Origin: Schmidtea polychroa | Lineage: Eukaryota | Length of the DNA: 64,000 nt | Direction of reading: 5' to 3' | Assembly (NCBI GenBank): GCA_044892525.1 | Contig: CM097887.1 | Location: 55,552,001 to 55,616,000 of the forward strand | Shown here: one piece after another, positions 1 to 64,000 of the stretch | Position numbering within the stretch: position 1 is the stretch's first letter | Layout: every line of letters begins with the position of its first letter | Position numbers and translations under genes: made by a program | Notes under the pieces: generated by a model | What the model saw: only the letters and a program-made list of their open reading frames with translations | Database searches by the model: none | What the model was told of the DNA's origin: nothing

Positions 1-281
1 TTTATCGCAATGTTTTATTAATTAAATAATCAATTTTCGAGTTTTTTCATTAAATAATTGCTTTTTAAATTTTATAGCTAGAATTATATTTATTTTACTG
101 TTTCTAGTATTTTCAAAAATTTGCCACAGATATTAGAAGTCATTTTTCCCTGAGAGTAGAAAATTCATTGAAAACAGATTAATTTTACGTATTGCAAACT
201 CATCCTTATGAATCATTCGTAAATGATTCATACTTTACTTTCCTTTATTTCATATGTTATTATGACTTTATTATTCAGATA

Positions 282-514
282 TTAATAAAGTCTAGCCCAG
301 TGATTCCAAATGGAATCATTAGTTTTTTTCTCTACTACCATAACGGTTGGCAGTAACTAGTGAGAACTATAGTAAGATATGTTTTTAACAGTTGGCACAG
401 GGGGCAACAAAAAAAATGAAGTAAAATATTTTTATGATAAAATAAGTAGTTTTGGTACCTACTTACTGCATATATTTTTTTTTGTTTTGAAAAAATTTGG
501 GCTGGAAAGGGTTA
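282..514. mobile_element. Possible small piggyBac-like MITE
   Basis: The right end reads GGGCTGGAAAGGG|TTAA (reverse complement TTAA-CCCTTTCCAGCCC). The left end is a degenerate TCTAGCCCAG followed by the palindrome TGATTCCAAATGGAATCA. Confidence 0.3.
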
Positions 515-975
515 AATTAAACTAAATTTTTGATTAGATTTACTTTACCTTCGAATATAGGTATAAATGTTTATTTTAATACTGAGATATACCATTTGCT
601 AGGTCAAATACCGAGGTACAACTGAACCACTGCTCACTACATTGCAATTTGTTCACCATCGATAACCGAATTGATAGTTTTTTAACTAATTTTATTTATT
701 AACGATTGACTAAAAATCTTTCTGTGATTTATTTGTACATTGCAATTGATCGTTTTTCTATTCACTGCCATAATGAATTATGATAACTTTTTTAAGGCTG
801 CAGTTTCTTTTTCATGGAAAGGAAAAGTATATTTTTATTACAAAATTCAAATACTTGTCTAAATATGGGAATTTATGCATTTGGATTTATTGTAGCAAAT
901 ACGAGTTAATTACAATCAGAACTTTATCGGTTAAAATTCAGCAAAATTATTTAGATAAATAAATAATTGATATAA

Positions 976-3900
976 CTAACCGGTTGTTTCATATTTAGTT
1001 TCGTCAGTCTCGCCGATATTTATAACAACATGATTGGCGATTTTTTCATTGATATGATCCTGATTTAAAGTTGGATCAGATTTGGCAAAATCTGAACACT
1101 TCATGTAAAACTCATTATAGAGTGACTCTTTATGTAGAGATGAAGCTCGATGTACTCGCTTTATTTCTTTCAAATCCGATATTATAGATTTCTAAAGACA
1201 TTTTAAAATGATATTTATAAATATACATATCAAATATACAGATTTATATAAAGAGGAATGATTATCTTCTTGTTTCATTTTTCCAAATGCCTCAGCATCA
1301 TCGGTTGTCTCATCATCAGAGCTAAAAGTTGAGTGTTGTTATTCAGAAAATTTATTCGATTTTTTTCTACCAAAATATACCTTGAAGAATCCGAGGAGGA
1401 ATCAGAAGACGAATCGTTAAGATATTCTTCAAGTGTTTGTGGTTGGAGTGCTAATTCTTGTTTAGTTTTGAATTCAATCAATCGGTTGGATTTCAATGTT
1501 AATAGTGTAATTGGAAGAGCGGGAACGACAGAAATGATGCTCAATAAAACGATTAAAACCTAGACAGATTATTTCCCAGAGCATTTCGTTGATTTATTAC
1601 CTTCAATCCAACCCATTTTCCTTCTCTTAGCCCACCATACCATAAATCATTTAAAATATTTTGAGTACAAACGTGCCCGAGGAACGGTTTGCTTTGGCAT
1701 AAATACGCTAAACTAATGCCGGTGTGACCAGAGAACTGTTGAAGCTCATAACACAATAAACGTTTTGTTTCTTCGGGATTATGCTTATAGCAATGGTCTT
1801 GAAGGCTCACTGATAAAACCTCGAATTTGCTATTCAATAGTTATTGTGATTTTAATAGAATGCTTAAATTTTACTTTCCCCATAATTTCAATTCTTCCAG
1901 ATATTCGGATTCGTTATCCACATCCAAAAGTTTTTTCATTCCTTTCAATAATTTTACCGCCATAAGCGACTAAAAACCAATTTTACTTAACGTAAAATGA
2001 ATGACAAGCAAAACCTTTGCAATCGATTCTTCACCGCTCATAACCATATACATGGCCATATCATATCTTCTCGTTAGAATCGTCCATTGTAACAATTCTG
2101 TGTATGGATAGCGGAAATTCGAACTGTTATCAACGCCAATTTCATTGTCATTGAAAGAATTACTGTATAACTGATAAGGATTTTTAAATGTAAAATAAAA
2201 CGTATAAATTGTAAAATACATTTTTAAAATTATCAACAGATGATAATGTATCACACATATCTGCTACGGGAAGCAACGATTTCCCAGGAGAACTTTTCTG
2301 GCAATATTGATGCTGATAGCCACCTCCCATGAGAATTTCAATCAACGAACCAACCTGTCTAAGTGTTAGAGTTTGCTTCTAACAATTTCAAAAAATATTA
2401 AGCGAATTCGAAAATAAAATAAGCGAACTTTTTTTAAATTACAAACTTTAGAGATCATAGAATAAAATGTAAAGTCGCCTTTCAGGCATCGAATATTGTA
2501 AAAATATTCCAATCTTGAAACCTTTAGAAATCGATGCATATTCACTCCATTTTCAAGCAACAATTTCACAAAATCCAAGCGATCATTAATCAGAGCATCG
2601 ATCATAGAATTATCCAACACAGGTGACTGAGTAAAATATATCAATAAAATTGTGCAATTATTTATATATAGTCATAGCCCAATTGTTTCCAATAGGTTGA
2701 TATTGACTCACTTGAAAAATTATTTATTTTTTACGTATGTTTAGCTTAGACTAAGTTTTCCCTACACACCATTTATAAACAAACCTGTTATTAACTGAGA
2801 AAAACAGACGACGATATATATATTAAAAAAATTTGCATTGTTTATAAATTTCAAGGCCATAGTAATAGATAAAAAAAACCTTTTTATTGTTTTTAGGAAA
2901 TTGTGCATAAATCAAAAATAATTTCAGTAGTCATCTTTTACTTCACATTCAATGTTTTTTAAATAAAAAAATATTCAACAATTTTATTTTGAATGTTATT
3001 TTACTCTGAAAAATTAAATTAAACAAATTTATTATTCCCTCATATATATTAAATGTAGTATATATACAGAGAGAACTTCTAATTGCGGGTCATAATCATA
3101 ATTGTGGGTAAGATATCGGAATTTAATAAAATATTAAATGTAATGACTTTTTCCGCTTTTCAAACCAATGGTTTAAAACACTGCTTTGTGGCCGATAAAG
3201 GAACATTAAACCTTTAATGAATAGATGAATCTATTTTATTAACTCTTCCTGTCTCAGTTTCTACTGATGAGAAGCCTGTCTAATTAAAAAAAAATATTTA
3301 CGAGAAAAAAGTATAGAATGCAGAAAACGTATTGATATTGTTTTTGAATTTGCTACAGAGAAAGACCAGAAATTAAATTCGAGAATAAAAAAATTTGTTC
3401 TTTTAATAGTAAGTGTTTGTATTATACTTTAAATAAAAACCATTAAAATAATTATTGGCTAAGACCAGAATGAAATAATTTTGAAATATGAATATTTACA
3501 GAAATTAGACGACGTTCAAATGAAAACGTTTGTCAAGAATGAGCAAATTTATAAAAAGTAAATGATAAATGAAAATCATCAATGATGTATGATTCAGAAT
3601 TTGTATTGAGTGAAATTTATGTGATTTAAATAATACATTTATCCCTTTGAGACTCGGACTGTTTTTCTCATCAACTTTCAGAGTTGGTATTTTTTATATT
3701 ATAAAAATATAAGTAAAAGGAAACCAATTTTAATTAATTATGAAATTGAGTGCAACATGATTGGCACATGGAAGGCATAACAAATGAATTTTTTCTAAAA
3801 AGCTATTGAAATATTAGCAAGTAAATCAAGTACAAGAATGTGTACAAGTGAGATGGAAATCGAAATCACGACTATATAGCAAATCTTATTGTAAGTCGTA

Positions 3901-6511
3901 ATTAAAATGTATGTTTTAATAAATTTTATTTATTTAGTTTCAAATTTTTAGGTGTTATCAAATTTCCAAAAAATTTAATGAGATTGCATAAGTAATTATA
4001 ACTAATAAAACGCAGTTATTTGCGTGACAGAAGCCAATTAGTTGTGATACCAACAGTTTTAGTATTGCAGATAATACAATGGATATAGTATTATAAATAT
4101 TTAGTTGAGTTTTCTCAATGAAATGTAAAGGGTTTCCCGGAAATTGTATGTCCTTGATAATTCCAAAAGAAAAGTACCACACGCTTCTCTTCTTTTTACG
4201 TTAAGACTTTATTTGAGATTGAAAATTTTAATTGCCTGTCAAAATATGTGTAGTAGAAAATAAAGTTGCATTGTTTTCAACACAAGTAAGCTGCTGACAG
4301 TTCATTTGCTGAAATGGCATGATTAACATATGATGTGAAAGCAGATATTAAAAGAAATTTGATCAAAATACTTTTTTATTAATCTTTGAAATTGTATTAA
4401 TATAAAAGAGTAAACATAAATACTGAATTCATTTATCGGTTATTTTCTACAAATTTGGAGTTGAAAATTTTCAGTATTTTTTTCAATAATTTTATTCTTT
4501 ATTGCAAATATAAATCAAAAATGTGTTCATGTATTTATTTAACTTATTTTGATTGGTTACTGTAGCCAATTGGGTAATAATTGCAGTTTAACATCTACAT
4601 AGAATGAGAATAAGATTATATCTCAGGTAGAAAATTTGTGATTTTCTCTTATTATCTTGATTATTTTTTTCCAATGAATGAGATTGTTTTTATATATTAA
4701 AAAATCAGAAGTCACTAACTTGCCATTCGGTTTGGACGCCGAATATTTGAGATCTGGCAATGTCGGGCCGATTCCAAGCCATTGTCAAGGTCAACTGGTC
4801 AGCTTTGGTCAGTTTGGGCAGTGATTCTAAATGAGAGATGCATGATTCATGCGGTAGTATTTGGAATTGGTATAGATTCACCTTGCAATAAAGCTGTCAG
4901 TATTGCTACATCGATATCTGGACAACCATCTTCCATTCGATAAACAGTAATCTGTGGTTATGATAATTTTCAATCATAATTTATGTTAATTTACTAATTC
5001 CCGGCGTTTCAGGCACAATTTCATTTCTTTATAAAGTAATTCTGCCTCTTTCGGTACTAAGGAAAATGTTCTTTGTACTGTTTTCAATACTTGTTCTCTG
5101 ACATCGGGGGGTAATTCCCTGAAAATGAATGACAATATGTAAATAGGAATAGCCTGAATCGAATCCCTAACCCTTCCTCATCACTATATCTATGCATAAA
5201 GGCTAGCAAGTCAGCTGCTCTGCCGCTACCTTCACAAACCACAACTGGAACGGGATACTCATCAGTTACCAATTCGAATACCAATCTGAATGCTTGCATG
5301 CCACCTTCCACTAAAACAGCAACAACTGGAACTCGAGATTTCCCCAGCCTGCCTAAAATCGTCAAGTAAAATCACATAAACTCAGCACGCCCTTTGAGAG
5401 CTAATCCATTACCATGATTTCGCATTCTGATTGGCTGGGTAGCTAGATACCTTTCCAATGAGCGCCTCAAAACGATTTCCGCGCCGAATTTATCCACAGT
5501 CCCATTATCCGCCAATAGGAAATAATTATGATGCTGATTTAAAACCGCTTGCTTCTGATTCTTGTTTGCAATAGAATAATATGGACAGATTTTCTGAAAT
5601 GATTAAATTCGAAGCATTTTATAAAATATATTCAACGAAATTCTCCGAATTACCTCTTTGCCCAACAAATGTTTCCTATGCTGCACAATCCCCCATGGGG
5701 AAATCCCCAAAGCAACTATATTGTTTCCTTTAATGTGGATTTCATTTTTCAATGCTTCTCCAACATGTTTCGTTACTCCTATGAGTCAAATTCGGAAACA
5801 GTATAAATCCCATTCAAACAAACCTGTATCCAATCCGGTAGTTACAACCCAAGTGCCAGTTGTTTTAGCAGCTTTGACAAGTCCATCGAAAAAGACTTTC
5901 TTCAATTTTGGTTGCAGATCAAAATTCGCCAAACCACCGATTATCGATATGACTAAATTTGGAACACGCAAATTCCATTCACGCAGTAATAGATGGAGCA
6001 CGTCGGTTGGTGTTGTACGATAACTGATGCGGACATACTAAGAATTAAATACAAAAATAAGAAATAATTTAAACATTACAATTACAAAACAGTACCCTTG
6101 CTTTAGTAGGATGAGGACCCCCTTGAAATTCAAGAGTCCCATAAGCATCTGTAGGAAACGGAGTTGTATTGTGTATAATATTCCAACCTTCACGTTTGAT
6201 TTTTGAACTATTGCTAAATTGATTTTTACTGATATGTTCTTCGGCAGGTCTACCACAAGCGCAACTTCATGATACTTAAAGATGTAATATTAAAATATGA
6301 CTTACTATCCATTGGATTTTGGATAAAATCGATTACATTCTAATTTCAGAATATTATCATCGATCCAATTATACTAATATCAATAATATTAATTAATAAA
6401 GTTTAAAAATTAGCAGTAATTTACTTTTTCTGAAACGGTTGAGACACTTTTATTTGACTTTAGGGACGGATTGGCAACAATACCACTGTGGTTTTTTTTA
6501 GATTTTTTCAT
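976..6511 (-). CDS. TRPM: TRPM-family cation channel, multi-exon; N-terminal SLOG/MHR region. The gene probably continues left of 976 and the TM domain is not visible.
   Basis: Exon translations match TRPM hallmarks: [48 protein letters not shown] (5786-6001); [30 protein letters not shown] (~5400-5540); [11 protein letters not shown]...[18 protein letters not shown] (5084-5365); [18 protein letters not shown] (2366-2644); YPYTELLQW (1970-2254); LNDLWYGGL (1553-1837); IEFKTKQEL (1275-1544). The start at 6511 is tentative. Confidence 0.9.
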
Positions 6512-7039
6512 GAACTAAAATGACATTTAAAAAGCATACAAAATAATATAATAAATCTGATAGTAATAATTAAACTAATGAAAAGAGAAGTAGAATTAAA
6601 TTTTGTATATTATATAAGTATATCATATAACAGTACATGAAATTTTAAATGTGTTACTAAACTATAAATGTTTATTATATTATACAAACAAATTTCTGTT
6701 AACATATTTTATTGATAATTAAAAATTGGTTTCGACATGCAAAAATCAAAAATGTTTAGAGAATTTAGTTTCTAACTATCTAAGTGGGTTTTTGTAACTC
6801 TATGTACGAAACAAGTACAAACTAATGGGATTTCATGTGTCTAGCTAGTCTCAACCCATGTCATCCAACAAAAATATTTGAAAACAGTTTTAAATAAAAT
6901 TTTATGATATCTGCAATCAAATAATTTGCAGAAATACTATTGAGGTTGTTAAAACAGACAAGACTTTATGTTTGAAACGTAACAAATTATGGAAATAAAA
7001 TTAGATGAATATATTACTATAAATCAGACAAGCTAAAAC

Positions 7040-8857
7040 TGCAGCTCACGAGCCGCATGCGGCTCTTTGACATTTTTTTGTGACTCAATAAATTATTAAG
7101 TTGTAACTGAAATTTTTTTAATGTAACTGAAATTTTTCCTTATTTCACTTAGCAGCTTTTTAAGTACAGTTAAGTTGTAAAATTATGTATTTTTTTTAAT
7201 TTATTTTATTCCTTGAGTTAAGTTGTAAAATTTAATAAAAGTTTAAATAGTTAAAATTTTAAATTAAAATTTTTAAAATACTTTCGACTTTGATTTTAAT
7301 AATTGGCAAGTATTCTTATAAACTTTTTATAATACTTAAAATCAAACAATCTAAAAATAGATTTTAGAGTTATCATGGACAAGACCAAAAAAAGAAAATA
7401 TGAAGAAGAGAAGAAGTTTTAATGAAGATTGGGAACTAAAATTTTTGTTTATAAATAAGAATGGAAAAGCATTATGCCTTATTTGTATATCGACTATAGA
7501 ACATTTTAAAGTTGGGAATTTCAAGAGGCATTACCAAGCCATTCATGGCAATTTCCATTCACAATATCCTGAAAAAACAAAGTTAAGGGAGGTTAAAATT
7601 GAAGAACTGAAAAATGAACTCGAAAAACAACAATCGTTGCTCTCCATTTTTAAAAAAGAAGATGACAATATAAAGGAAGCAAGTTATGTCATGAAATGGA
7701 ATATCACACGAGGAAAACGTTCTTATACAGATGGAGAATTTTTTTTTAAATTATTGATCCAGAAAATTTAAAATTACATAAAAATATATCAAAAATTCCA
7801 GCATCTCGGTCAACTATAGAAAGACTTATTACAGATATATGTATAGATACAGTTAAAAAACTTAAAGTTGATATTAAAAATTGTAAAGCATTTAGTTTAG
7901 CCTTAGACGAGTCAACTGACATTAAAGATACTCCACAGTTAGCAGTTTTCATACGTTTTATTTTGGCTGATATAACTGTAAAAGAAGAATTGTTGGATTT
8001 GGTTCCTCTTAAAGAATTAACTTGTGGCATTGATGTTAATTGATTTTGATATAGATGTTAAGAAATTGGTAAGCATTACAACTGATGGTGCTCCGGCTAT
8101 GGTAGGAAGTATAAATGGCTTTAAAGGACTCTTGGTTATAGATACCGATATTCCAAAATATCTTTCAATACACTGTATCCTGCATCGAGAACAGCTCATA
8201 GCCAAACACTTCAGATATGAAAAAGTTATGAATGCTGTTATGAATGATGTAATTAATTTTATACGAGCTAATGCAAAAAATCATCGTCAGTTTAAAAATT
8301 TTTTAGTTGAATCTGGTGATGAATATATTTCAAAAGATGCACCTTTTTATTGCATCTTCAGGTGGTTATCAACGTATAATGTTTTAGATAAATTTGTAGA
8401 GTTACTAAATCCAATTACAGGTTATCTTCAAGATAAAAGAAAATTACTAGAAGAAAAAAAGGGATCTAGCGAAGAAAATACAATAGAAAAATTAAATAAT
8501 ATTTTATGTAATTTTAATGATCATCATTGGAAACTCGATTTAATGTTTTTGTCAGATGTTATGCAACATTTAAATAATCTGAATTTGGATTTACAGGGCA
8601 GTGAAAAATTCGTCTTCAATCTGTCCCACACAATTTTTAGTTTCCAAAAGAAAATTAAACTTTATGAAAAAGATTTGAGCTCTAACTATTTAAATTATTT
8701 TCCTCGTCTGAAACAAAGTCAACGTGCGATTTCAAAAGAAAAATTAGATGAATATCAAAATAAATTAAAGGAATTGTTTTCAGATTTCAAGTCAAGATTT
8801 GCAGATTTAGAGACTTTGAAATGGTCTATAAAAATTTTGTTAAAACCTGTTGAATGA
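7040..8857 (+). pseudogene. hAT transposase (SPIN/Charlie/GTF2IRD2-like), frameshifted and C-terminally truncated
   Basis: KRRSFNEDWELKFLF...ALCLIC...NFKRHY; FSLALDESTDIKDTPQLAVFIRF; ITTDGAPAMVG...IHCILHREQL...RWLS. The coding region is split over at least 3 frames and the hATC domain is absent. The subterminal motif GAGCCGCATGCGGCTC is at ~7049. Confidence 0.85.
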
Positions 8858-9177
8858 AAAATGAGTAAAAGTTGATAAGCAACCTATATTACTTCTTCCT
8901 TGACGAATCATGTGAGGGCATGACCTCATTTACTCATAACCGGATTTTTTTATTCCTTGTTTTTATTGAAATTAATTAATTTTTTGTTAAAAATTAAATT
9001 TACTTTTAAATGCTTTTAAATATGTTTCGTTCTGGAAATTCTTGCGATTAATTGATTCTAATTAATCATGTTTATTTTTCATTTAATTATTTGTTTACTT
9101 ATTTGATTATTTGGTGTTTTTCCATTATTTTTAATAAATATTTGATGTTATTTATACTGTGTTTGCTTGCTCCAACA
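8848..9177 (-). repeat. Fragment I of the TGTTGG element family (5' end, minus strand), located where the hAT ORF is truncated
   Basis: The minus strand begins TGTTGGAGC... and contains AAAACACCAAATAA, as in the A-rich 5' part of elements A and B. No TSD found. Confidence 0.4.
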
Positions 9178-9619
9178 GTCCCACTTTAATTATTTTTAAT
9201 TAATTTACTCATTTATTAATTGATGGCCTTCTGGCCGACAATGGGTTCTATCCAAACGGGGTTTTTTAAGAGTCCGACTACTTTCTTAAAATTTGCAAGA
9301 GAAAATGATTATTCTACTATATTATCTGCTATAAAAATACATTCGAGAACATTTTTGAAATGGTGTTATCAGCAAAAATCTAAGGATTGCTGTTATTATG
9401 GAATGTTGCAGCAAAGATTATCATAATATAAATTTATCATAAAGTATCTGAAGAATTCATTACAAAATTTTACTCTGTCCTGCAGTAAATTATGTATGAT
9501 TTTCAAAATTGCAGTCTCTTATTGTTAATGAAATAGTTTCTCTATCATTTGTTACTTAACACTACTATTATTGACAGAATCTTATTGTATTATTAAAAAT
9601 CCTAAACTATAATAGTCTG

Positions 9620-10500
9620 TTTCTCATATTTAAGGACCCCACTTGGAAAAATGTTCAAGATGCACTAGTAGAATAATTTATACTTTTGTAGAAGAATGGA
9701 TAATACCGTCCGATTAAGGGCGTGTTGTAGTTTCGATGTTTCGAACATCCAAGAAAACTCTAAATCTTCCAAATCATATTTGTTAATCTTTTCTTTTCTT
9801 TATAATTAATTTTGTTGTAAAGTTAATATTAAAATATCATTTTTTCTATTGTAGATAATGAATGGATTACATCGATCTGCTAGATCACTTGCAAATAGTA
9901 TTCTCTTTGGAATGAGATCTAATGATGATGAAGATAGTTTTGTAGTAAAATGAAGATGATGATGTTACTACTGTTGGAAATGATAAAGATGATATTTTCT
10001 ATAGCAGATATATGTTGCATTGTTTCATAGAAGCTGTATTCAAAGAATGAAACACAATATGATTTTAAGAAAAACTTTGGCATGGAAATATTGACGCAAC
10101 TCATATCTCAGAGATCAAAACTCCCAAACTTGAGAACTTCTGTGAAAAGTTCAGTAACTGTTTAAGGAGTTTCTGAAATTGTAAAGAAGAATGTGATCAA
10201 CGTAGAAAATAGAAATAATTGAGGAAAGTAACATGCTTGCTTACTATCACAAGACACTAAGAAGAAATTTCTGTGCACCACTTATTAACGCTACGTTTCT
10301 GATGTTCATCTAGCATTCCAAAAATGAATTAAGTTCCATCATTACTAAAGGTTAAAGAAAAGTATCGCTTATACCATTATCCATTATCCAAAGAGTTGCC
10401 GTAATCATATGTATTATCATAAATACATTTGTTTTTTTCATTCTGTTTCTTGTAATATTTTTTTAAAGTAGGGTCCTTAAAAGACCCCACAAGTCTGTAA
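9620..10500 (+). pseudogene. Internally deleted piggyBac-like transposase remnant
   Basis: An acidic N-terminus (NDDEDSF...DDDV) is followed by a degenerate C-terminal Cys-rich domain (HACLLSQDTKKKFLCTTY*RYVSDVH, ~10215-10310). GGACCCC/GGGTCC subterminal motifs lie at ~9634 and ~10471. Confidence 0.45.
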
Positions 10501-11186
10501 AACAATAATAACAAAAAACGCCTACCAAAAGACTATAAGCTTAAAACTTACTGTTGAGGTCTCGATATTCGGGAACACTCAACTTACTGGTTCTTATATA
10601 TGTATAAATATATCAAAGGACAAAGTAATTTCTAAAACTTTTATTATAAAGAAAAATTTACCAAATATGAATTGATCTGCTATATTACAAAATTCTTTTT
10701 AATATCCAACCGAATATGCGTGTATGTACTGTGTGAATGTTGTGTTTCTCTTGCTGTGTTGCGTGTAGGCTTCTGAACGTTTTTGTTTGTCTGTTCGAGT
10801 TTTAGCACTAATGAGGATTAACCTTTTTAGTATGTTATCGCAGTTAAAATTTTGGGCGAAAAAAATGAATTTTACCTCGCTATTTATACTATTTTCGTGT
10901 CTATGAAATTAAATTGATATATTTTTATAAGTATACTTAAGAAAATAACATATTTTATAAATATAATTAAAGTATTAAGTATTAATTATTGAAAAATTAA
11001 TTAAAGTGTTAATTATTGTTATAAAAATTATTATTATTTAATTATTATTTTAAAATATCTAAAATTGTTATTATAAAATCATATGTCTTTTAAATTGCCA
11101 CTTATATTCTTATATTATTATTATTTTAAAATATCTAAAATTCTAAAATCATATGTCTTTTAAATTGCTACTTATGTTCTTATAAA

Positions 11187-11454
11187 AGTAGTGTATAAAC
11201 CTTGCACCTGACCACCCCCACCCCTTAAAGATCACCAAATCCATACCTTTCCATACCTTTAAAAATTACACTTTTATATAAAAATCTAACAGTTTTTTCA
11301 AGTCTTTTCATCCTTTTCACCCTATATTTTCAAAAACAACCACCCTCTTGTGTTGAATTATGGAAGGGAAGCTCTTAAAAAGGGAGTTGTGGATCGGGTG
11401 CAAGGTTTATACACTACTATATAGCAAGTAGCGCAGTTTGCTAATTTATAAATA
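11187..11454 (+). repeat. Left Polinton TIR (268 bp)
   Basis: Reverse complement of 24692-24959 with 3 mismatches counted by eye. The MCP ATG follows at 11460. Confidence 0.95.
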
Positions 11455-11459
11455 AAAAA

Positions 11460-12776
11460 ATGAATAATATAAATCTTGAGATTTCAGAAAAAAATAAATT
11501 AAATCTTGATTACAATAAAGAGTTTATGCATAAAATTAAAAAAATCGATGTTTTAAAAATATCCCCTACGTCAGGATCGATTGCAAATTTAAATCGTGGA
11601 GGAGATATAGTTTTTCAATCCCTTCAAACCTCAAACCCTGTAGATATTTGTAATGCGAGATTATATTATAAAATTGAATTAGAAATTGAAGCAAACAAAG
11701 ATATAACTCTAGAAAACAATTTCTTTCCAAACTTATTTAATAACATGAGATTAAAACTAGGATCATCAGAAATTGAAACTATTTTATATCCAGGAATATA
11801 TTCTACAATGTTAAATTTTATTTTAACTGGTTGTGATTATAAAAATGAAAGTGGAGAATTAACAGGTTGGATTCCTGATACTAATAAAGGTGATTTAGAT
11901 AAAGATGGTTTAGATATAAATTATGGATATTATAAAAGAGTAGAACTTTATAAATCTAAAAAATTTGAGGGTTATTTTGAATTAAAACACTTATTTGGAT
12001 TCCTTCAAAACTATAACCGAGTACTTCATAATGTTTTTATAGAATTAATATGTAATAGAAAAGAAGATGATAAAACAATATTCTATGGAGCTGCAGATAC
12101 AAAAGCTAAATTAAAAATATCAACACTTGAATTACATATACCTGAATGGACTTTAAATCCTCAATCTGAAATCAAACTCCTTGAAAGATTAAATTCCAAC
12201 AAATCTATAATTGTAAATTATTTAAATAGAATCTGTAGTGAATTTAGTATGACAGAGGGTTCAACATATTCTATAAAGGTAGCAAATTTAGCATACCGAC
12301 CGAGACATATCTTAATTGGATTCAAAGAAACAGATTCATCTTTCCAAAAAAATAACAACTTGTTTATTCAAAAGATTGGAAATGACAATTTAAAATCAAT
12401 ACAAATTCAATTAAATAATTCTTATTATCCAATAAATAGAATGGAATTTAATATTGAAAATAATGAAAACATATTCCCATATCTGAATTATATTGAAACA
12501 TGTTATGATTTTAAAGTTAAACCACAATTAAGTTTAGAAGATTTCAAAAATTTATATTCTATATTTTGTATAAATGTATCAGATCAAGATGATCGTCTAG
12601 CTATAAATAATGTTGATGTTACACTTCATATAACAAAGGATTCTAATTTTAAAGCTAAAGTATATACGTTAATATTAGAAGAAAAGAAAATAGAAATGAA
12701 ATTATATGGTGGAAAGATTTCAATAATCGAAAATGTACGAGGTGATAATATCTCTATAAAAAATGTCTCTAAATAA
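11460..12776 (+). CDS. Polinton major capsid protein (double jelly-roll, PY-like), 438 aa, intact
   Basis: LENNFFPNLFNNMRLKLGSSEIETILYPGIYSTM; FEGYFELKHLFGFLQNYNRVL; IQIQLNNSYYP; YSIFCINVSDQ. Size and genomic context fit a Polinton MCP. Confidence 0.85.
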   Translation: MNNINLEISEKNKLNLDYNKEFMHKIKKIDVLKISPTSGSIANLNRGGDIVFQSLQTSNPVDICNARLYYKIELEIEANKDITLENNFFPNLFNNMRLKLGSSEIETILYPGIYSTMLNFILTGCDYKNESGELTGWIPDTNKGDLDKDGLDINYGYYKRVELYKSKKFEGYFELKHLFGFLQNYNRVLHNVFIELICNRKEDDKTIFYGAADTKAKLKISTLELHIPEWTLNPQSEIKLLERLNSNKSIIVNYLNRICSEFSMTEGSTYSIKVANLAYRPRHILIGFKETDSSFQKNNNLFIQKIGNDNLKSIQIQLNNSYYPINRMEFNIENNENIFPYLNYIETCYDFKVKPQLSLEDFKNLYSIFCINVSDQDDRLAINNVDVTLHITKDSNFKAKVYTLILEEKKIEMKLYGGKISIIENVRGDNISIKNVSK

Positions 12777-14148
12777 ACCATATTGGAAATGTGAAATTTG
12801 TAATTGTCAAGTTAGAAAACATCATAAAGCAAGTCATGTTAAAACTAAAAAACATACATCTCGATTGGGTGGTGATCTTCAATCTTCAAAAACAACATCT
12901 TCGATATTGAAACCCTTTACTACTAAAAAATATCCAGGTGAAAGACATTTATTCCATCACAATTTTACTGCACCTGGAACAAGATTAGATATTAGACTTG
13001 ATGAAAATAATAATCCCAAACCTGGAGAAGAACCAGTGAATAGAATTGATCAAGCGGCTTTAAAACATGATATTGCTTACAATTCTGAAGACCTTAGGGA
13101 TAGACACCTTGCAGATGTTAATTTAATACATGATTTAAATAATATAGAAAATCCTTCAACCCAGGAAAAGATTCAAGCAGGACTAGTGAAATTAGCAATG
13201 AAAGGTAAGATCTTCTTTGGAGCTGGACACCCTAGAATAGCAAAAGATATTGCTATTAAAAAGATTATTCAACAAACAGAGATTGAGAATCAACTCGAGA
13301 GTGCATCCAAGACTAGTTTATTATTCCCAACAGAATCACAAATAAAATATGCCAATGAATTACACCATGAATTTAGAAAAAATAAAAAATATTTAAAAGT
13401 TCAAGTACATGAAAAAGATCAAACATGGTCTGCAGATTTAGTCTTTATGCCAACCAAATCATCAGACCCTGAAAAATATAAAATAATTTTAACAGTAATA
13501 GATTTATATACAAGATTTGCTCTTGCAAGATGTTTAGAAAATAAAACAGGATATTCTATTACAGAAGCATTTGAAAATATATTTGAAGAACATCAAAGAA
13601 TTCCAAAATATTTATGGTGTGATAAAGGAACAGAATTTTATAACAAAGTTTTTACAAAGTTTTTAAATGAAAATGATATTAAATTATATTCAACAGAAAA
13701 CGAAGGAAAAGCAGTCGTAGTTGAAAGATTAAATAGAACATTAAAAAATAAAATGTAGAAATATTTTACTGCTATTGGAAAACAAAAATGGAACAATGAA
13801 TTGTTACAAAAGATTGTAAATGAATATAATAATGATGTACATAGTTCTATAAAATCAACACCTTTAAATGCTTCCTTGAATCCTTTTAAACTTATAAATC
13901 CTTTGATGAATCCTGAAACCGTTAAAGTGGTAAATGAAAAACCAAAGTTTAAAATTGGTGACCGAGTAAGAATATTTAAATATAAAAATAAATTTGAAAA
14001 AGGATTCACAGCAAAATGGACAAATGAAATTTTTATTATAAATAAAATACATTATACAACTCCAACAACATATAGCATCATTGATTTAAATAATGAAAAA
14101 ATATTAGGTAGATTTTATAATAATGAACTACAGAGATCAAGCTTTTAA
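12763..14148 (+). pseudogene. C2H2 Zn-finger + parvovirus-type PLA2 + retroviral-type (rve) integrase fusion, with one in-frame stop at 13756-13758
   Basis: Zn finger CEICNCQVRKHHKASHVKTKKH; PLA2-like HNFTAPGTRLDIRL...PVNRIDQAALKHDIAY...RHLAD; integrase WSADLVFM...LTVIDLYTRF...LWCDKGTEF...AVVVERLNRTLKNKM*KYFT. ORF 13801-14148 is in the same frame, so the TAG probably replaces TGG (Trp). Confidence 0.9.
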
Positions 14149-15339
14149 AACAAACTTTTCCATATTTCAGCCTCTTCTCTATCCAAATAAATATAATTAT
14201 ATTTTTCTTTCCAATGATTATCTACAAACATATCAAACATTTGCTTATCAGGTTCAACATTTGAAAATAAATCACTATAAATCATATTCTTATCACGCTT
14301 TTCTAATTTAAAAAAATATAAAACAATTGGAATTATTTCTTATAGAGTTTTTATCTAAAGCATAATAGGTTTGAGATATATAAATAACATTACAATTATT
14401 ATGTCGACCTCGTGTAAAGTAACTCTTTTGAATCTTTTGATTTTTCATGTTGACGACATCATCAAATATAACTAGATTCTTTTTATCTTTAGGAAGTAAA
14501 TCACAATGTAAAACATCTTCAGATTTATTAGAGAATAAAACTTGGATCCCTTCGGAGACGTAATCACTTTTATTATCAATATCTGATTCTAAAATCTTTT
14601 CCTTGTACCAATCAATCATATCACAAGGGTGAAAAACCTCATCAGGACATCTATGTTGGTTTTTATATCAAACATTTGCTTATCAGGTTCAACATTTGAA
14701 AATAAATCACTATAAATCATATTCTTATCACGCTTTTCTAATTTAAAAAAATATAAAACAATTGGAATTATTTCTTATAGAGTTTTTATCTAAAGCATAA
14801 TAGGTTTGAGATATATAAATAACATTACAATTATTATGTCGACCTCGTGTAAAGTAACTCTTTTGAATCTCTTGATTTTTCATGTTGACGACATCATCAA
14901 ATATAACTAGATTCTTTTTATCTTTAGGAAGTAAATCACAATGTAAAACATCTTCAGATTTATTAGAGAATAAAACTTGGATCCCTTCGGAGACGTAATC
15001 ACTTTTATTATCAATATCTGATTCTAAAATCTTTTCCTTGTACCAATCAATCATATCACAAGGGTGAAAAACCTCATCAGGACATCTATGTTGGTTTTTA
15101 AAAATATCAATTATAGCCTTTTTAGTTAATTTATTTTCAAATCCACATTTCAAAAGTTGTAACTCTGGTTGGTTTATGGTTGTGGAATAAAAGATTAAAT
15201 TATTATAATCTAAAAAACCATCTTCTAGTAATATTCTCAAAAGAAGTACATTCTTTCCACATCCCGAAGAATTATCAGGAAATACTTTATTATTAAATTT
15301 ACTCTTGTGCCGAGTTAAAATCGGATTCCAAGTATCCAT
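14146..15339 (-). pseudogene. Polinton packaging ATPase (A32/FtsK-like), disrupted
   Basis: Walker A-like SSGCGKN, Walker B LVIFDDV, and YFTRGRHNNCNVIYISQ. An extra T in a T7 run creates CFIFF*; removing it gives KLEKRDKNMIYSDLF...IWKSLF*. There is also a 435-bp internal tandem duplication. Confidence 0.88.
14230..15099. repeat. 435-bp direct tandem duplication inside the ATPase gene (14230-14664 and 14665-15099)
   Basis: The two copies are identical by eye except one SNP (NQKIQK vs NQEIQK). Confidence 0.93.
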
Positions 15340-15354
15340 TTTATTTATTAAAAA

Positions 15355-15991
15355 ATGACAACTGAAGAATCTTTAAAGGAATTAATAAATTCAAACAAGA
15401 GTAAATCAGTAGTAATTAATGGTAAAAAATACTTTATTGGAAAACATGTAAAAGAACAAGTTAAGAAGAGAATGAAGGAGTCTTCGACTACGAAAGGAGG
15501 TATTCTTCCATTAGCGGCTTTAATACCTGCAATCATTGCAGGTTTATCAGGTGCTGCTGGAATAGCTGGCAAAATTGCAAGTACAGTTCAAAAATCTAAA
15601 GAATCTCAAAAGACAGACTTGGAAAAAGAAAAACTACAAACTGAAATCGATTCAATGAAAAAGGGTAAGGGTTTATATCTCAATCCTTATGAAGGTAGAG
15701 GGTTATATCTCAATCCATATAAGGGTCGAGGCTTAAATGATTTTTTAAAAAATCAAATTTTAAAAGATTAATCTTTATCATCAAAAGATAAGGATGATTT
15801 AAAAAAAATGTGTAAGTCTTTAAAGAAAGGATGTCTTTGTAAACTTGGAGGAACTCCCCAGAAAAAAAGGTAAGGGTTTATATTTACAAGCTGTTGAGTC
15901 TGAAGAAGAAGAAGAAGAAGAAGAAGAAGAGTCCGAAAGTCAAATAGAAGAAGAGTCTGAAGAAGAAGAGTCTGAAGGTCAAATATGGTAA
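15355..15991 (+). pseudogene. Adenovirus pX/pVI-like core or membrane-lytic precursor with repeated GxG-LYL motifs and an acidic tail
   Basis: GGILPLAALIPAIIAGLSGAAGIAGKIAS; GKGLYLNPY, GRGLYLNPY, GRGL. The frame continues past TAA (15769-71) as SLSSKDKDDLKK...CKLGG, and after removing one A from an A7 run it reads GKGLYLQAVESEEEEEEEEE...QIW*. Confidence 0.7.
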
Positions 15992-16006
15992 ATTGAGGGT
16001 ATAAAA

Positions 16007-16828
16007 ATGGTATTCGAAGAAAGATTAGGACTTTTAAAAAAATTACAGTTAGAACAAGATAATTATAATATAAAAGATACGACTCAACGCTCTCAATCTT
16101 TAGCATTAAATACTGCAATGACTCAACAACAACAGCAACCAATAATTAAAGCTATAGAAGCCATAAAGAGTGAAGGTCCTAAAGCTATAGAAGGACCAAG
16201 TATTAAAGCCATAGAAGGACCAACCGAAAAGTCTGTCGAAAGGAATCAAGGAAAACGTAGAAAACTCTCAGGTGTGGAAGAAGAAATACTTTCAAATACA
16301 AAACCTCTTAAAGTTGATCTTCAAACTAGAGAGTGTTTATCTGATTCAATTAAAACTATATTTAATATTACTCCTGAAGGATATCAAATTATAACAATTA
16401 ATAAACAAAACTTTACTTTATATATAAACTCTGAAGGTAAAAATCGTATTCATTCTCAAAATGTTTATAATAATGAATATTTAGACTATGAATTTACAGA
16501 TGATTTTTATAGATTAATTTGTGGATATCCTTCAGATGATGTTAAAGAAATTGAAAAATATTTAAATTTTATAAAATTAATAAATGGTAGTACAAAAGCT
16601 AAACACATTCAAGATTTAAAGAATTATTTAAATAAAAATGAAAGGGGTTATGTTGTTAAAGAAGGTGAGGGACTAGATCCGATCTCTAAGTTTATAGAAT
16701 TGAGAAAACTATTAGCCGCTAAAAAAGCAGGACATAATAATTTAGATCCTGATATTTTAAAGATTTCAAAAGATTTATTAAAACAAAGAATGCTTTCAAA
16801 ACGTAAATTTAATAAATATATAAAATGA
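16007..16828 (+). CDS. Conserved Polinton hypothetical protein, 273 aa
   Basis: Contains KAIE(GP) repeats and a C-terminal GEGL...ELRKLLAAKKAGHNN motif resembling a conserved Polinton ORF. It sits upstream of the protease. Confidence 0.6.
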   Translation: MVFEERLGLLKKLQLEQDNYNIKDTTQRSQSLALNTAMTQQQQQPIIKAIEAIKSEGPKAIEGPSIKAIEGPTEKSVERNQGKRRKLSGVEEEILSNTKPLKVDLQTRECLSDSIKTIFNITPEGYQIITINKQNFTLYINSEGKNRIHSQNVYNNEYLDYEFTDDFYRLICGYPSDDVKEIEKYLNFIKLINGSTKAKHIQDLKNYLNKNERGYVVKEGEGLDPISKFIELRKLLAAKKAGHNNLDPDILKISKDLLKQRMLSKRKFNKYIK

Positions 16829-17295
16829 AGAGTCTGGGGGTATTGGATTTTTTAAAAACATTTGGAATAAATGCAAAAACAAATTTTGATTTAAAAGATT
16901 ATGCAGATTATTTAAATTTAAAAATTAAAATATTAATGAATGATGAATTGTTGAGTCTGAAGGGTTTGAAGGATAATATAATAATAAATTATCAAAATTC
17001 AAATGAAAAAGGATCTCATTGGGTTTGTATATATGGGGGACCTTCGGACAAGGATGGAGGAGTCCCTATCTACTTTTATTCTTTTGGGATTAAACCTACT
17101 AAAGAAGTAGAAGATTATCTCTCGAAGAGTTCCCCGAAAGGCTACACCTTTAATTCTTTACAAGTTCAACCTAATAATACTAAAATATGTGGGGTTTTAA
17201 GTTTATATGTTTTATATAGATTAAACAATGACAGTGTTCAAGATTTCAAGGGGATAATCCAAGAAATTTATAAAGATTTAAAACCTCTACTATAA
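16825..17295 (+). CDS. Adenain-like cysteine protease (Polinton PRO); the catalytic Asp appears mutated
   Basis: IINYQNSNEKGSHWVC (His); YFYSFG where YFDSFG is typical; QVQ...ICG (Gln, Cys). Confidence 0.85.
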   Translation: MKSLGVLDFLKTFGINAKTNFDLKDYADYLNLKIKILMNDELLSLKGLKDNIIINYQNSNEKGSHWVCIYGGPSDKDGGVPIYFYSFGIKPTKEVEDYLSKSSPKGYTFNSLQVQPNNTKICGVLSLYVLYRLNNDSVQDFKGIIQEIYKDLKPLL

Positions 17296-17296
17296 A

Positions 17297-18043
17297 ATGG
17301 AAGATAATTTAAAAAAAATGGTAAACATAATGTCGATTAAATATTCAAGAAGTTTATTAATAAATTCAAAAGAATCAGATTTTACTATAAACTTTGAAGA
17401 TTCTATAAATTTAGATCAAGATTTAAATTATGAACTAGGACTCTTGTGGTTTAGCTGTTTTAATACTATTTTTAATATTAATACTGATAATAATAAATTT
17501 GAAATAATAACGAGGATTGATCCGATTCCTAAAATTATAACAATCGAACCAGGATCATATGAAATAACAGATTTAGGTAAAGCAATTAAAAAAGAAACAG
17601 ATGGAGCTATAGAAATAAAAGTAGATGTTCAAACTTCAAAATGTATTGCAACTTTAAAAGATATTCAACTTCAGGTTACTGCTTCTAGTTTCCTTCATAC
17701 TATTTTAGGTTTTGAAGCCAGAGAACATCTACAACTAACAACAAGAACTATTAAATCTAAAAATATTATACAAATAACAAATACAAATTCTATAAATATA
17801 GAATGTGATTGTATAACAGGTTCATATAATAACGGTAAACATGCAAATATTTTATATTCCTTTCCTTCTAATGTTGTTCGAGTTGGATATAAAATGGTTG
17901 AAAGAATGAATCCCCCAAATTATTTACCTTTATGTAGAAAAAACCTAATGGATATTCATTTTAGAATTGTTGATGAAGATGGAAAGCTAATTGACTTTAA
18001 TGGTGAAAGGATTACAATGTATTTACATTTGAAACAAGTCTGA
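17297..18043 (+). CDS. Polinton minor capsid protein (penton, single jelly-roll), 248 aa, intact
   Basis: YELGL...NTIFNINTDNNKF...IEPGSYEI...ILGF...INIECDCITGSYNNG...ILYSF...FRIVDEDGKLIDFNGE. Confidence 0.85.
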   Translation: MEDNLKKMVNIMSIKYSRSLLINSKESDFTINFEDSINLDQDLNYELGLLWFSCFNTIFNINTDNNKFEIITRIDPIPKIITIEPGSYEITDLGKAIKKETDGAIEIKVDVQTSKCIATLKDIQLQVTASSFLHTILGFEAREHLQLTTRTIKSKNIIQITNTNSINIECDCITGSYNNGKHANILYSFPSNVVRVGYKMVERMNPPNYLPLCRKNLMDIHFRIVDEDGKLIDFNGERITMYLHLKQV

Positions 18044-18078
18044 AAGTCATTCTGAAGGTCTATGTTTATCCTATAAAA

Positions 18079-19005
18079 ATGAATTATAATAAGTTGGGGT
18101 TGTACAATGATGGACTAAAAGATGAAGATGTTATAACCCTTACAGAAAAGAGATTTATTAATGAAAAAGGAGATTCAATGAAGGGCGATTTAAATTTAAA
18201 TGCTCACAAGATAAAAGATTTAGGTCCTCCGATTGATGACTTTGATGCAACTAATAAAAAATATGTTGATGGTGTTAAAAATTATACTGAATCCAAGCTT
18301 AATAATATCGAACAACGATTTAATGATAAATTTGACAAGTTACAAAGTTTGTTAACTGAACAAGTTGTAAAGTTAAATACTACCATATTACAACTTATGG
18401 ATAATAAATTTAATACAATATATAATATAATAAATGAGATGATTGCATCATTTAATGCAAGACTTGTCAAATTAGAGTCTCATACAACACACATTAACAC
18501 AACACACACCATTAGAAAAAGAGCTGCTGAATTAGAACAGAATAATACATTATTACCCCATACATATAAACATTTTATAGAACCAACTTTAATAATAACA
18601 AATAGTAAAGAATGGTCTTGTTTTATGGTTGTAAAGATTATTGATCCTTATTTCTTTTTATTTAATGATGATGGTGAAACAATGAAATGGTTTGTAAAAT
18701 GTGATTATAATAGTAAGTTTGAAAAGGATGAAGTTATAATAACTGGTTATGATTTACCACATGGACATTGGCATGATAAAACTGATTCACATAAAACACA
18801 TAAAGTTAAAAGTAAGAATATTATTTTTAAAAGTAAACTTGTAAATTATATAGATTTAATATTTTATGAAAAAAAGGTTGATGTTGATGAAGTTCGTAAA
18901 GCGTTGATAGAATTGTCCAGGAGGTCAAGTAGTACAATATCCAAAGATAGAGGGACTTCGTCCAGAGGTTCCAAAGGCTGTCGCATCTGCTCCTACAGAA
19001 CTTGA
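18079..19005 (+). CDS. Putative fibre/spike-like protein, 308 aa
   Basis: GDSMKGDLNLNAHKIKDLGPPIDDFDATNKKYVD resembles phage tail-fibre shaft repeats. It is followed by a heptad coiled coil and a globular C-terminus, and lies directly after the penton gene. Confidence 0.5.
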   Translation: MNYNKLGLYNDGLKDEDVITLTEKRFINEKGDSMKGDLNLNAHKIKDLGPPIDDFDATNKKYVDGVKNYTESKLNNIEQRFNDKFDKLQSLLTEQVVKLNTTILQLMDNKFNTIYNIINEMIASFNARLVKLESHTTHINTTHTIRKRAAELEQNNTLLPHTYKHFIEPTLIITNSKEWSCFMVVKIIDPYFFLFNDDGETMKWFVKCDYNSKFEKDEVIITGYDLPHGHWHDKTDSHKTHKVKSKNIIFKSKLVNYIDLIFYEKKVDVDEVRKALIELSRRSSSTISKDRGTSSRGSKGCRICSYRT

Positions 19006-19513
19006 AGTCATGAGGGTGAAAGAATATAAATCAGAGACTTTACATTGAAAGGACTTGCTTCGTCATTATAAAAAAATTAAAAAAAGATGGAATAATGGGA
19101 ATACAGCTTTAAAGATTATAGGTTACTCCTTGGGATTTATATCTGCAATACTTACAATTGTTTTGCCAATAACCCTACCGGCTATTACTCTTGCACCCGT
19201 AATCATTGGAAGTATTTCTGTAGCTGATTCTTTCTTGACTGAAATAGTTTCTTTATCCTATACTTCAAAAAAGAAAAGCTTATATCGTGAAGTTTGTCTG
19301 GCAATCGACTTGGGGATATCTAAATTATTTTTATTTCAGATGAAAGCCATGGAGGATGGAATCCTAACAGATGAGGAAATAATGAAATCAAATCAAATAA
19401 TCCAAGATATTAAAAATTAAGTTATAAAGTTGAAAACCACAAAGGTTAAAGCTGATAAATATTCTAACAAGGAATACCGAGAGAAATGGTTGAAGGAGAA
19501 GACTTCGACGTAG
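18911..19513 (+). pseudogene. Polinton two-TM-helix protein (putative membrane-active), with in-frame stops at 19046 and 19418
   Basis: YPKIEGL...RVKEYKSETLH*KDLLRHYKKIKKRW, then a hydrophobic hairpin, then SKLFLFQMKAMEDGILTDEEI. The frame stays open on both sides of ORF 19055-19420. Confidence 0.6.
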
Positions 19514-19537
19514 ACCTATATAATTTTTAAATTAAAA

Positions 19538-19738
19538 ATGAATTCCAGATTGAATGATTTTAGAAGTTTATCATTAGAGGATAAACTTAGAATAGGTGAA
19601 AAGTGTTACATCTTTTATCTTGTAAGAATTAAAGACCGTGATCTTTTAAATAAAATAACTAAATTTAAATATTTAAGCATACAAGACCAAATTGGAAGAG
19701 GAGAATACTATTTTGCTTTATTCCCTCAACTATTTTAA
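19538..19738 (+). CDS. Small hypothetical Polinton protein (66 aa)
   Basis: Has an AAAAATG start context like neighbouring ORFs. No recognised motif. Confidence 0.35.
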   Translation: MNSRLNDFRSLSLEDKLRIGEKCYIFYLVRIKDRDLLNKITKFKYLSIQDQIGRGEYYFALFPQLF

Positions 19739-19748
19739 TTTTTTAAAA

Positions 19749-20186
19749 ATGGATGGCTTTATAAAAAAAATTGAACAGCTTTCAATGATTGACCCTTTAA
19801 TTTTAAACAAGATTCAACAAAAAGAGAAGGCTTTTGAATTTGCAAGATTAAAGAGTTAAAACCCTAAAATGAATCAAAGTGAGATTTGTAAAATAATCGG
19901 GACTTCAGACTCGACGATGAGACGAATTAGAAAGGATTTAGGAATTGACTCTCCCTATAGGCATACAGGCAAGAAGAAAAAGACTAAAGAGACCAAGGGT
20001 TTTTATTGTAAGGATTGTTCAAGTACTGTACTTGATAAAAACCATCAATGCGTCAAGTCTAAAAAGTATCAAAGACAAAAGAAAGATCCTTTAGCCTCCG
20101 GGCCAGACCATTCTGAAGTCTCTACGACTGAAGATGTTGAAGATATTTTAGATCGAACTAGTATCATGTTTAAAAACTTTAAATAA
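19749..20186 (+). pseudogene. Helix-turn-helix protein with one in-frame TAA at 19857
   Basis: MDGFIKK...RLKS*NPKMNQSEICKIIGTSDSTMRRIRKDLG. The upstream ATG at 19749 is in frame with ORF 19869-20186. Confidence 0.6.
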
Positions 20187-20453
20187 ATGGACGAACGTGT
20201 TTTAAACTTGATAAAAAGTGATCCCATCATTAAAAAGGAATCAAGTATTGCATTAAAAGAATATAATGAGAAATCCCCAGAGGATAAAGCCCTGCAAGCC
20301 GCGCAACTTGCTATTCGAGAGCCTGTACTTCTCTGGATTATAAATGATTTAGAGATTCAGTTGATGAAAATCAATAAAGAGATTAAAACCAGAAAGACTT
20401 TAGCCAAGGCAAACCGAGAGAAAATAAAAGAGAAAATAGAAAAGAGGTTATAA
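20187..20453 (+). CDS. Small coiled-coil Polinton protein (88 aa)
   Basis: Abuts the preceding stop codon. Helical, Lys/Glu-rich. Confidence 0.4.
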   Translation: MDERVLNLIKSDPIIKKESSIALKEYNEKSPEDKALQAAQLAIREPVLLWIINDLEIQLMKINKEIKTRKTLAKANREKIKEKIEKRL

Positions 20454-20587
20454 CTATAAAAGTAAAAATTTTTATTATTGAAACAGATGGTCGATTCAAA
20501 CCTTTAATAATATCATTTAAAAATGTTTTGGATAAAAGGACTTTGTCATCTGTTAAAGACTTTAAGTTTTCAAAAATGGATCGCATT

Positions 20588-23500
20588 TCAGTCATTTTTA
20601 AGCATTAAGAATGAGATTTCATCATCGATGACTGAATGGTCTATTGGTATTGGGTTTCTAACTTGATTGTATAGTGGTTTTTGTTCAAGGTGTAATTTAA
20701 AATATTTATCCTTGGGTCTTTCAGGGTATATAATTACAACTTTACTTAGTTGAATATCTGTGATGTTTGTACCAAACAAACCTTTCATATATGGGATCAA
20801 ATCATTCCCTATTGGAAGTGTTGTTTTCAAATCACTCAGTATACATCGCTTATCATCATAATTTGATAATGATATTTTGTTTGATTCTTCTAAATACATG
20901 TTATGCTTCTCAGATTTAAGTTGATGTACCTCAACTATTTTATCCTCATAATTTATATTCAGTGAATCTTTATAATCCTAATGAGTAATTGTTTTCGATA
21001 CTGATTTCTGTATTCCTTTACTTTTATTATCCTTGGAGGTTTTTACATATGGAGTTATTATAGGTCGATCAAATGTATAGTCTATTATTTCCCCTGTTCC
21101 TATCCTGATTTTAATTGTTTGGCTTATCATCTTCGGGGCTTCAATCATTTCAAGTGAATATTGTTTGGCCCTAATAAATACAGCATCGGTTATTGGTGTA
21201 TTTGGTTTTTCATCTTTAAAGGTGAATAATTCTCCAGATGAATTTATTAAATTCCTTAGGATTTTATTTTCGGATATTTCCTTTTTTAGGTTTTTAGTAT
21301 ATATTTTTAAAAACATACTGTCGGTATCCATTGCGTGCATAGATATTCTATCTTTAAAATGTGGTACTAGAATATCATAATAGGTTTCATACATTTGTAA
21401 CTTGGACAGTTCTAAAATGCTAAAACCTATAAAGATTGGTTTGTTATAAGTCTTTTCACTATTTTTTAGTTCAACGGCCACAAGGTTCTTGGAGAATACT
21501 TCTGCATTTTTAAATGTAGGTTTCCCAAGCATTCGATTATACCTTGCAAAATCCTTTCGAGTATTTGTTAATAATTCTACACGAGTATATTTGTCAACAT
21601 TTTCCATTGTCTTTCCAAAAACTGCATTATTTAAAAGTTTATAAATCATGTCGAGGAAAGCGTTTCCATTTCTTTTTGCTTCGTTTCTTTTTCTAATATT
21701 TCCCTCTATAAAGGGTTTCATGAATGGGGCTTGTTTGAATTTTATAATAGAGTGAACATTTTTTAAAACCATTCCATGTGAAAGATAAAATTGTAACAGT
21801 CGATAGTGACAAAGGTAATAGGTTTTATCAGTTTGGTCACATAAAAGTTTTGTAGTTGTAGGTCTATTTTGTTCAATCTGCCAAGGTAAAAGTTCATTGA
21901 TATCTATTTTTCTTTTCACAGGTGCAAACGGAAAGTATCTAGTTGAAGATTTTATATCATCTGGGTATTCTAGATCACACTCTATAACATATCCTATTTC
22001 TGAATCCTTTTCAGTTGATAATATTTCATTCAAAAGGTTTTCTAGCTCATGCTTTTCCTCTGGGAGAGGAATGCAGGTGAAGCCTCCAATTGGTAAATAT
22101 CGAGTCATTACTCCTCCATATAGAGCGGTTGCATCAACATAAACTATTTCACATGGGTCAGATAATCCTTCCTTTATTAATTTAGAATCCTGTTTTGTTT
22201 TTATTTGTATATAGTTTGCATTTGAATCTTTAAAGAATTTCTTATGTAGGGATTGGAAGTTGTTTGCAGTGATTTCCCGATCTCCCATTACTGAACTAAC
22301 ACCCCCACGATTATTTTCTTTAAATAGATTAAACACATCAAGATCAACTAATAGTTCTATGGACTGAGAGGACTCCTTCCATATAGTATATAATAAAATA
22401 TCCCAAGCTAGAGATGGAGCTGTTATATAGTTATAGGGTTTTAATTCAAATGCCTTGCAAAATCCCTCGAAACAATCTGCTAGGATATAAACATCAAGGG
22501 ATAAATACATGTCAGTATAATCCCCCATATTTTTACATTTGAAAAGTTCCCACATTTTATTAGCTCGGGCATATTCCTCATCGCTTATACCTACTTGTTG
22601 CAGTTTTGAAAAAAACAAGTCTTGACCTGGTAAAGTGGTTTCATTATATCTATCAAATGAGTTGATGTAATCATAAGGATAGATTCCTTTAGCCAAACAG
22701 GTTTTATATTCCTCCAGGGGAATATTATTTTTTTCTAATACCTTTTCAATTGTATGCTCAAAGTCTTCAGGTTTCATGGTTTTTGAAATCCCATCTAGTG
22801 ACATTCCTAAAAAGTTTATATTCTTCCCATTGTTGATCTGAGAAGTTTATCGGATAGTTTGTTTTTAAAGTTTTAAAAAGTTTATGTTCTAAATCATTTA
22901 TGTCTTTTGTAAAATGATCTAGAGTTTCTTCTTCTGAGGATCCTCGATATGAATATTCTTCTGATTTAATGAGGTCGGGGTAATTACTTTTAAAGAATAA
23001 TTTGTAAGCTGAAGGCATTTGTTTTGTTAATTTTATTGTGTAAGATTTTTTATTTAACCTTAAAAAGTTTTTCATACTCTCCAATCCTGTTGATTTGAGA
23101 TTGTTCCAGGAATCTAATAGATTATTTTTTTCTATTATTTTTAAATATTCTTCCTCTAAATCTTGTTTTATGTTAATCGCCTCAAAGTCTCCGATTATTG
23201 CACCTAATGATTCTAGTAAGTTTGAAAAGTTTTTAAAATGCATGCTGGCCTTTTCCTTGCTTGGCATTTTAATTAAAGCTGCTTGGTTTTTCCTACACAA
23301 TCTTTCATGCTTAATTGCTGATAATCTAGATGTTGAATAGTGAAGACATCTTTTACATGTTATCCCACCTCTAACCTGAGTTTTTGATCGCATAAAACCT
23401 TGAAAGTTTTTTATGAGAATATAGTGTTGTTTTCTTTCAATCTCTTGTATATTTTCAATATTTAAATCTTGTTCTGTGAGAGTTTGAATATCTTCTCCAT

Positions 23501-24638
23501 CTTCTTCTGTTGGGGCTTTATATTCTGCTTCTTCTAATATTAAAAGATCTATTTCACGGTTTTTATCTTGATCTAATAATTCTTTATTTGAAATGTAGAT
23601 TGGAATGATATGTTTCTTAAAACCATAATGTTTATGGTGAATATATTCATAAACATTAATTTTAACATTATTCAAGATTTCAAATGTTGGTATATCTTTA
23701 ATTTTCATTGTATGTTCAAAATCTTCTAGATATCTCAACTCATCCTCATAGGGTTTGTATTTTGATACTCTTTGAGGGTTTGTAGCTTGTGGATGTAAAT
23801 GTGCCAGGACTGCCCATTGAAAACATTTGTTATCACTATTTTCTACGTTTATAACACAGTTTGAACGAAAGGGTGTAGGGATGTATGATTTAGGACTTGG
23901 AGGTGCTGCTCTCCAATATTCTATTTGTATATTTTGAAATGAATGGAATCTTAAATCCGATTCCCCTAATTCTTGTTCTTGAGCTTCTTGAACTTCATGA
24001 ATCATATCATTAATAATTTTATTAATCCCTTTAGTTGAATGCAAATATTTATATGATGTTTCGATATAAGAGTCTAAAGGAACTGTATTTACATCTTCTC
24101 CTCTCCAATATCTAGCCAGGATTATAATTTTATATTTTATAATATTAAATCTCGATTTGCCAAATTTCTTTATAGCATCATCCATTGAATTTTTTATATT
24201 TTGTTTGTTTTTCTTTACATATTCCGAGGCTGATGAATCTTTAAATATTTCTTCAAATATATCTATATGATTAAAGTTGTCCCAATTATATTTTTCTTTT
24301 TCAATATGTTCAGGTTCTTCTTCTTCATAGACTTCTTCCTTATCGCTTTCTATATTCTCTATTGTACATTTTTTTAGATGTTTTATATAATAAGATTCTA
24401 TAGATGTTTTAAAATTACATATACCACATTCGAATTTTTTTCTAATTTTAGGAATACCAATACAATTTATAAAATGTCGATCGTATCCAGAAAGTAAAAA
24501 TCTTTCTTTACATTTAGTACAAATTTTTGAGTTGGTGTTATTTAGTTGGTTGGTTTTTAATAAATGAGCTTTTGATCTTTGATGAGATATTAATGCTGAT
24601 CTATTTTTAAAAGTTTTTTCACACGCTTCACAATTCAT
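20588..24638 (-). pseudogene. Protein-primed family B DNA polymerase (pPolB) with N-terminal Zn fingers; internal deletion/frameshift near 22800 and a TAG at 20978-80
   Basis: YIPTP...CVINVENSDNKCFQWAV; KGIYPYDY; YLSLDVYILADCFE; YVDATALYG (motif A); KLLNNAVFGK (motif B); MDTDS (motif C); ISLSNYDDKR. ORF 20588-20899 is in frame with 20978-22804 across a single TAG. Confidence 0.93.
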
Positions 24639-24691
24639 TTTTTAAAAATATTTTTTTATTGGAGTGGGGTGTTTTGAATTTTTAAAATATA

Positions 24692-24959
24692 TATTTATAA
24701 ATTAGCAAACTACGCTACTTGCTATATAGTAGTGTATAAACCTTGCACCCGATCCACAACTCCATTTTTAAGAGCTTCCCTTCCATAATTCAACACAAGA
24801 GGGTGGTTGTTTTTGAAAATATAGGGTGAAAAGGATGAAAAGACTTGAAAAAACTGTTAGATTTTTATATAAAAGTGTAATTTTTAAAGGTATGGAAAGG
24901 TATGGATTTGGTGATCTTTAAGGGGTGGGGGTGGTCGGGTGCAAGGTTTATACACTACT
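24692..24959 (-). repeat. Right Polinton TIR (268 bp)
   Basis: Inverted copy of 11187-11454. The pPolB ATG is at 24638, just inside. Confidence 0.95.
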
Positions 24960-27479
24960 TATGTGTCTTTCAAAATTATTATTATTCTTATAGTGTTGGG
25001 CTAGAACTGATTTCTAGACCCAAATTATAATTGTGACTGAAATGTGTAGGTACACAACATGCAAAAAAGCAAAAAGTATAGCTAAATATTAAAAACTACA
25101 CCAAATAAACAATGGTAATTAAAGGAGAAAGCAACAAAAAATAAACACAGAAATTAAATAAAATTATACAAAAGCAAGAAGTTATGCAAAATCTAACTCA
25201 AAAATAACCAAATAAACATAGAGTTACAAAAAACAAACTCGAATAACTTAAAAGATGGTAAAAACAGTAAAAAATTCAGAAAAACCCAGAACATTCCAAA
25301 AAATGGCGATGACCATCATAAAAGCTACCTTAAACAATAAAATTTAGGAAAAAATAAATAAATTAGTAATAAAAATAAAAAATATTAAAAAGAAATTCAT
25401 AAAACATCAATTAAAATAAAAATTAAATTAAAAGTAATATAGAATGTTCTGGAACCGTTCCAAATCCATCATGGACGTAAAATTAATGAAAAATAATTAA
25501 AAATTTAAAATTTAAAAATAAAAATAAATATTATGGCACAAAAATTGCCATTAAAAATATCAAAATCGCAAAATAGAAAATTCTGGAATAAAAAGAATTC
25601 GAGTTTGTTTTAATGCATCAATACATACACGTAAAATACCATTAAAATAGGTATATATACTGACACGTTTCAGTCACAATCAATCACTTTTATGCCAATA
25701 TTTTTGTTGACGAAAATTTTGCCGAAAAATTAATAGTAGGTATTTTTGATTGATATATGTTTTATCTATGATTAATCACGTATGTAATTATTTCAATTTA
25801 AACCATTTTTAATTAGAATATTGTTAAGATCTATTTTTTTTTACTTTTTAAATACGACTGATCAGCGACGTCTTAGTGCGTCTCTATTTAGTCCTACATT
25901 TGATGGTAATGAATTTTTCTAAAATGAAACATGCAGAATTGCACTATCATTAATATATATATATTTTTTTGTTCGGTCATCGGAGGTCGGCCACTTCATG
26001 GTTCTGCCATGGAGTTGTGTCGATAAAACCCTTCCGCTATGGCTCCAACTATTTATTTATCGGTCGACAGTGATGTTTCGAATCAATATTACAGTAGGGC
26101 TTGTCGTAGCGGTCACAGTGGGGCCGCGTAAGCAAGCATTCTTCCCAAGTTCGAAGGCAGTACACAATTAAACTCAACATTAAAAATCTCGTACAATAGT
26201 TTTACACTAAGGTCATAATTGAGTAGATCTCAGGCCCAAATTAAACACAGCAATTAGAATTCAATTAATGTAGTCGGTTAAGACCTCTCCACTTAGGCGT
26301 TTGTCGAACATCGTTAGTAAATAAAAATTTTTGTAAAGACGTAAGGATTTCTCTCGGATCTAATTATGATGATAGCATCTCGAAGTTCGACAAGCGTAAA
26401 GGATGGAATAGATTCAATTAAGTATAAAACCCCCAGCGAGTAGTATATATCTTTATCTCAGGATTAAAATGTAGTATTGCCAATACCCAAATCGATCAGG
26501 AGTTAGGGTCATATTATAGAAATAACTAACTTCTTTTATTTTTCCACTTATAAATCAATATGAATGAAGTGTTATTAGTTTAGAAAATGTAATATCATCA
26601 ATTATGAACTATTATCGATAAAATCTTTTCAATTTATAAAATAAAATGTTTGATGTGAATGTCTATTCAACTATAAAGTTATATTAGCAACTATAACATA
26701 GATATGCGTGATCCTAACTAACTATTCAATTCATCCCTCAATTAGGAATTACAATCGGGAAACTCGTATAAAATTGTAAATGATTTTATTGATAAATGAT
26801 AAATCATACTTGAGTTCATATACCAGGTCTAAACTAAAAGTCTTCCGCAATCAGTTAACTATGAGGGTATACTTGTTAGATTATATATAAAGCATGAATT
26901 AAAGATACACTCTGATCGTCAAACTACTAGATATATATTGGTTAAATTATAAAAAGTGATTATAATTATGTATATAATATAAGTCAAAATATGCTCTAAT
27001 CATTAAACCATAAGATAAGGATTAGTTAAATTAAAAATTATGACTATAAACTATGTATAAAATATAAACCAAAAATATACCAAACTATAAAGTACCTATC
27101 AGTTAAAAATATAACTACAAATTATTTATAAAAAAAGAAAAAATTTAAAAATTATAAAATAGAATTTGTATATAAAGTGTAAATCAAAAGTATTCTCTGA
27201 TTGTGAATTCTAAATTATATCATAAAATATAATCTTATGCTAATTTTGAAACCTGACTTATAAATATGAGAGGCTATGTATAGATTGTATATGTACGATG
27301 ATAATACAATATAAGCCCTAAACCCAAAATACGACATATAAATGGTAACTGTATCTCGATTATTAACTATAAATGATAAATAGTTATCTTAATTATAAAA
27401 AGTATAAATGATAAACGGTTATCTTAATTATAAAAATACAATCTAAAAATAATTATACATAAAATTTTAATTATAGAAA

Positions 27480-29286
27480 TGTTGGGCTAGAACCGAGAAT
27501 CGAGAGCTTGTTTTAATGAATCAAAAATACATAACAAAAAAATCGCACGAAGTTAAATTAAAACACTAATCAATACAAATTAAAGTACATAACACATTGA
27601 TGATAAATAAGACCCGGGTGAAAAAATAAAGGAATGAAAAAAAAGGTCGCAATCACTAACACAATTAGGAGAAACATCACATTCGGAATAGCTAACCACT
27701 AAGAAATAAAATAATAATAAATAAAATAATGGGTAATGAATTAATTAATAATATGGAAAATTTCTAAATAAATAAATTTAAAATTTAAAATAAATTATCT
27801 AGTAAACTGGAGAAATAATAAAAAATGTAGAATGAAAGTAGTAAAATTAGATAAACCATAAAATTTATAAAACTAAAACTAAAAATAAAACCAACAAATT
27901 ATTTAAATTATACAACTTATAAAACCAAATTGTTTAAATTAATGAAACTAAAGTAAAATTAACTGAACTTATTTAAATTACAAAACTTGTAAAACTAAAT
28001 TAAAATTAGCAAAAAACTATTTTGATTATAGAATTTATAAAAATAAATCTTAAAAGTTAATAAAAATTAGAATTTTGAATACCTAAATTAATTAAATTAA
28101 AAAACAATAATTGCACACATGCATGCATGCATGCAAAAATTAATCAGAATTGCCTCGCATTCTAATTGGATATAGTAGCAGAGAATGCGTAGGCGTACAA
28201 TTCAATCAGTATAAATACAGATTGAAATTTCAGTTGTTCAACTTGTTAAATTAGTTTTCAGTTTTACACAACAAATCGTTTGTCAGGTAACGAACATATG
28301 CTCTCAATTTTCGATTTTATGCCCTTGTGGATTGGACTGGTAATTTTATTTTAATGTGAAATTTTAGGTAATGTTTTAAGTTAAATAAATTTTATATTCA
28401 ATTTAGTTTAGTTTTTTTTATTATTGTTTAATTCCATTTAGTTTCAAGTTTGAAATAATAGTTTTTATTGAGTTTATTTATATTATTTGTTGATTGTGAA
28501 CGATAGTAACGTGGAGTTGAGGAACTTCATGTCATGACATGAGGTGCCTTCGGGAGCTCAGCCGGTGGACATGAGGTTCTTCAATCACGCAGCTGGATTG
28601 GGCCGAAATGTGGGGGCTTCCTCACGGGTCCTATCGCTGGAAGTACTTTGGCCAAACATAGGTTAGGACTGAGAATACAGGCAGATCCCTGCTCAAATTT
28701 TTTGAAGTACAATTTAAATATTATGGGAAGCGCGGATTAACTTGGAAATAAGGGCCAATCCCTGCTCAAATTTTTCAAAGGATAATTTAGATATTGTAGG
28801 AAGTGTAGAACAATAATTATTAGCTGGAAAATAAGGGCCAATCCCTGCTCAAATTTTTTTTTGCGAGAAAGTTTAAATATTCATAAATATCAAAAGAAAT
28901 ACCTAGCAACCTTTATTAATAGAAAAATAAGGGCGCATCCCTGCACAAAATTTTGAAAAGAAAACAATAGAAAACAACTAGAAATGAAGACCATAACCGA
29001 ATGAGATAGAAAAGTAAAAATAGAAAATGATCAATGACGTAAGACCTTCTATCGGCCGTCTAGAACCCGAAGAGAAAATACAATGGGGAGTAGTTTTAGC
29101 AATAGAGCTCACCTGCTCATTGTTTTTTCGCCTTTGTGTACAGTACCAACATGGTCGTCGCCATGGGTACACAAATGGTTAAATTGCAATAGTCATGGAG
29201 GTGCTTAGGAAAGAGTCGAGTGAATATATATGATTACCCCTAATGCATTTAAAAATTTAAAATGACACACCCCTAAGTAACCAACA
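27480..29286 (+). mobile_element. Element C: 1.8-kb solo-LTR-like relative nested in the AT array of A
   Basis: GAAA|TGTTGG...CCAACA|GAAA, with perfect 6-bp inverted termini and a 4-bp TSD. Removing it restores the array unit. Confidence 0.85.
28675..28955 (+). repeat. Four dispersed direct repeats (AAATAAGGGCCA)ATCCCTGCTCAAATTTT in element C
   Basis: TCCCTG cores at 28686, 28759, 28842 and 28938. Confidence 0.8.
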
Positions 29287-31466
29287 GAAATATAATTTAT
29301 AAATAGTTATATATAACTCTGAATTTAAAATATAAAGTATAAATACTCATTGGAAATTATTAAAATATAATCTATAAAGAATCATACCTAAAATTTTGTA
29401 AGAATATAATTTATCAATAGTTATGTGCAAATCCGAGTTTAAAAATATAACGTATAAATGGTTATATGTAAATTATCAATGTATCTTAATTATAAAATAC
29501 GATCTACAAATGATTATACATAAAATTTTGGCTATGAAAATATAATTTCTAAATAGTTATGTATAAATTTGGATTTAAGAATATAAATTATAAATAGTTA
29601 CATATAATCATATATATACATGGACCTTAAAAATATAAACTATAAATAGTTAGGAATAAATTTTACTTACAAAAATATAAATTATAAATAATTATGTAAA
29701 AATTTTGATTATAAAATATAAAGTATAAATAGTTATATATAAATTATATACGGATATTGATCATAAAAACATAATCTATAAATAGTTACGAATAAATTTT
29801 ACGTACAAAATATAAATTATAAATGATTATATATAAATTTTGATTACGGAATATAAAATATAAATAGTTGGTTATAAATTATATAGGTATATGGATGGTT
29901 ACGGATTAATTTTACGTACAAAAATATCAACTATAGACGATTATATATAAATTTGGATTATAAAAATATAATTTATGACTAGTAATATATAAATTATAAA
30001 TGTAGTGTGTCTATAAACCCTAATTATAAACAGTCATATATAACCTCTGATCTTAAAAAACACGAATTCTGGATAGTTATTTAGAGTTACTAATGCAACT
30101 AGATTATAAGAGAAAAACCAGGGATAATTATATATATAAATTATGTATGGATCTGGATTATCGAGATTGAAATTCTAAATAGTATTATAAAATTATGTGT
30201 AAGAATGCAAATTACAAGTTTGTATTTTGACTAGAACCTAAATTATAAATACCTAAACTATGAACTGTATTTCTCTCCAAGATATAATTCATGATTACTT
30301 ATATTATATGAACTACCTCTACCGATTAAGGATAAATTATAATCCATAAATGAGTGCTGTTCCTGAAACGCAAAAAAATTTTTTTTCAAGGATATCACTG
30401 TATGCTAGCTGAACCTTACAAAATAAGTATTGGCATTTGCTATGATTAAGATCATCACTAGCACTGTTATTCCTATCTCTATCGCTCCCCATAATTACCG
30501 TTATCCTGAATATCATCATAATTCCCCTTACTGCATTACAAATTAGTTACAATAATTGTTAGCATAAAATCAGATTTGTACCACAAAATTTAGCTTACCT
30601 TGAAAAATGGGAAATTGCATATCCAAGCATTTAGTGTACGAACATAGAAGTAAAATCCCAACTAAAACACGCAGCCATGAGTAGGCTTCTTTGGGAGGAA
30701 ACCAGCAGGGTGAACGCTACCGATGCGAACTCGGCATTGGAATTTCATGAAAGCTGGGCATAAATCCACGATTTCAGGTAAGTTAAGGGGCATTTTTGAT
30801 TACAATATCACCGTAGCATTGAAATTGATATTCGTCCGGAAATGGACCAAACAACCTAAAATTCGTATAAAACGGTCACACTGAATATGACAACCCGGTC
30901 TAAGTGAGGATGAGGTGGGAAACTAAGCTCCAACAGCTCACCCAGCACCAACGGGGCTGGTTGATTCAGTAGTTAAATAATTAGCATAAAATAAAATATT
31001 ATGTCGATGACATAACAAACATTAAAAATAAACCATAGAATTTTCAATAATTAGGTTAGATAAACAAAGTGCAAATTTTTTTTTAAAAATATAAAAGTTG
31101 ATTTGCTGAATTAACACGGTCAAATAGAATTAGATCTTCAGAAATTAATTTTTGTTATTTTTTTTTATTTAACTGTGAATTTGGTAGAGTATTTGCGGTA
31201 CTGATTTAACAGTGGAAAAAGAAAATTTTTAATTTATAAATTACATAACGGATTAATAACCGAGATTTAAATCAATATACGCTCAATTTAGCAAAATCCA
31301 TAATTCCCCCACAATCTATAACGCGGATTATGATAAGACGATCCACAAATGGACCCACTCATCATTTTTGCGACTTAGTCGAATGGATAGACCATAGAAA
31401 CGAAATTCCGAACATACCAAAAATTGATACTAATATCTCCTTTAATTGGGCTTATTTAATAGCAGA

Positions 31467-31829
31467 ATGTCTCAAACAAGTGGACCCGACGAAGTGGAAT
31501 ACAGGCAGATGATCACGCGGCTCCGGACCCGGTACATCTGGTACCGGATCCACGATTGGAATCGGGGGTTGGACCTGGATAATTATGGTCCGGTCATTCG
31601 AAGTGGCCCAGAGCCCGACGCCCCGGCGTGGGTGAAAACAGAGCCCACCAACAATGTGTTACGAGAAGCCCGCGATCGAGCGGCCATCGAGGTAGAAGTG
31701 GCCCAGATGCGGCTGAGGAGACTCGAACTCCAGCTCAGAGCCGAAGCAGAGGGAGTAACCCCCGAGGAGCTGGAGGAGGCAGATACCCCTCCACGAAAAC
31801 GAGGGAGGCCCCGGAAGAACCCGGCCTAA
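31467..31829 (+). CDS. Element ORF1: 120-aa protein with a coiled coil and a C-terminal AT-hook
   Basis: The ATG at 31467 aligns with the ATG at 61584. C-terminus PRKRGRPRK. Paralogous to 61584-61949. Confidence 0.8.
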   Translation: MSQTSGPDEVEYRQMITRLRTRYIWYRIHDWNRGLDLDNYGPVIRSGPEPDAPAWVKTEPTNNVLREARDRAAIEVEVAQMRLRRLELQLRAEAEGVTPEELEEADTPPRKRGRPRKNPA

Positions 31830-32062
31830 CTTATCGGTAGTGATAATTCGGACGAAACTATTTGATTGATATACTTTAGCGATACTGTGTTGCGTTTGAT
31901 ATTTTGTGGTTTTTGTAGCAATTATGACGAATTGTAGAAATTTTTATTATTAAAACTTTTACATTATAGTTTGTCGTGCGTATTCATCGTGTAATAAATC
32001 ATCTTTTAGTCATTACATAGAAGTCTTTTCAGCTTTTTAACTATTTTTCAGGAACCATTAAA

Positions 32063-33699
32063 ATGTCGAAGGATCTCCGAATAGCATGCTGGGATTGTAT
32101 TTGCTCCAATATTCGAGATATAAGCCAAAGTACTTATACATATGCTGACAAGCTTATCTCTGGAAGTTTTGTCATTGAAAACTTGGTCCGAGAACAGCAT
32201 ATAGACTTCCTAGATGCATTCGAAGCAGCCATAAAAATATGGCAATCTAACGTAAATTATAATCAGAATTACCTTTCCTTTATGAATAATGATTCGTTAG
32301 AAAAACATGCTTTTTTTAATAAAAATGTTAATTTTAAAGAAAAATTTAAAGAAAATGTTAATTATAATAAAAACCCTAATAATTTTAAAAAAACCTTAAA
32401 AAAAATTAATATAAGTAATGAAAATTTTATTAAAAAACAAGTTATTAAAAATAAAAACGTGAAAACCCTTGATATTAAAAACGTGAAAAATTTACAATTT
32501 TTTGAAAAGAAGCATGTTAATTATTTCCTTAATGATTGTAGAAAATTTTATAAAAATAAAAAAGCTAGAAATAAAAAACGAAAAAAATTAAAGAAAAAAC
32601 AAATTCAGAATAATTTGTTTAAATTTTCCTCAAAAACCAGATCCGATGACAACGATAAAAATTTTTTTCGTCCTCCTTCGGAGGATAACAGATACCACTA
32701 AAAAACCTCTGTATGCTAAACCAAAACAAACCATCAAATTATGGAACCCCAAATCATCTATCTATATAAATTTACCAAGACCACACTACGCTTGTCCTAT
32801 TCCAATTAAACCACTTAATAATCAAGAAATCTTTAATCGTAGGAAATGTAAAATTAAACATAATATGCGTTTTGAATACCTCATAACAAATGCGGAACCA
32901 ATTTGGTCAGAAGCCATCATCAGCAATACCAATGAACCAGATGCTAAAATATCCAATCATAATGACTTAGATGAAAATAACATCAACCCTATAGAAGATA
33001 GCCGGATAAAAAATGACTCTTATTTAACAGCTTATCTAACAGCTAAAAAAATAATAACTCCAGCATAATTAATACTGATAATACCAAACTAATACCGGAA
33101 ACTTCTGACGATAGCACTATAGAAAATGACTCTTATTTAACAGCTTATCTAACAGCTAAAAAGAATACATCCAAAGTAACCACTGTAAACCAAGTTAATA
33201 CTGATAATAACAAATTAATTCCCCAAACCTCAGAACTAGATAACTTTTTTCTAAATTAATAAACACTATTCTAAGGAATGGTGGCAATGATAGCATAATT
33301 GAAAATGAAAATAATAGTGACAAAAACATCTACCTATTAGAAGATAGCTCTATTGAAAGGGACTCTTATCTAAAAATAGGGCAATCTAACAATGGATATG
33401 CCTTACCTATAATAAATAACTACAGAGGAAGCTTTAGTTTTTCGGATATAGGTAGAATGAAACTGCGCGTTTTAAACAGAGATAGCACAAGTGAAAATAA
33501 AAATGATAGTGACGATTGTATAACCAAACCAGAAAATGATAAAGATGACGAATATGAAACTCATTTAGAATCCGATGCCAATAAAGTTAAAATGATACCA
33601 AAATTAAAAGAAACTCCAAAAAATAATATATCGCCAAATGCTCATAAAAAAAACCCTATCAAAGCTAATAACAAAAAGAAGAAGGGAAAACGTCATTAA
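32063..33699 (+). pseudogene. Cargo ORF unique to element A: Lys/Asn-rich, frameshifted, internally repeated
   Basis: ORFs 32063-32701, 32646-33068 and 33457-33699 lie in tandem. NDSYLTAYLTAKK is repeated at ~33015 and ~33125. Absent from element B. Confidence 0.45.
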
Positions 33700-34337
33700 G
33701 AGTGTATATTATCAATAGGTCAATGTAGGAGTCCTTGTATGGGCTCCGCCTAACTGATAATACCTTTTTAGTAGTTAATATTTGTAATATAAAATCTTTC
33801 CTTTAAAACCACCTTACCTTAAAACACCATTCCTTCCAATCCATACTATAATATATTGTATAATATCTGACGGCTACAAAAATCGCAAATGGAGTCTTCT
33901 TACTCCGAAGTATTAAATTCATTTAGATATGTATGGACACGGAATGCTTGCTGATAGAATACTTTATGGAGAACCGCGTTTGATGCCAGAATTCGAGGAC
34001 TGATACTGTGAAAGAAAGAACTAAGCCAACGCTTGCTGATTGGTGATAAAATACTTAGAAAAAACCACGTTTGATGCCAGAGTTCCTAACTCCAGCATCC
34101 AAAGAGAATACACATAAAAATTTCAGTTTATTTAAGGGTGAGAACCGTTCTCCCCTTCGGCCTTGTGCCAGTTCGATTTACATAAAATAAAATTTGATTT
34201 TTTTTTTATTGCGTATGGGGTGTCTCCAGGGACGAGATGACCCTCCCTATCCTTCATCTATTAATTCATGCAATTAATCGAATCACTTTTACGCATATGG
34301 AAGCTAGTTATGGAACTTCATTATTATCTTCATTTAG

Positions 34338-34777
34338 TGTACAAATTCCTCGAAAATCTACGAAAAGACCGCGAACAGGCCCAGCAACAAGCCGAAGACC
34401 TTCGAAGTCGAGTCGAGAAGCTCAAAACCAAGTGCCGAGAACTCGAAGGTACTTGGTTCAGTCCAGCTGAGATGAAGAAACGGACAACACACATCTCACA
34501 ACTCCAGACCCAAGCGGAGCAGGATCAACTCGAAATCCGAGCGTTGAAGCTACAAGTACGCTCGCTCGAGAGCAAACTGAACGAAAAGTTCATCCAGAAC
34601 GCTCTCCGAGAGCAGATTCGTCCACTTCCGGTGGAGCTGGCCAAGATATACCCACCTGCCCAGGCAAGCAAGCCGAAACGTAAGCGGCTAGGGCGGAATA
34701 CCCGGGAAAAATTGAAAAGGGCCTGGCTGGCCGAGCAAGAAAAAGCGAAAGAGCCTGAAGCCACTCCACAATCCTGA
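34338..34777 (+). CDS. Element ORF2: coiled-coil protein with a basic C-terminal patch, probably entered through a splice acceptor
   Basis: ENLRKDREQAQQQAEDLRSRVEKLK...WFSP...EIRALKLQVRSLE...KPKRKRLGRN. Similarity to B begins exactly after AG at 34336-37. Confidence 0.75.
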
Positions 34778-36516
34778 GGAATATTTGAGAATGCGACCCC
34801 TCCTGAGTAAAACAGACCTTGTAATATAGTAGTGGATAAACAAATGATTCTTGTTGTCTAATGAATATGTGATCAAACTTTGTGATTGTCCAGAACCAGA
34901 CAGTCGGCAGAAAGGCGTTTGGGAAAACAATCTCGATAAGGGACCGAAATAAATCGGACACGTGCCTTCTATCGGCGTCCGTGAACCCATAGAGTGCTCG
35001 ACAATTATAGTGCTCGACAATTATAGTGCTCTTAACGCGCTCACTTTTTGCGAGTACTCAACCCCTTGGTACAGTACCAACGTTGATTGCTCAACGGGTA
35101 CCAAGAGGAAAACAAGGTTGTATTCTGGGTTACGCTGGTAACAGCACTTAAACATTCAACCACCTGTAACCCACCAATAGCATATGTTTTGAAATCAAGA
35201 TTATAATTTCAAATACTAATTATAATTTTAAATACTAATTAAGATTATTTATTTTGTAATTCTAAATAATAATTAGTCCCCGTAATATATTTTATTTTAA
35301 TGTACATGAACATCGAAACATGAAATAATATTCCAAAAAATTAATAAGATGCACAGTAATAATAATTGTCAAAAGCATAAACTAATGTACGTAGAACATA
35401 AGTCAATAATCGAATTCCAATGATAATCGTCACTGTTTTGACTTGTCCGGCTTTGGTTATCTGGGTTCCATGTAGATATTGACTCTGAACTTGTTGATAC
35501 CCGTTCTATAGTAGTGGGTCAGTTCGAATTCTTCAATTCTCCTTCCTCTGTCATCCAACATTACTTTAATAAAAAGAGCATATTTGTGCGACAAAAGTCA
35601 TAGAAAATTGTTTGAAAATTTATTTTATTAAAAGTTTTATGTACAAATATGAGCTTTGGGGTCTCAAAAAATACCCCGCAACCTCTACTAACCGTGAATA
35701 TATTAGTTTTAAACGAATTTTCCCATAATTATAATTAAAAAATAATAGTCGTATTATGTTAGGACTAATGTGGTAATCTTCATTTTGTGTTTAATCTTGC
35801 ACAAAAATGTCAAACATTCGAAAGGTCCTAAGACGGCTTCTGTTTTTCATTGATATTTCTTAGTGGAGAACCTAGTCTTATATTGTAACCAATATTTTAA
35901 TTTATTTTAATAATATATTTTAAATAATCGTGAAATGAATAATATTCAATAATTAAAGACTTTCTTAAATGCAAATTATTTTGTCAATCTTTGCTATGTT
36001 AGCGTTTGGAATTTGATATGTTTTATTGTGCATTTTAATTACTTTTCGATACCTCATTTTGCGATATTTAATATGTTTTCACAGATTTTTACTGAACTTT
36101 GTGTTCTAGCATACATATATTATAACAACTTTTTTCAATTTATACCACCGATTTCTTTTTATTTGACTGTATTTATTAAAAACTTGACTATGAATTATTA
36201 AATATATCGATTTTTTTATATTCTCGAATTTCGGCACTACCTTTTTCAAATGATATGTATAATTAGCACCTTTGATTCTGTTCCTACATAATTTTAACTT
36301 TTACTCAAATGAATGCTTTGAAAAATATTCTACAATTTTGCAATAATTGTGTTTAAACATTTAACATTTTTTCTACTGTACAATATAAAAACATGTAAAA
36401 ATATATAGCATAAGTCAGAGACGAATATTTTAAACAATCAATTTTTTATAAGTATAATATATCAATTAAACTTTAACTATTAATTCTTTTGTTTAAATAA
36501 TATTCAGTTTTCAGCT

Positions 36517-36997
36517 ATGGATTCGATTAATGATCAACATTTGTTTTGCAATGAAACTATTGATCGAGCATCTCCCGATTTATGGCCTGAACAAAGTACT
36601 TTCTTTATATTTAAAATTTTTTTTACTTTTTAAGTTCCCGGTATTACTGATCTAATTCCATCAAAACAAGTATTTTAAATTTTATATTTCTTATTTGACA
36701 CATTTTTAGACTGATTTAAATATAAATATTCCATCAAAATACAATACTGATTTAGATAAGGAAGATTTAGAAATGATTCATGGTTTGTGCTTGTCAAAAT
36801 TTCAATCGTTTAAATTATTTAGATTTTGGAAGTCTTTCTACCCAGCAATTAATGGATAAAATTAAACACTTACAAAATTTAGCATACCAACTTGGAGTGG
36901 AAGAAGGTTTATTCTAATATTTCTATAATTATATTTATTTTTTTTAGCTAAAGAAATGTCTAGGGGTAAATTATTAAATATCCTGAAAAAAAACTAA
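36517..36997 (+). CDS. LIN52: LIN-52 (DREAM/MuvB core subunit); exons 36517-36595, 36635-36669, 36710-36782, 36823-36906, 36948-36997
   Basis: The spliced translation contains DRASPDLWPEQIPG and FGSLSTQQLMDKIKHLQNLAYQLGVEEAKEMSRGKLLNIL. The GT-AG introns are 39, 40, 40 and 41 nt. Confidence 0.92.
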
Positions 36998-37488
36998 AAT
37001 GCTCTCATTGTAGTTAAATATAATTATTTTTATTATAAAATTTATTTGCATAAATTAGTCTGGAATACCTAAATATTTTATTATTCTGATTTGGAAGTCA
37101 ATTATGTTTTCTTGATGTTGTTAAGTGAAAATTAGTCTCTAAAAATATTTATAATTCAATGAAAATAAGGTGACATAATTTTTCTTTCGTTTTTAGCGAC
37201 ATCTTGCGTAAATGATCCAGAAATGTTAATCTGTTTAAAAATGATAACACAGCATTAAAGTAATTATGTTATGTTAAAGGTTTTATCGTATATATTCAAA
37301 ATAATATATCGAGATCAAATTAGAATTACCTTTTTCTCTATTCATTAGAATAAGTTTTTGAACATGTAAATGCATTGTTTCCTTTTAAATGGGAATCGAG
37401 CCATTAAAATTAGAAATAAAACTTGTTTCAAGATTTGTATCGAATTACGTTTGATTTTGTATTTTTGTGTTTCGTTCAATTATACTGA

Positions 37489-38657
37489 GTTTGGGCTCTA
37501 TTATTGACATCGCTAATGAATCTATAGAAATACAGCACGCATACATACCATTAAGCTAAATTAAAAACAGTTAAAACACCGACTAAACAAAATTAACAGA
37601 TTCTACATCACACAAAAGTAACACCCTAATAAAAAAGAAAAATCAAACAAAAGCGAAATGAAATCTACTCTAATATAACATGAATACATATAAACAGTAA
37701 ACAAATTTGAATTAACAGCGATAAAAATAAATAAGAACGGGAATTAGAAAGATTTCTATAACAACAGCAGAAAAAAATAAAAAACCGGAACAATTAGCAA
37801 AAATAGCGACTAACAAAAAAATTAACATCTTAAAAGTAAAATTAATAAAATGTAAGAAGAATTAACAGAAATCACTAAATAACAAGAATTATATATTGAA
37901 AAATATAAATTTCATCATGGAATGAACTAGAAGCGTCCATTTCTAGCATGGCTGCAGATCTATAAAAAATAAATCAAAAATAAAATTTAGAAAATGAAAT
38001 TAAAAATAATTTACAAAAAATCGCCATTAAAATTGATAAAAATTAACACTCAAAATTAAATTTTGTTTTTATGAATCTACACACACACCAAAATTAGAGT
38101 ATTTGCATTTAAGAAAGTCTGTAATAATTGAATGTATCTGGAGATGACGAGAAGATCCTTTTAGAACAAAATGCATTTCGGCCAGAAATCACTTATGCTT
38201 AATTGTTGAAATTTTGAGACAATATTTTCTGACAATTTTTGTTTTTGAAATTAAGGGGAATTAATTCAATTTTATGATAATTTTTGTTATTATTTATTTC
38301 TTTTATTTTTATTCATAGGTGACAAGGTCGTAAGATTAGTCTGAGTTTACCGTTTTATTTAGAGAAACGAGATCCCCTCAGTCCTGGATTTTTCTTTTCC
38401 GGCATACAGGCAACCATACACACTAGACAGCAAAGTTTCGTAGTGTTACCGACATGTATAGCAGGTGCTGCGGGGTTCCCAACATAGACAATGACTCCGA
38501 TGGGCATCTTCGATGTTAGACTAAACTCTATTAAATCGACCGTGGCTACAATGGGCTTTTGGGTCGGCTGCAACTGTGGCATGCACACAATAATAAGGTT
38601 TGCCGTACCGAGTATAGTAGGCCGATGCATCGAACAATTTGATTGATTAATTATACA
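37489..38657 (+). repeat. Fragment D: diverged 5' part of a TGTTGG-family element
   Basis: Same block order as A and B: an A-rich tract, GGAATG...CATGG, AAAATCGCCATTAAAATTG, TTTGTTTTTATGAATC. Confidence 0.55.
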
Positions 38658-40720
38658 TGTTTGGCTAGAACTGATTTCTAAACTCATATCTTAGAATAGT
38701 GACGGAATATGCCGGTACACAACATACATACCTAGCTTTAAGTTTAATTAAATTTAAATATATAAAACACCGAATAAACAATAATAATAAGGAGAACAAC
38801 ACACAAAACTTAAAACATCCAACTAATAAATTAAAACACAGCAAGAAGTATTGCACAAAAATTTATTCAAATATCCGAGAAACATAAAACAATAAAAACA
38901 AATTCGAATAAAGGCAAATAATAAAAAGAAAAAAGAAAAATTTCATAAAAACCTTATGTAAAGAAAATTATATAAAAGTTTTTGAATAATAATTAGAACA
39001 ATCCAAAAAATGGCGAAATACATCATGGCCGTCAAACGACCTAATAAAATTTATAAAAAATAAATATTTTAGTTTAAAATAGAAAAATTTTCGAAAAGAA
39101 TTCACAAAAAAAACATTCCATGTTAAATTTTCAGGGGTTTTCATTATTATATTCCCATGTTTTCATTCTTATATTCCCATGAAATTGATATTATTTAAAT
39201 TCATGACAAAATATATTTAATCAGGTGAATATACAAATAATAGGTTATTCTTTCTTAAATATATAAATCGTTGAAACCAGAATTATTCAATCAAAATCTT
39301 AAAAACTTAATTAATTTTATAAATGGAGAGGAAAACAAGAAAAACTGTAACTCGAGAATTATTTGATTTGGTTTGCACTTTATATGCAACATATCGACAT
39401 AGTATAGCTGAGATCAGCAGAATAGTAAGTCTAGAGAGAAAGACTGTCGGGAAAATAATAAGACAGCACGAAAATAATGAACCTTTTGTTCCTGCTGCAT
39501 AGTGAAGGTCTAACACAATCTTTAGCAAAAACAACAATTTCGCAGAAGTAGAACAGACCATTTTCAACTCTTTTGCTATCGAAAATTCGCATATTCAAAA
39601 CGAGGTCAAAAATATCATTCAAGAAAGACATAATGTGACTATAGGCTTGCCTAAAATCAGTTGAAGAATCAGAAAAATAGGATTGAGTAGAAAGAGGTTG
39701 ATGCTCTAGCAATTTATGCATCTCAAATATCCAGAATAAACAATGAAAATATAATTTTTTTGGATGAAACTAGATTTAATCAACATTCACATAGATATTA
39801 TGGTTATTCTGCTGAAAATGTTAAAGCATATGTGCAAGTGCGGGCCAATAAAGGCACTAATATAAGTTTAATGTGTGCTGTTGGGTATGAAGGTGTGATA
39901 GCATATGAATATAAAACTGGTGCATATAACTCAGAAAGTTTTATAAACTATATTAATGAGAAGCTATCGCCATATTTTAGAAGGTATCCTCATAAAATTT
40001 TGGTTATGGACAATGCGAGAATTCACAAATCTTCGACCGTATTGCGAACTTTTTCGGATTTGCAAATACTAATAAAATATCTTGTGCCTTATTCACCAGA
40101 ACTTAACCCAATAGAAGAATTTTTTTCTATGATTAAATCACGTTTTCATGGTTTACAATTAAATAACACAGAAAAAACAATCGAAGTGTGTTTAGATGAT
40201 CTATTAACAGCAGGAACGGATTATTCTAATCAATGCGAGGGTTTTTATCTGAATATGCGTAGGTGGCTAGATAAAGCTTTAAGAAGAGAAATGTTTATAT
40301 AAATAAATATTTATACGCTTTATTTTTGTTTATAAATTGTTTTGATAGTTTCTTATTTATATAAATATTTAAATATATGTTAACATTTATTTATTTTTAT
40401 GGGAATATAATAATGAAAACATGGGAATATAAGAATGAAAACATGTGTAATCTATCTCTAATGCCTATATCCAAATTTAATAAAAAATAATTCAAAAATA
40501 AAATTTTGAAAAATAAAACAAAAATTATTACTTTAAAATCGCCATCAAAATTGATAAAAATTAAGAATCGAATGTTCTAGAATTAAAATAATTCGAGTTT
40601 GTTTTACTGCATCATTGTACACACACTTACTTGCACACCAACAATAGGGTATATATGCCGACACATTTTATTCACAAGTTACTCTTTTATGCCAAAGTTC
40701 TTTTCTAATTTGATCAACTG
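38658..40720 (+). repeat. Fragment E: 5' part of a TGTTGG-family element, interrupted by a Tc1-like transposon
   Basis: Starts TGTTTGGCTAGAACTGATTTCTA. Contains AAAAAATGGCG...CATCAT. Resumes after 40449 with AAAATCGCCATC and AATTCGAGTTTGTTTT. Confidence 0.7.
39138..40449 (+). mobile_element. Tc1/IS630-like DD34E transposon, decayed (transposase remnant 39323-40302)
   Basis: An N-terminal HTH remnant precedes FLDET...VMDNARIHK...PYSPELNPIEE, with 34 residues between D and E. Inverted ends are built from 22-bp TTTTCATT(A/C)TTATATTCCCATG units. The right end is followed by TA. Confidence 0.85.
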
Positions 40721-40905
40721 AATCAACAATTTAAGAGTAAGGCCATTGTCTATTTTTCTTTTATGTTGCTAGGTTATATTGTTAATATTAAATTACAATA
40801 ATCAGGGGTTTAATGATTTTTTTTTGTTATTTTGTTCGGTTTTGTGCAAGAGTGACTAGAATCTTGGTGTACATTCGATACAAGGGACCTAGTCAGCCTT
40901 GTTCC

Positions 40906-41605
40906 CATTGCAAGATTTACGTATAGGCTACACGGGCTATAGCCTAGGGCCCTTGTTTTCTCAGGGCCCCAAAAAGTGTCCCAATGAGAAATTGTCATGT
41001 CGTCTTAAAGATATTGCAGAATTATTTTTCGTACTGCCGCATGTCTGAAACGTCCCATACTCTTAATCCAATTCTTTTAGGACGTCAATTCGAAGAACAA
41101 ATGCAAAGCCTTATTATGCTTAGGGTTTGTTTAGCCATAATTATAACAACCGAGATTACTGATAAATTTCAACGGCTTCTGAATTTAGAACAACAATGAT
41201 TCAAGATAAATTTTGTTCCCTCAGTCTCATGTATATAGAAAGTGACAAACCGCACAGTTCATCATTCTTTGCTCACAGTGACTTTGCTCAGGCAAAGGCA
41301 AGAAAGAAAATATTTATTTAATATAATTCCTTAATTCTCATAGCATTTTTCAAGAGATTAGATAATAAGCCTTATTAAATTGTTTTTTTTAAAAGATCTT
41401 TTTCTTCTTTTTACCAGAGTTTGCATTTTTAAGTTTGTTATGAATAAAAATGATTTTAAATTAAAGATTTATTATTTCACTTCTTAATTGTATTTCATGT
41501 ATCCGAAAATCATATTTGGTGCTTAGATATGATATCTGGTCTTATAAAGGGCTCCATATATCAAATAGCCTAGGGTACTGCTTGTACCTAATACATTCAG
41601 CATTG
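40906..41605 (+). mobile_element. Non-autonomous hAT remnant
   Basis: TAGCCTAGGG motifs lie near both ends, with degenerate CAGTGCCGGATTTA-type TIRs and a hATC-like remnant (...TTMIQDK...DFAQAKARK). Confidence 0.5.
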
Positions 41606-41607
41606 TT

Positions 41608-42340
41608 TGTTGGGTCCAAAACCCACAACGACTTGTTAGGTCTACGACCTAGCACGCATCTAAATTGAATTTTCTTCACCAGGGGACGCCACAAACTACA
41701 TTATTCGGTCCATAGAGTTGTGGGGCAATTTCCTCATTGCGACTATGCGGGCTAGTAAACTATCATAAATAATGGGTTCGACATTACAGCGCTTTTGTTA
41801 TAATCTCGACCAGCACACAACAAAAGGGCCTACCGTACCGAGCTTAGTGTAGCCGGGAAAGTAGGTCAATTTTAATTAATTCGACCTTTTGTTAAATTAC
41901 ACACGTAACTTCACACTTAGAATATCCTATTTACACAACCTAGTAATTTATAAATTGTGAATATCCCCTGAATCAAATTTTCACAATACTCATTCAAAAA
42001 ATGTAGGCGACTACTTTCTAATAAATCACGTATTTTTCCAATATCATTTTTACTAAAATAACAGGAAAATCCTACCCAAATGTTTTAAAACTTAGAAAAT
42101 TGGGACTACACACCCCTTTCTGGACCAAGCTTAAGAACTCCACGAGTAGCATGTTATAACATGTACGAATTCATTCACACTTAATACTAATTTTTCTTAA
42201 CTGTAAGCTAGGTTTCAGATGGAATCCCCATAACTATCAAGTTTATAAAAATAATTTAGGTATATGAATTTTAATCATTCAGTCTAACGAAAATAAAAAT
42301 ACACGAATCTTACTCATCGTCTAAAAATGTTTTTTTTCTC
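41608..42340 (+). repeat. Fragment F: diverged TGTTGG-family piece
   Basis: Starts TGTTGGGTCC. Shares CCGTACCGAG with D and ATCCCCTGAATCAAATTTT with the C repeats. The right boundary is uncertain. Confidence 0.4.
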
Positions 42341-42590
42341 ATAATCTACCCATACGCTATTCCTTTTTACCCCTAAACTTATAAGGAAGTTGATCAGAGC
42401 TTATAAGGTTAATTTTAATATACTTAAAAAAGCCACAATGCAAAAAAATAACCCAATTAATTATTTATTTTTATCAAAATATTTTTTTACAAATAAATAA
42501 TAGTACAAATGTACGAATTACGTAATAAAATCAAAACCAAAACTATTATTCGATTGATAACTCAAAAGCTATGCGCGCACACCATCGTTA

Positions 42591-43793
42591 TCATTCTGAT
42601 TCAATGCCTGATTCAACAGCCTCTTGTTGGGGATATTCTATTTTATAACTATGGAAACCTTGGGGAGGAATAAACTGGAAAATAATTGAAAAAAATAAAA
42701 AATTTTTGATCGGAGAAAAAAACTTACATTCGTTCTGAAATCCTCCAAAGTTTTGTATTTCTCCAATAACTTTTTAATTTTTGAGTGAACTTCCAGTTTT
42801 TTCCCACTATATTTCAGGAAAGCCCAAAATTTCTCCAATCCATACAAATGATTGCTTTCAAGGTCTTTCAAGACATTTTTCTGAAAATTGGCCAATCAAA
42901 TCAACGGATTACAATATTAACTCGGATTTTTTACTTGAAAATCTTGAAATTGTTGCTCATTGAAATGTTTTTTCTGCTCCAATTTGTATGTAAACATTCG
43001 AAATAGGCACTCAACTCCGTAGCGATAGCCTTTCATGGCATCTTCCCAGGCATACTTTTGGAACTCTTCATACATTCTTTTGCTTTTATTTTCCCGGAGG
43101 AAAAATGACCAAAACCGAAACAAAGTATTCATTTCCTTGAGACATATTTCATGTTTTCATATATTGATTTATAGCTATGTTTATACCTGACTTCGTCCAA
43201 TGCCTCTTCGTTCCCTATCTGCCAATGATTCTTTTCTAAATACATTGTAGAACTTTATCTCAAATCCATTTTCCTGTAATAATATTTGACTGGGATGATC
43301 ATTGAAAGGTATCGGTATTCCATGAGCAACAGCATAACCGGCATCATTATACTGACTATATGTGCTATATGCGGAATATATAAATATATAGTAATATATA
43401 TATATAGTACTATTTGAAAAACAATATATAAGGTACACAATATTTTGGCACATCCATCCATTAAAAAAAAATTTAAAATAAAATTAATATTAAAGTAAAA
43501 TTAAATTAAAATTAAATTAAAATTAATATTNNNNNNNNNNNNNNNNNNNNNNNNNNNNNNNNNNNNNNNNNNNNNNNNNNNNNNNNNNNNNNNNNNNNNN
43601 NNNNNNNNNNNNNNNNNNNNNNNNNNNNNNNNNNNNNNNNNNNNNNNNNNNNNNNNNNNNNNNNNNNNNNNNNNNNNNNNNNNNNNNNNNNNNNNNNNNN
43701 NNNNNNNNNNNNNNNNNNNNNNNNNNNNNNNNNNNNNNNNNNNNNNNNNNNNNNNTTAAAATTAATATTAAAATTAATATTAAAATTAATATT

Positions 43794-43840
<47 letters not shown>

Positions 43841-46800
43841 ACAATATTTTGTCACAACCATCCATTAATAAAAAAAATTAAAATTAAATTAAAATTAATA
43901 TTAAAATTAATATTAAAATTATATTAAAATTAATATTAAAATTAATATTAAAATTAATATTAAAATTAATATTAAAATTAATATTAATATTAATATTAAA
44001 ATTATATTAAAATTAATATTAAAATTAAAATTAATATTTAAATTAATATTAAAATTAATAATAAAATTAATATTAAAATTATATTAAAATTAATATTAAA
44101 ATTAATATTTAAATTAATATTAAAATTAATATTAAAATTAATATTAAAATTAATATTAAAATTATATTAAAATTAATATTAAAATTAAAATTAATATTTA
44201 AATTAATATTTAAATTAATATTAAAATTAATATTAAAATTAATATTAAAATTTATAAACCGAGAATTATAAAACCGTCCAATTAATATTGAATCAATAAA
44301 ATAAGCTTCTAACCTTCCTGAAACAGTTCTCCTGCGACTGTTAAAATATCCACCACTATAAGCATAACCAACATCATATTCCACAACAGGATTACAGCTG
44401 GCTCTCGTTTTATCTTTCAGTTTATCTTTAGCTGGACCAACTTTAGTAACTGGATAGAAACCGACTTTACAAGCCCGTTTGGGTTTCTTGATTTCTTTGC
44501 GAACATCATTTATAAGTATTGATTGTGCAGGTTCACTTATCGCTAATTTCGAGCGGGATTCCTCGGCAATTCTATTTGCATCTGCATTAGCGTCACCATC
44601 TATTTTCGATTGATATATATTTGCAGTTTTATCGAATGTTGTCGAATTGCCAATATTAAGATATTGATATTGCACATTTTCCAATAGTTTATCAAGCCAT
44701 TGGTTGACAGAATCGCTGATTGTGAACGGTGGACTCCAGGAATCGAATTGAACGGGATTCATAACGCTACTAGTGCTTGATTCCACTAAGAAGTCACAAT
44801 TAATATTGATTTCTTTTGGTAACGGTTTGAAAATCATAATATTAACACTTTTTTGTTTCATAACTTCAACTTTCTGTTCTATCGGTATGATTGATGTTGG
44901 TAAGTTTGGGTCATCCGTTCCTTCGGAATTATCGTTATTTTGAAAGCTTTTTTGCATTAATTTAAATGTTTTCTCATCTTGGCATATTTGCACCTGATTA
45001 TTGAAATTAATAAATAATACGTAAATAATACATGCATAATAAATAAAAAAATTAATAATAATTAATATATAAATAAATAAATAAATTATAAAAATATTAA
45101 ATAAATGAATAATATATAAATATTATTTAAATAATAAATAAACAATATAAAAAAATTAATTATAAATATAAATAATGAATTATAAAAAATTAATAAATAA
45201 TAAATAAAAAAATAATAATCAATAATACAACATAAAAAAAATATTTATAAATATAAATAATGAAAATTGAAAAATTAATAAATAATTAATAATAAATAAT
45301 CAATAAATAATAAAATAATGATTAATTAATATATAAATAAAGGGTGGTATTAACTGTTTGCTGTTCATCATTATTTATTTTTAGTTAATAAAAATGAATG
45401 GAGAATCTAAGTCTTTTGAAATGGTTGCATTTTTCTAGAGAAGAGTGACTAACTCACCTAATGTTAGTGGCTTTGAGTTTGACCTTTTTAAGTTTGAAGA
45501 AAGTTAAAAATTTGTCTATCATTTGGAATTTCAATTTCAGTATGTAAAAGCTTCTCTTTAAACAAATTCTGGCTGATGAGCAGCTTTTTTATGGCTTCCT
45601 TTGTTGCTGGATTAATCCCTCTTTGGGTTATGTTTTCTAAGATTTCATCATGATTGTAATTGCATGTGGTTTCAAAGTGGACAACACCATGACTACATTG
45701 TGGTCCTCTTTTTCCTGACAAGATTACAACGGTACAACTCTGCGTAAATCTCTGGTGTCATATGCTTTATCAAATGACCAAAGTTTGTTTCTTGAGAGCC
45801 TTTAAACTGCTTGATCTCTAATTTGAAAAAACTGAATTGCATCCCAATTTTTAAACAATTTGGTTTTTCTGGCAACAGGTTCAGTGTCTGAGTCTGAAAT
45901 ATCTTCATCAAAATGGAATTCACTACTGTTGTTCAGTTTGTTTCTTGTTTTTAAATTTAATTTAATTCTCTTTGATAATTAATTTATCTACCCCATTAAA
46001 TTTTTTTCGAGTTAATTAAATTCATTTATGTGCCTAATTAATAAATCCATGAGAGCATCAATTTCTTGATGTCAAATAATTAATTAATAAATATTAATAA
46101 AAAAATAATTAATAAATAATAGTAATAAATAAAAAATATAAATAATTAATAATATATGAATAATAAATAAAAAATAATGATTAATTAATATATAAATAAT
46201 ATCAAAACAATATTAAAAAAATTAATTATAAATAAAAAGAATAAATAATAAATAAATAGTAATAATAATAATAATTAAATAATATTAATAAATAAAAATA
46301 AATAAAAAATAATGATTAATTAATATATAAATAACAACTAATCAATATTAAAAAAATTAATTATGAAAATAAATAATGAATAATAAATAAATAATTAATG
46401 AATAATATATGAATAAATAAAAAATAATTATAAATTAATATATAAATAATATCAAAAAATATTAAAAAAATTAATTATAAATATAAATAATGAATAATAA
46501 ATAATAATTATAAATTAATATATAAATAATATCAAAACAATATTAAAAAAATTAATTATAAATATAAATAATGAATAATAAATAAATAATAATAAAAAAA
46601 TAATTAAATAATATTAATAAATAAAAAATATAAATAATGAATAATAAATATATAATATATAAATTATTCATGAATAATATGAATAATAAATAAAAAATAA
46701 TTATTAATTAATATATAAATAATAACTAAGCAATATTAAAAAAATTAATTATAAATATAAATAATGAATAATACATAAATAATAATAAAATTAAAAAAAA

Positions 46801-49800
46801 ATAATTATAAATATAAATAATAAATAAATAAAACAAAATATCATATAAAAACGAAAATAAAAATAATATAGGTACCTTAATATCACTTGAAGTACTAGAA
46901 GACGAATCTCGACGATTTCTACGAATTACTTCTGTGTTGTTCTTCCAATCTTTCAGGCCGTCAGAGATAATTTCTCGTAACTGCTCTTGTATTTTTGATC
47001 TTTACTGAACGGTAAAGAGACTAGAATAAATTAATTTACCTAGGTTGGTAATCAGGATTAGGGTGCCTATCTCCGCTAGGATGCTTAGATAATAATCTCT
47101 GTGAAAGATTATATTTAGATTGAGTATTTGTGGAAACGGAAATTTCTTTATTATTATCATCATCTTCATCATCGTCACTATCGCTTACATCAGCCCAGTC
47201 CAAAATTTTCGCATATGTCATTTTAGGTTTCATGGATAATATATAAATATTGCTCTCATCTAACTCATCTTCAGACCCTCCGGAAATAGTTCGACTACGT
47301 GACTAGAAATGTTTTATAATTTAACTTCCAACATACAGATTTATATTCTTAATAATATTAATAAATTATATTTGATTTTCGGGCGAATATCTTAAATCAA
47401 CAGAAAATTTATTTCGAGTTCATTGAAACATTTTGAACAAATGAAAATTATTTGAGCTTTTTTTTTATAAATATAAAGAAATATTTGTATAAGAAATCAA
47501 TACAATTTTAAATAGATTTTTTAAATCAATAAAATATTTCATTTTATATTTATAATAAAATATGATTTATAGTTTCTTTCTAGCCTTTTTAGATTTGGCT
47601 ATGAGATCTGTAAAAATTCATTTTTCTAGCCTCCGCTGGATTATAATTATATTTTATTGCTAGAAGGGCTGGCTAAATCACTCAGTTTGGATTTATTTTA
47701 TCATTTTTTAACTTTACTAAATTTGCATTCATTCTTATTTAGTTAGAACGGAGCGCTTATTTTCGATAATTTTAATTGTGCTTTTAACATTAATAATTAC
47801 TGGATTACATAAGGACGATTTATTCATGATTCGATTTCCAGATGTCACGTGGTCAATTTAAATGAAATTATTGTAAAATTCATATTTCCTTGTATATTAA
47901 TGATTACGCAATATACTGTGATAAAAAGCGTTATATAATATATAATAGGACATGAATGGAGATATTGAATGAAGACATTTTTACTCCTACTCGCTGTTTA
48001 TTAAAAGAATAAGTAATATATTTAATTAATACTTTCCTCTCCAAGCAGATGAGTATTGATTAATATTTATTTATATGCTTTATTCAATCAATACTAATTT
48101 ATATGAATGGGAAGTTATTGATTAAATAATGATTAATGAGATCAGAGCATGTCCCAGGCGACATAAAGTGCAATATTGATTATTTACTTAATATTTCGCA
48201 ATGAAATTTAAAATTTTAAGAATGATAAAATATGGAAAAAAAATTTTTTTAATTATCAACAATATTTAGAAAATAATCAAAAATTCTGTTTAATTCACAT
48301 ACTTTTGTAAATAGATTTTTTTATTACAAAACTGACCCGTATTAGGCTGGGCGAAATAATCGATAATCGGCCGTTAGATATATTTTAAAAAATCATTAAA
48401 AATAAAAAATTAATTTTTTGCTATTTTAGTAATAAATGATTTTTATTATTTTAATAATAAATTTGATTATTTTTGATTATTTATTTTTAATAAACAAATT
48501 AAATAATCAATAGAATTAATTTTTGCTATTTTAGTAATAAATGATTTTTATTTCAATTTATTTATTTAATTTTTAATAAATTGCTAATAAAAATAATTTA
48601 TTAAAAAATTAAGATAATAAAATTAAATTTTTTGAATGATTTTAATTAAAAAGAATATGAAAATTTGATTAAATTTAATTTTCATTTTTTAATATTTATT
48701 TAACTTAATTAGTTCTCAAAAATAAAAAAATAATTTTTGTTATTTCAATAATAACTTTGATTATTATTTAAAAATTAATTTGTATTATTTAGTAAACTTA
48801 ATTAATATTTAATAAATTTCTAATTAAAATAATCAATAAAATTAATTTTAGCTATTTTAGTAATAAATTAATTTATCATTATTTATTTTAAATAAAAATA
48901 ACAAAAATTGTCATTAAATAAAAATATGACATTACCCTATCCATGCTTTTTCGTGAAACTTGTTTTCGTCTTATATTTTGGTTACTTTTATGTTGTTGAT
49001 AGGGATTAGGTTCCGATGTGAATTCAAAGTCAAGATTATCTTGCTTATCGACATTGACATTATTTTGATTCTCATTTAAACATGATTCAGATTTTCTTGA
49101 TCGCCTAACTTTGGGTTTAACTTCTGTCCAATCACATACCTTAGAATCTATTAACCAATTATAAGAAAGCTTTCGGGTCATTCAAAATTAATATAACCTT
49201 CAATTTTGCTATTCTTTGTTGAACACATAAAAATATTATTTAAGTTGTTTAAAAAATAATTGTATGTATATTTTGGAAAGGGAAGTTCGTGTTGAATCGG
49301 TGAATAGGTGCTAGGATTAGAAAATGCTAGTAAATTGATTTTGAATTTAGTCATGTCGCTTCTTCTAATTTTCCAACCACCTTCATTCTCCTTCAACTGC
49401 AAAACAGTTTCTAATATTGATCTTGTACCGTTTGAACTAAATTCTGGGTATTTAATGTTCGAAACTATCTACAATACTACATTACTAAACAAAATAGATA
49501 AATGACTAACATTTGACACATCCTGCATTGTAGTTTTCGTTTTTAGAAGCCGTGGAAATTTTAACAAAATATCAAGATTTACCCATCCGTCGTCATCCAT
49601 AACACTCATTAAATATTTATCATTAAAAAGATTCATTTCAGAAAAGTAATAACTCAAAACATTTGCTCGAACATACATAATCTCATTTTCTAAAATGGAA
49701 ATTATTTCAGCTAAAATTACTGATTTAAAATACCATATATTTGATTATGCACAGGTTTTGTTTCAATTTTTAATTTATCCGGTTCCTGTACTTTGTCATT

Positions 49801-50079
49801 ATAATTATCGAGACTTTCTGGATATATAGGATTGATTTGTTCAGAATTAATGTAATTTAAATAATTATTTAGAAATTCGCAATACATTTCATTTACACGA
49901 ACATCAGTGAAGTCGTTAGAAATGTTATTTTTGGAAGGTACTTGTTTACATAATGTCTTTTGTCTTACAGTATTTACAACTGTATCTTCGCAATAATTAT
50001 ATAAATCCTCATTGTCAATATCAAATGGCTTGATGTAGGAATTTTTATTTATATACAAACGTTTTACTTCTTTTGTCAT
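42591..50079 (-). CDS. LARP1: La-related protein 1 (La motif + DM15 repeats), multi-exon
   Basis: La motif [14 protein letters not shown]...[15 protein letters not shown] (49469-49678); [12 protein letters not shown]; DM15 [14 protein letters not shown]...[16 protein letters not shown] and [13 protein letters not shown]. Confidence 0.9.
43480..44250. repeat. Intronic 12-bp satellite (TTAAAATTAATA)n plus (TA)n, spanning an assembly gap
   Basis: Seen directly in the sequence. Confidence 0.9.
43531..43755. other. Assembly gap (225 N)
   Basis: Run of N. Confidence 0.99.
45020..46870. repeat. Near-pure A/T intronic minisatellite blocks (45020-45340 and 46070-46870) in LARP1
   Basis: Repeated units such as TTAATTAATATATAAATAATATCAAAACAATATTAAAAAAATTAATTATAAATATAAATAATGAAT. 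Confidence 0.75.
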
Positions 50080-50774
50080 ATAATTATTGCTATTATTAGT
50101 TTGAACATGCTTTTCTTTATCATTCTAAATTTAAATAAAATACAATATAAATTTTTAATTTACTAAATTCGTGCCCCTAACTAATTCAATAGCACTTTCA
50201 GTTTTATTAAAATTAACTCCAGCATTTACTTTAACCCAAGTACTTCTTTTTTTAATCTAAAACATTTCGATTAGAAAGATTTAAAAACAAATAAGTGACA
50301 CTTACATTGTATTTTTTCTTTACGTCTTTTACATGATTCGCTTCCACAAGCGTAGGCCAATCTTTTTCAATATTCATAGACCAAGACAATTTAAAAACAA
50401 ATGTGGAATTCAGGCTAAAGTGTGATTGAAAAATTGTATATGCAAATAACTAGTTAAAACAATATTGTGTTTATTATTTTAATACGAGTCACCAATTTTT
50501 TAATTTTTCCAAAGATAGTTATGGAAAATATGTATTCGATCGTCTCTTCAAACCAATTATATAATAATTTATTCAAAGTTATTTTGTTTTGTAATGTGAA
50601 GTAATTTTAATATAATTTTAATATAATTTTTACCTAAATTTTGCAATCAAAATAAATAGCTAGGTTTATAAAAAATCTTTTTTTTAATTCTAAATTTTAA
50701 ATAATTATTTTGCTGGTTGAGTCTATGAGACATTCGGAATCAGACTAATATGAATAGAAGGTAAAGACAAAAGC

Positions 50775-52540
50775 AGTTGGGGTTGGTGTCACCCAGTGCG
50801 GTAAACTTTTGGTGTCACCCCTCTAGACTTGAATCACCATAGTCTTTCGAGTGTTCCTGTACTAGACCATATAATGGAAAACAGTAATGTTTGTAAAATA
50901 AGTCATATAAGGGCAGAAAAAGAAAATAAATTCAAATTGAACAATATATCTTTATTACTTCAGGTAAACCAAAGTTAAGTTATCGTTATTTAACATTAAT
51001 GTCATTAAACTTTATTTTATTTAAAAATTTCCCTTTCTGATCTTCAAGGTTGCAAACCTGTCAATCACACCATCAAAATCAGTATCTTTCATCATATCAC
51101 TTTCAATTGATAATAGAGTCTTGAATGTCCCATGGTTGAGCGTAAATAGTTCTTTATGAGTTTCAATTTTGAAAAGCTCCTCTCACATGAAGCAATAGAC
51201 ACACAGATCGTAAAAAAATAGTTGTAGGCTCAGTGAAAGTATTGGGAGAGATTCAAGAAAGTCCCATTCAGCTATGAATTTCAGAACATCAAATATTGCC
51301 CAGTCTTTAGCTATTTGTAAATCAATACCCGCTGCCTTCATATGTCTTTTCAACCTTGGTATTTCCTTTAAAAGCTTATCTTTGGATAACTTTGGATAAC
51401 ATAGAAAGTGGTCAATTTGGTAATTGACACCATCAACTCTTCTTCAGTTGCTGATAGAAGACTCTTGGCTTGAACAGCCTCAAATATATCTGCTACTTCC
51501 TTGATCGCTATTGATCTGGTCTGGAGTTCAGAATGGAAACGATCGATACACTCCAGCATCGCCCTATTGTTTTCTTCTTGCAGAGTGAGTCCAGTATCTC
51601 TGAGTTGTTCCCCTGCCATCCTCTTCTTGAACCTTAATCTTCTCTCTACTAGAATTCCATATTGGTCTGATTTTAAAAGTGCCTGTTCAATTGCATGCTC
51701 CACTAAGTGGCTGCGCTCCTTCTGTAGAAAAAGTCTTAATGCCTCTAACTCGGCCACTACCTTATCAAGAGTTAAGCCTTTGGTCTGCAAATACTTCTGT
51801 GTATAATTAACTTCCTCAAGTACAACAGCCCAAAAGTAAAGGTAGCAGAGAAACGTGAAATCACAGACAGCAGATAAAAGACTTTGTGCTGCAACTCTTG
51901 TTTCCACATTTTTTCGAGGATTACATAGAGCTTCAATCGCTGCCACACATTCTTCGAAATTATCTTTCACCGGTTTAACAGCAGCATGGTGTGCACTCCA
52001 GCGTATTGTTAATAGCCTTTTAACCGACATTGAAGTGTGTTAAAAAATTAAAACATCCCATCGATGGGTGGAAGCAGCAAAGAAGGAATACATTGTCTCA
52101 AGAGTTCCAAAAAAAGTTACACACGAGGCATTTTTAGCAAAAGAGTGTGGACCGCATAAGTTAAGCGAATGGTCCACACATCCATAAAAATAGATTTTTA
52201 TTCTTTCTTTTTAGAATGGTTTGAACACCTCCATGGAGTCCAGACATTGCGACAGCATTATAATAACCTTGAACTCTGCACATCATTACGTCAAATCCAT
52301 CACTTTCTAAATTTTCCAAAATGTCTGAACTGAGATCATCAACTTTTTTCCCCTTTAAAAGGAAAAATCTTAGAAACACTTCTCTCACTTCAACATTCCC
52401 ATTGTATAATTTCACATATCTGATCACCTCAGACGTGTGGCATGTCAGGTGTGCTGTCAAACATAATTCCAAAATACCTCGCAGCCTTTATATCATTGAC
52501 AATAATCTCCTTCACATTATTTCACATTATAACTTGGGTG
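50775..52540 (-). pseudogene. hAT transposase (ZMYM1-like), frameshifted, 5'-truncated
   Basis: VKRLLTIRWSAHH; hATC domain TICVSIASCERSFSKLKLIKNYLRSTM (stop at 51021). GGTGTCACCC occurs twice at ~50785 and ~50811. Confidence 0.85.
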
Positions 52541-53149
52541 TCGGTAATTAAAAGATTTTGTAAAATAAATTTTTATCAGTTAAATAACTTCATATGTATA
52601 ACCTAAGTTAGTAATTTTAATATTAATACTGTTCGTAGTATAACTTGGGGGCATTTAGAATAATTTTAAATTATATTTTATGAATTTGATATATATATAT
52701 ATATATAGATTAAATTATTACCAAGAATATTAATTTTGACTAACGTGTAGTTGAGGGAGGGTTACTAAAAAAATATATTTTTATAAATTGGATATCTGTA
52801 TAAGTCCAGTCCCCATCCTGCTAAATCGAAATCAAGTTGTAATAAGAACCAACGTGTCAATTCTTGAGACATTCGAATTTATTCGACCAATGTTGGACAT
52901 ATGCACATGAAATTAATTAAGTACAGAACTATCTTTAAAATGAAGAACCAATTATTGAACAGGTTAAATATATTTCAAACCACCGGAACTATGGTTAATC
53001 TCGTTAACCTAACGTTCAATGAATCAATCGGTATCAACGAAACGGTTATGCACTTTAGCAAGTTCATAAGGTATGAATAAAACAAATTAAAAGCACTGTT
53101 ACCCAAATATCACAGTATTATATATTTCCCGGAATTAATTTACGGAAGC

Positions 53150-53456
53150 CCCCCTTTTCCCCTATTTATTCCTATTGTAATTTTTATCTCTAATTCATTT
53201 TTTGATGTTATTTTGTGGAAATCTTTTTAATTTCCATTCCTAGTCCTATAATTCTGTTATGTATCTATGCTGTGTTTGATTTTGTTTCGTGTATTACTTC
53301 TTGCTTTTGTTTGATTTTTCTTTATACTTGGATTTATTACTTTGGTATTATGCAGATTCTATGAGTTATGTTTATTTGGTGTTTTAACGTGTTTCTAATT
53401 TAATTGGACTCACTGTTATGTTTACATGTTATATTCCGACGCATTTTTGACCAACA
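53150..53456 (-). repeat. Fragment H: 5' part of a TGTTGG-family element
   Basis: The minus strand starts TGTTGGTC and contains AAAACACCAAATAAAC and CAAAAGCAAGAAGT, as in A and B. Confidence 0.6.
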
Positions 53457-54025
53457 GTAATAAATAAATGAATAAGGGAAAACACAGCCCATATTGACAC
53501 AATTCCTATAATTAGAAAATCAAGCACACTTGAGATGGAATTTGACGATTCGAAATGTAGCAGAGTTTTTCTAAGCCTCAATTAGAAAAGGAAATTTTTT
53601 TTTGTAATTCGGTGTTGGGTCTTATTTTAATAATTGAAACAAGGAGCACGAAGAGTCAGAGTCAGTATCGGTTTTAACAATAATAACCCAAAATAATTAT
53701 GTTTCATAATTTTTGAAGAGTTATTTCTAATAAACCTAAAATAAAACAAAAATTAATTGCAAAAATTCGCCCGACATAAATATAATGAATATATGAAATG
53801 AGATCGTTTCGTACTTATCTGTCAAAATCTGATCATAAAATTTGTTCGAAAAACAATATCGGTTCCTATAATCGTAAATAAAGTCATAAAATATATAATT
53901 TATCGCGCGAGAAATAATGAGTAAATAACAAAACAAATGACCTTCAGACTTATTTACACAAAACTATGGTGATTGAATTAGCGTGTTATTTTTTGTGTGC
54001 AGAGCTTATTGGTTGGTAAACAATC

Positions 54026-55291
54026 GTGAAGAAATCATTGATTTATTATATTGTATTGATTATAGTATTTATGACTGATTTGAATGAATTTAGTGACAAA
54101 AAAATATTTGTCTTGACACCTGGTCTACCCGGCTGGGGATTAATGGATTATTCTTATTGGGATACTCTTACATTTGATGATCATTGGACAAAAGAAATGA
54201 ATGTCAAATTTATTTTAGTCGAACCAGGACCAATGAGCTCGCACCATGATCGCGCTTGTGAAATCTTTGCCCAATTGAGTGGTAGATTAACTGATTTTGG
54301 GAAAGAGCATTCAGAAAAATTTTCCCATCATCGTTTCGGAAGAGATTTTAGTCATAAGAAATTATTACAAGAACACTGGTCGGAAAGAAACCCAATCAAT
54401 TTCATATGCCACTCTATTGGGATAAATACAGTAAGATATTTGCAATATCTATTAGCAGAAGATTTCTGGAAATTAGGAACCAATGAAAAGTGGATAAAAT
54501 CGATTATCAGCATTAATGGAAATATTAATGGAACACAATTTTTACATTTTCTGGGCATCGATTCAGTGACAGGCATTGGTTCGAAAAAAAAGTTGTGTAA
54601 GGCCACCAAAAAAGTTTTCAATGGGGTGCTGTGGTCGATAAATAGATTAAAAAATTTGACAGAATTCCAAAAACAAAGTGCAGTTGAATGGAACTGGAAT
54701 CATTGGCATGTTTCGACTAAAATGGATAACTGGCAAAATCAAATGCTAATGGAATCTACCATATTTACGAATTCGGATAATTTATTTTATGACTCCACTG
54801 TTCATGGAGCGAATCGTTTGAATTCAATAGTACCAAGCAGTTATCCTTGTACATATTACTTATCATTTTTTGCTAAAGCTACTAAAAGTGACAATTCTTT
54901 TCATCTTTCTCATCAGCTCAATCCAATATTGATAGCACCGGCCTCCTATTTATTGCACACTCGGTTTTCAACAGGAATTTTAAATTCAAATGCATACAAA
55001 TGTGTTGAATGGTGGGAAAGTGATGGAGTTTATCCTGTAGCTTCTCAAAAGTTTCCCTTAAATTGTACTAGACAAGAGGAAATTGAATCACTTAACTTAT
55101 CAGTGACTTTTAACAAAGGCTGCTGGTATTATGGTAACATACAGAAGATTATAGGTTGTCATTGTGTTATTGATCATTTTAGCATGATTTGGTGTAGGAA
55201 ATTTTTAAAATCGGAATCTTTCCAATTGTCAGAGAACGACCAAAAAGACTTTTACTACAATATGATTGCGAATTTGATAACTTTCGATTAA
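54026..55291 (+). CDS. Intronless alpha/beta-hydrolase lipase (staphylococcal/Geobacillus-type family; eukaryotic homologs known mainly from plants, fungi and protists)
   Basis: PGLPGWG; GPMSSHHDRACEIFAQL.G...DFGKEHS...HHRFG; nucleophile elbow CHSIG; ESDGV (Asp); DHF (His). First ATG at 54071. Confidence 0.82.
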   Translation: MKKSLIYYIVLIIVFMTDLNEFSDKKIFVLTPGLPGWGLMDYSYWDTLTFDDHWTKEMNVKFILVEPGPMSSHHDRACEIFAQLSGRLTDFGKEHSEKFSHHRFGRDFSHKKLLQEHWSERNPINFICHSIGINTVRYLQYLLAEDFWKLGTNEKWIKSIISINGNINGTQFLHFLGIDSVTGIGSKKKLCKATKKVFNGVLWSINRLKNLTEFQKQSAVEWNWNHWHVSTKMDNWQNQMLMESTIFTNSDNLFYDSTVHGANRLNSIVPSSYPCTYYLSFFAKATKSDNSFHLSHQLNPILIAPASYLLHTRFSTGILNSNAYKCVEWWESDGVYPVASQKFPLNCTRQEEIESLNLSVTFNKGCWYYGNIQKIIGCHCVIDHFSMIWCRKFLKSESFQLSENDQKDFYYNMIANLITFD

Positions 55292-56867
55292 TTGCAATTT
55301 TATATTTTAATAAAAAATTTCTAAATCTATGTAAATCAATTTTTTCATAACCAATGCCCTTCAATTACCACAAGTGCATCCTTCTATGATTGGTCAAATA
55401 AGCTTTCACTTTGTGATCACTTTCACTAACCGTTTTCCGTGCCAAATTTAAAACTTAGTTTCAATTTAAGTGTTATTCAAAGATAACTTGATAAAATAAA
55501 ATTTCTCCAATTATTAATTCTAATATTTTTGATTTATGTGACAATATTTTGGGCAACTCAATTAAGATATGCATAGAGTCTGTCAAAGTAGAAATGTCTA
55601 ATTGTGAGTTCTGCAAACGCATTTAGGGTTAAGTTGCATGCGTTTCTAAAAATAAAACAAGATTTTATGGCATTTTAAAACATTTGTACATGGTTTGAAA
55701 TATTAATTTATATTCAGTTAATTTAAATAAATTTTCAAGTGTATTAGGAAAGACTAATTTATTCAACATGCACATAAGAATATTTGCTGTTCCAGATGTC
55801 TTTCTTTAAATAAATGCTCTTTTTTATCCATAATTATAGAGAAATTTCATTTCATTGCAATAATAATATCAGTAAAATTTTAAATAGCATGAAATAGATT
55901 TTTAAAATTTTTTATTGCACATTTTTCTGTATTTATTTTAATTATTTATTTTAAAAACTAAAGTTTATAATATAATTAAATTTATTTTAAATTAAATATT
56001 ATTAATATTATTTATTAATATATGAATATTTGACTATTTTATTGTGAATCTATTCTAAAAGATAAAATAAAATGACATCCAATTCATTTTTATGCTCAAT
56101 TGTTTTCAGAAGGTACCAAAATATTGCGGCGTAATATAGGGATTGAATACATTCCCAGGATCCCGGGATTGCGACCTCTACTTGCCACTGACCTATTATG
56201 TAATATAATTCTGGTCTTATAATTACGATTATCATCGTGCAACTCTGGCAACATCATTAAATTTATATGAGACTTATTTTTTGGGTTGGGCTTATATTTA
56301 AAAGAGTTTGAAAATTTTTACAAGGGATGTCTTATTTTCGGAAAAATCCAGTTTTGATATCCATAATTATATTTAAAAAACAATACTAAATGTCGAGTAT
56401 TTAATCAAACTAATTATTTAAAGAATTGCCATAACTCACTTTCTTAAAATCTTTGCCACTTCTTCAATCTTTCGGTTTTTCATTCATTTGTTAAAATTTT
56501 ATTAAATTTTAATGGGTTTCAATATATTTTATAAAACTCTATATATTAATCATTTATAGATTTTTGGAACGTGATCTTCACATTTTTTTCTAATAATCAA
56601 ATTAACTGTATAAATATTTTTTTTATCCTTTAATCAATTTTCCTTTTTACAAGTTATATAGTATTTGGATTCTCATCCATTAAAACATTAATATCGGTTT
56701 TCAAATTACTAGATAACTCCATAAATTTTATTTAATAAATTATGCACTCAAAACTTATCTTTTCTTTTGTGTACTATTTAAAAAAATTTCAATCTTTCTT
56801 TTAAAATATTTTTAAAATTTAACAAAATTTCTAATTAAAACTTTTAGAATCTTCCTCATTTATATAG

Positions 56868-56933
56868 TCGTAGGTTACAGGTAATCCACATTTTATCCTT
56901 TCATGCTGTTTCCAGCGTAACCTAGAATACAAC
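56868..56933 (-). repeat. Fragment G: isolated 3'-terminal stem-loop of the A/B family
   Basis: The minus strand reads GTTGTATTCTAGGTTACGCTGGAAACAGC...ACCTGTAACCTACGA and abuts ATAG (56864-67). Confidence 0.75.
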
Positions 56934-59214
56934 TGATTCATTCTACCATTCTAAACTTGGGAAAATTGAGAATATTCTGGTAAATTGTAATCGTAAAGTT
57001 TCATTGGCATTTCGTAAACTCTGACAGCTGTCGAGATATATGTATTTTATACAATCCAGCATCTCGGATTTCCCATGACATTTCCGCTCTCTTTCTTGAA
57101 AAAGCCATCGAGATAACAAGCCAATCCAAATTTTGTTTTGCTTCTATGCACTTGTAATTAATAATGGCCTTCTTTCATTTAATCGCCTGTTTTTATTGAT
57201 TTTCTTCTATACTCTTCTCATTTTTCAATAATTCATAGTTTCTCCACAATATTAATAATATTGTCTAGAAAAGATACTCTTTTTACAATACTCTTTAGGA
57301 ATTTAAAGAACATAAGAAAGGTATTTCCAAAATATAACTGCCTTTTTTGGTACACCTTTAATTGATTTAATCAACTAACTCTAAAACCATTCTTTACTCG
57401 TTGAAATATTTTAAAATAAATCTATCCTAAATTTTATATTCAAACAAATTGGTTTCTAAGTCTTTTATGGTTTCAAAACAAAATAATTAAATTATGCAAA
57501 CAACAAAATAATTAAGCATACTTTATAACCAAAGATTCTGTTTAGCTAATTTGATTTTAATTAAGTACAAAAATTAATTAAAAATTGACATTTGATTGTA
57601 AGTAGTGTTTCCAAATTACCGGAATTACAATTACCTGGGTATTCGAGTAGTAATTTTTCAAACTATCCGGGTAATTTTAAAAATTCATATAAATTTGTAA
57701 AAACTATATTAAAAAATCTGGAAATAATAAATTACAAAACAAATATGAAAATAAATTACTATAGTGTTGGGCTAGAACTGATTTCTAGACCCAAACTTCT
57801 AATTATGACCGAAATATGTAGGTACACAACATGCAAAAGGCAAAAAGTATAGCTAAATATTAAAAACTACACCAAATAAACAATAATGATTAAAAGAGAA
57901 ACAACAAAAAATATAAACACGGAAATTAAATAAAATTATACAAAAGCAAGAAGTTATGCAAAATCTAACTCAAAAATAACCAAATAAACATAGAATTACA
58001 AAAAACAAACTCGAATAACTTAAAAAACGGTAAAAATAGAAAAAAATTCCAGAAAAACCCAGAACATTCCATAAAAATGGCGATGACCATCACAAAAGTC
58101 ATCTAGAACAACAAAAGTTAGAGAAAATAAATAAATTAGTATTAAAAATAAAAAATCTTAAAAAGAAATTCATAAAGCATCAGTTAAAATAAAAATAAAA
58201 TTAACATGGAATGTTCTGGAACCGTTCCAAATCCATCATGGACGTCAAATTAATGAAAAATAATTAAAAAATAAAAATTTAAAAATAAAAACAAATATTA
58301 TGGCACAAAAATTGCCATTAAAAATATCAAAATCGCGAAATAGAAAATTCTGGAATAAAAAGAATTCGAGTTTGTTTTAATGCATCAATACATACACGTA
58401 AAATACCATTAAAATAGGTATATATACTGACACGTTTCGGTCACAATTAAATCACTTTATTTTTGTCGACGAATTTTTTCGAGAAACCAATAGTAGGTAT
58501 TTTTTTTTGATTGATGTAATTCTATGTTACATATGTTAATCATTTATGTAATTATTTTAATGTAAGCTATTTCTTATTTAAAATGTCCTCAAGATCTAAT
58601 TTTTGTCTATTTAAGTACGACTGATCAGCGGCGTCTTAGTGCGTCTCTATTCAGTCCTGCATTTGATTATAATAATTTATCTTATGAAACACGCATACAT
58701 GCATTATTATTATTTATAGAACTTTTGTTGTTCGGGTCAGCCGGAGGTCGAACTACTTCATGGTCCTGCCATGAAGTTGGGTCGAGGAAATCCTCCGCCT
58801 GACTCTCCTTATTTATTAAAGGTCAGCCGTAAATGGTTGACTTAGCATACAACATTAAGGTTTGTCGAAGTGGTCACAGTGGGGCCATGGAAGCAATATT
58901 CTTCCCGACTCAATGCACACATAGTCAAACTCAACATTTAAAATCAGCCCAACAAAAATACCCTAAGGTTGATAAATTGAGTAGATCTCATACCTAACTT
59001 AATGACAATTTTGCAAGTTACATTCAATTTAGACGGTTAAAGTATCAATCTCAAAGCATAATATCAATTTCCAAGTATAATCTTAATCATACTATATAAC
59101 TTAAGTGGGGTATAATCGAAAAGTTGACCGCTCATACAGTTTGAAAAGGCAAAGGATGGAAATGCCCTACTCCCAAGACAGTTTTTACCCGTATGTTATT
59201 CTTAAAGATGTGAT

Positions 59215-60720
59215 GCGTAAAATGCACTGCCTCCAACCTATCAACTATAATCATTTACTAAGTGGAAAATTGTAATTTATACCACCCTATCAACTATAAT
59301 CATTTAATAAGTGGAGAATTATAATTTATATAACCAAAATTACAATATGTGATCACTTTCAAATTCCGAAATGTAATTCATCAACATATAGCTATAGAGT
59401 ATTTCTAAGTCCTCGAGTTGAAAATATAATTTATCAATCCATGATGGTAAACGATAATTATTTATCAGACGTAAAAGTATAATTTATAAATATTTAGTTT
59501 ATCGTTTTAAGTCCGAAAATATAATTTACGAACCTCTAATTATAACGTATAAATGGCTTTCCGATGTTAAAAACATAATTTATAATCTCGTAATTATATC
59601 ATATGATCAATTTTAAATTCAGAAATAATTTATAACCATGTAAATATAAAGTCTAGCCGAGCGTTGATATAACTTATAAAATCCATAATTATAAATTCTA
59701 GTTATTTACCTAACGTAGAAATATAAATTCTAAAACCCAATGATTACCAAATAAATCCTTTTGAAGTTCGAAAATATAGTCATAGACATCTAATTAAGAA
59801 ACGTAATTGGTTTTCAAAGTTAAAAATATCATTTATAAATTTATAACTATAAGCATAACCATGTATTACGGGTAAAATATAATTCATTTATAAGGTATCA
59901 GTAAACTATGAGTTAAAATAAATTGTATAAGTCTACAACTATAATTATTTTCAAGTATAAAAGATATAATTTATTCAAAAAACATAATCAAAGTTCACTG
60001 CTGGAATTATAATTTACATATGACCATAACCATAACCAGATATCAAGAAAAAATGCAACTTATATTATCCGCTATAAAGTACCAATACATTTCGAGTTGA
60101 AAGCATAATTTAGAAGTGTAAAAAAGATAACTTATTATCAAGTATAATCTAAAGTTACCGTTAGGATTATAACTTATACATAAATATAATCCATAATTCA
60201 TAACCATATATTAAGTATACAATGTAACTTATAATTATTCACTATAAAATACAAATAACTTTCGAGCTGAAAACCTAATTTAGAAGTGTAAAAAATATAA
60301 CTTATTCATAAAGGATAGTCTAAGTTTACCGTTAGAATCATAACCTATACATGAATATAAGCTATAACTACATCGCGAGTAGAAATTGTAATTTATAATT
60401 GCTCACTATAAAATAAATTCCAAGCTAAAACCGTTTATAAGTGCAAGGAATATATTCTAGTCATATAGCACAATTAAGTTGACAGGTTAAGATTATAATT
60501 CATAAAATTATAACTATAAAATATAACGATGTATTAAGTATAAATACAATTGGTAATTTTCCCACTATAACGTACGAGCAAAAATTCGAGTTAAACATAG
60601 CTTAGATATGACTATAAATTGCAATTATTTTCAAGTTCGGAGACATAATTAATTAATTTTAAGTTGGAATATAATTTATAGCAGTATACCCACCATACTA
60701 TAGTAGAACTACTCAATGTG
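59215..60720. repeat. Degenerate ~43-54-bp AT-rich tandem array in element B
   Basis: Recurrent (G)AAAATATAATTTAT. A 49-bp duplication at ~59233-59330 and a ~171-bp duplication at ~60088/60259. Confidence 0.7.
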
Positions 60721-61583
60721 ATTTATAAGTGGAACTACCACGAACCCCCTAATATGCTAGTTTAACTTTGAGACACGTGCCCTATAATCGTTATTAATCG
60801 TAAATGCCATCATTATGACCACTGTTGTTGCTTTTGACCTAGAAGGGTGAATTTTAAACTAAAACTCGAATTACAATATATCTTAAATTCACTTACCATA
60901 AGGAGATCTCTCTGTTCAATCATTTTTCGTATTAACCAGCATCGAAATCTTCAGAAATGTCGAGGAGCCAGTAACAGATAGGGTGATTATTCTTCTGGGA
61001 TAGGGTTGATGGAGTAGTTTTCTAAAAAACGAGGAGAAGCAAAGTATAAAAAGCAGATCAGGCTATTATGAACAGCTTCGCTGACGAAGAGACATTGGAT
61101 TGCGACTCAACGATGAGTCCCTCCGTCGACGAAGTCTTCCTTTGAAGCCAATAGGGTTAATAAATAATTAGAAAATCTGAATTAGACATTTAAAATTTTT
61201 GAATAATTTTCTGTATTGTAAATAATTGATTAATGGTTTTGAACCATTAAAACAATCGAATTTAATTCTTAATCCAAACCAATGGAAAACCAAATTGACA
61301 GGCCGAACACTATAGGGAATATAGATAAACCCCAAACGAAAATACAATTTTGGATAATTTCCTTTTGGTTGGGTTGTTGGCTTGTTTGGAGGTTAGGCTC
61401 CTGAATCACCACCGAGTTAGGTATCAACAGATTGTGCCTGTGATGAAATAAAGGTGATGTTAAAGCCCCTTAGGTGAGTTCCCTGGTTACGGATTGCTAA
61501 TGGAAATTTAATCTTAAGTCTATAGTCTAGACATTTTTCACCGCATAATAATCAACAGACTTATATTTTGGGTAATCATAGAT

Positions 61584-61949
61584 ATGTCACAATCAAGCAG
61601 TCATAGTGAAGAGGAGGACCACAGGCAAATGATCACACGGCTCCGTACACGGTACGTCTGGCACCACATCCACCGGTGGAACCAGGGACGAGACCTGGAT
61701 TGCACAAATCGAGTGATCAGGAAGGGCCCCGAAGTAGATGCCCCGGCGTGGGTGAAGGAGGAGCCGGAAAACGATCTTTTGCAAGAGGCCCGTGACCGAG
61801 CGGCCGTCGAGGTGGACGCAGCCCAGGTGCGACTGAGAAAGCTCGACCTGCAAATCCGGGCAAACCGAGAAGGAAAGGCTTTGGAGGACCTGGAGGAGGC
61901 CGAGGCGACCCCGCGAAAAAGGGGGAGGCCTCGCAAGTACCTGGCCTAA
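61584..61949 (+). CDS. Element ORF1 (copy B): 121-aa coiled-coil + AT-hook protein
   Basis: RQMITRLRTRY.W..I..WN.G.DLD...APAWVK.EP...EARDRAA.EV...PRKRGRPRK is shared with 31467-31829. Confidence 0.8.
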   Translation: MSQSSSHSEEEDHRQMITRLRTRYVWHHIHRWNQGRDLDCTNRVIRKGPEVDAPAWVKEEPENDLLQEARDRAAVEVDAAQVRLRKLDLQIRANREGKALEDLEEAEATPRKRGRPRKYLA

Positions 61950-62214
61950 CTCATTCCCAATTCTAACTCACGATGGACATGTAGCCTGATTTATGTGATG
62001 ATGATCCTCACTTGAATAAATTCCCTCTTTACTAGATTAATAAATTTGATTTGATGATGAACTTTACTTCGAACAAATTGCCTCTTTAATAAATTATCGC
62101 AAAACGATTTGATTCATCATAATGATAAAATGTCTTTATAATCAGTACTGACCTTATTATATAATCGACCGAATCTCATGGTGTAATGACATAATCTAAG
62201 CATATTCCTTTCAG

Positions 62215-62645
62215 TGTTCAAACTGTTTGAGAACCTACGGAAAGACCGAGAAGAAGCACAAAAACAGGCCGAGGATCTCCGAGCCCGAGTGGACAAACTC
62301 AAGGGACGGTGCCGGGAACTAGAAAACACCTGGTTTAGTCCCGAGGATATGAAGAAGAAGGTGGCGCAGGTCCTCCAACTGCAAACCTAAGCGGCACAGG
62401 ATCAGATGGAGATCCGGGCCTTGAAGCTCCAACTCCGTGCGTTAGAAACCGAACGCAATGAACAAGTGGTTCATGGAGCCGCAATAAGTCAAATCCGGCC
62501 GTTGACCGTGGAGTTGGCAGCAATGTATCCTCCGGCCGCGAAAGACAAACCCAAAAGGAAGCGGCTGGGACGGAACATCCAGGAAAAATTGAAGAAAGCT
62601 AGACTGGCCGAGTATGAACGCCAAGAATGGTCGACGTCCACGTAA
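62215..62645 (+). pseudogene. Element ORF2 (copy B): coiled-coil protein with one nonsense codon (CAA>TAA at 62388)
   Basis: ENLRKDREEAQKQAEDLRARVDKLK...WFSP...LQT*AAQDQMEIRALKLQLRALE...KPKRKRLGRN aligns without gaps to copy A. Confidence 0.8.
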
Positions 62646-64000
62646 TCTCCGCAATATGAACAGTTATTTAGGCTATACGCCTTGAATTTTCTTTTGTTAT
62701 TGTTATGGGTAAATACATTTGCGTTAGAGTATTGTATGAGGTATGTTGTTCGCAAATATTGAGTGATTGAGAATGAGTGTGTTGAGATTTTGGGAAAACA
62801 ATCTCGATAAGGGACCGAAAGAAATCGGACACATACCTTCTATCGGTAGTCCGTGAACCCATAGAGTACTCGACAATTATAGTGCCTCGATGCGCTCACT
62901 TTTTGCGAGTACTCAACCCTTGGTTCAGTACCAACGTTGATTACTCAACAGGTGCCAAGTGGAAAGAAAATGTTGTATTCTGGGTTACGCTGGTAACAGC
63001 ACTGAATAACAAACACCTGACCACCTGTAACCCACCAATAGTTATTCTTTATTAAAGAAATATTTAAAAAAACTAGTGCATTTAATGTTGCAGGACTCAT
63101 TCTGTTTCTAAGTTTATTGCAAAATATCCCAGCAATAGAAAATATACGTTCCGATGCAGTAGATGTTGGTTTCACCGTCAGTAAGGCTTGATATAATTTC
63201 ATATAATCTCTCTGTTCAAGATCCATTATTTGCTTCTAATAGCTTTAACTCTTTCTCAACTGTTAGTGTAACACTATTTTCAGGAGTTTGATTTGTGAAC
63301 TTAGCAATACATTTTTGAAATACTAAATATTCACTACCTGTATCTAAATATTCGTCGGATTGTAATTTTAGTCTATCTAATTCATTAGTATTGCTTAGAA
63401 ACAAACGTACGATTAACGAAGCTGCCAATTGCTTGATTACAGCTTTCGAGGCGCAGCAAAAGAATTCGTTAAATATTGGGTACACTCCATTGTGCAATAG
63501 CATTAACAATGACGTCAAATCCTTATTTCTGCGTTGGTCAACACGTATTTTTAACGAATTTTTCAACTCCTCTGCTGAAGGTGTTACTTTTACTTATCAC
63601 TTATTTAATGGCTTAAAGTTTGTATACACAAAAAATTTAAATGACAAAAGGAAAATTAAATTTTAAATAGTTTTTACATATACATTATAGCAACCACCCA
63701 CAAAGCCTACTTATATAAAATTAATAGAAATAAACTTATTTTATTATAAATTCATATTCAAACCAATTGGGATGGCTAATAGCACCGTCTGCAAGAGTAT
63801 TGTATTGTAAGTGATAGAAATTATGAACAATTTCAAATGAGAAATATGATGTGAAAATTATTTGAACATCAATAATTTGTTATCCGGATATCCGATTCAA
63901 TTACCTGGGTAATAAAATACTCGAAAAAACACTCAAATTATCGGGTACCCGAATTGGAAATACTAATTGCAAGGATTGCAAATAATGAGATATATATAAT

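What the first reader, a model, noticed from the sequence alone, without database searches (positions are those of the whole stretch)
11187..11418. Each Polinton TIR is itself a mini-element: the 22-bp terminus recurs inverted ~210 bp inside
Seen: AGTAGTGTATAAACCTTGCACC (11187-11208) has a perfect reverse complement at 11397-11418, and the right TIR mirrors this (24728-24749 and 24938-24959). The element therefore has four terminus-like sites. Established: Polinton termini serve as both the integrase attachment site and the protein-primed origin. Inference: each 232-bp module could fold into a panhandle, flip, excise as a MITE, or provide an internal, oppositely oriented origin. I do not know of this as a standard Polinton feature.
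Basis: partly seen in the sequence, partly recalled or inferred. Interest (0 to 1): 0.7.

Follow-up and report, generated by a model that had tools for sequence, protein, structure and literature searches.

The report
Polinton ends with built-in fold-back stems
Each end of this virus-like jumping element (a Polinton) carries a mirror copy of its own first 22-28 bases about 200 bases inside, and across many subfamilies the two copies change together, so the end likely folds back on itself during DNA copying, although some abundant subfamilies have lost the inner copy.

Summary
Real and family-wide. The four 22-mers are exact and lie in the 268-bp TIRs of a decayed 13.8-kb Polinton/Maverick. Module-like pairs number 280 and 2,235 in two size classes, against 72 and 78 in controls. 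In 86 modules the inner copy matches its own terminus (97.7% at positions 8-22; 51% for permuted pairs) over 21 different perfect 22-mers, and identity drops at base 28. That points to base pairing and templated copying, not a fixed binding site. A distant element (MCP 32% identical) has the same design (L159). The MITE and flip ideas fail: no solo module among 94, no flipped junction against 1,453 normal ones. The inner copy is dispensable: a young subfamily with 942 termini lacks it. Some TSD-flanked copies have unrelated left and right ends. Best reading: an accessory local mini-panhandle that likely rebuilds a duplex origin at each end; untested. Ten paper searches found no description; Repbase was not available. 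The scan noted a similar end once before in this genome (e1-9997940).

The parts
11187..24959 (.). Decayed Polinton/Maverick element, 13,773 bp, (AGT)2...(ACT)2 ends, no TSD in this copy
11187..11454 (+). Left TIR, 268 bp
   Evidence: 265 of 268 identical to the right TIR
24692..24959 (-). Right TIR, 268 bp
11187..11208 (+). Left outer terminus (true end; integration site in sister copies)
   Evidence: TSDs at the outer sites of sisters
11397..11418 (-). Left inner inverted copy of the terminus; ends exactly opposite base 1
11187..11418 (.). Left 232-bp module (stem, about 180-nt loop, stem); predicted stem-loop on either strand
11214..11224 (+). C-rich box after the outer copy only (module positions 28-38); marks the outer/inner asymmetry
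   Evidence: position 29 is C in 85 of 86 outer copies; inner-outer identity falls from 0.85 at position 27 to 0.16 at 28
24728..24749 (+). Right inner inverted copy
24938..24959 (-). Right outer terminus
24728..24959 (.). Right 232-bp module, same orientation relative to the end as the left one
11460..12776 (+). Double jelly-roll major capsid protein, 438 aa, first gene inside the left TIR
   Evidence: PF21738, E 5e-26
12763..13758 (+). PLA2-like domain plus rve integrase ORF; the frame ends early and a further ORF follows at 13906-14148
   Evidence: PF08398, PF00665
14743..15339 (-). Packaging-ATPase-like ORF; a 435-bp tandem duplication repeats part of it at 14308-14619
   Evidence: PF04665, E 3e-4, below the curated cut-off; repeat D10
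15355..15771 (+). Protein X-like ORF
   Evidence: PF05829, E 1.4e-3, below cut-off
20588..24638 (-). Protein-primed B polymerase region, broken into three ORFs (22767-24638, 20978-22804, 20588-20899)
   Evidence: PF03175, E 1.3e-11, on the middle ORF

Best explanation
Each end of this Polinton family carries an inner mirror copy of its first 22-28 bases that changes in step with the terminus, and the two copies likely pair into a local stem-loop when the DNA is single-stranded during protein-primed strand-displacement copying. On a displaced strand, the 3' terminus would pair with the inner copy about 200 nt away and so rebuild a short double-stranded core origin at that end alone, without pairing to the other end 14 kb away. 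Initiation there would give a genome with the module in its normal orientation, which fits the absence of flips. The same pairing would allow occasional template switching that copies one arm onto the other and keeps them identical. The device is accessory: lineages that lose it can still multiply. Shown: the sequence design, covariation, fixed orientation, dispensability and mismatched ends. Predicted: the fold. Inferred: the origin role and the copying route.
For: (1) Covariation. 68 of 86 modules are perfect over 22 bp, with 21 distinct perfect 22-mers up to 14 bases apart. Own-pair identity at positions 8-22 is 97.7% against 51% permuted (maximum 60% in 2,000 permutations); with one module per distinct terminus it is 95.6% against 49%. 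Free variation with exact matching is what pairing or copying gives. (2) Sharp limits. The inner copy stops opposite base 1 and identity collapses at base 28; the commonest perfect stem is 27 bp (35 of 86) although module length varies from 126 to 287 bp. (3) Fixed orientation: 0 flipped junctions against 1,453 normal. (4) Copies with perfect TSDs and unlike ends: L077/L078 share 13 of 27 terminal bases, have no long-range inverted repeat by self-BLAST, and each end has its own perfect 27-bp stem; L090/L112 share 23 of 27, each inner copy following its own terminus. (5) The strand whose 3' end is the terminus folds more stably in 14 of 17 sequence clusters; the first mismatch beyond the stem is a G-T wobble on that strand in 11 of 17 and on the other strand in 0 of 17. 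(6) Same design in L159, MCP 32% identical. (7) A single-stranded 'racket-like' Polinton intermediate is the standing model (PMC4196379, passages); template switching is a known way to homogenise inverted-repeat arms (PMC8604942, passages).
Against: No biochemical or extrachromosomal data. The inner copy is not needed for spread: a subfamily with 942 termini lacks it; 9 of 9 such elements lack it at both ends, 8 of 9 have perfect TSDs, and they are 96.4-98.6% alike. A second small subfamily (10 termini) also lacks it. An abundant subfamily carries fixed mismatches (17-18 of 22) in many copies, so the arms are not corrected in every cycle. Mismatched ends also occur with an inner-less end (L204/L205), so they do not need the stem; they were hand-picked, so no rate follows, and each may be a fresh recombinant that never replicated as such. 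The 86 modules were selected at 17 or more of 22 matches, which inflates identity; among 32 loci picked by their capsid gene, 23 had a module (15 of 20; 8 of 12). The wobble bias is confounded by the C/A-rich outer arm and by shared ancestry. The template-switch cases in PMC8604942 have spacers of 70 bp or less, far shorter than this loop. A full-TIR panhandle is available to most copies and would be more stable.
Confidence: 0.5

Rival explanations
1. Self-priming hairpin. The 3' terminus folds onto the inner copy and primes synthesis without terminal protein, as parvovirus ends do, giving snap-back or palindromic dimers. This could restart replication of a freshly excised copy.
For: The geometry allows it: the 3' end pairs to the last base with template continuing inward. 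An earlier unchecked note reports a giant Polinton palindrome in this genome folded at such an inner copy (e1-9997940); I did not test it.
Against: Nick-and-transfer resolution predicts flips, and an integrated fold-back product predicts inner flank joined to the outer-type arm. That junction was found 0 times against 1,453 normal ones and 0 times in a second subfamily. None of the 85 modules oriented by flank had the inner flank on both sides. No HUH/Rep nickase family among 16 ORFs scanned.
Confidence: 0.15
2. Second protein-binding site or internal origin. The inner copy binds the polymerase-terminal-protein complex or the integrase in the opposite orientation, as a decoy, an enhancer of end synapsis or a source of short 230-bp replicons.
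For: It keeps the full AGTAGT slide-back motif. Three loci carry a third, degenerate copy further in (L033, L034, L040), as does L159. The subfamily without a full inner copy has short motifs repeated in both orientations instead.
Against: A protein site would tolerate differences between the two copies and conserve the same positions between subfamilies; here positions 8-22 vary widely yet match within each module. The inner site lacks the outer C-rich box. No integrated solo module was found.
Confidence: 0.15
3. Function-free by-product. An old copy-back accident placed the terminus inside the TIR, and recurrent template switching keeps the arms alike without any benefit.
For: Lost at least twice by deletion in successful lineages (L136/L141/L143 share one deletion, L145 has another). 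Fixed mismatches are tolerated.
Against: Kept in most lineages sampled (23 of 32 capsid-picked loci), at similar spacing (202-287 bp in 85 of 86) while the loop sequence diverges widely, and present in an element with a 32% identical capsid (L159).
Confidence: 0.17
4. Mobile cassette. The module is a MITE-like mini-element or an invertible segment, and the Polinton is a composite flanked by two of them.
For: The integrase accepts tiny or odd substrates: two TSD-flanked minis of 171 and 232 bp exist (L072, L076), and modules of different types are combined in single copies.
Against: Both minis have two outer-type ends and are near-palindromes, so they are internal-deletion or fold-back products, not solo modules. 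0 solo modules among 94; 0 flips against 1,453; the TIR continues 36 bp beyond the module.
Confidence: 0.03

Closest known systems
Polinton/Maverick elements (PMC8097293, PMC10748475: passages; Alpha-type adintoviruses, PMC8502044: passages)
   Same: pPolB, rve integrase, DJR capsid, ATPase-like, PLA2- and protein X-like genes; (AGT)2//(ACT)2 ends; 6-bp TSDs; TIR length within the reported 46-1,447 bp.
   Different: The passages read describe only a conserved 6-bp end motif; none mentions an inner inverted copy of the terminus, covariation of the two, or copies without matching TIRs. Those surveys found elements by their TIRs, so TIR-less copies would be missed.
Racket/panhandle model of Polinton replication (PMC4196379, passages citing Kapitonov and Jurka; the 2006 paper was not held) and the adenovirus ITR panhandle (recalled)
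   Same: A single-stranded intermediate rebuilds a duplex origin by base pairing; the 22-28-bp stem is about the size of a core origin (adenovirus about 18 bp, recalled).
   Different: There the two genome ends pair with each other; here each end has its own partner about 200 nt inside.
Parvovirus/AAV terminal hairpins (recalled)
   Same: The 3' end can fold onto an internal complement that is perfectly maintained.
   Different: No flip/flop here, no Rep nickase found, a loop of about 180 nt with no conserved inner palindromes seen, and a protein-primed polymerase is encoded.
Streptomyces linear-replicon telomeres (recalled, not checked)
   Same: Terminal-protein-capped ends whose 3' strand folds back on an internal complementary stretch within the first 200-300 nt.
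   Different: Several short palindromes and end patching after internal initiation; bacterial; no integrase.
Inverted-repeat arm homogenisation by template switching (PMC8604942, passages)
   Same: One arm is copied onto the other and multi-base changes appear together.
   Different: Described for spacers up to 70 bp and accompanied by spacer inversions; here the spacer is about 180 nt and no inversion was seen.
IR/DR ends of Tc1-like transposons such as Sleeping Beauty (recalled)
   Same: A second copy of the terminal site about 200 bp inside each TIR.
   Different: Those inner sites are direct repeats for transposase binding and need not match exactly; here they are inverted and matched base for base.

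Membership tests
Polinton/Maverick | Protein-primed family B polymerase | tested here: met
   PF03175 above cut-off on 20978-22804; gene broken in this copy
Polinton/Maverick | Retroviral-like integrase | tested here: met
   PF00665 above cut-off
Polinton/Maverick | Double jelly-roll major capsid protein | tested here: met
   PF21738, E 5e-26
Polinton/Maverick | Packaging ATPase, maturation protease, minor capsid protein | tested here: inconclusive
   ATPase hit below cut-off; no Pfam hit for the ORFs at 16825-17295 and 17297-18043; not pursued
Polinton/Maverick | TIRs of about 50-1,500 bp with (AGT)2//(ACT)2 end motif | tested here: met
   268 bp, 3 mismatches; motif as in PMC8097293
Polinton/Maverick | 6-bp TSD, family level | tested here: met
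   19 of 22 end pairs and 8 of 9 further elements
Polinton/Maverick | 6-bp TSD, this copy | tested here: not met
   3 of 6 bases match. The copy sits in a degenerate AT-rich tandem repeat, so later loss is likely; it is filed as a decayed copy of a family whose other copies meet the test.
MITE / composite-transposon cassette | Solo module (outer plus inner end) flanked by a TSD | tested here: not met
   0 of 94 modules; the only two TSD-flanked minis are outer-outer palindromes. Sample drawn mostly from contig C1.
Invertible segment / AAV-type ITR | Both orientations (flip and flop) of the loop | tested here: not met
   0 against 1,453; 0 in a second subfamily; all 86 oriented modules have the outer type at the host side (6 of them oriented by hand)
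Parvovirus-type rolling-hairpin replicon | HUH/Rep nickase gene | tested here: not met
   No such Pfam family in 16 ORFs scanned
Protein-primed origin (inner site) | Terminal-protein-primed initiation at the site | not testable with these tools
   needs biochemistry

The most novel reading that the evidence does not exclude
These Polintons replicate from self-contained stem-loop origins, one per end, instead of an end-to-end panhandle. That frees the two ends to be swapped independently, giving full-length TSD-flanked elements with no TIR at all, and could let the polymerase start on an integrated, protein-free copy whenever that end is briefly single-stranded: a route out of the chromosome without excision. 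The design may be widespread and overlooked because surveys select on matching TIRs.
Probability: 0.2. Interest if true: 0.82.

Novelty: new variant of a known kind. Interest (0 to 1): 0.62.

Why it matters
How integrated Polintons get out of the chromosome and replicate has only been modelled. A terminal stem maintained base for base across at least 21 sequence variants is a natural compensatory-mutation series that names the structure and gives ready substrates for an initiation assay. Sister lineages with and without the inner copy provide a built-in comparison. Full-length copies with unrelated ends show that matching TIRs are not required for integration, so TIR-based surveys undercount these elements.

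Tried and rejected
Assembly artefact: rejected. Solo MITE and flip: rejected as above. Relatives in viral contigs: four protein scans and one DNA pattern found nothing. Metagenome scan: 35 loci; only 1 of 35 (L159) showed the design, and most of the others are short fragments with no recognisable terminus, so they say nothing either way. No RNA holder listed for the stretch. A second read-laying on an abundant module type gave no answer, so flips in read data remain unexamined; no strand-change joint was listed, but one locus in contigs is a weak test. Partner-end searches: 7 of 20 singles gave a partner with a 5-6 base TSD match and one more on inspection (that end lacks its last three bases); the rest lay outside the fetched stretch or were truncated. 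In one search, 2 of 3 candidate mixed-end pairs had a TSD, and the seven further singles gave no clear mixed pair. Strand-specific wobble test: suggestive but confounded. Literature: ten searches found no description of an inner inverted terminus in Polintons. Kapitonov and Jurka 2006 was not held; Repbase and most subscription papers were not searchable. PMC11296320 and PMC8363768 (passages) and PMC11161782 (abstract, outline, passages) had nothing on this feature. One search timed out and was redone more simply.

Full report
Observation. The 22-mer occurs four times exactly, at the coordinates given; 100 shuffles gave none. The TIR is longer than the module: 268 bp with 3 mismatches. The module of 232 bp is its outer part. 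Both strands of the module are predicted to close a terminal stem (DNA parameters, z = -6.17 and -5.28, 0 of 200 shuffles as stable); the centroid structures keep the stem and little of the loop. Contigs of three public runs cover the host-terminus junction and the loop up to the inner site. They come from one study and may be the source sample, so the recurrence at many loci is the stronger argument against an artefact.

The element. Between the TIRs lie a double jelly-roll capsid gene, a PLA2-like plus rve integrase ORF, ATPase-like and protein X-like ORFs, and a protein-primed polymerase broken into three ORFs. This is a decayed Polinton/Maverick with an Alpha-adintovirus-like gene set (PMC8502044, passages). 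This copy has no TSD, but 19 of 22 hand-picked end pairs have a perfect 6-bp TSD at the outer sites, so the outer AGTAGT is the integration end. The host is an AT-rich animal genome (G000, 781 Mb); an earlier AI note calls it a planarian (e1-9906165), which I did not test.

How common. The exact 22-mer has 17 sites in G000, all in modules of 221-232 bp. The capsid gene has at least 96 copies above 91% identity, most with other terminal sequences. A loose pattern for the two end motifs gave 280 hits at 210-240 bp (control 72) and 2,235 at 241-271 bp (control 78). Among loci picked by their capsid gene alone, 15 of 20 and 8 of 12 had a module. Of the 9 without, 7 show a terminus with no inner copy at 17 or more of 22 matches, 1 shows a terminus with no inverted end motif in the stretch read, and 1 had no terminus in the 2 kb read.

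Covariation. I detected 94 modules in loci L001-L125 and the window (threshold 17 of 22 matches) and dropped 8 before counting: 4 ends that duplicate another locus with its flank, 2 of uncertain orientation and 2 palindromic minis. In the remaining 86, 68 are perfect over 22 bp, in 21 distinct sequences up to 14 bases apart. Identity between a terminus and its own inner copy at positions 8-22 is 97.7%, against 51% for permuted pairs (maximum 60% in 2,000 permutations); with one module per distinct terminus (32) it is 95.6% against 49%. Identity is 0.95-1.0 up to position 24, 0.84-0.88 at 25-27 and 0.16 at 28. The threshold inflates the absolute figure but cannot produce 21 different perfect stems. 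Positions that are free to change between subfamilies but must match within a module point to base pairing or templated copying rather than recognition by a fixed protein (inference). After the stem only the outer copy carries a conserved C-rich box, so the two sites are not equivalent.

Solo modules: none of the 94 is an outer-plus-inner module between host flanks. The two TSD-flanked minis found (L072, 171 bp; L076, 232 bp) have two outer-type ends and are near-palindromes. The sample is mostly from contig C1 and is not exhaustive. Flips: in the most abundant module type the flipped junction occurs 0 times against 1,453 normal ones, and 0 times in a second subfamily whose normal count I did not measure. 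The same junction would mark an integrated fold-back product.

Results against necessity. One subfamily with 942 termini shows, among the first 100 sites listed, only one pair at module distance. Nine such elements read in full lack the inner copy at both ends; 8 of 9 have perfect TSDs, they are 96.4-98.6% alike, and 2 of 9 keep a 1,439-codon ORF. L199 has the same terminus with a perfect 28-bp inner copy, and L136, L141 and L143 share one deletion while L145 has another, so the loss looks derived and repeated. A second, small subfamily also lacks the module. A third, abundant one has fixed mismatches between the arms. The inner copy is therefore accessory, and correction between arms is episodic.

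Mixed ends. L077/L078 is a full-length element with a perfect TSD whose ends share 13 of 27 terminal bases; self-BLAST finds no long-range inverted repeat, and each end has its own perfect 27-bp stem. L200/L201 (14 of 27), L090/L112 (23 of 27) and L204/L205 (24 of 27, one end without inner copy) are similar. These show that integration does not need matching TIRs and that the inner copy tracks its own terminus, not the far one. They were picked as candidates, and each could be a recombinant that integrated without replicating further.

Beyond this genome. Of 35 metagenome loci with a related capsid gene, one, L159 (32% identity, different gene order), begins with an AGTAGT-started 21-bp sequence that is inverted 150 bp inside. 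Only 15 bases of flank are present and the other end is missing, so its status as a terminus is likely, not shown. The other loci mostly lack termini. Viral-contig scans found nothing.

Mechanism. In strand-displacement replication the displaced strand must present a double-stranded origin at its 3' end; in the standing model this comes from end-to-end pairing (PMC4196379, passages; adenovirus, recalled). Here the 3' terminus has a partner about 200 nt away. Pairing would rebuild a 22-28-bp duplex origin locally, and initiation on it would return the module in its normal orientation, matching the lack of flips. The same fold allows one arm to be copied onto the other (PMC8604942, passages; its cases have spacers of 70 bp or less). 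The strand whose 3' end is the terminus folds more stably in 14 of 17 clusters, and the first mismatch past the stem is a G-T wobble on that strand in 11 of 17 against 0 of 17 on the other (97 modules, 11 added); base composition and shared ancestry weaken this. I give this reading 0.5, hairpin self-priming 0.15, a second protein site or internal origin 0.15, a function-free by-product 0.17 and a mobile cassette 0.03.

Known or new. Passages of PMC8097293, PMC10748475 and PMC8502044 describe TIRs, 6-bp end motifs and TSDs but no inner inverted terminus. Ten searches found no such description. Kapitonov and Jurka 2006 was not held, Repbase was out of reach, and the supplements seen gave no TIR sequences, so a mention in print or in Repbase notes is not excluded. 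The parallels to AAV, Streptomyces and Tc1 IR/DR ends are recalled, not checked. This scan noted a similar end once before on another piece of the same genome, with a giant palindrome apparently folded at the inner copy (e1-9997940; unchecked). It raised my weight on hairpin priming slightly, while my junction searches in two subfamilies found no such product. Notes e1-7907718 and e1-8145795 report mirror-image Polinton derivatives in this genome; I did not test them.

Verdict. A real, family-wide and apparently undescribed variant of Polinton end structure: a compensatorily maintained terminal stem with fixed orientation, dispensable in some young lineages. It is not a MITE and does not flip. 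Interest 0.62; novelty: new variant of a known kind.

Noticed in passing
G000:C1:35081761-35096021 (L077+L078): A 14.26-kb element collinear with the window's, with a perfect 6-bp TSD but no long-range inverted repeat: the two ends are unrelated module types. Similar mixed ends: L200/L201, L090/L112, L204/L205.
   Followed up: partly
L072:633-803 and L076:561-792: TSD-flanked minis of 171 and 232 bp made of two outer-type ends; near-perfect palindromes.
   Followed up: partly
L181-L198, L136, L141, L143, L145, L199: A young subfamily with 942 termini has deleted the inner copy; in most of the nine elements read the TIRs are long (about 0.9-1.2 kb). L199 has the same terminus with a perfect 28-bp inner copy, so the loss looks derived.
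   Followed up: yes
L049, L056, L126-L133: A small subfamily with a near-identical capsid gene but short ends that lack the module and instead carry a short GC-rich motif repeated in both orientations, giving 8-18-bp subterminal inverted matches in 6 of 10 ends.
   Followed up: partly
L033, L034, L040, L159:220-243: A third, degenerate inverted copy of the terminus about 80-105 bp further inside.
   Followed up: no
L075: An outer terminus carrying the inner-type base at position 28, a possible inner-to-outer conversion tract; single case.
   Followed up: no
L120:3202-7444: A 4.2-kb TSD-flanked derivative with 167-bp modules of another sequence type, nested in another Polinton.
   Followed up: no
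window:11191-11207 and equivalents: Most terminus variants keep a small dyad, GTG-N11-CAC, inside the stem while the 11 inner bases vary (seen by eye).
   Followed up: no
window:7400-8857: Remnant of a SPIN/hAT-like transposase (Spin-doc zinc finger, PF18658) upstream of the element.
   Followed up: no
window:14230-14964: Perfect 435-bp-period tandem duplication inside the ATPase-like gene.
   Followed up: no
G000:C1:165719459-165734195: Two capsid genes in opposite orientation about 13.5 kb apart, possibly a copy-back or mirror-image element like those in earlier notes.
   Followed up: no

Follow-up and report, generated by a model that had tools for sequence, protein, structure and literature searches.

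An AT-hook open reading frame in the LTRs of Burro1-like planarian retroelements: almost certainly the second exon of a spliced, selected gene

Background

What does a short open reading frame that ends in an AT-hook motif do inside a planarian repeat, and is it a gene at all? We met this question in a 64,000-nucleotide stretch of the Schmidtea polychroa genome (hereafter, "the window"), which carries two diverged copies of the frame, ORF1:

31467..31829, + strand: ORF1, 120 aa, ATG to TAA; predicted N-terminal helix, linker, long heptad helix, acidic helix and AT-hook
61584..61949, + strand: ORF1 of copy 2, 121 aa, ATG to TAA, intact

A preliminary description, made by eye, took the frame for a selected, element-encoded DNA-binding factor that could bind an AT-rich array of its own element, much as VANC proteins do in VANDAL transposons, or serve as an integration or chromatin tether. 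The ORF check bears out its two intact copies of 120 and 121 aa, and its amino-acid identity of about 60% becomes 64% in a global alignment (78/121) and 66% in a local one (73/110). Both copies were said to end in PRKRGRPRK after an acidic stretch; the motif is present, but three residues come after it.

Solo LTRs are usually regarded as inert remnants or bare promoters, and planarian retroelements are under PIWI control in somatic cells. Silencing in planarians acts through SMEDWI-2 and H3K9me3 (PMC8532177).

Results

Both copies lie in solo LTRs of giant gypsy elements

Each window copy of ORF1 sits in a solo LTR that belongs to a giant gypsy element of Burro1/GYPSM1-like type and is flanked by a 4-bp target duplication:

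24994..35176, + strand: solo LTR copy 1, Burro1/GYPSM1-like, with TGTTGG...ACCA ends and target duplication ATAG
57765..63037, + strand: solo LTR copy 2, another subfamily, 5.3 kb, with TATA at 58419, donor at 58493 and acceptors at 61581 and 62214
34918..35176, + strand: conserved terminal block of the LTR, 84% identical between copies, adjoining the primer-binding site in full elements
27480..29285, + strand: nested 1.8-kb solo LTR of a related family, with TGTTGG...CCAACA ends and target duplication GAAA
32028..34205, no strand assigned: later 2.18-kb insertion in the ORF1-ORF2 spacer, unclassified, which the nearest relative lacks

Once the two later insertions are subtracted, copy 1 measures about 6.2 kb and matches both LTRs of full-length elements. 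The DNA around the two frames had been described as unalignable, which is true of the flanks right beside ORF1 but not of the enclosing repeats: on the 5' side of ORF1, 24989-26281 aligns with 57760-59040 (1.3 kb), and on the 3' side 34918-35180 aligns with 62789-63041 (0.26 kb), both at 84%.

The genome from which the window comes has 781 Mb, with four contigs of 93-272 Mb. A search of it with ORF1 turned up 2,768 first-look candidates, and 150 of these were scored; with the copy-2 ORF1 as query, the 150 scored matches lay in other subfamilies. Several matches are paired about 31 kb apart. We picked four full-length LTR pairs for this spacing (30.6-31.1 kb apart in 4/4), and in all four of the resulting elements, which are about 36 kb long, the ORF1 region is found in both LTRs (5.2-5.6 kb). 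ORF1 is thus element-encoded, as the preliminary description held.

In the one element annotated with Pfam, a long frame carries a CCHC zinc knuckle, MATH, viral fusion glycoprotein, protease, RT, RNase H, integrase and ankyrin domains, so that an env-type fusion glycoprotein stands between gag and pol in a single polyprotein frame. Accessory ORFs of the same element have RING (PF13920), TRAF/MATH and BIR (PF00653) domains. BCL2-like, ubiquitin-like and dUTPase-like motifs gave no Pfam match at E 0.001; the source paper for the element, PMC6431247, used HHpred instead. Because the pairing, the polyprotein order and the accessory domains match the description in PMC6431247, we assign the element as Burro1/GYPSM1-like.

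Several other features of these elements and of the window were recorded. Among 87 LTR flanks, the target-site 4-mer is ATAT in 17 and ATAG in 6, a bias toward alternating AT. The nested LTR (27480-29285) has terminal motifs in common with the large LTR, as well as its own TATA-like box (28209) and a CAG^GTAACG donor (caret, splice site) at a similar position, and holds no ORF of 90 aa or more. Within the insertion at 32028-34205 are low-complexity ORFs at 32063-32701 and 32646-33068, the first without a Pfam match. At 38658-38953 and 40473-40695 are older fragments that resemble the LTR 5' end at about 70-75%. A Polinton/adintovirus-like element with 269-bp inverted ends occupies 11188-24958, ending about 35 bp from LTR copy 1; it encodes a double-jelly-roll capsid, an integrase with a phospholipase A2-like domain and polB, and shows a weak A32 ATPase match with a 435-bp duplication. 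At 54071-55291, a single-exon ORF of 406 aa is intact and encodes a lipase-like domain (PF24708) at the C-terminus.

ORF1 and ORF2 as alternative second exons of an LTR transcription unit

Upstream and downstream of ORF1, the LTR carries the parts of a spliced transcription unit:

25652..25659, + strand: TATA box of a putative LTR-internal promoter, about 650 nt into the LTR in 18/24 stretches
25680..25735, + strand: non-coding leader exon, its 5' end placed by TATA spacing and its 3' end by intron-less copies
25736..31465, + strand: GT-AG intron with donor and acceptor consensus, containing the AT array
34338..34777, + strand: ORF2, the alternative second exon, encoding a helical protein whose tail is rich in Arg and Lys; ATG made by the splice (A^TG)
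62215..62645, + strand: ORF2 of copy 2, broken by an in-frame stop

The two ORF2 copies are 67% identical. Introns are 2.1-3.9 kb long in the 22 other LTRs measured; that of copy 1 is longer because of the nested LTR, which splits its AT-rich part. The donor reads A^GT(A/G)(A/G)G, with A at -1 in 22/23 LTRs, and lies 80-100 nt after the TATA box (counted in the 23 of 30 stretches that have both landmarks). On the acceptor side, a YAG ends 1-2 nt before the ORF1 ATG in 48/49 distinct upstream contexts, against 5.6% of background positions, and the varying distance between acceptor and ATG means that the upstream exon is non-coding for ORF1. ORF2 starts as YAG^TG in 65/69 loci (the other 5 of the 74 loci have no ORF2 match in the flank), and its coding conservation begins at the first codon. 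Taken together, the donor and both acceptors predict that one leader is joined to either ORF, the ORF2 start codon being formed by the join.

LTRs that lack the intron in exactly this way are present in the genome. We found them by gapped patterns, for which reversed-pattern controls returned zero; as the patterns are exact, the count is a lower bound. There is one leader-ORF1 event and there are two leader-ORF2 events. The leader is joined to ORF1 in a 2,242-nt solo LTR (L111; an unplaced contig repeats this insertion as L112), whose nearest relatives have YAG^AA-ATG in 12/12 and the donor in 6/6; this is the one independent leader-ORF1 join found. In the second event, both 1,561-nt LTRs of one element (L113 and L114), differing by one base, have the leader's final A fused to the TG of ORF2. 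The third, also leader-ORF2, is a truncated copy in another subfamily (L133). The ORF2 start codon, then, does not exist in genomic DNA and is made by the splice join.

Could these joins have arisen otherwise? Donor and acceptor do have a few letters in common, but microhomology deletion was rejected as the origin of the joins, for the copies lack the G that a deletion between those repeated letters would retain. Spliced-leader trans-splicing was likewise rejected, because the genomic joins carry the LTR's own leader; a flatworm spliced leader that ends in AUG would moreover set ORF2 out of frame. Intron-less copies require spliced RNA, and the unit must therefore have been transcribed and spliced in cells that pass on their DNA. 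This bears on a point on which the preliminary description had staked its reading, namely that the frame is transcribed. RNA-like contig runs showed no leader junction, and since the coverage of the best run tracked that of a DNA-like control, we do not count such runs as evidence. One poly(A)-like loose end was seen at 25677, which may reflect internal priming.

We conclude with near certainty that ORF1 is a real, spliced gene, the second exon of a transcription unit within the LTR. The TATA box probably acts as the LTR promoter, and ORF1 protein is presumably made. The preliminary description was right that the frame is element-encoded and selected, but missed its location in the LTR, its status as a second exon and the leader that it has in common with ORF2.

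Among the internal accessory ORFs of the element, an AG lies 0-3 nt 5' of the ATG in 7/7 checked, and most spacers contain AATAAA. This arrangement suggests a one-leader, many-cassettes design in which the LTR leader may also feed the internal accessory ORFs. A genomic join of the leader to the internal RING ORF, the one of the seven internal ORFs for which it was sought, was not found.

ORF1 has been under purifying selection

The 74 loci analyzed yielded 61 distinct intact coding sequences, the other 13 being duplicates, with stops, or without ATG. A dN/dS analysis over copies had been proposed as a check on ORF1. For the window pair it gives 0.19 (bootstrap 0.09-0.34) at dS 1.3, with 30, 22 and 60 differences at codon positions 1, 2 and 3. 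Over all pairs, which are mutually non-independent and come from best-scoring matches biased toward intact copies, the ratio is 0.18-0.23 at dS >0.2 (58 saturated pairs excluded), 0.34 at dS 0.05-0.2 and 0.85 at dS <0.05; private changes within close groups give 0.55 (14 synonymous, 23 non-synonymous). A ratio near 0.2 between subfamilies and 0.85 in the youngest pairs is the pattern of selection during copying followed by drift after insertion, and ORF1 has been under purifying selection while the element copied itself. For ORF2, the comparison is saturated (pS 0.77, pN 0.22).

These values decide against the view that ORF1 is a non-functional open frame merely carried in the repeat. The near-neutral ratio of the youngest copies (0.85) and the stops in some copies would suit that view, but a dN/dS of about 0.2 between subfamilies, the conserved start, stop and splice signals and the exact spliced copies make it almost certainly wrong. 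It is refuted for the ORF1 lineage, while single copies may be dead.

A protein without detectable relatives that ends in an AT-hook

AlphaFold2 on 22 sequences (mean pLDDT 70, pTM 0.31) predicts three helices (9-32, 63-95 and 99-105), with a tail that lacks structure. Two parts of the protein are of particular interest:

31653..31751, + strand: predicted long helix, aa 63-95, candidate coiled coil (AlphaFold pLDDT 73-89; column conservation)
31791..31817, + strand: AT-hook motif PRKRGRPRK, aa 109-117 (motif conservation)

Heptad positions conserved in the long helix are L65, A72, V76, A79, L83, L86 and L90. The N-terminal helix is rich in Arg and aromatics, contains Trp and, together with the GPE.DAP.WVK linker, is as invariant as the AT-hook motif. 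The structure prediction and fold search that had been suggested as a check thus yielded helices but no fold match at E 0.001 in PDB or BFVD. No homologues were found among near-length proteins, longer proteins or PDB sequences, nor by a 22-sequence profile against 1.84 billion representatives, in libraries that may lack planarian repeat ORFs. Matches to DUF5551 and DUF5448 fell below cut-off and were rejected.

RKRGRPRK is intact in 60/74 copies. Over 26 subfamily representatives, the motif is conserved as P26 R25 K26 R26 G23 R26 P26 R24 K26, with codons that change synonymously, and it has the GRP core, K/R flanks and proximal P of the AT-hook definition in section 4 of PMC11354804. Against the Pfam AT_hook model (PF02178), the window ORF1 scores 12.2 bits, under the gathering cut-off of 17.4; among family members, 17/22 give a match with E no higher than 1, the best being 0.0055. 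The identification of an RGRP AT-hook core, made at first by eye, has held up across subfamilies although the score is under the Pfam cut-off.

A CDK-type S/T-P site precedes the hook (residues 107-111) in 59/74 copies, which hints at cell-cycle control of the candidate DNA binding.

The basic tail might instead be mainly a nuclear localisation signal, with the Trp-containing helix and the coiled coil of ORF1 serving to engage a host factor. The invariance of the N-terminal helix and GPE.DAP.WVK linker, equal to that of the hook, fits such a role, as do the RING, TRAF/MATH and BIR domains of the element's other accessory ORFs, to which ORF1 would then be comparable, and the sub-threshold Pfam score. 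Yet the hook has kept its G and P between lineages with dS above 1, which would be more than a nuclear signal needs, and the motif fits the HMGA-type core (PMC11354804 section 4). We regard this explanation as improbable.

Also quite unlikely, in our judgment, is that ORF1 serves as a chromatin tether or architectural protein like LEDGF/p75 or HMGA, guiding the integration complex to AT-rich DNA or bending host chromatin with no array preference. LEDGF tethers integrase by AT-hooks, and the S/T-P site found in 59/74 copies has its like in HMGA (PMC11354804). ORF1 lies outside the polyprotein, however, which leaves its packaging unexplained. The lean of target sites to alternating AT (ATAT, 17/87 flanks) could be a tether's doing, but short AT-alternating sites are typical of gypsy integrases themselves.

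An AT-rich array in the ORF1 intron

The array that the preliminary description had assigned to the element is indeed its own and maps inside ORF1's own intron:

29289..30004, + strand: AT-rich tandem array, candidate binding site, 135-bp period with 41-42-bp subunits

It is 85% AT, against 71% for the window, and contains AA[ATG]TATAA 18 times, where shuffled sequence averages 3.0. All 23 introns examined have tandem repeats by TRF, their periods ranging between 3 and 318 bp, and in 22/23 the motif count lies above all 100 dinucleotide shuffles. As the motif was chosen from the same sequences, this enrichment shows shared content, not function; the motif is also TATA-like and one-stranded, and so may work as RNA or be the site of a host factor. 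The intron-less elements lack the array and each occurs at one site only, an observation that with n=3 proves little.

GC-richer blocks at the intron start (25850-26280) and the LTR end (34918-35176) are about 84% alike between subfamilies, above the coding parts, and are candidate RNA signals.

An RNA role for ORF1 itself deserves weighing here: alone or with ORF2, it could bind unspliced RNA and regulate its retention, export or packaging, like Rev, Rex and Rem. The LTR must retain a 2-4-kb spliceable intron: 2,768 first-look candidates stand against 3 intron-less events, a lower bound. Over its first 600 nt, the intron is about 84% alike between copies. A one-stranded array motif and an Arg- and aromatic-rich N-terminal helix would likewise suit RNA binding, of which AT-hooks are capable (PMC11354804). 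On the other hand, ORF2 with its Arg/Lys-rich tail suits the Rev role at least equally, and the hook's G and P are kept, as for minor-groove insertion. On balance, we find an RNA-regulator role unlikely.

Discussion

We tentatively favor, at somewhat less than even confidence, a reading in which ORF1 works in the nucleus as an oligomer, attaches by its AT-hooks to the arrays of the introns and supports the activity of the LTR promoter. As the product of a selected LTR accessory gene, it would likely enter the nucleus and oligomerise through its predicted long helix; the clustered AT-hooks of the oligomer would contact the motif-bearing AT-rich arrays of the ORF1 intron, and array-bound ORF1 would keep the LTR promoter active. 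We infer its oligomerisation, DNA binding, array preference and the sign of its effect (activation rather than repression). Two considerations argue against array binding. There is a single hook per chain, with little sequence preference, in a window of 71% AT, and one AT-hook alone cannot pick the array out of such sequence. The hook is also invariant while the arrays diverge, unlike the co-evolution of VANC with its targets.

Each intact solo LTR holds the whole unit, and solo LTRs could therefore supply ORF1 protein in trans. Burro1 RNA occurs in the planarian gut and becomes more abundant when SMEDWI-2 is lost (PMC8532177), so a counter-silencing factor would have something to oppose. In its most far-reaching form, which we offer as speculation and think rather unlikely, the 5-kb Burro LTR would be a self-contained regulatory locus with a promoter, a leader, two alternatively spliced proteins and an array bound by multimeric ORF1 to counter silencing directed by piRNAs; a chromatin protein acting in trans across the planarian genome, an animal retroelement counterpart of VANC, would go on being made from hundreds to thousands of solo LTRs.

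Rather than a remnant or bare promoter, each intact solo LTR here has a complete spliced gene, encoding a protein with no detectable relative, and the unit is present in at least several hundred genomic copies in a regeneration model. Intron-less copies yield exact splice junctions with no need of RNA data, and they correct the annotation of ORF2. If ORF1 binds its own array, it would be a rare animal example of a retroelement counter-silencing factor. The element family is already known, and the LTR splice evidence appears to be new: we found no description in the literature of Burro LTR genes, an intron or an AT-hook protein, though Grohme 2018 and Jurka 2007 may already mark these ORFs. The main text of PMC13524379 names neither Burro nor Schmidtea.

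Among known systems, the closest in overall build is Burro1/GYPSM1 of Schmidtea mediterranea, which according to section 7 of PMC6431247 is likewise about 36 kb long: its internal region measures 25.5 kb, its single polyprotein has the same set of domains and places env between gag and pol, and RING and BIR accessory ORFs are present; LTR genes, an intron or an AT-hook protein do not figure in that section. Like accessory genes of complex retroviruses, ORF1 has a spliced RNA with a short leader, as the exact intron-less genomic copies show. MMTV, with sag and rem, also encodes an accessory protein (Sag) in its LTR, and its Mtv proviruses include genomic copies without an intron that derive from spliced RNA (PMC11998498). 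As described there, however, Sag is a membrane superantigen, whereas the ORF1 product looks nuclear, and it is in the present element that the LTR by itself contains promoter, leader, intron and both alternative second exons. Springer-clade insect ERVs, with their spliced env, have a start codon split by an intron (AU^G, compared with A^TG in ORF2), but there the spliced gene is the env of the internal region rather than an LTR gene (PMC12992720). HMGA-type proteins and LEDGF/p75 have the same GRP core with K/R and P flanks, often preceded by S/T-P, and differ in carrying two or three hooks per chain against one in ORF1 (PMC11354804); the ORF1 hook follows a predicted coiled coil, with no further homology to these proteins.

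VANC of VANDAL is likewise an element-encoded accessory protein beside fast-turning tandem arrays that also lie in its own intron (PMC5735166). It differs in belonging to a Mutator DNA transposon, in its DUF1985/DUF287 domains, in sequence-specific binding and in the loss of DNA methylation that it brings about (PMC5735166). ORF1 has no Pfam match to DUF1985 or DUF287, and its host is an LTR retroelement. The position of the array in the gene's own intron agrees with the likeness to VANC drawn by the preliminary description; the domain and the kind of host do not. We use VANC as a working analogy for ORF1 and not as a family to which it belongs: the arrays of varied period in ORF1 introns have a motif in common, recalling the VANDAL arrays that lie, and turn over, in VANC introns (PMC5735166 section 9).

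What the first reader, a model, noticed from the sequence alone, without database searches (positions are those of the whole stretch)
35109..35176. Covarying 3'-terminal RNA structure with a GNRA tetraloop
Seen: A and B have a TGGGTTAC...GTAACCCA stem enclosing GCTG-GTAA-CAGC. The diverged copy G (56868-56933, minus) has TAGGTTAC...GTAACCTA, a compensatory G-C to A-T change, and GCTG-GAAA-CAGC. Established: GUAA and GAAA are both GNRA tetraloops, typical of folded functional RNAs. Inference: this is a selected RNA element at the very end of the element (packaging, priming, processing or catalytic). I cannot assign it to a known ribozyme class.
Basis: partly seen in the sequence, partly recalled or inferred. 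Interest (0 to 1): 0.7.

Follow-up and report, generated by a model that had tools for sequence, protein, structure and literature searches.

The report
Primer-site stem of giant retrotransposon LTR

Summary
The stem and GNRA-type loop are real, but the reading is wrong in two ways. (1) Position: 35109-35176 is the U5 end of a solo LTR (24994-35176, TG...CA, ATAG duplication) of a Burro giant Gypsy element. In full-length copies it lies 8 nt before a tRNA-Pro primer binding site, so it is 5' leader RNA, not a 3' terminus. (2) Covariation: genome-wide the claimed pair is G-C 2171, A-C 21, G-T 20, A-T 1 (copy G itself); 0.21 expected by chance, p=0.19. The loop reads G[T/A/C]AA in 117 of 120 copies. 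Real covariation lies upstream: three further domains (34955-35105) shared by diverged Burro families (domain III lower stem 95% paired, 18 two-sided changes versus 1.5 in a tree null; G-U 40, A-C 6). The terminal stem is closed by a helix crossing the LTR boundary in all four families with a primer site. A conserved GAACCC(G) matches the tRNA-Pro T-arm, like the HIV primer activation signal. Hammerhead core absent; no Rfam match.

The parts
24994..35176 (+). Copy A: solo LTR of a Burro-type Gypsy element, TGTTGGG...CCCACCA, 4-bp target duplication ATAG (24990-24993, 35177-35180); two later insertions at about 27480-29286 and 32027-34206
   Evidence: 93-98% identical in blocks to other solo LTRs
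35118..35123 (+). TTGTAT, 5' strand of the basal helix; its partner (last A of the LTR plus TACAA of the leader) exists only in 5' LTRs followed by the primer site, not in this solo copy
35126..35173 (+). Domain IV of this family: stem TGGGTTAC/GTAACCCA, hairpin GCTG-GTAA-CAGC (35134-35145), variable arm 35146-35165
35170..35176 (+). Terminal CCCACCA, imperfect inverted repeat of the LTR start TGTTGGG (integrase attachment end, inferred); overlaps the 3' arm of the stem
35065..35105 (+). Domain III: lower stem, conserved 8x1 internal loop AGYACCAA/G, upper stem, variable apical loop; strongest covariation
35009..35058 (+). Domain II: long stem with a conserved internal loop at GCTCAC (35039); a 16-bp tandem duplication precedes it in this copy (34993-35008)
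34983..34988 (+). GAACCC, complementary to the T-arm of host tRNA-Pro; candidate primer activation signal (inferred)
34955..34981 (+). Domain I: CGGAC/GTCCG stem with inner hairpin GCC-TTCTATC-GGC
31467..31829 (+). LTR-borne ORF ending in RKRGRPRK (AT-hook-like, label recalled); no Pfam family above cut-off
34338..34777 (+). LTR-borne coiled-coil/basic ORF behind a predicted splice acceptor; TWFSP and KPKR motifs kept in other families
57765..63037 (+). Copy B: second solo LTR, 5273 bp, ATAG duplication; same four domains at about 62800-63037
56868..56933 (-). Copy G: decayed remnant of an LTR end, domain IV only

Best explanation
The interval is the U5 end of a solo LTR of a Burro giant Gypsy retroelement, and in full-length elements it is predicted to fold as the last domain of a four-domain 5' leader RNA that likely controls tRNA-Pro-primed initiation of reverse transcription. 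Shown: LTR anatomy, an 18-nt site complementary to host tRNA-Pro(UGG) 8 nt after the LTR end, covariation in domains II and III on the sense strand, and family-specific complementary sequences across the LTR/leader boundary. Inferred: the domain IV stem plus the boundary helix hold the primer site just outside a long stem, as U5-leader stems do in retroviruses; tRNA annealing frees its T-arm, which would pair with GAACCC(G) between domains I and II, as with the HIV-1 primer activation signal; the terminal bases also serve as the integrase end in DNA. The GNRA hairpin is a family-specific cap, not the conserved core. The solo copy in this window has no primer site and is a relic.
For: 11 of 16 non-full-length loci are 5-6 kb TG...CA solo LTRs with 4-bp duplications (5 unresolved); 4 of 4 extended loci are about 35-kb elements with LTRs 99.7-100% alike and matching duplications. 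Pfam: zinc knuckle, MATH, viral fusion glycoprotein, protease, RT, RNase H, integrase, ankyrin, the Burro layout of PMC6431247 (passages). Primer site matches ARAGORN-called tRNA-Pro(TGG); 1052+6 exact sites. 74 non-redundant copies: domain III lower stem 95.0% paired (tree null 61.9+-6.2%, 0 of 500 reach it), 18 two-sided branch changes (null 1.5, max 5); domain II outer stem 84.7% in 42 copies, 8.8 changes (null 1.0); G-U versus A-C 40:6 and 33:10. Boundary helix TTGTAT/ATACAA, GTCATG/CATGAT, GTTATG/CATGAT or CATAAT, ATCAT/ATGAT in four families; mean predicted pairing 0.87 (39 leaders) and 0.95 (31) with the primer site blocked. Of 66 tRNA 7-mers, nt 49-55 (T-arm) has a perfect complement in 8 of 17 groups, next best 4; chance about 0.04 for any free tRNA 7-mer, 0.003 for the T-arm strand; the A-to-G variant GGACCC keeps pairing by G-U.
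Against: No transcript start, poly(A) site or expression was shown; AATAAA lies at scattered places and is missing within 700 nt upstream in 17 of 52 copies. Within this family the domain IV stem shows no lineage-level two-sided change, and G-to-A at its second pair arose about 8 times without repair. An all-pairs covariation scan of 37 copies gave no pair at E<0.05 (best 0.44); the significant tests use a structure read off the same sequences, and the upper stem of domain III was partly fixed by the search pattern. 50 of the fetched 5' LTRs of this family were picked by a pattern fixing both sides of the boundary helix. The GNRA hairpin has predicted probability only 0.34 in one leader. This family matches the T-arm at 6 of 7 (24 of 25 representatives), two other families at 5-6 of 7, and the motif can also pair with the primer site itself; the predicted opening on tRNA binding is small (0.44 to 0.58) and partly trivial.
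Confidence: 0.6

Rival explanations
1. The leader is real RNA but mainly a packaging, dimerisation or nuclear-export signal, bound by Gag or by the basic LTR-encoded protein (Rev/Rex- or Tat-like), and closeness to the primer site is incidental.
For: Domain III is a stem with a conserved 8-nt bulge, like protein-binding RNA elements (analogy recalled); GNRA loops often make tertiary or intermolecular contacts (recalled); the LTR ORF keeps TWFSP and KPKR motifs in diverged families.
Against: The boundary helix and the T-arm complement point to the primer; apical loops vary freely and are not self-complementary; no binding data.
Confidence: 0.17
2. Domain IV of this family is conserved for DNA reasons (integrase end and nearby protein sites); its palindromes and GNAA loop need not fold.
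For: The 3' arm overlaps the terminal inverted repeat; stem and hairpin are almost invariant, so covariation cannot vouch for them; weak z-scores; third arm missing in abundant young subfamilies.
Against: The 5' arm, 44-51 bp from the end, is as invariant; A-to-G at one pair keeps a G-U in 5 of 120 copies; the third arm shows GGTA/TACC versus GGTG/CACC; other families build an equivalent stem from different letters; only the N of GNRA varies.
Confidence: 0.14
3. It is a 3'-end processing or stability element in R, acting at the 3' end of the transcript.
For: The LTR is present at both ends; the poly(A) site is unmapped.
Against: The closing helix needs leader bases found only after the 5' LTR; AATAAA, where present near the structure, mostly lies upstream of domain I.
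Confidence: 0.05
4. It is a self-cleaving ribozyme or hammerhead derivative, as in plant retrozyme LTRs.
For: Three-way junction with an AYGA linker in some subfamilies, loosely like a type III hammerhead.
Against: CUGANGA 0 of 120 and GAAA before the closing strand 0 of 120; linker and third arm lost in subfamilies with near-identical LTR pairs; no Rfam match.
Confidence: 0.04

Closest known systems
Burro / GYPSM1 giant gypsy-like LTR retrotransposons of planarians (PMC6431247, passages read)
   Same: Over 30 kb, about 5-kb LTRs, a polyprotein frame of about 4800 aa with Gag knuckle, MATH, env-like fusion domain, PR-RT-RH-IN and ankyrin; thousands of copies.
   Different: The passages read say nothing of a structured U5, the primer tRNA or the missing polypurine tract; identity to Burro1 itself was not measured.
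HIV-1 PBS domain and primer activation signal (PMC1865047, abstract, introduction and methods read)
   Same: 18-nt primer site after U5, stem enclosing the region, short upstream motif complementary to the primer's T-arm.
   Different: Here 6-7 nt, about 200 nt upstream, tRNA-Pro, in a Gypsy element; function untested; 2 of the larger families match only 5-6 of 7.
U5-IR / U5-leader stems of avian retroviruses and Tf1 (recalled; only the title of Lin and Levin 1998 seen in a reference list)
   Same: U5 bases pair with leader bases across the LTR boundary beside the primer site.
   Different: Here both strands of the boundary helix lie 5' of the primer site, and three more conserved domains precede it.
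Ty1 and Ty3 extended tRNA contacts (PMC3592414, PMC5371799, passages read)
   Same: Retrotransposon RNA pairs with the primer's T-arm beyond the acceptor stem.
   Different: Those use tRNA-iMet and split primer sites; here the site is a continuous 18-mer.
Retrozymes, hammerheads in plant LTRs (PMC4918200, search listing only)
   Same: Structured RNA with a three-way junction inside an LTR.
   Different: Hammerhead core absent; element autonomous and about 35 kb.

Membership tests
LTR retrotransposon, Ty3/Gypsy | TG...CA direct terminal repeats with 4-6 bp target duplication | tested here: met
LTR retrotransposon, Ty3/Gypsy | PR-RT-RH-IN order | tested here: met
   protease 405-496, RT 718-876, RNase H 939-1068, integrase 1177-1348 of the second part
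LTR retrotransposon, Ty3/Gypsy | tRNA primer binding site after the 5' LTR | tested here: met
LTR retrotransposon, Ty3/Gypsy | polypurine tract before the 3' LTR | tested here: not met
   5 of 5 elements examined carry a conserved palindrome and a GC-rich motif instead; this does not unseat the class but is unexplained
Burro / GYPSM1 | over 30 kb with giant polyprotein carrying MATH, env-like and ankyrin domains | tested here: met
Burro / GYPSM1 | sequence identity to the published Burro1-4 | not testable with these tools
   no reference sequence held; Grohme 2018 not held
Retroviral U5-leader/PBS domain | helix across the U5/leader boundary next to the primer site | tested here: met
   computed folds and family-level sequence change; no probing
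Retroviral U5-leader/PBS domain | region lies in U5 of the genomic RNA | tested here: inconclusive
   no start or poly(A) site mapped
Primer activation signal | complement to the primer tRNA T-arm upstream of the primer site | tested here: met
   7 of 7 in 8 of 17 groups, 6 of 7 in this family
Primer activation signal | enhances tRNA-primed but not DNA-primed extension | not testable with these tools
   needs an in vitro assay
GNRA tetraloop hairpin | G-N-R-A loop on a closing stem, N free | tested here: met
   118 of 120 loops fit GNRA; N changes about 9 times; position 3 is A in 119 of 120, so R is barely sampled
Hammerhead ribozyme | CUGANGA and GAAA core | tested here: not met
   0 of 120 each
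Other Rfam ribozymes and cis elements | covariance-model match | tested here: not met
   none at gathering score in the window; 9 loci, one weak lncRNA hit (E 0.14) outside the leader

The most novel reading that the evidence does not exclude
Burro elements carry a complex-retrovirus-grade leader: a four-domain RNA with a true primer activation signal for tRNA-Pro gated by the terminal stem, an undescribed 8x1 bulge motif read by an LTR-encoded basic protein, and plus-strand priming without a polypurine tract.
Probability: 0.2. Interest if true: 0.65.

Novelty: new variant of a known kind. Interest (0 to 1): 0.33.

Why it matters
Structured primer-site leaders are well studied in retroviruses and yeast Ty elements but little in animal Gypsy elements. 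Thousands of diverged copies in one genome give a natural covariation data set, and the T-arm match makes a cheap in vitro test of whether primer activation signals reach beyond retroviruses. The called hairpin by itself is a family-specific detail, and its claimed compensatory change is a warning about reading covariation from one decayed repeat copy.

Tried and rejected
Compensatory change in copy G: rejected. DIRS, Helitron or Penelope end: rejected by TG...CA ends, 4-bp duplications and Gypsy pol. tRNA-like CCA 3' end: rejected, the CCA is the LTR end. Hammerhead: core absent. HDV-like, twister, pistol, hatchet folds: compared by eye from recalled consensus only, and no Rfam match. All-pairs covariation scan: not significant with 37 copies. 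Expression: no RNA holder listed; one search covered a coding stretch, not the LTR, and is uninformative; no reads were laid on the LTR, so start, poly(A) site and splicing stay open. Protein atlas gave no result for the LTR ORF. Paper searches (listings seen) showed no title or abstract on Burro leader structure; subscription papers, Grohme 2018 and its supplements, Lin and Levin 1998 and Repbase were not available and may bear on novelty. No covariance model was built; other planarian genomes are not held.

Full report
Observation. The letters are as described: TGGGTTAC (35126-35133), GCTG-GTAA-CAGC (35134-35145), a 20-nt arm, GTAACCCA (35166-35173), CCA (35174-35176). A 22-nt pattern finds three copies in the window and none in 100 shuffles. 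Folded alone the pieces are weak (z -1.69, -0.99, -2.57 for A, B, G). Rfam has no match in the window or in the leaders of 9 loci.

What carries it. The genome (781 Mb, four large contigs) gave 1918 first-look candidates, 40 scored. Copies end sharply at CCCACCA. Of 20 loci extended by 10 kb, 11 are 5-6 kb TG...CA solo LTRs with 4-bp duplications, 4 are 3' LTRs of longer elements and 5 were unresolved. Those 4 proved to be about 35-kb elements with LTRs 99.7-100% alike. Their polyprotein has zinc knuckle, MATH, viral fusion glycoprotein, protease, RT, RNase H, integrase and ankyrin domains, the layout given for planarian Burro/GYPSM1 elements (PMC6431247, passages). A planarian host is inferred from this. 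Window copy A is a solo LTR at 24994-35176 and B one at 57765-63037, both with ATAG duplications; G is a short decayed remnant.

Where it lies in the RNA. After 5' LTRs come 8 nt and an 18-nt site complementary to the 3' end of host tRNA-Pro(UGG); 1052+6 exact sites exist. By the established LTR cycle, the LTR end is U5 and sits at the 5' end of the genomic RNA. That the whole fold is in U5 is inferred; start and poly(A) sites were not mapped, and AATAAA is scattered or absent.

The claimed covariation. Exact patterns over the genome give G-C 2171, A-C 21, G-T 20 and A-T 1 at that pair; independence predicts 0.21, p=0.19. The one A-T copy is G. In 120 fetched copies the stem and the inner hairpin are nearly invariant; only two cells show a two-sided change, each in a single copy. 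On a tree made without these columns (91 copies) G-to-A at that position arose about 8 times with no partner change. These samples were partly chosen by pattern, so frequencies are not genome-wide.

What holds in the interval. The loop is GTAA 64, GAAA 45, GCAA 8, GAGA 1, AAAA 1, GTAG 1; its second base is the only freely changing one in the hairpin, as a GNRA loop would predict. Many long-armed subfamilies add a third helix with GGTA/TACC versus GGTG/CACC; abundant young subfamilies, A's among them, lack it. TTGTAT (35118-35123) is complementary to the last LTR base plus the spacer before the primer site. Three other primer-site families build the same boundary helix and terminal stem from different letters and have no GNRA hairpin; mean predicted pairing is 0.87 and 0.95 (39 and 31 leaders). 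A helix needing bases outside the LTR can form only in the 5' leader.

The larger fold. Upstream lie three domains shared by all families sampled. A family-blind pattern for domain III has 5452 matches and 0 for its control. In 74 copies under 93% alike, its lower stem, which the pattern did not fix, is 95.0% paired against 61.9% in a tree null (0 of 500), with 18 two-sided branch changes against 1.5 (0 of 150); the domain II outer stem in 42 copies (29 of this family type, 2 misanchored and 1 unanchored left out) gives 84.7% and 8.8 against 1.0. G-U outnumbers A-C 40:6 and 33:10, which points to sense-strand RNA. Against this: the structure was read from the same sequences, and an all-pairs scan of 37 copies reached only E=0.44, though its two best pairs are in domain III. 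RT segments of these families are 89-99% identical, so all are Burro relatives.

Mechanism. Between domains I and II lies GAACCC(G). Of 66 7-mers of the tRNA, the T-arm 7-mer has a perfect complement in 8 of 17 groups; the next has 4. With 14 equally conserved 7-mers the chance is about 0.04 anywhere on the free tRNA and 0.003 on the T-arm strand. HIV-1 uses such a motif to activate its primer (PMC1865047, abstract, introduction, methods), and Ty1/Ty3 RNAs also contact the T-arm (passages). This family matches 6 of 7, the motif can also pair with the primer site, and the predicted opening on tRNA binding is small. I therefore give 0.6 to control of primer initiation, 0.17 to packaging/export, 0.14 to DNA-level conservation of this domain, 0.05 to 3' processing and 0.04 to catalysis (hammerhead core 0 of 120).

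Novelty. Five paper searches (listings) showed no account of this leader, but key papers were not held. The scan has reported the same leader on other DNA of this genome; my reading was logged before that look-up, and the notes supplied the U5-IR/U5-leader wording used. A word look-up for the activation signal returned nothing.

Noticed in passing
L050:4840-4908 and the matching place in the elements: No polypurine tract before the 3' LTR. 5 of 5 elements have the palindrome AATTGCG-GG(A/T)-CGCAATT followed by a GC-rich motif partly complementary to the primer site; plus-strand priming is unexplained.
   Followed up: partly
domain II, e.g. L135, L178, L215: In several families the 3' strand of domain II (GGGGCTCA) copies 8 nt of the primer site, so the tRNA 3' end has a second complement in the leader (4 of 17 groups).
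   Followed up: partly
L268-L270: A 15.6-kb element with 1.6-kb near-identical LTRs and the same leader; only one frame over 300 aa and no RT motif found by my pattern; may be non-autonomous.
   Followed up: partly
L111 (G000:C1 about 130.9 Mb): Tandem array of tRNA-Pro(TGG) genes with a 475-bp period; 1555 pattern matches in the genome.
   Followed up: partly
window 11186-24960: Polinton-like element with terminal inverted repeats (11186-11454 / 24692-24960), double jelly roll capsid and polB Pfam hits; LTR A starts 33 bp after it.
   Followed up: partly
window 14230-15100: Perfect 436-bp-arm palindrome inside that element, duplicating part of one frame; rearrangement or assembly artefact.
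   Followed up: no
window 32027-34206: 2.2-kb insertion in LTR A with three AT-rich frames of 151-226 aa and no Pfam match, ending in a T run.
   Followed up: no
window 7361-8857, 39691-40302, 51368-52487, 62945-63593: DNA-transposon fragments; DDE_3 and hAT dimerisation Pfam hits for two of them.
   Followed up: no
window 54020-55291 (+) and 1275-5371 (-): Intron-free lipase-like frame (PF24708); short exon-like frames resembling a TRPM channel (label recalled, not tested).
   Followed up: no
L271-L282 versus L065: RT segments are 98% identical among three families whose domain IV sequences are unalignable, and 89% to this family: the leader letters change far faster than RT while the fold persists.
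   Followed up: partly

What the first reader, a model, noticed from the sequence alone, without database searches (positions are those of the whole stretch)
57765..63037. Unclassified TG...CA mobile family with 4-bp TSD, its own two-gene cassette, a DNA array and structured ends (best candidate for an undescribed system)
Seen: two independent insertions (A 24994-35176, B 57765-63037) share the same architecture. From 5' to 3': a terminal hairpin, an A-rich tract bracketed by an inverted repeat, conserved GC islands, an AT array, an AT-hook ORF, a coiled-coil ORF, and a structured 3' end. Neither has RT, integrase, transposase, a recombinase, long TIRs or paired LTRs. At least seven more relatives or fragments occur in the window (C-I). 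Established: TG...CA ends with a 4-bp TSD are the signature of Ty3/Gypsy integrases, and multi-kb LTRs exist (plant Ogre, planarian Burro). Inference: these are either giant solo LTRs that encode proteins inside the LTR, or a non-autonomous family mobilised in trans that keeps its own accessory genes.
Basis: partly seen in the sequence, partly recalled or inferred. Interest (0 to 1): 0.85.

Follow-up and report, generated by a model that had tools for sequence, protein, structure and literature searches.

The report
LTR-like mobile element carrying two genes
Two copies of a 5-10 kb mobile element with retrovirus-style ends each carry the same pair of small, selectively maintained orphan genes but no enzyme for moving; they are most likely oversized stand-alone LTRs of a large retroelement, an unusual variant rather than a proven new class.

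Summary
A (24994-35176) and B (57765-63037) are independent insertions of one family. Both have 5' TGTTGGG...CCCACCA 3' ends and a perfect 4-bp duplication (ATAG in both). They share the same module order: a structured 5' module, an AT-rich tandem array, ORF1 (helical, AT-hook tail), ORF2 (coiled coil, basic patch) and a structured 3' end.

Both ORFs are under purifying selection (pN/pS about 0.3, only in the annotated frames). Neither has a credible relative in 1.84 billion protein representatives, Pfam or the PDB. RNA-type covariation and an A-rich sense strand point to an RNA stage. Neither copy holds RT, integrase, transposase, long TIRs or paired LTRs.

Only three further relatives (C, D, E) are supported, not seven.

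The ends fit the LTR integrase-recognition consensus. My best reading (about 0.5) is stand-alone LTRs of a large, complex Ty3/gypsy-type retroelement whose U3 carries accessory genes. The window shows no paired copies, PBS/PPT or gag-pol. An LTR-less, trans-mobilised family remains possible (about 0.25). The source genome could not be searched, so the decisive census is still open.

The parts
57765..63037 (+). Element B, complete copy (5273 bp)
   Evidence: Homology to A in the same module order. TG...CA ends and a 4-bp duplication.
57761..57764 (.). B left target-site duplication (ATAG)
   Evidence: Repeated at 63038-63041.
63038..63041 (.). B right target-site duplication (ATAG)
57765..59040 (+). 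B 5' module: terminus, A-rich tract, GC island
   Evidence: 83.6% identical to A 24994-26281. The first ~690 bp are about 94% identical and the rest 65-78%.
57767..57794 (+). B 5'-terminal hairpin
   Evidence: Fold z-score -2.5 in B and -2.8 in A. Not kept in C.
57800..58449 (+). A-rich tract enclosed by nested inverted repeats (outer arms 57800-57824 / 58425-58449; inner pairs at 58002-58016 / 58364-58378 and 58059-58072 / 58206-58219)
   Evidence: Compensatory C-G to T-A change between B and A in the outer pair, and the inner pairs are kept in C.
58743..58796 (+). GC-island hairpin
   Evidence: 20 predicted pairs. All 3 substitutions between A and B give G-U pairs and none is broken.
59233..60680 (+). 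B AT-rich degenerate tandem array (units about 49, 85 and 170 nt)
   Evidence: Shares only short k-mers with A's array.
61584..61949 (+). B ORF1, 121 aa: two long helices plus an AT-hook-like C-terminal tail; intact
   Evidence: pN/pS 0.33 in this frame only.
62214..62645 (+). B ORF2, coiled-coil protein with a KPKRKR basic patch; broken by one in-frame stop
   Evidence: pN/pS 0.30. A conserved YAG lies directly upstream.
62789..63037 (+). B conserved 3' module (candidate R-U5)
   Evidence: 83.5% identical to A 34918-35176.
62981..63034 (+). 3'-terminal stem enclosing a GNRA-loop hairpin, followed by ...CCA
   Evidence: 12 pairs, none broken, one G-C to A-U compensatory change in E. The enclosed loop diverges.
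24994..35176 (+). Element A, complete copy (10183 bp), flanked by ATAG at 24990-24993 and 35177-35180
31467..31829 (+). A ORF1, intact
34268..34777 (+). A ORF2, intact (169 aa; homology to B starts at 34337)
29288..30350 (+). A AT-rich tandem array (units about 42 and 135 nt)
38658..40702 (+). Relative C: 5' part in two pieces (38658-39136 and 40446-40702), separated by a nested Tc1/DDE_3 relic. Left flank is TACA.
37532..38054 (+). Relative D: A-rich tract only, degraded 5' end, abuts C
56868..56946 (-). Relative E: 3' terminus of a divergent copy. Its flank CTAT is the reverse complement of ATAG.

Best explanation
A and B are stand-alone (solo-type) copies of the long terminal repeat of a large, complex LTR retroelement of the Ty3/gypsy or BEL kind.

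Shown:
- They were inserted by a retroviral-type integrase. The ends fit the LTR recognition consensus, the duplication is 4 bp, and there is a likely target preference for ATAG/CTAT.
- They carry two small genes that have been kept by purifying selection while synonymous sites saturated.
- The sense strand is A-rich throughout.
- Three stems evolve in the way of sense-strand RNA helices.

Inferred:
- The LTR is oversized because its U3 part holds a structured 5' module, an AT-rich tandem array and two accessory genes.
- These genes would be read from subgenomic RNAs of the full-length element that end in the 3' LTR. A conserved YAG sits exactly where ORF2 homology begins, and B has no ATG there.
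- The conserved last ~250 bp would be R-U5, with a terminal stem next to the primer-binding site of the full element.
- ORF1 (helical, AT-hook tail) would bind AT-rich DNA, possibly the element's own array.
- ORF2 (coiled coil, basic patch) would oligomerise in the nucleus.
- Together they would act as regulators of the element's transcription, RNA handling or chromatin state. This would be comparable in role, not in ancestry, to orphan accessory proteins such as CERV of Cer1.
- The internal gag-pol part was lost from A and B by LTR-LTR recombination.
For: - Ends: 5' TGTTGGG matches TGTTRNR 7/7. 3' CCCACCA matches YNYAACA 6/7 (consensus from PMC3601003). The terminal inverted repeat is short and imperfect, 11 of 16, as in LTRs.
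- Duplication: perfect 4-bp flanks at both copies, chance 0.0077 each. E's flank is the reverse complement.
- Independence: the flanks of A and B differ beyond the duplication.
- Selection: pN/pS is 0.33 and 0.30 with p of 3e-12 or lower in the annotated frames. Values are about 1 or higher in shifted frames.
- RNA-type structure: G-U-preserving changes in the GC-island hairpin. Compensatory changes in the 5' outer stem and the 3' stem.
- Strand asymmetry: all 28 one-kb windows of A and B have positive AT skew, mean 0.125. Outside the elements the mean is 0.011 with sd 0.106. E has the opposite sign.
- Mosaic identity along the element fits recombination or gene conversion, both common in LTR elements.
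- The last 250 bp are better conserved than the ORFs. R-U5 is usually better conserved than U3 (PMC3601003).
- LTRs up to 6.5 kb are known (PMC6431247).
- A conserved acceptor-like YAG precedes ORF2.
Against: - The window has five family members, yet no two direct copies flank gag-pol. No PBS follows any 3' end and no polypurine tract precedes any 5' end. No RT, protease or CCHC motif occurs anywhere.
- A, at 10.2 kb, exceeds any LTR length I could document.
- No AATAAA, TATA box or Inr is shared by A and B in the last 450 nt. AATAAA is reported as well conserved in animal Metaviridae LTRs (PMC3601003).
- Protein-coding genes wholly inside an LTR are rare.
- C and D share only the first ~700 bp with A and B. 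That module may have a life of its own.
Confidence: 0.5

Rival explanations
1. An LTR-less, non-autonomous element in its own right. The whole 5-10 kb unit is the mobile entity. It is copied or excised and then inserted by a retroviral-type integrase supplied in trans by another element. It keeps two accessory proteins and an AT array that serve its own propagation or maintenance.
For: - All five members in 64 kb are stand-alone or fragments, and no internal retroelement sequence is nearby.
- Each complete copy has its own duplication.
- The ORFs are selected, which is easier to understand if they are the element's only genes.
- No conserved AATAAA, TATA or Inr sits where an LTR would have them.
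- The size is beyond documented LTRs (PMC6431247).
Against: - No known replication route recreates TG...CA ends from an RNA without terminal repeats.
- The ends are asymmetric and only about 11 of 16 inverted, which suits LTR att sites better than transposon TIRs.
- Solo LTRs are very common, and they give exactly this picture in a small window.
- A 64-kb sample is too small to exclude full-length copies elsewhere.
Confidence: 0.25
2. A non-autonomous cut-and-paste DNA transposon of an integrase-related superfamily (Ginger2-like) that has lost its transposase gene.
For: Ginger2 elements make 4-bp duplications, start TGTNR, prefer AT-rich targets (RTATAY), and occur in aphids, hydra and nematodes (PMC2836005). 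A and B start TGTTG and sit in T-ATAG-Y sites.
Against: - Ginger TIRs are 40-270 bp. A and B have at most a 16-20 nt imperfect inverted repeat, and blastn finds no longer TIR.
- The consistent sense-strand A-richness and G-U-tolerant stems point to an RNA stage.
- No rve transposase relic occurs in any copy.
Confidence: 0.1
3. A satellite or dependant of the neighbouring Polinton/Maverick, mobilised by its rve integrase.
For: A lies 33 bp from the right end of a young Polinton (TIRs 98.9% identical) that encodes an rve integrase.
Against: - The Polinton termini share nothing with the family's ends.
- B, C, D and E are not next to a Polinton.
- No sequence is shared between the Polinton and A or B beyond AT-rich noise.
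Confidence: 0.04
4. Not mobile: a segmental duplication of a host locus with two small host genes.
For: Two copies lie on the same strand 22.6 kb apart, and the first ~690 bp are 94% identical.
Against: - The boundaries are sharp and identical, with TG...CA ends and 4-bp duplications in unrelated flanks.
- Further fragments occur in other contexts and orientations.
- Synonymous sites are saturated while the ends are conserved.
- B interrupts a hAT-derived relic.
Confidence: 0.03

Closest known systems
Solo LTRs of Ty3/gypsy (Metaviridae) retrotransposons, especially long-LTR lineages such as plant Ogre
   Same: TGTTRNR...YNYAACA-type ends, a short imperfect terminal inverted repeat, a 4-bp duplication, internal tandem repeats, a better-conserved 3' part, and a multi-kb size (Ogre LTRs 1.9-6.5 kb, PMC6431247; LTR hallmarks, PMC3601003).
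   Different: Two conserved protein-coding genes lie inside the repeat. A is 10.2 kb. No conserved AATAAA, TATA or Inr occurs in the last 450 nt. No paired copy or gag-pol has been seen so far.
Retroviral genes placed in U3 of the LTR (the sag gene of mouse mammary tumour virus; recalled from general knowledge, not tested here)
   Same: A precedent for an accessory gene lying in the LTR and read from a spliced RNA that ends in the 3' LTR.
   Different: One gene in a 1.3-kb LTR of a vertebrate retrovirus. No sequence or fold relation was found to anything in the PDB or Pfam.
CERV of the C. elegans Ty3/gypsy element Cer1 (PMC10309623)
   Same: A lineage-restricted, fast-diverging nuclear accessory protein of an LTR retroelement. 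It is made from a spliced mRNA and has a leucine-zipper-like motif and a basic nuclear localisation signal.
   Different: CERV is 517 aa, is encoded in the internal region and shares exons with gag. No homology to ORF1 or ORF2 was detected. The likeness is functional analogy only.
Ginger2/Tdd DNA transposons (PMC2836005)
   Same: TGTNR start, 4-bp duplication, AT-rich target preference, integrase-type chemistry.
   Different: Ginger has 50-180 bp TIRs and its own transposase. A and B have neither, and they show RNA-type features.
LARD / TRIM non-autonomous LTR retrotransposons
   Same: No RT or integrase of their own. Mobilised in trans.
   Different: LARD and TRIM have two LTRs around a non-coding core. 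A and B have no terminal direct repeats, and they do code for proteins.

Membership tests
LTR of a Ty3/gypsy-type retroelement | Integrase-recognition ends 5' TGTTRNR ... YNYAACA 3' | tested here: met
   7/7 and 6/7 in A and B; 6/7 in C (5' end); 5/7 in E (3' end) (consensus from PMC3601003).
LTR of a Ty3/gypsy-type retroelement | 4-6 bp target-site duplication | tested here: met
   Perfect 4-bp ATAG at both A and B. Chance 0.0077 each.
LTR of a Ty3/gypsy-type retroelement | Occurs as two direct copies flanking gag-pol, with a PBS after the 5' copy and a polypurine tract before the 3' copy | tested here: inconclusive
   Not seen in the 64-kb window. The source genome could not be searched. No copy was found in metagenome or viral collections.
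LTR of a Ty3/gypsy-type retroelement | Conserved AATAAA (and TATA/Inr) defining U3-R-U5 | tested here: not met
   No AATAAA, ATTAAA, TATAWA or TCAKTY is shared by A and B in the last 450 nt. Signals may lie further upstream or be non-canonical.
Ginger DNA transposons | Terminal inverted repeats of 40-270 bp | tested here: not met
   Only 11/16 (12-13/20) terminal matches. No longer inverted repeat between the ends. Feature taken from PMC2836005.
Ginger DNA transposons | 4-bp duplication, TGTNR terminus | tested here: met
LARD / TRIM | Pair of LTRs at the two ends of the element | tested here: not met
   No direct repeat between the 5' and 3' ends of A or B.
Maverick/Polinton | Long TIRs, protein-primed PolB, DJR capsid, rve integrase | tested here: not met
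   These are present in the neighbour at 11186-24960 but absent from A and B.
Helitron | 5' TC ... CTRR 3' ends, no duplication, insertion between A and T | tested here: not met
   Ends are TG...CA with a 4-bp duplication.
AT-hook proteins (Pfam PF02178) | GRP core flanked by basic residues, scoring above the Pfam cut-off | tested here: inconclusive
   An invariant RKRGRPRK is present in both copies. Pfam scores of 11.6-12.1 bits are below the 17.4 cut-off.
Known structured RNA families (Rfam 15), tRNA | Match to a covariance model or to ARAGORN | tested here: not met
   No Rfam match at gathering score in the window, nor at E of 1 or lower in B. No tRNA was found.

The most novel reading that the evidence does not exclude
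A previously unrecognised kind of integrase-dependent mobile element. It has no terminal repeats and no enzyme of its own. It passes through a structured sense RNA, carries an AT-rich array, and encodes two orphan nuclear proteins (an AT-hook protein and a coiled-coil protein). These proteins could bind that array and help the element persist or be chosen as a substrate by a helper's integrase.
Probability: 0.2. Interest if true: 0.8.

Novelty: new variant of a known kind. Interest (0 to 1): 0.5.

Why it matters
If these are LTRs, they show that an invertebrate retroelement can place a selected two-gene accessory cassette and a satellite-like array inside its terminal repeat, pushing LTR size to 10 kb. 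Solo copies would then scatter promoter-less but intact small genes and AT arrays through the genome. Such copies can be mis-annotated as host genes or can seed satellites.

If they are not LTRs, they would be a mobile element class that uses retroviral-type integration without terminal repeats or enzymes of its own. In either case, the two orphan proteins are candidates for new regulators of the interplay between retroelement and host.

Tried and rejected
Searches that found nothing useful:
- Word-indexed protein search with A's ORF2: nothing.
- Profile of the ORF1 pair against 1.84 billion representatives: one hit at E=3e-4. It is a phage structural-module protein that matches only through a coiled coil plus an RRRGRPRK motif, so I rejected it as homology.
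- Pfam: only sub-threshold AT_hook and coiled-coil noise.
- PDB sequence search and Foldseek: nothing.
- Viral and metagenome collections, by DNA pattern and by protein: nothing.
- Exact look-ups of window proteins in public contigs: not on record.
- Rfam and tRNA scans: nothing.
- tblastx of A against B: no further coding blocks.
- Alignment upstream of ORF1: not conserved.

Organism identification failed.

Hypotheses considered and rejected:
- A and B as the two LTRs of one giant element. Their ORFs have saturated synonymous sites, each has its own duplication, and host-like genes lie between them.
- ORF1 and ORF2 as one gene joined by the obvious donor and acceptor. The phases do not fit, and the ORF1 stop is conserved.
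- A tRNA-like 3' end.

Slips:
1. In early calls (16, 21) and in my reasoning I handled B's broken ORF2 as two pieces. Those outputs therefore show where the break lies. It is not repeated here.
2. In my reasoning I briefly read the neighbouring hAT-like frame across B's empty site. This amounts to mentally excising a nested insertion.

Full report
**What is there.**
The window is AT-rich (about 27-30% GC) and animal-like. It holds TRPM and LARP1 exons and a lin-52-like gene with very short introns (seen by eye).

Self-comparison shows that A (24994-35176) and B (57765-63037) are homologous, collinear and on the same strand.
- 5' 1.3 kb: 83.6% identical.
- ORF1: 70% nt, 66% aa.
- ORF2: 67% nt, 64% aa.
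- Last 250 bp: 83.5% identical.

The size difference lies in the AT-rich array and spacer (5.2 kb in A against 2.5 kb in B) and in the stretch between the ORFs (2.5 kb against 0.26 kb). tblastx finds no other conserved coding block. Neither copy holds RT, protease, a zinc knuckle, integrase, transposase, long TIRs or terminal direct repeats.

**Ends and insertion.**
Both copies start TGTTGGG and end CCCACCA. Both are flanked on each side by ATAG, and the sequence beyond that is unrelated. From the window's base composition, the chance of a 4-bp flank repeat is 0.0077 per copy.

The ends fit the published LTR integrase-recognition consensus TGTTRNR...YNYAACA at 7/7 and 6/7 positions (PMC3601003). 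The terminal inverted repeat is short and imperfect, 11 of 16.

Two independent insertions share the same 4-mer. The divergent copy E is flanked by its reverse complement, and C by TACA. This suggests a target preference rather than chance.

**The genes.**
ORF1 is 121 aa in B. It is predicted as two long helices followed by a disordered tail ending in an invariant RKRGRPRK motif. ORF2 is 169 aa in A. It is a long helical hairpin with a KPKRKR patch.

Between A and B, synonymous sites are saturated or nearly so (pS 0.63 and 0.79) and non-synonymous change is low (pN 0.21 and 0.23). This pattern appears only in the annotated frames. The exception is the expected echo in the codon-mirrored antisense frame, which carries stops. 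So both are real genes that were maintained while the two lineages diverged.

A's two ORFs are intact. B's ORF1 is intact, and its ORF2 is broken by one in-frame stop.

The ORFs are 53-60% GC (GC3 0.56-0.69) in a 27% GC genome.

They have no credible relatives in any search.
- Word-indexed protein search: nothing.
- 1.84 billion protein representatives: one marginal hit, a phage protein matching through a coiled coil plus an AT-hook-like motif, which I reject.
- Pfam: nothing above threshold.
- PDB sequences: nothing.
- Foldseek: nothing.
- Viral and metagenome contigs: nothing.

A YAG lies exactly where ORF2 homology begins in both copies, and B has no ATG there. ORF2 may therefore be an exon joined to a donor that I could not find inside the element.

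**Structure and strand.**
Three helices behave like sense-strand RNA.
- GC-island hairpin: 20 pairs. All three A/B substitutions give G-U pairs and none is broken.
- Outer inverted repeat around the A-rich tract: a C-G to T-A compensatory change between B and A. Two inner repeats are kept in the 65%-identical copy C.
- 3'-terminal stem: it encloses a GNRA-loop hairpin and has 12 pairs, none broken. E shows one G-C to A-U change, while the enclosed loop varies in sequence and length.

Single-sequence z-scores are modest (-0.5 to -2.8), and with two or three sequences this evidence is suggestive only. There is no Rfam or tRNA match.

The sense strand is A-rich in all 28 one-kb windows of A and B (mean AT skew 0.125). 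Outside the elements the mean is 0.011 with sd 0.106. The reversed copy E has the opposite sign.

**Other family members.**
Sequence similarity supports three, not seven.
- C has the same 5' terminus and A-rich tract. It is split by a Tc1-like relic, and I compared its two pieces separately.
- D has the A-rich tract only and abuts C.
- E is a 3' terminus on the minus strand.

The pure AT satellites at 43756-46870 are unrelated low-complexity DNA. The arrays of A and B are analogous, not alignable.

**An unexplained mosaic.**
The first ~690 bp of A and B are about 94% identical. The next 600 bp are 65-78% identical. The ORFs are saturated at synonymous sites. C and D share only that first module.

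Three explanations are open, and I could not choose between them:
- gene conversion between neighbours 22.6 kb apart;
- recombination between lineages;
- selective constraint on that module.

**Interpretation.**
Integration by a retroviral-type integrase is well supported. An RNA stage is suggested.

The simplest account is stand-alone LTRs of a large, complex retroelement whose U3 carries accessory genes. In that account the conserved 3' part is R-U5. R-U5 is usually better conserved than U3 (PMC3601003), and LTRs up to 6.5 kb are documented (PMC6431247).

Four points count against it.
- No paired copies, PBS/PPT or gag-pol occur in a window that holds five family members.
- No AATAAA, TATA or Inr is shared in the last 450 nt.
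- A is 10.2 kb.
- Genes inside LTRs are rare.

The main rival is an LTR-less family mobilised in trans. A Ginger2-like DNA transposon fits the duplication, terminus and AT-rich target, but it fails on TIR length.

The function of the two proteins is inferred only from their motifs and predicted folds. I propose AT-rich DNA binding and nuclear oligomerisation, and a regulatory role comparable to that of CERV in Cer1 (PMC10309623).

**Limits.**
The organism was not identified, and its genome, Repbase and Dfam could not be searched. Novelty therefore rests on negative protein searches.

1. Early calls (16, 21) and my reasoning treated B's broken ORF2 as two pieces, and so disclose where the break lies. 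It is not repeated here.
2. I briefly read a neighbouring hAT-like frame across B's empty site in my reasoning.

Noticed in passing
window 11186-24960: A young Maverick/Polinton with 269-bp terminal inverted repeats 98.9% identical. It has a DJR capsid ORF (11460-12776), an rve integrase ORF (12763-13758), a protein-primed PolB region (20978-24638, minus strand, read as two overlapping ORFs) and a weak A32-like ATPase match. It ends 33 bp from element A. The capsid has a 93% relative in an ENA metagenome contig.
   Followed up: partly
window 12763-13758: The Polinton integrase ORF carries an N-terminal parvovirus-type phospholipase A2-like domain (PF08398, 29.5 bits, above the 23.9 cut-off). 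This is an unusual pairing that might relate to particle entry.
   Followed up: no
window 14230-15100: A 436-bp tandem duplication at 99.8% identity inside the Polinton, overlapping the weak ATPase-like ORF.
   Followed up: no
window 54071-55291: A single-exon lipase-like ORF (Pfam Lip_C, 1e-17). Beyond two close relatives (92% and 69% identical), its nearest match is only 30% identical and sits in a compact, bacterial-looking gene context. This may be a horizontally acquired gene.
   Followed up: partly
window 39137-40445: A Tc1/mariner-type relic (DDE_3, 3e-25) with doubled 22-nt terminal repeats, nested inside family member C.
   Followed up: partly
window 62945-63226 (minus strand): An ORF with a hAT C-terminal dimerisation domain (7e-7) abuts B's right end, so B sits inside a hAT-derived relic. 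Other hAT/ZMYM-like relics lie at 7400-8857 and 51368-52030.
   Followed up: partly
window 43531-43755 and 43756-46870: An assembly gap (225 N, left untouched) bordered by very pure AT satellites (GC 3-5%, units of 12, 77 and 193 nt).
   Followed up: no
window 1-5400 (minus), 36519-36990 (plus), 42600-43350 (minus): Host-like genes. TRPM (SLOG domain, 1.6e-19) and LARP1 (HEAT region, 1.2e-13) are supported. A lin-52-like gene with introns of about 40-70 nt was seen by eye only.
   Followed up: partly
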